Source of the DNA: Bilabrum cf. latius
Taxonomy: Eukaryota
Assembly: GCA_965178125.1 (NCBI GenBank)
Contig: OZ237743.1
Span: forward strand, 1,351,703-1,371,702
DNA: 20,000 bases
Reading direction: 5' to 3'
Part shown: piece after piece, positions 1 through 20,000 of the stretch
How the letters are laid out: each line of letters opens with the position of its first letter
Position numbering within the stretch: position 1 is the first letter of the stretch
The notes under the pieces: model-generated
The model's input: the letters and a program-made list of their open reading frames with translations, nothing else
What the model was told of the DNA's origin: nothing
The model's database searches: none
Translations under genes and position numbers: made by a program

Positions 1-605
1 GCAGCTCATGGCCAAACGTGGACTGCTCGCCAACCTCAACGGCGTAAAACGGACTAGCACTCTTCGGGGCGAACTCTGGAGTTGCTTCTGCTCCTTTCAG
101 CGCTGCGAGCTTGTCAGCGGCTTCATAGATCCAGTCTGTTGTAGAGGCCGCTGCGCCGCCACAAACGGCTCCGATAATAGAACCTGCAGCGTGGACATGC
201 CAAAATGCAGAGGATCAAGCATAGACCACGCATGCTTGGTTTTCAACACGATTCACTGAGATCTCGTTTTGCCGACGTGGCACCAAGTGCACTTGCAGTG
301 AAAGGATCCACTGCTCCTGTTAGCTTACCCCTCTGCCTGTCAGCTTGGTCACCACTTGAAGCCGAAGTTTCTGCTGCACCTGCCATAATGCTGTTGGTAT
401 CTATATCAGGGGATTGGAGTGCAAGGCCACTCGCGTCGTCAGCCAATCCAATGGATGCGTCACACGTTGGACCGCCGGCGTGGCATTCCAAAACGGCCTC
501 CATGCCGACCACATGCAAGACATTCCAAGCTACAAGAGAACCTAGGATAGATATTCGCATAGGCTTTGCCTTCTTTAATGAGGGAAATTTTGTTGATGGC
601 CGCAT
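1..605 (-). CDS. ADP-ribosylglycohydrolase family protein, crystallin J1/selenoprotein J-like; 5' part only (exon 1 605-329, intron 328-184, exon 2 183 to beyond the window edge)
   Basis: Splicing G|GTAAGC...CTGCAG|GT gives ...DQADRQRG-SIIGAVCGGAAASTTDWIYEAADKLAALKGAEATPEFAPKSASPFYAVEVGEQSTFGHEL. This resembles the crystallin J1/SelJ N-terminal pattern (DR..GAIIGA.VADAAAQPLHW.Y...PEF...SANPFY...G.QS.YGD). Alternative start at ATG 560 gives a signal-peptide-like MRISILGSLVAWNVLHVVG. Confidence 0.75.
184..328 (-). other. spliceosomal GT-AG intron (145 nt, phase 1)
   Basis: Donor GTAAGC at 328 and acceptor TGCAG at 184. Removal joins two frames into a continuous homologous sequence; the unspliced frames contain TGA. 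Confidence 0.75.
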
Positions 606-886
606 CGGATTTTATTTTTTCGCACTGTGACCAAACACTGCACTGAAATCATATGACTGACAGGAGTTCAACTGCCTGATCGCGAAAACTCAATCTACAT
701 GCAACAGCAGCATAAACATGGCAGCGTGTCCTGGCGCGAAAGCCAGTCCCGAAGCCAACATACTTGCATTCGGCAAAGCAATATCCCAAAAGAGGGCTAC
801 AGCTCACCGAGCGTCTGTGATTCCAGACTCCTCCGTTCTCTGGCGCCGCTGCGGAAATTCGCCTCTCTCATCAACGGATGCTCCTC

Positions 887-2368
887 TCAGGCCCTGATCT
901 GGAATCGCCCGGTCCTCATGAATGCCTTGACACCCTTGAAGAACCTGTAGCTCTCGGAGCTCAGCAGCACGTCCCTCACGCCCAGCCCGCTGGCAGTGCC
1001 AGAGCCCATCACGAACCGCAGCAGGGAGTGGATCCGCTCGATGGGAGTCTCTGCGCCCTCCTCACACGTGGCAGTCCCCTCCAGCCGAGGGGTGGTCCCC
1101 GGGGGGAAGGCCCCCACGATCCACGTGACCGTGTTGGCCTTGGGGTCGTACGATGCCTTGCCGTGCGTGGGCTTCAGGTTCACCGAGTTCACCGCCTTGG
1201 GGAAGAAGATCAGCAGGCCAACGTCCTCAGCCACCGGTGCGCTGGGCTTGCCGGAACCAGCCACCACCCCGGTGCCTCCCGAGGAAGAAGCCGACCTGGA
1301 CGAGACGCCTCCACGCACTGCGGTGGGGCGCGCCCCCAGCTCGAAGCGGACCTTGGCCTCGTGCCCGTGCCACTGCACGTCGGGCCGCACGGACACGGGC
1401 GCGTGGAAGGGCCCCCTCTGCGCGCACCTGTACTGCATGAGTCGGAATGGTCCGTCCGGGGGCACGAAGGAGAGGCAGCGGTCCGTCTCGAACTTGCCCA
1501 GCCGCACGCAGGGGTGGAAGGACGCGTCCTCGATCAGGCCGGGGTCGCTGAAGAGCAGAGTCAGGTCCGGGAAGCCGCTCATCTTGCAGTTGCAGTGCAG
1601 CGTGCCCCGGATGTCAGTGTGCGTGACCACGCCGTTGCCCTCGACGATGGCGTCCACCTCCTCGCGGAGATCGAAGAAGATCTCGTTCGCCGTGTACTTG
1701 ACGTCGCTGCGACGCCATGGGATAATGCTAGTGGCCCCAGCCCCGAGTTTGTCGCCGAAGGTGGTCCGCTGGCCGGTCACGAATGTCGTGAATCGCGACA
1801 GCACCGATGGGGGAGATACAAGCGTGACCAGCGCATTCGGCTCGGTCAGCATGGTGTAGCCCAGAGCAACCATCTCGTGGAGCAATTGGTAGGCGATCGC
1901 GAAGTTGTTCATCAGGACGCGAGAGGTGTGTGAGCCGAAATACAACTCGTACACGTCCACGATCCTGTGGAGCAACTCGATCACCAAAAGCGGTGGCGCA
2001 TCACCGGAGAGCACCGCCACATAAAAGCAATCGTTTCTAAGAATCGATACAATGTAGTTCTTCCCTGCCACCAAGACGGGGGGAACCTCGTCGCGCCTTG
2101 GACAAGCGTTCATCACCTCCCAGAACGTGTCTACGACGGCCCTGCCAGTCATGCTGTCCCAATGCTTCTCCAGCACCACATCACTGCGATGAAAATCATA
2201 GTTTAAGCAATAAGAATCAATCCTGCAGCATTGATGTCGGCTTCTGGTGCAGCCCGACGCATGCAAAGCATCAAGCTTCGCCGACAGGCGCGCAATACCG
2301 GCAGATTTTTCGGAAGTAGTCTGAGCTCACCCGTTGCTCGAACTCAAAACAAACAATGATTGCAACAT
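887..2368 (-). CDS. AP3M: AP-3 adaptor complex mu subunit (444 aa; exon 1 2368-2331, intron 2330-2184, exon 2 2183-887, stop TGA)
   Basis: Spliced N-terminus MLQSLFVLSSSNGDVVLEKHW; PPLLVIELLHRIVD; NNFAIAYQLLHEM..GY..LTEPN; IPWRRSDVKYTANEIFFD; MSGFPDL; SFHPCVR; LSFVPPDGPFRLM; C-terminal FKGVKAFMRTGRFQIR. All are typical mu3 motifs. Confidence 0.95.
2184..2330 (-). other. spliceosomal GT-AG intron (147 nt, phase 2)
   Basis: GG|GTGAGC donor and CGCAG|T acceptor restore the conserved M.xSLF.L...GDV.LEKHW start of mu3. Confidence 0.9.
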
Positions 2369-2652
2369 GGATTGAGCTATAAGCCAGCAATTAGTTGCCA
2401 AACGGGCAGGATCGTTTGCTTTTCTTGCTCGCGATTTTGTGTGCTCGTAAACACACACAACTTAAATTATCTGGTTATTCACAGGCAGTCCTGAGTCTGC
2501 AACAAACTGGCTCAAGGCTGCTCTTTTTGGTGAGTTTTCTTGTATCTATCGCAATAATCGGTGTATCGCTATTGTATTACAGACCAGCATGGCACAAATG
2601 CTCCCGCTGTACTCTTCCAACCATGCAGTACCGCTGCCAACTGTAAAGGGCA

Positions 2653-5600
2653 ATGTCAGGGAGTTTTCCTCCTGAACCGTTGTCCAAACAAGCTGCGTGG
2701 CTCCAGTACCCCCCAAGAGGCGTTGTATCAGCGGCTGCCCTCCAGTCAATCGACTTGGATGCTGGTGGTGCTGCTGCTTAGCCAGTCCCAGGACCCGCAC
2801 GCTTCCTTCAATTCAGCAGAAATTCACGTGGAGCTGCTGGTGCAGCTCTAGATGATGACCCTGACTCTATCGTGCGATCGTGGTCACGGGCATCTCCAGA
2901 AACAGCCGGGGAAAAGCACGGTGCTGCCTTAGGCCAACAAAGCATGAGCAGCGAGCATAAGGGACCTGCTCCTGTTGCACGTAACGAGCCTGGTATCAGC
3001 ATTGATGGTGATTTGGTACTAGCATTGGAGCCAAGTGGGTCCTCCAACACGGCTCGATGGGACAAGGAGAGGCGTCGAGCTGCACTTCTCGGGCCAAGAC
3101 CGCAGGACAGACCGAAGCGGCGCTCGATGCTGGACGGCAGCTCCAGCTCCAGCTCTAGCTCAGAAAGTGACGATGACGACGATGGCGAGGATCGACTGGA
3201 CCCTGGGAGTGACGCTCGCGCTGCAATGGAGGCCGCAAAAGATCAGGATTCCCAGGGGCAGTCAAACTTTGACCTAATGATGCAGCTACCAAGCGAATTC
3301 CGTCGCATGCTCTACTAGCTTGTAGTCTGGCCGTGGTTCGACCGAGTGGTGCTGATGCTTGTCTTTGTCAATTGCATATTCTTGGCATTGGACCGCCCCG
3401 GGGTAGACCCCGACTCTGCGCTAGGCCAGGTCATCGCGACGTCTGACCTTGTGTTTGTGATCATCTTTGCAGTGGAGTGCGGCATCAAGCTGGTGGCCCT
3501 GGGCATCATGAGGGAACCGGACGGGTACTTTAGGAGCGCGTGGAACTGGCTGGATTTCCTCATCGTGATAGAGGGGATTGTCAGCACCAGCACGGACGGG
3601 GACGGACAGCTGAGCGGGCTGCGGGCCTTCCGCGTGCTTCGGCCTCTCAAGACAGTGTCCAGGCTGGAGGGGCTCAAGGTCCTCGTGAATGCGCTGCTGG
3701 CGTCGCTACCTATGCTGTGCAATACTCTCATCGTTTGCGGGTTCTACTTTGTTATTTTCGGGATCGTGGGTGTTCAGATTTGGCGAGGACTCTTCGTGCA
3801 GCGGTGCTTCATGCGAGACTCTGGGCTGCTCGACCCAGAGGACGAGCGGCTGTGTGGCGGCATGCACCAGTGCCGGCAGGAAGCATTTTGCGGTGAGTGG
3901 ACCGAAAATCCAGCTGAAGGGGTGGTGTCCTTCGACAACATCCTGTGGGCGTGCAGTACCATCTTCGCCTCGATCACGCTGGAGGGGTGGGCGCAGGCCA
4001 TGTACGACTCCCAGGACTCGGGCGGGAGGTGGAGCTGGCTCTTCCACGTGCTCATGATCGTGTTTGGCGCCTTCATTTTGATGAATCTCACGCTTGCCAT
4101 CATTCTGACCAAGTTCCGAGACAGTGTAGAGGAGCAGGAGCGGGACAAGGTGCGGGCTCAGCTCTTGCAGGAGAGGAAGGCTCTCATGAAGGCGCGCATC
4201 ATGCGCATGCGGAGGGAGAGAGAAGCTATGCGCGCGCAGCAGGCCATAGGGGCAGTCACACAGACCGCCAGTCTCAAACTTGCGCAAGCTGCCAGCAGAG
4301 CAAAGGCAAGAATCGCCAAGTCGGCTTCACAGCGAAGTGCGGGCAAGGACGGCCGACCGAGCGATGGAGAAGCCCACCCGCCATCCATTGCAGCCCCGAC
4401 CGGTCCATCTGCCGTGCATACCGAGCAGCTCTCCGTCGACCGTCTGGGTCCTGGCATCGATGCAGGCTCGATCGAGATGACTGCTGCGGGCAGCCGAGCA
4501 GCAGGGTCGGGTAGGCCCGGCTCCGCCTCCCCAGAACACGACGAGAACCAAGGGGAGGACCCCAACATGGACTTCTAGCTCGACGGGGCTACCGCTGGCC
4601 AGGCTCGTTCGAATGCCCATGTGGGGCTTGGTGCGATCAGCAAGCGCTCAAACCTGGGGGGTACTGGACGGGCTACCGCGGACCAGTGGGTGCGTGGCGA
4701 GAGGAAGGTGCGGTCCAGCGGGGAGGAGGAAGATGTCGAGGGGATGCTGAGCGACTATGATGAGTATGGTGACGACTCGGACGACGACGACGAGGACGGC
4801 GACGGGCTATTTGGCGCTGTCTCGTGGTGCTGCGTTGCTGCTTGGCAAGGCCTTCTTGCGGCGACTGCGTGCGTAGATGCTGCAATATGGGCGCCCATCC
4901 GGGAAGTTGTGGGTCCCGTCGCCACGCATTCATGGTTCGACAGCGCTATCCTGGCTTGCATCGTGCTCAACACTGTAGTGCTGGCCATTGACCACCACAA
5001 CATGGACGCAGAGCTGGAGCGGGGCTTGGCCACCGCCAACATCATATTCACCTTCATTTTCGTCGGAGAGATGGTGCTAAAATGGCTGGGGCTAGGCCTC
5101 TACGTGTACTTTTCGGAGGCATCCAACACGTTCGATTTTGTCATCGTGGTGCTGTCTCTAGTGGAAGTGGGACTCGGGGGCTCGTCTTCATTCGCTGCCT
5201 TCCGGACTGTCCGGCTCTTCCGAGTCGCTCGAGTGGCCAAGTATCTGAAATCAATGAAAATGATCATCGATGTGGTGGGGCGATCGCTGGAGAGTTTCGG
5301 ATACATCGCTTTGCTGCTGCTCCTGTTCTGCTTCATCTACAGCGTGCTAGGCATGCAGCTATTCGGTGGTGCGTTCGATGAGTCCGTCGCACTGGGTGAG
5401 GAGCTTCCGCGAAACAACTTCGACACACTGCTGTGGTCTTTCGTGACAGTGTTTCAAATCCTTGCTGGAGAAGCCTGGAATGAGGTCATGTACAGCGTGG
5501 TGGGTGCAACAAGCCCCATCTATATACTGTACTTCATCTCGTGGGTGGTCATCGGTCAGTTCATCCTGCTGAACCTGTTCCTTGCAGTTCTGCTGGACAA

Positions 5601-8600
5601 CTTCTCGCAGTAGGAGGAAGAGGACGAGGAAGAACTGGAGAGGGAAGCGCTGCACAAAGTAGAGCATGCGTCCTAGATCCAGCAAGGCGACGGCATACCC
5701 GGTCGGGAGAGCCCTGTGAGAGTGACAGCTCTCGCAGATGCCACCGGGATTCAGGCTGCAAACGAGTAGACTCGGCGGGCAAGGGTCGTGCAAGCAGAAG
5801 AGAGCCAGTCTAGGCATGCCGAAGAAGACTTGTTGTGCGGGTAGAGAGCTTCTCGAGCGCTGTGCTTCCCTGCCCGAATGCTATGCAATGCTTGTGGCAA
5901 TCCCAGCGCCATGGACGACGCCCAGTCTCGCATGGCGTCAGCTGCATCAGAGCGACTGCGAAAGCAACGACGATCTCGCAAGGTGAGACAAGCACTTGAG
6001 AAGGCGGCAAAATCCCGTGCAGCCAAAGTCTCAAACCGCTTGGAAACGGCACGGCTGTCACTGGGTAGCCTTGGATTCATGCGGCCCCGGTGTGAAGTGG
6101 CTCTGATGGCCATGTTGCGGCCTCTGGAGCCAGGTGCGCTGCAGGAGTATGCTGTGCAGCAGGCCCAGCAGAGCGGGCTGGCCGAAGATCATGGCCTGGA
6201 CGGGGTTGGGCTCGTAGCAACCAGCAGCGCGATAGCAACTGCGGCACACTCCCATGCGGCTCAACCGGATACGTTTGGCAGTGGGCAAGCAGCGGGGGCT
6301 TAGCACAGTGTGCAGCGAGAAGCCTCGGAGCGCTCCAAGATCTCGGCCATGTCCAGCGAAGGGGAGGTGGGTGTGTCGCTTCCCGAAGCCTCCGTGCGTC
6401 TATCCGAGGTCATGCTGCGAGAGCTAGTGTACTTGCAAGCGGAGAAGCGTATCAGGGCGATTCGGGAGCGAAAGCAATAGATTGTGGAGGCCCAAGCAGG
6501 CTTGATGCCTGTCGATAGTCCATCCGCAGTTGCTGCTGTGGAGCAGAGCCAAGCCGGGAGAGGACCGAGCGACCCCCGGGTAGACCGGCAACGCATGTTC
6601 CGGGCTGCATCATCTCCTGCCATGCAGCGAACTCTGTCGAAGATCAGCCCGCTGCAGAAGGTTCTGCTGGAGGTCGAGGACGCGCTCCCACCACTGAACA
6701 GGCTGGACGCCATCCGAATGGCCAATCTAGAGAGGGTCATGAGCGGCAGGCCCAAGGTGGTCCTAAAGCCTAGGCTGCCCATCACACTCGCGTACGAGCT
6801 TGGATCCAGCACGCAATGGGCACGATAGCTGCAGCCAGACCGCCCCATGCTGCTAGATGTGCCCCAGGACGAGCACGACCGGCGGCTCGTGGTGTGCATG
6901 AACGTTGTCCGCAAGTGGCGAGATTTCATGGGCGCTCGCAGGCCAGCGCCTGCGAATGAGGAGGCGCAGGTGAAGCTTGCTGAAATCGATGCCGTGCGTC
7001 GCATTCGAGCACATTCTGCGATGTCAGCTGGAGTCTCTCCGCTCGGCGAGCGTCAAGCAGCGAGTCGCAATGGTGGCTAGGACTCTCCGGTCGTCCGTAT
7101 CGCAGCGGGCAGCGGCGAATCGAATGATAGCCCATCCGCGAGTCGGGGCAGTCAGAGCCATGCTGATTCGAACGCGGTACTGGTGGATGCTGCAAATCTG
7201 GACCAAGCTCTGGAGTTTGGCGAGATCAATTATTATGGAGGACAGGAGGCGCCGGGCTAGCCGGCAGCCGACGCTCAGCTTCCCTCAACGCAGGCACGAA
7301 TGGCTGCACTGACGTGCGTCGATGCTTGGGAGCACGTGCTAGCCCGCTCGCTGGGCCTCCTCGTGGACCGCCGGATCAACCCCGCTGACGCAGACCTCTC
7401 AGATGAGCGAGAGATTGAAGACGGCATCTTGTTGCCGAGAGAGGCGCCACCACCGGAGTCCCCTGCATCCGCACCTTCAAAGCCAGGCGGTGGCGGCGAT
7501 GAACCCGATCCAGACTTGCCCGAAGCTCTGGAAGCGTTGATGCTGGACGACGAAACCGCGGAGCGGCGCATCTTCATGGAGTACCAGGGCAACCACGTGT
7601 GCTGCGTGCCGCGGCACAGCTACCTTGCGAAGAGCATGCGGTACTTCGTGGAGCACCCTTTCACTGTGTGCACCATGCGGGGGAAGCCCTGGAACATAAC
7701 GTTCGATGGCATCGTCCTCGTCCTCATCATCATCAGCTCGGTTCTGCTGGCATCCGAGCCTCCGCCAAGGGACGGAGTCACGCAACCTGGTGTGGGGGTC
7801 AACTCCACCGGGGGCGATGCACTGGACCCCTCACAGCCGCTGGTTGCGCTAGAGATCGTGTTTACAATCCTGTTTACCGCTGAGATTGTCATAAAGGTGC
7901 TTGCGTATGGGTTCCTGTTCGCTCCTGGAGCCTACCTGCTGTCTGCCTACAACGTGATCGATTTCCTGGTTGTGGTGGCATCCGTGCTGAATCTGTCGCT
8001 GACTCAGTACAACTTCGGATTTTTGCGGACACTGAGGCTCCTCCGCACATTGCGGCCTCTGCGCGTGATCAGCAGGAACGAGGGGATGCGCGTGGTCGTG
8101 AGCGCCCTCATCTCGAGTGTAGGGGGCATCGTGAACGTGGCCGTCGTGGTACTGCTCGTGTGGCTCATGTTTGCAATCCTGGGCGTGCAGCTGTTCTCAG
8201 GCCGCATGGGAGACTGCAATGACCCTGACTTCCCGGCTGGTGCCCCTCGAGAGGGCGTACTGGTGCAGCCAGGCAACTCTTCCGCGGGGTACGTCGTGGA
8301 CCCATGCGGCCCAGGAGTATTCTTTACGGACGAGTCGGGTGAGCGCGCTGAGCGCGAGTGGGTCACGCCAGATCAGAACTTCGACAACGTATTCAACGCC
8401 ATGCTCCTGCTGTTCGTGACCAGCAGTGGCGAGGGGTGGCCAGACGTGATGTTTCGCACGGCTGACGTGACCGGCGTGGAGAAACAGAGGGAGAGGGGTG
8501 CGAGCGCAGTCGCGGTCCTGTACTTCATCGCCTTTATCATAGTGGGGTCATTCTTCTTCTTGAACCTGTTCGTCGGCGTGGTGTTCGACAACTTCATGCG

Positions 8601-11202
8601 GCTGAAGAAGGAGTACGACTCGGCAGGCTTCTTGACGGACGGGCAGAGGGACTGGGTCGGGTAGTAGAGGAAGCTCGCGAGGGCCAGCCCCGAAGCAATG
8701 ACTCGAATGCCATCCGACACCAAGGCAAACGCGTGCCGCCGTCAGGTCTTCTTGCTAGTGAACAGCAGCTGGTTCCGGTGGGTCATCATCGCGTGCATCA
8801 GTCTGAACATCGTCGCGCTTGGGATCAACTATGCCGAGGAGAGCGATGGGTACGCTCTTGCACTGGAAATCATAAACTATGTCTTCAGCCTGGTGTTTCT
8901 GGCAGAAGCCATCCTTAAGCTATATGGCATGGGGGTGGACCAGTACTTCGTGTCGCCGTGGAACCAATTTGATTTCGTGGTTGTGCTGGGCTCGATCGCC
9001 GACGTGATTTGCGCCAGCATCAACTTCCCGCTTGGTGTACTCCTGGCTAGGATATTCAGGATCATGCGCGTCCTTCGCGTCGTGCGACTAGGCAAGGAGA
9101 TCAACAGCTTGCGGAGGCTGATCCTCACCCTATGGGCGGCAATCCCCTCCCTGATCAACGTGGGGTCCCTGCTGCTGCTGCTATTTTTCATCTACGCAAT
9201 CATGGGCGTGCAGAGCTTCGGGCACATAACCCTTGGAGAGTCTATCGATGCCCACACCAACTTCTTTAACTTCACGAACGCTCTCCTGACCCTGTTCCGC
9301 ATCTCGACCGGAGAGGGCTGGGAGGGCATCATGTTCGACTGCATGGTGGAGGAGCACGGCGGAGCTGCGATCGCTCCGCTGTACTTTGTGAGCTTCGTGA
9401 CCATTGCTTCGTTCGTTATGCTCAACCTTTTCATCACCATCATCGTGGACGAGTTCGAGCAGCAGGAGCAGGAGTCGGCGGGTATGACGGAAGGGCACCT
9501 CCGCGCCTTCAACATGGTGTGGAAGTTCTTCGACCCGGCGGGGACTGGTCGCATCCCGGTGGCATACCTCGAGCCATTCCTCCGTCACCTGCCGCCCCCC
9601 ATGGGCATCTCCACTCCTCAGGACGACGAGGACGCCTTGAATGCCGCTCGCAGCGAGGCTGCTTCCGACAAAGGGGGCCAGCGCTCCCTGCAGGCCCTGG
9701 AGATGAAGCGGGACCGGGCCACATTTTAGGCATTCCTGGCGCGCCTCAAGCAGCTGGACCTGACCTCGTACGAGAGGCACGTGCACTACAGCGAGCTGCT
9801 GCTGGCGGTGCACCGGACCAGCTTCGGCTCGGACATCCCCGAAGAGGTCATGGCCTCGCTGGGGCTGGACCGGGCCCGCATCCGGGCCAAGATCGAGAAG
9901 AAGGCCCTGAGACAGGCTGCTCGCAGGCGGCTGCTCAAGCAGTACGCGCAGGCAGCGGGTGCGTCCTAGAAGGAGGCCTCCGCGATGGTGCGGGCCGCGG
10001 AGGAGCAGGAGAGGAGCGACGCGGGGCTGGATCCCGCCCCGCCCGCGCGGAAACGTGGCGGCATAGGCAAGGCAGCTGGCGGCAAGAATCTCAAGAAGAA
10101 GGGAAAGTCCAAGGCCACGCTTGTGCATAAGGTTATGGCGGACGTGGCAGTGTTTGCAGCTGGCAGCGATGTGCGCCAGCTGGAGGACATGGTGCAGGTA
10201 CGCACGCAGAAGCACAGCGTGGCCGAGCTGATGGCCTCGGTAGCCATCGTGAACGCGTTCAGAGCCTGGAGGAAGCGCATCCGGAGGCAGGCCAAGCTCA
10301 GGGCGCAGCACGAGGCAGCCGTGCGGAGAGCTGTGGTTGCCATCGCGGGGTCGGAGTCTGCGGCCGTCGCGTCGCTGGCTGGGTCTCCGAGCCCTAAGCG
10401 GGCAATCTCGCGCGGACTTTCCAGGGGAGGCGTGGCGTCGTCTGCGGCATCGGGTGCGGCACTTGCTGCCGACAAAGTGACTGGTAAGCCGCCAGCTGTA
10501 CCCCGGGACAGCAAGATGGGCGCGGGCTCGGTGGGACGCGACCGAGGGACGTGGGGAGGCCAATCTAAGCAAAGGTCAGACGAACTCCCGGCCTCCTAGG
10601 CCAGTGCTGACCCAGAGCTTGGTGGGCCTGCGCAGTCGCGCCCTGCCGCTTCTGCAGCTGCGAAACTGGTGAGGAGCAGCACCAGCAATGGCTCGCCGGC
10701 CCAACCGCAAGCGAAGAGTGCCACAGCTCAAGCACCTGCACCGGCACCTGCACCCGCGCCGGCACCTGCACCTGCACCTGCACCTGCACCTGCACCTGCA
10801 CCTGCACCTGCACCTGCACCTGCACCTGCACCTGCACGTGCACGTGCACATGTCCCAGAGTCCGCACGAGCTGGGCGGCAAGCATCTGAGTCTCTGGTAG
10901 CCAGTCGTTCCGGGCATAGCGATGATGCCGGGGGTCGCCTGGAGCAGCAGGACAAGAGCTTCTCAGGTGCCATGGTTGAGGACTAGGGTGACAGGCAGTC
11001 ATCGGAAGTATCGGGTACAAGGAAGGCAAAGAAGGCGTCCCGTCCCAAACTTACGCCGGAGGAACTGCTGGCTAGGACCGAACGTGCCTTGGAGGCAGTC
11101 ATGCGCCTGAAGAAGCACAAGAAAGTTGGCAGCCAAGCGCGTGGTGGCTCCAGCGAATCAAAGCTTGCAGGTGGAGAAGCAAGCAACACAGGTGGTCAAT
11201 AA
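2653..11202 (+). CDS. four-domain voltage-gated calcium channel alpha-1 subunit (EEEE filter), 2849 aa, apparently intronless, with 18 in-frame TAG sense codons; stop TAA
   Basis: The ORF-track pieces starting at 2872, 3346, 4621, 5878, 6484, 6847, 7300, 8698, 9781, 9985 and 10669 share one frame and are separated only by TAG. S4 sensors: LRAFRVLRPLKTVSR, FRTVRLFRVARVAK, LRTLRLLRTLRPLRVISR, ARIFRIMRVLRVVR. Pore loops: ITLEGW, LAGEAW, SSGEGW, STGEGW. EF-hand-like WKFFDPAGTGRIPVAYL and IQ-like IVNAFRAWRKR. The first in-frame ATG after TAA 2644 is at 2653, so the start is inferred. Confidence 0.93.
10732..10836 (+). repeat. coding hexanucleotide repeat (GCACCT)n encoding an Ala-Pro tract in the channel C-terminal tail
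   Basis: About 17 units of GCACCT with a few synonymous variants, in frame with the channel. Confidence 0.95.
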
Positions 11203-11345
11203 TGTTATATGAATCGTAATACCGTTTGTTGTTATAACTAATGTAGAGCGCGATAGCTGCGTTCCATTCCGATTCCGCAGCATTCGCGAGAGCAAACCAA
11301 ACTACACTCCATCCCTGGTCTATTAGCATTTTAGCCTCTGAAGTG

Positions 11346-12314
11346 ATGAATAAACCAACCGCTGGAGTTCAAGAGGTCTAGCGAAGACGGTGGGATAAAG
11401 ATGAGTACGAGAGGCGAGCGGCAGCACGCCGAGAAGGCCTTGAACATCTGGCCACTGATGGGGAGTGGCATGGAAAAGACAGAGCCGACAAACTTGCTGC
11501 CGCAGAAGAGCTCATTGGGAATCAGGCTCGCAGTGAGGTGGACGCTGATGCAGACAAGCTGCAGGAGAAATCTATATCGGTATTGAGCGCTGGCCCGAAC
11601 GCGCAAGGTCCAGCGATGAGCAAGAGGGCATGGCTCAAGAAGCGCGACTTTGACGTAAGCGTAGACAATAGAATAGGATAGCGCTCCATAATTACGGCTG
11701 GGGCAGTAGGCGTGCACGGCGGAGGATTCTACTGCCCGGTTACAAAGGTCACTCTGAAGGATTCCCAGTCCTATCTAGATCACATCAATGGCCGGAAATA
11801 TCAGAAAGCACTTGGTTATGGAATGCGGGCAGAGCGATCAACAGCGTCTGATGTTCGATCGAAACTGAAAAGCCTTCTGGAGCCGAAAGCGGGAGTGGCA
11901 ACGGCGGCACCTGCTGAATCAGCAAAAGAAAGGCGAAAAAGGAAGAGAGAACAGCAGAAAGCAGAGAAAGCACGAGACAATGGGTTAGGTGGGATGATGG
12001 ATGCGCAATCAATTGCACAGCAGCTGGGTCTGGCAATGTCTCAGCAAGGCGGTGCAAATGCTGGACAACCGGCTAGTGCAGCTAGCATACAGTCACTGGC
12101 TAGTTCCGAGTTGGACTCTGAGCCTGCAGCGAAGAGGCCCCGAGTGGGTCCATCCACGCAAGATAGTCAGGCGGACCCGGGCTAGCTCGGTGACGGTCCC
12201 TGGGAGGCGGAGGGCAAGTTTGCTGGTCTGGACGAGGTGCCCGAGGCTGCCATCGACTGGCAGCTGGCACGGGCCATGGGGGTCGAGGTTGCATCGCTAG
12301 GTATGGAACCATGA
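11346..12314 (+). CDS. ZMAT2: ZMAT2/Snu23 U4/U6.U5 tri-snRNP-associated matrin-type zinc finger protein (322 aa; in-frame TAG at 11379, 11679, 12183; stop TGA)
   Basis: MNKPTAGVQEV*RRRWDKDEYERRA ... RAWLKKRDFDVSVDNRIG*RSIIT...GGFYCPVTKVTLKDSQSYLDHINGRKYQKALGYGMRAERST matches the ZMAT2 blocks RRKWDKDEY and GYYC..C...VKDS..[24 protein letters not shown]. C-terminal IDWQLARAMG resembles the MAAMMGF tail. Confidence 0.9.
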
Positions 12315-12366
12315 TTGCGCGCCTGTGCAGTCCCACCCAATTCATTCACTGGCAGTCGTTCCTGTA

Positions 12367-13219
12367 TCAGCCCTTTTCACCAGCCACCTGCTCACCACCA
12401 TCCTTCCCGGGTGCCTACTGCTGCTCAGCTCTCCTCCGCTTCCACATGGCCACTTCCTCCTCGTGCCGCGCTAGAGCCAGCTGCCTCTCCTCCTCCTCGG
12501 TGAGGGGCGCCGCACTGCCGTCCAGAGAGCGAGCCCCGGAACCAATGCCGTCGGCTCCCATCGCAGCGCCACGGAGGGCGCGCTGCAGCCTGGCTCTCGC
12601 AGCCATCTGTGCCTCCTCGATTGCTCCGCTGTCTTTATCCTCATAGAATCTTCGGATTCCCATTGCTGTGTTGATCTGCTGCCGGCGACAAGTGAACCAA
12701 ATCACTGACAGCATTCCGAAATATGTTGCGAACCCCCAATTCCTTGTTCGAATAAGACAGCCTGCTGACATGCAGACAGATCGAAAGCAGACATGAATGC
12801 GCTATAATCAAATGGGGCAAATTACTCAATTAGCCTAGTCGATTGCCACACTCACCTCCAGATTCCTTGAACCGGTGTGCTGCCATTAGTATGCCGCACC
12901 CTGTTGCCCAAGAGAAGGCCTCAATTGCACATTTCTCCTAGTGAAACGTTCGTAGGCTTTCCATATAATCATTCCATGAGCCCCTCAGTCCTCTGCGGAC
13001 CAGTTCAGACCAGGTCGTTGGCTACGCAGACATCTGCCTCTTCTCTTTCAGCCCTTGCACGTACTCTGAGAGATCTTCGCTTATTTCTCCCTGATCGCTT
13101 CCTATTTCAATTTCTCTCGAGGCGTCACAAGCTGCTTTTCCGCGAGTACCGGCCACGAGGAGACCCGCTGATGCCACAGCGAACTGTACTCGACGAATGC
13201 GCAAACACCGTGCCAGCAT
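12367..13219 (-). CDS. COX20: probable cytochrome c oxidase assembly factor COX20-like protein (~252 aa; exon 1 13219-12856, intron 12855-12762, exon 2 12761-12367; in-frame TAG at 13022-13024, 12938-12940, 12415-12417; stop TGA)
   Basis: Arg-rich mitochondrial-presequence-like start MLARCLRIRRVQF. Core FH*EKCAIEAFSWATGCGILMAAHRFKESG-GCLIRTRNWGFATYFGMLSVIWFTCRRQQ fits the COX20 pattern (H..PC...., two TM helices, NW, W..CR). Canonical G|GTGAGT...CAG|GC intron. Confidence 0.65.
12762..12855 (-). other. spliceosomal GT-AG intron (94 nt, phase 1; alternative NAGNAG acceptor 3 nt upstream)
   Basis: Donor GTGAGT at 12855, acceptor TCAGCAG ending at 12762; the splice is frame-restoring. Confidence 0.75.
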
Positions 13220-13402
13220 TCGTCGCCGTCAGGTAGAAAAAATTTAATATGTACTTGTTCTGGCGCTGGCTAGAAACCAAACTTGATTAATCTGTCCAGC
13301 TCTACTTGCGTCGAATTGGTTACACACGAACTTCGTGTTGATGAACGTTCCGCAATCGCAGTGCCAGCTGCCAGCTGCGATCGTGCACACGTAGGTCGAA
13401 GA

Positions 13403-14047
13403 ATGGCAGCAGTGTCTGCAAAGTCTGGCTCTCCTCCTTCAGATAAAATGGTTGAAGCTTCGCCGAATCTGCGTTTGCTGTGGCATTTGGGAAACGAAGG
13501 GCTGTTGGAAGGCGGCGATTCGGAACGAAGCGATGATATTAAGGACTACTCTGAAGTGAAATTATTTGGTGATTGTGACATGCGCGTCTACTTGGGTCGC
13601 GGATACGAAAACTTGGAGGAGGTGTGCAAAGCCCTGTGTACGGCTCGCAAGTACAGGCGTTCGCTGCCAGATCTTGGTTCGACAGGTCGGCTCGAGCTGC
13701 CAGGTGAAGACTTCACCGGTCAACTGGAATCTATGCTAGGGCACCATGGAAAAGGTTGGTCAAGCATCAAAGGAGTCGTCACAGATGACACTGGAAGGAT
13801 CGACGAGAAGCATTATCTCAGCCACAAGCTCGAAGATGGAGAATGGGAGCAGAAGGAAACTGCAGGAGACCGACTAGAAGGGACTGCATATACCATGTGG
13901 ATAGCTGAAGGCATGGACTTGGACTCAATGAACGTGAAGCAGGGGCACACCGTGCTTGACGATGGCAACCATGCCATACAGGTTCTGCAGCTGGATGGGG
14001 CTACTGGTGGATGGGACTGGTTCATCATTGACAGGGTTACTTCCTGA
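13403..14047 (+). CDS. hypothetical protein (214 aa from ATG 13403; stop TGA)
   Basis: Open frame with globular, acidic, protein-like composition, filling the gap between two genes. No family recognised; the start is uncertain. Confidence 0.6.
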   Translation: MAAVSAKSGSPPSDKMVEASPNLRLLWHLGNEGLLEGGDSERSDDIKDYSEVKLFGDCDMRVYLGRGYENLEEVCKALCTARKYRRSLPDLGSTGRLELPGEDFTGQLESMLGHHGKGWSSIKGVVTDDTGRIDEKHYLSHKLEDGEWEQKETAGDRLEGTAYTMWIAEGMDLDSMNVKQGHTVLDDGNHAIQVLQLDGATGGWDWFIIDRVTS

Positions 14048-14255
14048 ACCTCTGTCGGTACTCTATGCACCACCCAACCAAATCGGTCCGGTACGTCGTA
14101 GCTGCTGTATCCAGGTTTCAGAGCATGTTCCTGGAAAGATCCGAGTTGCGGGTATGGTCTCAACGGTGCGAGCCCCTGTCACAACTGTCCTGTTTAGCAG
14201 TTTCGATCTTTCACTGCAACCAAACCATTGCACCATGATCATTTATTGTAAGAAA

Positions 14256-15251
14256 ATGAGGTCAGTGGTACTGTCGGCAGCTGCAGCAGTGCTGCTGCAG
14301 TCCCCCTGCACCGCTGCACTGGGAGGGACCAAGTGCAACAGCCGAGTTGCAGCCGATTTCGATGGGCCAAACTGGGCATGGCTGCCGCTGGAGTTCCAGG
14401 CAACTGGCTCGCCAGCTGCAAGCTGCAAGCTTCCGTCTAGAGTGAGTTTATGCCTGGCCCCTTTGCTCCTGCTCCTGGATTGCATGCTGACTAGATGGCG
14501 AAATGGCATCATCCACTGAGCTCGCTCCATGCACGGCCACGAGGAAAACATAACAGATCTCATATTCTGTGCATAAAATGTGCTGTACTACTTGCATTCA
14601 TTTTTGCAGGGTCGAGCCATGTTCGCCGGCAGCATGCAGCTGCATGTGCCGCCTCTGCCTCAGGATCCCTCTGCAACCCTAGCCACTGAGCAGGCCATCA
14701 TCGAGGTTGCATGGGACTTCCACACTGGACAAGCTGGGAATGCCAGCGTGACTGTGTTGTCCACGGGGGCGGACAGCAACACCACCATGCTACACTGGGT
14801 GCACCGCGACGACTTGCAGGCGCAGTTCGTTGCATGGGGCCAGCATGACGCACCGCGGCTGCAGGCCAGCTAGCTGCTGTCACACCAGGTGCAAGGCCAG
14901 GCTCTTGTCTCGCAGCTGATATTCACAGGGGCCGGTTCTTGCCGGAGGTACAGGGACACGAACATCCAGTCGCCCCAGGTGACCGGCGATCTGGTACTAG
15001 TCCCGCTCCCTGGGCGCGGGAGGACATTTATGGCTTCTACGGCTGAGAACATGTCCATCACGACCGTGGAGCCAGTGGTGGCATTTGAAAGCTGTGTCCC
15101 GGTGGGTATCACGCGGACTTTCTGTCCCAGTGGAAGCGGGGCTGGAGGCTCAGCCAATTGCAACAAGGTAGCAGCTGGCCTGCTGGCGGTGCAGTTTGGA
15201 GATGAAGCCGGGCCGATGAATTTCAACGTCCCAGATGCATGCCAAGATTGA
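14256..15251 (+). CDS. secreted protein, possibly ependymin-related (~275 aa; exon 1 14256-14441, intron 14442-14609, exon 2 14610-15251; in-frame TAG at 14871; stop TGA)
   Basis: Signal-peptide-like MRSVVLSAAAAVLLQSPCTA; phase-0 GTGAGT...TTTTTGCAG intron; ORFs 14580-14873 and 14889-15251 are one frame split by TAG; N-glycosylation sequons NAS, NTT, NMS; Cys motifs CKLP, SCVPV and terminal FNVPDAC. Confidence 0.65.
14442..14609 (+). other. spliceosomal GT-AG intron (168 nt, phase 0)
   Basis: Strong donor GTGAGT, pyrimidine tract plus CAG; contains an in-frame TGA at 14517. Confidence 0.7.
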
Positions 15252-15325
15252 AACCAAGCACTAAATTGCGCATGGCGATTGTACAAATGGCACCCACACT
15301 CACAGCTGTACCCCGACATCCACAT

Positions 15326-15568
15326 GCACACTCAGCTGCACCCTGGCGTCCATCCAGCGCCCACACCATCTCCCACCCACACACTCAGCGGCACCCTGGC
15401 GTCCATCCAGCGCCCACACCAGCTCCCACCCACACACTCAGCGGCACCCTGGCGTCCATCCAGCGCCCACACCAGCTCCCACCCACACACTCAACTGCAC
15501 CCTGGCGTCTATCCAGCGCCCACACCAGCTCCCACCCACACACTCAGCTGCACCCTGGCGTCCATCCA
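15326..15568. repeat. 53-bp C/A-rich subtelomeric minisatellite, ~4.6 copies
   Basis: Unit CACACACTCAGCGGCACCCTGGCGTCCATCCAGCGCCCACACCAGCTCCCACC; the CTCA(G/A) anchor recurs at 15331, 15384, 15437, 15490 and 15543. Confidence 0.95.
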
Positions 15569-15570
15569 CG

Positions 15571-16182
15571 GTAGGGTTAGGGTTAGGGTTAGGGTTAGGG
15601 TTAGGGTTAGGGTTAGGGTTAGGGTTAGGGTTAGGGTTAGGGTTAGGGTTAGGGTTAGGGTTAGGGTTAGGGTTAGGGTTAGGGTTAGGGTTAGGGTTAG
15701 GGTTAGGGTTAGGGTTAGGGTTAGGGTTAGGGTTAGGGTTAGGGTTGGGGTTAGGGTTAGGGTTAGGGTTAGGGTTAGGGTTAGGGTTAGGGTTAGGGTT
15801 AGGGTTAGGGTTAGGGTTAGGGTTAGGGTTAGGGTTAGGGTTAGGGTTAGGGTTAGGGTTAGGGTTAGGGTTAGGGTTAGGGTTAGGGTTAGGGTTAGGG
15901 TTAGGGTTAGGGTTAGGGTTAGGGTTAGGGTTAGGGTTAGGGTTAGGGTTAGGGTTAGGGTTAGGGTTAGGGTTAGGGTTAGGGTTAGGGTTAGGGTTAG
16001 GGTTAGGGTTAGGGTTAGGGTTAGGGTTAGGGTTAGGGTTAGGGTTAGGGTTAGGGTTAGGGTTAGGGTTAGGGTTAGGGTTAGGGTTAGGGTTAGGGTT
16101 AGGGTTAGGGTTAGGGTTAGGGTTAGGGTTAGGGTTAGGGTTAGGGTTAGGGTTAGGGTTAGGGTTAGGGTTAGGGTTAGGG
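15571..16182 (+). repeat. internal telomeric tract (TTAGGG)~101
   Basis: Near-perfect array with a single TTGGGG variant at 15745-15750. Confidence 0.98.
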
Positions 16183-16242
16183 TATCTAATATAAAGTCAG
16201 GGACAGGGTCGGGGAAAAAATATTTTCATCTTCAATATTTGT
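16183..16242 (+). repeat. ~60-bp telomere-adjacent leader, copy 1 (TATCTAATATAAAGTCAGGGACAGGGTCGGGG...)
   Basis: Near-identical sequence recurs at 18325-18384, again directly after TTAGGG and directly before a 155-bp array. Confidence 0.9.
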
Positions 16243-17318
16243 CGAAAAACGACGTGCTATGATCTCGGTAACTACAGGTGATATGAAGACCGTTCAAACT
16301 GCATCGGGACGGCCTGGGGGCACAACATGGGCCAAATGTTCCCCAGGTTCCGTTCTGGCCGCGTGGCGCCGATATGGGTGTATGAAGAATTTCACACCGA
16401 AAAACGACGTGCTACGATCTCGGCAACTACAGGTGATATGAAGACCGTTCAAACTGCATCGGGACGGCCTGGGGGCACAACATGGGCCAAATGTTCCCCA
16501 GGTTCCGTTCTGGCCGCGCGGCGCCGATATGGGTGTATGAAGAATTTCACACCGAAAAACGACGTGCTACGATCTCGGCAACTACAGGTGATATGAAGAC
16601 CGTTCAAACTGCATCGGGACGGCCTGGGGGCACAACATGGGCCAAATGTTCCCCAGGTTCCGTTCTGGCCGCGCGGCGCCGATATGGGTGTATGAAGAAT
16701 TTCACACCGAAAAACGACGTGCTACGATCTCGGCAACTACAGGTGATATGAAGACCGTTCAAACTGCATCGGGACGGCCTGGGGGCACAACATGGGCCAA
16801 ATGTTCCCCAGGTTCCGTTCTGGCCGCGCGGCGCCGATATGGGTGTATGAAGAATTTCACACCGAAAAACGACGTGCTACGATCTCGGCAACTACAGGTG
16901 ATATGAAGACCGTTCAAACTGCATCGGGACGGCCTGGGGGCACAACATGGGCCAAATGTTCCCCAGGTTCCGTTCTGGCCGCGCGGCGCCGATATGGGTG
17001 TATGAAGAATTTCACACCGAAAAACGACGTGCTACGATCTCGGCAACTACAGGTGATATGAAGACCGTTCAAACTGCATCGGGACGGCCTGGGGGCACAA
17101 CATGGGCCAAATGTTCCCCAGGTTCCGTTCTGGCCGCGCGGCGCCGATATGGGTGTATGAAGAATTTCACACCGAAAAACGACGTGCTACGATCTCGGCA
17201 ACTACAGGTGATATGAAGACCGTTCAAACTGCATCGGGACGGCCTGGGAGCACAACATGGGCCAAATGTTCCCCAGGTTCCGTTCTGGCCGCGCGGCGCC
17301 GATATGGGTGTATGAAGA
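16243..17318. repeat. 155-bp tandem satellite, variant A, ~6.9 near-identical copies
   Basis: CGAAAAACGACGTGCT recurs at 16243, 16398, 16553, 16708, 16863, 17018 and 17173. Confidence 0.97.
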
Positions 17319-17570
17319 TTTGCATGTTTATTCAATATGCATGGTTTATCTGTCAATTGTAGAATGGGTATGGTGTACATGACAGTTGTATTTGCTGTGT
17401 GGATTGCTTTGATCTAAGGTATTAACTGGTTGACACGTCAAGACTCAACAGAATGCCTCCCGGCTCCTAATGCTGCGTCCGAATGGGTCAATGGCAGACA
17501 CTTTGGCAAACTCCTCTCACAAGCTGGCCCAGCTGCCACTGACCTCAATTGCCGTCCCCCTGCCTGCCTC

Positions 17571-18198
17571 TCACTCGTCACCGAAAGCTGCTAGGAGCGC
17601 TTCCACAGCGTCGACGTCTGCCGCATTGAGATCTCCTTTCGCCGTCTTCTCGAGGGCCGTCATCAGGTTTGCGAACATTTCCAACTCGCGGTCCCTCTCT
17701 TCAATTGTTGCCTCCACGTCCTCGCGCATGTCTTTGAGAGTCCGGCTGACGCCCATCGCGCTGTCATCGCAGGCAGCAAGGATGCGGTCCACCAGGTGCC
17801 GCTGCTAGTCGGTGAAGGCGGTGTCCTCCATTCCACTGTTGTTGTCAGAGTCGTCTTGCTGGTTCTGGCCGTCGTTTTCTTCTTCCTCAACCAGCTGCTC
17901 CTCATCCTCCTCGTCCTGCTGCTCAAACCCCATTGGAGCGTCGTCCTCGTCCTGCTCTCCAGCTGCGTCTGCGCGGTACCGACCACCGATGTCCTCTTCA
18001 TCTTCGTCAGAGTCCTGACGAGGCAGTGATGCTGCTGCTCCACTCCTTGCGCCACTTGCTCCCCTTTTCTCCTGTTCAACGGCGCGGCGTGCTCCTCTGC
18101 CATTGCCTGGTTGGACGACTGCCGGTCGCTCGGGCTGCCTCTATGCCCGCGGCTCAGCCTCAGCCGCCTTCTTGCCCTTTGACTCTGCCGGTTGTGCC
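17571..18198 (-). pseudogene. 5'-truncated fragment of an acidic protein gene (C-terminal ~209 codons; in-frame TAG at 18141-18143 and 17805-17807; stop TGA)
   Basis: Reading TAG as sense gives one frame KAQPAESKGKKAAEAEPRA*RQPERP...QDSDEDEEDIGG...EQQDEEDEEQLVEEENDGQNQQDDSD...AFTD*QRHLVDRILAACDD...LLAAFGDE. The frame is open right up to the telomeric tract, with no start codon at its 5' edge. Confidence 0.65.
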
Positions 18199-18324
18199 TT
18201 AGGGTTAGGGTTAGGGTTAGGGTTAGGGTTAGGGTTAGGGTTAGGGTTAGGGTTAGGGTTAGGGTTAGGGTTAGGGTTAGGGTTAGGGTTAGGGTTAGGG
18301 TTAGGGTTAGGGTTAGGGTTAGGG
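18199..18324 (+). repeat. internal telomeric tract (TTAGGG)21
   Basis: 126 bp perfect array. Confidence 0.98.
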
Positions 18325-18750
18325 TATCTAATATAAAGTCAGGGACAGGGTCGGGGGAAAAAAAATTTCATCTTCACTTTTTGTCGAAAAAATGCGCGCG
18401 ACGATCTCGGCAACCAGATGAGATATGAGGACCGTTCAAACTGCATCGGGACGGCCTGGGGGTACAATGTGGGGCAAATGTTCCCCAGGTTCCGTTTTGA
18501 CCGCGCGGCGACAATATGGCTGGACGAAGATTGTCATGCAGAAAAAATGCGCGCAACGATCTCGGCAACCAGATGAGATATGAAGACCGTTCAAACTGCA
18601 TCGGGACGGCCTGGGGGTACAATGTTAGGCAAATGTTCCCCAGGTTCCGTTTTGACCGCGCGGCGACAATATGGCTGGACGAAGATTGTCATGCAGAAAA
18701 AATGCGCGCGACGATCTCGGCAACCAGATGAGATATGAAGACCGTTCAAA
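18325..18750. repeat. leader copy 2 (18325-18384) plus 155-bp satellite variant B, ~2.4 copies, truncated by the terminal telomere
   Basis: Period 155 (GAAAAAATGCGCGC at 18386, 18541, 18696); shares cores GACCGTTCAAACTGCATCGGGACGGCCTGGGGG and CAAATGTTCCCCAGGTTCCGTT with variant A. Confidence 0.95.
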
Positions 18751-20000
18751 GGGTTAGGGTTAGGGTTAGGGTTAGGGTTAGGGTTAGGGTTAGGGTTAGG
18801 GTTAGGGTTAGGGTTAGGGTTAGGGTTAGGGTTAGGGTTAGGGTTAGGGTTAGGGTTAGGGTTAGGGTTAGGGTTAGGGTTAGGGTTAGGGTTAGGGTTA
18901 GGGTTAGGGTTAGGGTTAGGGTTAGGGTTAGGGTTAGGGTTAGGGTTAGGGTTAGGGTTAGGGTTAGGGTTAGGGTTAGGGTTAGGGTTAGGGTTAGGGT
19001 TAGGGTTAGGGTTAGGGTTAGGGTTAGGGTTAGGGTTAGGGTTAGGGTTAGGGTTAGGGTTAGGGTTAGGGTTAGGGTTAGGGTTAGGGTTAGGGTTAGG
19101 GTTAGGGTTAGGGTTAGGGTTAGGGTTAGGGTTAGGGTTAGGGTTAGGGTTAGGGTTAGGGTTAGGGTTAGGGTTAGGGTTAGGGTTAGGGTTAGGGTTA
19201 GGGTTAGGGTTAGGGTTAGGGTTAGGGTTAGGGTTAGGGTTAGGGTTAGGGTTAGGGTTAGGGTTAGGGTTAGGGTTAGGGTTAGGGTTAGGGTTAGGGT
19301 TAGGGTTAGGGTTAGGGTTAGGGTTAGGGTTAGGGTTAGGGTTAGGGTTAGGGTTAGGGTTAGGGTTAGGGTTAGGGTTAGGGTTAGGGTTAGGGTTAGG
19401 GTTAGGGTTAGGGTTAGGGTTAGGGTTAGGGTTAGGGTTAGGGTTAGGGTTAGGGTTAGGGTTAGGGTTAGGGTTAGGGTTAGGGTTAGGGTTAGGGTTA
19501 GGGTTAGGGTTAGGGTTAGGGTTAGGGTTAGGGTTAGGGTTAGGGTTAGGGTTAGGGTTAGGGTTAGGGTTAGGGTTAGGGTTAGGGTTAGGGTTAGGGT
19601 TAGGGTTAGGGTTAGGGTTAGGGTTAGGGTTAGGGTTAGGGTTAGGGTTAGGGTTAGGGTTAGGGTTAGGGTTAGGGTTAGGGTTAGGGTTAGGGTTAGG
19701 GTTAGGGTTAGGGTTAGGGTTAGGGTTAGGGTTAGGGTTAGGGTTAGGGTTAGGGTTAGGGTTAGGGTTAGGGTTAGGGTTAGGGTTAGGGTTAGGGTTA
19801 GGGTTAGGGTTAGGGTTAGGGTTAGGGTTAGGGTTAGGGTTAGGGTTAGGGTTAGGGTTAGGGTTAGGGTTAGGGTTAGGGTTAGGGTTAGGGTTAGGGT
19901 TAGGGTTAGGGTTAGGGTTAGGGTTAGGGTTAGGGTTAGGGTTAGGGTTAGGGTTAGGGTTAGGGTTAGGGTTAGGGTTAGGGTTAGGGTTAGGGTTAGG
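18751..20000 (+). repeat. terminal telomere (TTAGGG)~208, G-rich strand running 5'->3' toward the end
   Basis: 1250 bp of uninterrupted TTAGGG to the window end. Confidence 0.97.

What the first reader, a model, noticed from the sequence alone, without database searches (positions are those of the whole stretch)
2653..18198. Non-canonical nuclear genetic code: UAG is a sense codon while UGA and apparently UAA remain stops
Seen: 27 in-frame TAGs in five coding regions. Channel: 2779, 3316, 4576, 5611, 5674, 5767, 5842, 6301, 6478, 6826, 7078, 7258, 8662, 8665, 9727, 9967, 10597, 10984. ZMAT2: 11379, 11679, 12183. COX20-like: 13022, 12938, 12415. Secreted protein: 14871. Subtelomeric fragment: 18141, 17805. 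There is no internal TAA/TGA and no frameshift, although CAA and CGA codons are common, so random C>T decay is excluded. No gene needs TAG as its end. Known: most nuclear stop reassignments move UAA and UAG together; UAG-only changes are rare (e.g. UAG=Gln in the fornicate Iotanema spirale, UAG=Leu in a rhizarian, some phyllopharyngean ciliates). Inference: this GC-rich genome with 94-168 nt introns and TTAGGG telomeres does not look like a ciliate, so it may be an independent, possibly undescribed reassignment. I cannot identify the organism from this window.
Basis: partly seen in the sequence, partly recalled or inferred. Interest (0 to 1): 0.95.

Follow-up and report, generated by a model that had tools for sequence, protein, structure and literature searches.

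The report
Protist reads UAG stop as glutamine
This unidentified GC-rich microbial eukaryote and a distant relative read the stop codon UAG as glutamine while keeping UAA and UGA as stops, a rare genetic-code variant known from only a few other lineages.

Summary
All 27 listed TAGs are in frame. The 2850-codon four-domain cation-channel gene (2653-11202) holds 18 TAG, no internal TAA or TGA, and ends in TAA.

Spliced, polyadenylated RNA contigs from two studies and unspliced DNA contigs from a third carry the TAGs unchanged. No contig joint lies inside the channel. This excludes editing, splicing and consensus error.

A syntenic metagenome contig from a distant relative (L001; AP-3 mu 84% identical by tblastn, 85% in the tree alignment, channel 69%) has 22 in-frame TAGs of its own in the channel orthologue and 27 more in five other ORFs.

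Where one species has TAG, the other has Gln in 13 of 29 cases, against a 2.6% background. Two TAGs are shared. Log-likelihood is -61.5 for Gln and -90.5 for the next residue, His. Three deeply conserved columns under TAGs are Gln (48, 40 and 24 of 53 homologues).

Twelve gene ends use TGA 9 times, TAA 3 times and TAG never. One TAA sits exactly at the universally conserved AP-3 mu C-terminus.

So UAG = Gln and UAA/UGA = stop, the same code as NCBI table 15. The lineage is not named. It is non-opisthokont, and its best named hit is Cafeteria. Six literature searches found no description.

The parts
2653..11202 (+). Intronless CDS of a four-domain voltage-gated cation channel (2850 codons plus TAA stop). 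It has 18 in-frame TAG, at 2779, 3316, 4576, 5611, 5674, 5767, 5842, 6301, 6478, 6826, 7078, 7258, 8662, 8665, 9727, 9967, 10597 and 10984.
   Evidence: four Ion_trans repeats, E 1.5e-238. Homologues, best named Cafeteria at 52%. RNA contig X5 record 2 covers 2628-10722 and record 4 covers 10860-11241, both with 0 differences. Syntenic orthologue in L001.
11200..11202 (+). TAA stop of the channel, followed by an AT-richer 3' UTR and a second in-frame TAA at 11239-11241.
   Evidence: sequence. GC is 0.56 in the last 120 nt of the CDS and 0.43 in the next 100 nt. The listed RNA contig ends at 11241, while the DNA contig of X6 runs on (a weak hint only).
11346..12314 (+). ZMAT2/SNU23-like zinc-finger gene: 322 codons, TAG at 11379, 11679 and 12183, TGA stop.
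   Evidence: Homologues that their sources name 'U4/U6.U5 tri-snRNP component SNU23'. Alignment A1. RNA contigs with 0 differences.
12367..13219 (-). Exons are 13219-12855 and 12760-12367, with a 94-nt intron at 12761-12854. TAG at 13022, 12938 and 12415; TGA stop.
   Evidence: Spliced contigs in X5, X7 and X8. Frame and stop. No Pfam family.
14256..15251 (+). Two-exon gene with a hydrophobic, signal-peptide-like N-terminus (judged by eye). The 168-nt intron is 14442-14609. TAG at 14871; TGA stop.
   Evidence: Spliced contigs in X5, X7 and X8.. No Pfam family.
887..2368 (-). AP-3 complex mu subunit. Exons are 2368-2331 and 2183-887, with a 147-nt intron at 2184-2330. It has no TAG and a TGA stop at the conserved C-terminus. 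It serves as the control gene and as the anchor for synteny with L001.
   Evidence: Pfam Adap_comp_sub, E 7.5e-61.. Spliced contigs in X7 and X8, and a poly(A) loose end at 677 in X5.
13403..14047 (+). ORF of 214 codons of unknown family, with no TAG and a TGA stop. It lies within an RNA contig.
   Evidence: No Pfam family.
17571..18338 (-). Unverified subtelomeric ORF with 2 TAG (17805, 18141). Its N-terminal part is a translated telomere-like repeat.
   Evidence: Not covered by the reads laid. No Pfam family.

Best explanation
The window comes from the nuclear genome of a GC-rich (about 57%), intron-poor microbial eukaryote with TTAGGG telomeres. Its genetic code has UAG reassigned from stop to glutamine, while UAA and UGA still terminate translation. 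This is the same code as NCBI table 15 and as Iotanema spirale. The change is fixed and old. A relative whose synonymous sites are saturated against the window uses TAG even more often (27% of Gln codons in the channel, against 14% here) and shares two TAG positions.

Shown here: TAG is in frame in expressed, unedited, unspliced mRNA; the frames are under purifying selection across the TAGs; TAG corresponds to Gln; TAA and TGA end genes, and TAG ends none of 12.

Inferred from established knowledge of such codes (Panek et al. 2017, passages read): decoding by a dedicated tRNA-Gln with anticodon CUA, one mutation away from tRNA-Gln(CUG), which pairs with UAG but not UAA; and an eRF1 whose N-domain has lost efficient UAG recognition. 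Neither gene lies in the sequences I hold.
For: (1) The channel frame has 18 TAG, 0 TGA and only the terminal TAA in 2851 codons. The other frames carry 19-88 TGA.
(2): runs X5, X7 and X8 (studies P2 and P4) hold contigs that skip the 147-, 94- and 168-nt GT..AG introns, and X5 has a poly(A)-type loose end at 677, so they contain RNA. X5 contigs cover 2628-10722, 10860-11241, 11315-13296 (spliced) and 13397-15253 (spliced) with 0 other letters and 0 gaps. X6 (study P3) is unspliced DNA, also with 0 differences.
(3) L001 is syntenic (AP-3 mu next to the channel). Its channel orthologue has 22 in-frame TAG and no TAA or TGA in 2061 codons. Five further L001 ORFs of 342-675 aa need 3-10 TAG each, and three of them have Pfam domains (Sod_Cu, ADP_ribosyl_GH, RDD).
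(4) Of 29 orthologous sites with TAG in one species and a sense codon in the other, the partner is Q 13, E 4, V 3, K 2, and A, I, D, R, H, T, L once each. Two sites are TAG in both. The Q background is 2.6% (binomial P about 1e-13). lnL is Gln -61.5, His -90.5, Glu -94.6. Ordinary Gln codons are conserved at 52%, close to the 45% seen at TAG sites.
(5) In an alignment with 53 more distant homologues, the only TAG columns with a clear majority residue are Gln: 48/53, 40/53 and 24/53.
(6) Codon-position mismatches of 0.27 / 0.185 / 0.631, with the same pattern in every inter-TAG segment of 100 or more codons, show selection on the protein throughout.
(7) Stops: the window has 5 TGA and 1 TAA; L001 has 4 TGA and 2 TAA; TAG ends 0 of 12 genes. 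AP-3 mu ends '...GRFQIRA' then TGA in the window and TAA in L001, exactly where homologues from animals, fungi and oomycetes end.
(8) There is no in-frame TAA in the 4912 channel codons of the two species, although CAA is used 56 times.
Against: No tRNA(CUA), eRF1 or proteomic evidence is available, because no genome is held and there is no tRNA or Rfam hit in the window or L001. The tool itself labels X5 'RNA? (probably DNA)' and X7 and X8 'RNA?' (a guess); my reading of them as RNA rests on the spliced joints, the transcript-shaped contigs and the poly(A) end. One X7 contig (depth 2.9, 32 nt from its end) reads T for C at 6589, which would make CAA into an in-frame TAA. This is probably an error, but it is the one datum that could hint at tolerated TAA. 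Sixteen of the 29 orthologue partners are not Gln. Several well-occupied deep columns under TAGs have no Gln majority (for example R 10/47, G 11/45, I 14/53), and the ZMAT2 columns favour K (7/14) or are variable. All of these are variable positions. Twelve gene ends are too few to exclude rare use of TAG as a stop.
Confidence: 0.93

Rival explanations
1. Ambiguous code: UAG is both sense (Gln) and stop depending on context, as UAR and UGA are in Condylostoma or Blastocrithidia.
For: Only 12 gene ends were examined, so rare TAG stops cannot be excluded. Such codes exist (abstracts listed).
Against: 0 of 12 gene ends use TAG. Each of the 12 gene models has a TGA or TAA at its end, and for AP-3 mu in both species that end coincides with the C-terminus conserved among homologues. 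The base after 70 sense TAGs shows no strong bias (G 23, C 21, A 13, T 13).
Confidence: 0.04
2. UAR = Gln with a strong bias against TAA: both UAA and UAG are glutamine codons (NCBI table 6 type, as reported for Amoeboaphelidium), and only UGA is the stop.
For: An X7 contig reads CAA as TAA at 6589. TTA is very rare here (1, against 28 TTG), so A-ending T-initial codons can be disfavoured. Amoeboaphelidium is a parasite of algae reported with TAG and TAA = Gln (passages).
Against: TAA ends the channel, followed by an AT-richer UTR and a second in-frame TAA. TAA ends L001 AP-3 mu exactly at the universally conserved C-terminus, and it also ends the L001 ADP-ribosylglycohydrolase ORF. There are 0 in-frame TAA against 40 TAG in the 4912 channel codons, with 56 CAA. 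The AP-3 mu tree puts the window outside animals plus fungi (90/71), so an aphelid is unlikely.
Confidence: 0.02
3. Standard code with artefact or decay: the TAGs are assembly errors, pseudogene lesions, intron-borne, or edited to CAG in the mRNA.
For: None found. This is the default explanation before testing.
Against: Independent DNA contigs (X6) and RNA contigs (X5, X7, X8) agree with the window, with no joint inside the channel. Only TAG occurs and never TAA or TGA, although about 15 would be expected under C>T decay. There is purifying selection across the TAGs. A second species shows the same pattern at different positions.
Confidence: 0.005
4. UAG is sense but encodes another residue (Glu, His, Lys, Leu, ...), or a non-standard amino acid.
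For: E is the second commonest orthologue partner (4/29). K leads one ZMAT2 column (7/14). UAG = Leu, Glu and Ser codes exist (passages).
Against: Gln beats the next candidate by 29 log-likelihood units. The three conserved deep columns are all Gln. The partner codons are CAG or CAA, one transition from TAG.
Confidence: 0.01

Closest known systems
Iotanema spirale (Fornicata) nuclear code: UAG = Gln, UAA/UGA stop (Panek et al. 2017, PMC5304391; passages read)
   Same: The codon table is identical: UAG alone is reassigned, to glutamine; UAA is kept as a stop; the organism is not a ciliate. The same mechanism is expected (tRNA-Gln CUA plus altered eRF1).
   Different: It is an unrelated organism, an anaerobic metamonad. 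Here the genome is GC-rich with TTAGGG telomeres, the best named hit is a stramenopile, TGA is the main stop (9 of 12 gene ends), and two deeply diverged species share the trait.
Ciliates with UAG-only = Gln: Protocruzia tuzeti and two phyllopharyngean lineages (McGowan et al. 2024, PMC11687900; passage read); NCBI table 15
   Same: Same codon table.
   Different: Those are ciliates. The window has chromosome-scale subtelomeric structure with TTAGGG repeats and 155-bp satellites, and its proteins do not group with ciliate homologues (38-40% identity to Moneuplotes and Stentor channels, against 52% to Cafeteria).
Rhizarian exLh (UAG = Leu) and Scotinosphaera (UAG = Ser)
   Same: UAG is uncoupled from UAA in a non-ciliate nuclear genome.
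   Different: A different amino acid. Leu has lnL -135.0 against -61.5 for Gln here, and Ser -118.7.
Amoeboaphelidium protococcarum, and table 6-type codes (UAR = Gln) of ciliates, ulvophytes, hexamitids and oxymonads
   Same: Stop-to-Gln reassignment that involves UAG.
   Different: In those codes UAA is also Gln (passages). Here UAA terminates 3 of 12 genes and is never in frame. The window also falls outside the opisthokont clade in the AP-3 mu tree.

Membership tests
UAG-only stop-to-Gln nuclear code (NCBI table 15 type; Iotanema-type) | In-frame UAG inside conserved, expressed protein-coding genes | tested here: met
   25 TAG in four RNA-supported CDS of the window. 22 TAG in the L001 channel orthologue and 27 in five other L001 ORFs.
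UAG-only stop-to-Gln nuclear code (NCBI table 15 type; Iotanema-type) | UAG corresponds to glutamine | tested here: met
   13/29 orthologue partners are Gln, against a 2.6% background. lnL is -61.5 (Gln) and -90.5 (His). Deep columns are Q in 48/53, 40/53 and 24/53.
UAG-only stop-to-Gln nuclear code (NCBI table 15 type; Iotanema-type) | UAA retained as a stop and not used as sense | tested here: met
   TAA ends 3 of 12 genes, one of them at the conserved AP-3 mu C-terminus. There are 0 in-frame TAA in 4912 channel codons. Caveat: one low-depth X7 contig reads CAA as TAA.
UAG-only stop-to-Gln nuclear code (NCBI table 15 type; Iotanema-type) | UGA retained as a stop | tested here: met
   TGA ends 9 of 12 genes and is never in frame.
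UAG-only stop-to-Gln nuclear code (NCBI table 15 type; Iotanema-type) | UAG not used as a terminator | tested here: inconclusive
   0 of 12 gene ends. The sample is too small to exclude rare use.
UAG-only stop-to-Gln nuclear code (NCBI table 15 type; Iotanema-type) | Cognate tRNA-Gln(CUA) present and no tRNA(UUA) | not testable with these tools
   No genome is held. No tRNA in the window or L001.
UAG-only stop-to-Gln nuclear code (NCBI table 15 type; Iotanema-type) | eRF1 N-domain changes that weaken UAG recognition | not testable with these tools
   eRF1 is not in the 37.8 kb available.
UAR = Gln code (NCBI table 6 type) | UAA in frame as Gln, with UGA the only stop | tested here: not met
   as above.
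Four-domain voltage-gated cation channel (Cav/Nav superfamily); identity of the host gene | Four Ion_trans repeats in one polypeptide | tested here: met
   Pfam PF00520 matched in 4 stretches, E 1.5e-238. The GPHH match is weak (22 bits, below the 26.8 cut-off). 2990 homologues at E<=0.001 among 8000 scored.

The most novel reading that the evidence does not exclude
This is an independent and so far undescribed UAG-to-Gln-only reassignment that defines a whole clade: at least two species whose synonymous sites are saturated against each other. The clade consists of GC-rich, non-ciliate, non-opisthokont protists, possibly bigyran stramenopiles related to Cafeteria. It would be the first nuclear stop-codon reassignment in that supergroup. 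Because several independent 2025 runs hold the organism, it may be in culture and could serve as a tractable model of how UAG is uncoupled from UAA.
Probability: 0.5. Interest if true: 0.8.

Novelty: new member of a known kind. Interest (0 to 1): 0.72.

Why it matters
Nuclear codes in which UAG and UAA have different meanings are rare. The passages read list Iotanema, a rhizarian, Scotinosphaera, Protocruzia, a few phyllopharyngeans and one oligohymenophorean. These codes bear on a long-standing question: why are the two codons almost always coupled, and how can a single eRF1 stop recognising UAG but not UAA? A further, independent case would help in several ways. It comes from a GC-rich genome, where TAG arises readily from CAG, and it offers two diverged species, a chromosome end and RNA data. 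That would allow comparative analysis of eRF1 and tRNA-Gln evolution and dating of the switch. There is also a practical consequence: gene callers that use the standard code will truncate a large share of this organism's proteins. Under the standard code the channel breaks into 19 pieces of at most 467 aa.

Tried and rejected
- The genome search 'own': no genome is held, so no genome-wide codon inference, tRNA(CUA) search, eRF1 or 18S was possible.
- ARAGORN found no tRNA in the window or L001. Rfam gave 0 matches at gathering thresholds.
- The look-up of sequencing runs listed no holder that is on record as RNA. RNA status was inferred only after laying the reads.
- ZMAT2/SNU23 alignment: the TAG columns are variable (K 7/14, Q 2/14 at one; F, N and G at the other) and do not reveal the residue.
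- Most channel TAGs fall in lineage-specific loops that are gapped in the 53 homologues.
- The Pfam search of the 'COX20-like' exons, the secreted protein, the 13403-14047 ORF and the subtelomeric ORF found nothing, even at E<=10 for four of them. The spliced COX20-like protein could not be submitted, because joined sequence may not be typed.
- The ESM Atlas search on AP-3 mu gave only generic AP-3 clusters and no useful taxonomy.
- The AP-3 mu tree (25 rows, chosen as the named hits plus the best unnamed ones out of the 64 hits) left the position relative to stramenopiles unresolved.
- dN/dS could not be computed because dS is saturated. Codon-position mismatch rates were used instead.
- The six literature searches found no report of a matching organism. 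One search returned no papers at all.
The supplements of Panek 2017 and McGowan 2024 may list further lineages.
- Not used: structure prediction, complex prediction and the HMMER representatives search. They would not bear on the question.
Full report
**1. Observation**

- Under the standard code, the stretch 2647-11202 breaks into ORFs of at most 467 aa. With TAG read as sense it becomes one frame of 2851 aa with 18 TAG.
- That frame has no TGA and only its terminal TAA. The other five frames of the same DNA carry 19-88 TGA and 1-11 TAA.
- Pfam finds four Ion_trans repeats spread along the whole frame (E 1.5e-238). The product is therefore a four-domain voltage-gated cation channel, and it can only be made if the ribosome passes the TAGs.
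- If the TAGs were C>T lesions of CAG at the observed rate, about 7 TAA (from 32 CAA) and 8 TGA (from 36 CGA) would be expected. None is present.

**2. Gene models and stops**

Spliced contigs confirm three GT..AG introns of 147, 94 and 168 nt and allow exact models:

| Gene | Coordinates | TAG | Stop |
|---|---|---|---|
| AP-3 mu | minus strand, 2368-2331 + 2183-887 | 0 | TGA |
| Channel | 2653-11202 | 18 | TAA |
| ZMAT2/SNU23 | 11346-12314 | 3 | TGA |
| Two-exon gene | minus strand, 13219-12855 + 12760-12367 | 3 | TGA |
| ORF | 13403-14047 | 0 | TGA |
| Signal-peptide-like gene | 14256-14441 + 14610-15251 | 1 | TGA |

- The ZMAT2 identity is supported by homologues that their sources name SNU23.
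- The 'COX20-like' label has no support from Pfam.
- The two TAGs in the subtelomeric ORF 17571-18338 are unverified. That ORF starts inside a translated telomere-like repeat and was not covered by the reads laid.

**3. Is it in the RNA and in independent DNA?**

Eight runs hold half or more of the sampled words of 2653-12400; rows holding any part come from eight studies. I laid X5, X6, X7 and X8 (three studies, none of them the probable source study) on 600-15300.

- X5, X7 and X8 contain contigs that skip the introns. X5 has a 24-T loose end at 677, which is the poly(A) tail of the minus-strand AP-3 mu mRNA. The X5 contigs begin and end at gene boundaries. I read these three runs as RNA, although the tool marks them only as guesses (X5 even as 'probably DNA').
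- X5 record 2 spans 2628-10722 with 0 other letters and 0 gaps. Record 4 spans 10860-11241. The records over ZMAT2, the minus-strand gene and the secreted gene are also identical to the window.
- X6 is unspliced and crosses intergenic DNA, with 0 differences.
- No joint lies inside the channel.
- Only two differences were listed in any of the four runs, both in single low-depth X7 contigs: C>T at 6589 and a 2-nt deletion at 6964.

Splicing-out, editing and consensus error are therefore excluded as far as contigs can show.

**4. A second species**

The AP-3 mu search returned P0142, an 85%-identical protein on a 21-kb contig. The search for related loci fetched 17.8 kb of that contig as L001.

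- L001 is syntenic: AP-3 mu lies next to the channel, at 72-75% nucleotide identity over the long aligned blocks (67-85% over all blocks).
- Its channel orthologue is cut by the contig end after 2061 codons. It has 22 in-frame TAG and no TAA or TGA.
- Five more L001 ORFs of 342-675 aa need 3-10 TAG each. Three of them have Pfam domains: two Cu/Zn-SOD-like halves plus TSP1, an ADP-ribosylglycohydrolase, and RDD.
- The two channels are 68.6% identical over 2030 aligned residues.
- Mismatch rates by codon position are 0.27, 0.185 and 0.631, with the same pattern in each inter-TAG segment of 100 or more codons. dS is saturated.

The frames are therefore under purifying selection across the TAGs, and the two species are far apart.

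**5. Which amino acid?**

- There are 29 aligned sites where one species has TAG and the other a sense codon. The partner is Gln 13 times (CAG or CAA), Glu 4, Val 3, Lys 2, and seven other residues once each. Two sites are TAG in both species.
- Gln makes up 2.6% of aligned residues, so the binomial P is about 1e-13.
- Using the empirical orthologue substitution table, lnL is -61.5 for Gln, -90.5 for His and -94.6 for Glu.
- Ordinary Gln codons are conserved at 52% between the two species, close to the 45% found at TAG sites.
- Independently, in an alignment with 53 more distant homologues, the only TAG columns with a clear majority residue are Gln: 48/53 at the 'GMQLFGG' column (TAG in L001), 40/53 at the shared TAG (window residue 2007), and 24/53 at a third column. 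The other well-occupied columns are variable.
- TAG supplies 14% (window) and 27% (L001) of the Gln codons in the channel.

**6. UAA and UGA**

- Twelve gene ends in the two species use TGA 9 times, TAA 3 times and TAG never.
- AP-3 mu ends '...GRFQIRA' followed by TGA in the window and by TAA in L001. This is exactly where homologues from animals, fungi and an oomycete end.
- The channel's TAA is followed by an AT-richer stretch (GC 0.43, against 0.56 before it) and a second in-frame TAA 13 codons on.
- No TAA is in frame in the 4912 channel codons, although CAA occurs 56 times.
- The only contrary hint is the X7 contig that reads CAA as TAA at 6589 (depth 2.9, 32 nt from the contig's end). 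I regard it as a probable error but report it.

**7. Mechanism**

Shown: UAG is decoded efficiently as Gln (18 sites in one mRNA rule out leaky read-through), and UAA and UGA terminate.

Inferred from what is established for such codes (passages of PMC5304391 read): a tRNA-Gln with anticodon CUA, which cannot pair with UAA, and an eRF1 with weakened UAG recognition. Neither could be examined. No genome is held, and there is no tRNA or Rfam hit in the 37.8 kb available.

**8. Who is it?**

The organism is not identified.

- GC is about 57% (from the base counts; 50-66% in 1-kb windows). Introns are short. (TTAGGG)n lies at the chromosome end, with interstitial blocks and a 155-bp satellite.
- The best named channel homologue is from Cafeteria roenbergensis (52% identity, and a similar length of 3106 aa). 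The next named ones are at or below 40%.
- In an AP-3 mu tree the window and L001 (100/100 support) group with unnamed environmental sequences, outside the animal plus fungal clade (90/71). Their position relative to the two stramenopile groups is unresolved.

A bigyran stramenopile is my best guess, at about 50%. An aphelid is unlikely, both from the tree and because Amoeboaphelidium is reported to read TAA as Gln as well.

**9. Comparison with what is known, and novelty**

The codon table equals NCBI table 15 and the code of Iotanema spirale, Protocruzia tuzeti and two phyllopharyngean lineages. UAG = Leu (rhizarian exLh) and UAG = Ser (Scotinosphaera) are the other uncoupled non-ciliate cases (passages).

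Six full-text searches found no report for a stramenopile or any GC-rich non-ciliate that matches. The library is incomplete, supplements were closed, and the 2025 data sets may have an accompanying paper that I cannot see.

I therefore file it as a new member of a known kind, and give about even odds that it is undescribed.

**10. Verdict**

- Confidence in 'UAG = Gln, UAA/UGA = stop' is 0.93.
- Interest is 0.72.

Noticed in passing
window 15327-20000: Layered subtelomere. In order: a 53-bp repeat x4.6 (15327-15568); an interstitial telomere block of 102 units (15572-16183); a 155-bp satellite x6.9 (16243-17318); a gene-like acidic ORF; 21 more TTAGGG units (18199-18325); the 155-bp satellite again x2.4 (18386-18750); then the terminal (TTAGGG)208. 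This looks like repeated telomere healing or capture.
   Followed up: partly
window 2628 (X5 record 2): The 8.2-kb channel RNA contig starts 25 nt upstream of the ATG and carries 16 leading letters that do not match the window. This could be an adaptor, an upstream exon or a spliced leader.
   Followed up: no
window 11315-13296: One RNA contig covers both ZMAT2 (+) and the convergent minus-strand gene. Their stop codons are only about 52 nt apart (12314 and 12367), so the 3' UTRs of the two transcripts must overlap.
   Followed up: no
L001 11956-13446 (-): A protein with two Cu/Zn-SOD-like halves (one Pfam-matched stretch), a TSP1 domain and a C-terminal hydrophobic segment. Both SOD-like halves have a TAG at the same place in the C-terminal motif 'A-x-C-V-I-G', so the TAG (Gln) may predate the internal duplication.
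   Followed up: no
window 10732-10849: A (GCACCT)x19.7 repeat that encodes an (Ala-Pro)n tract in the channel's C-terminal tail. RNA contigs break here because the tool skips repeats.
   Followed up: no
runs X1-X8: Near-identical sequence (0 differences over kilobases) is held by runs filed under four different coded organism labels and four studies. The organism may therefore be shared across cultures or co-cultured with or contaminating other organisms. I did not pursue identities.
   Followed up: no
window 6589: An X7 contig reads T for C, turning CAA (channel residue 1315) into an in-frame TAA. Depth is 2.9 and the site is 32 nt from the contig's end.
   Followed up: partly
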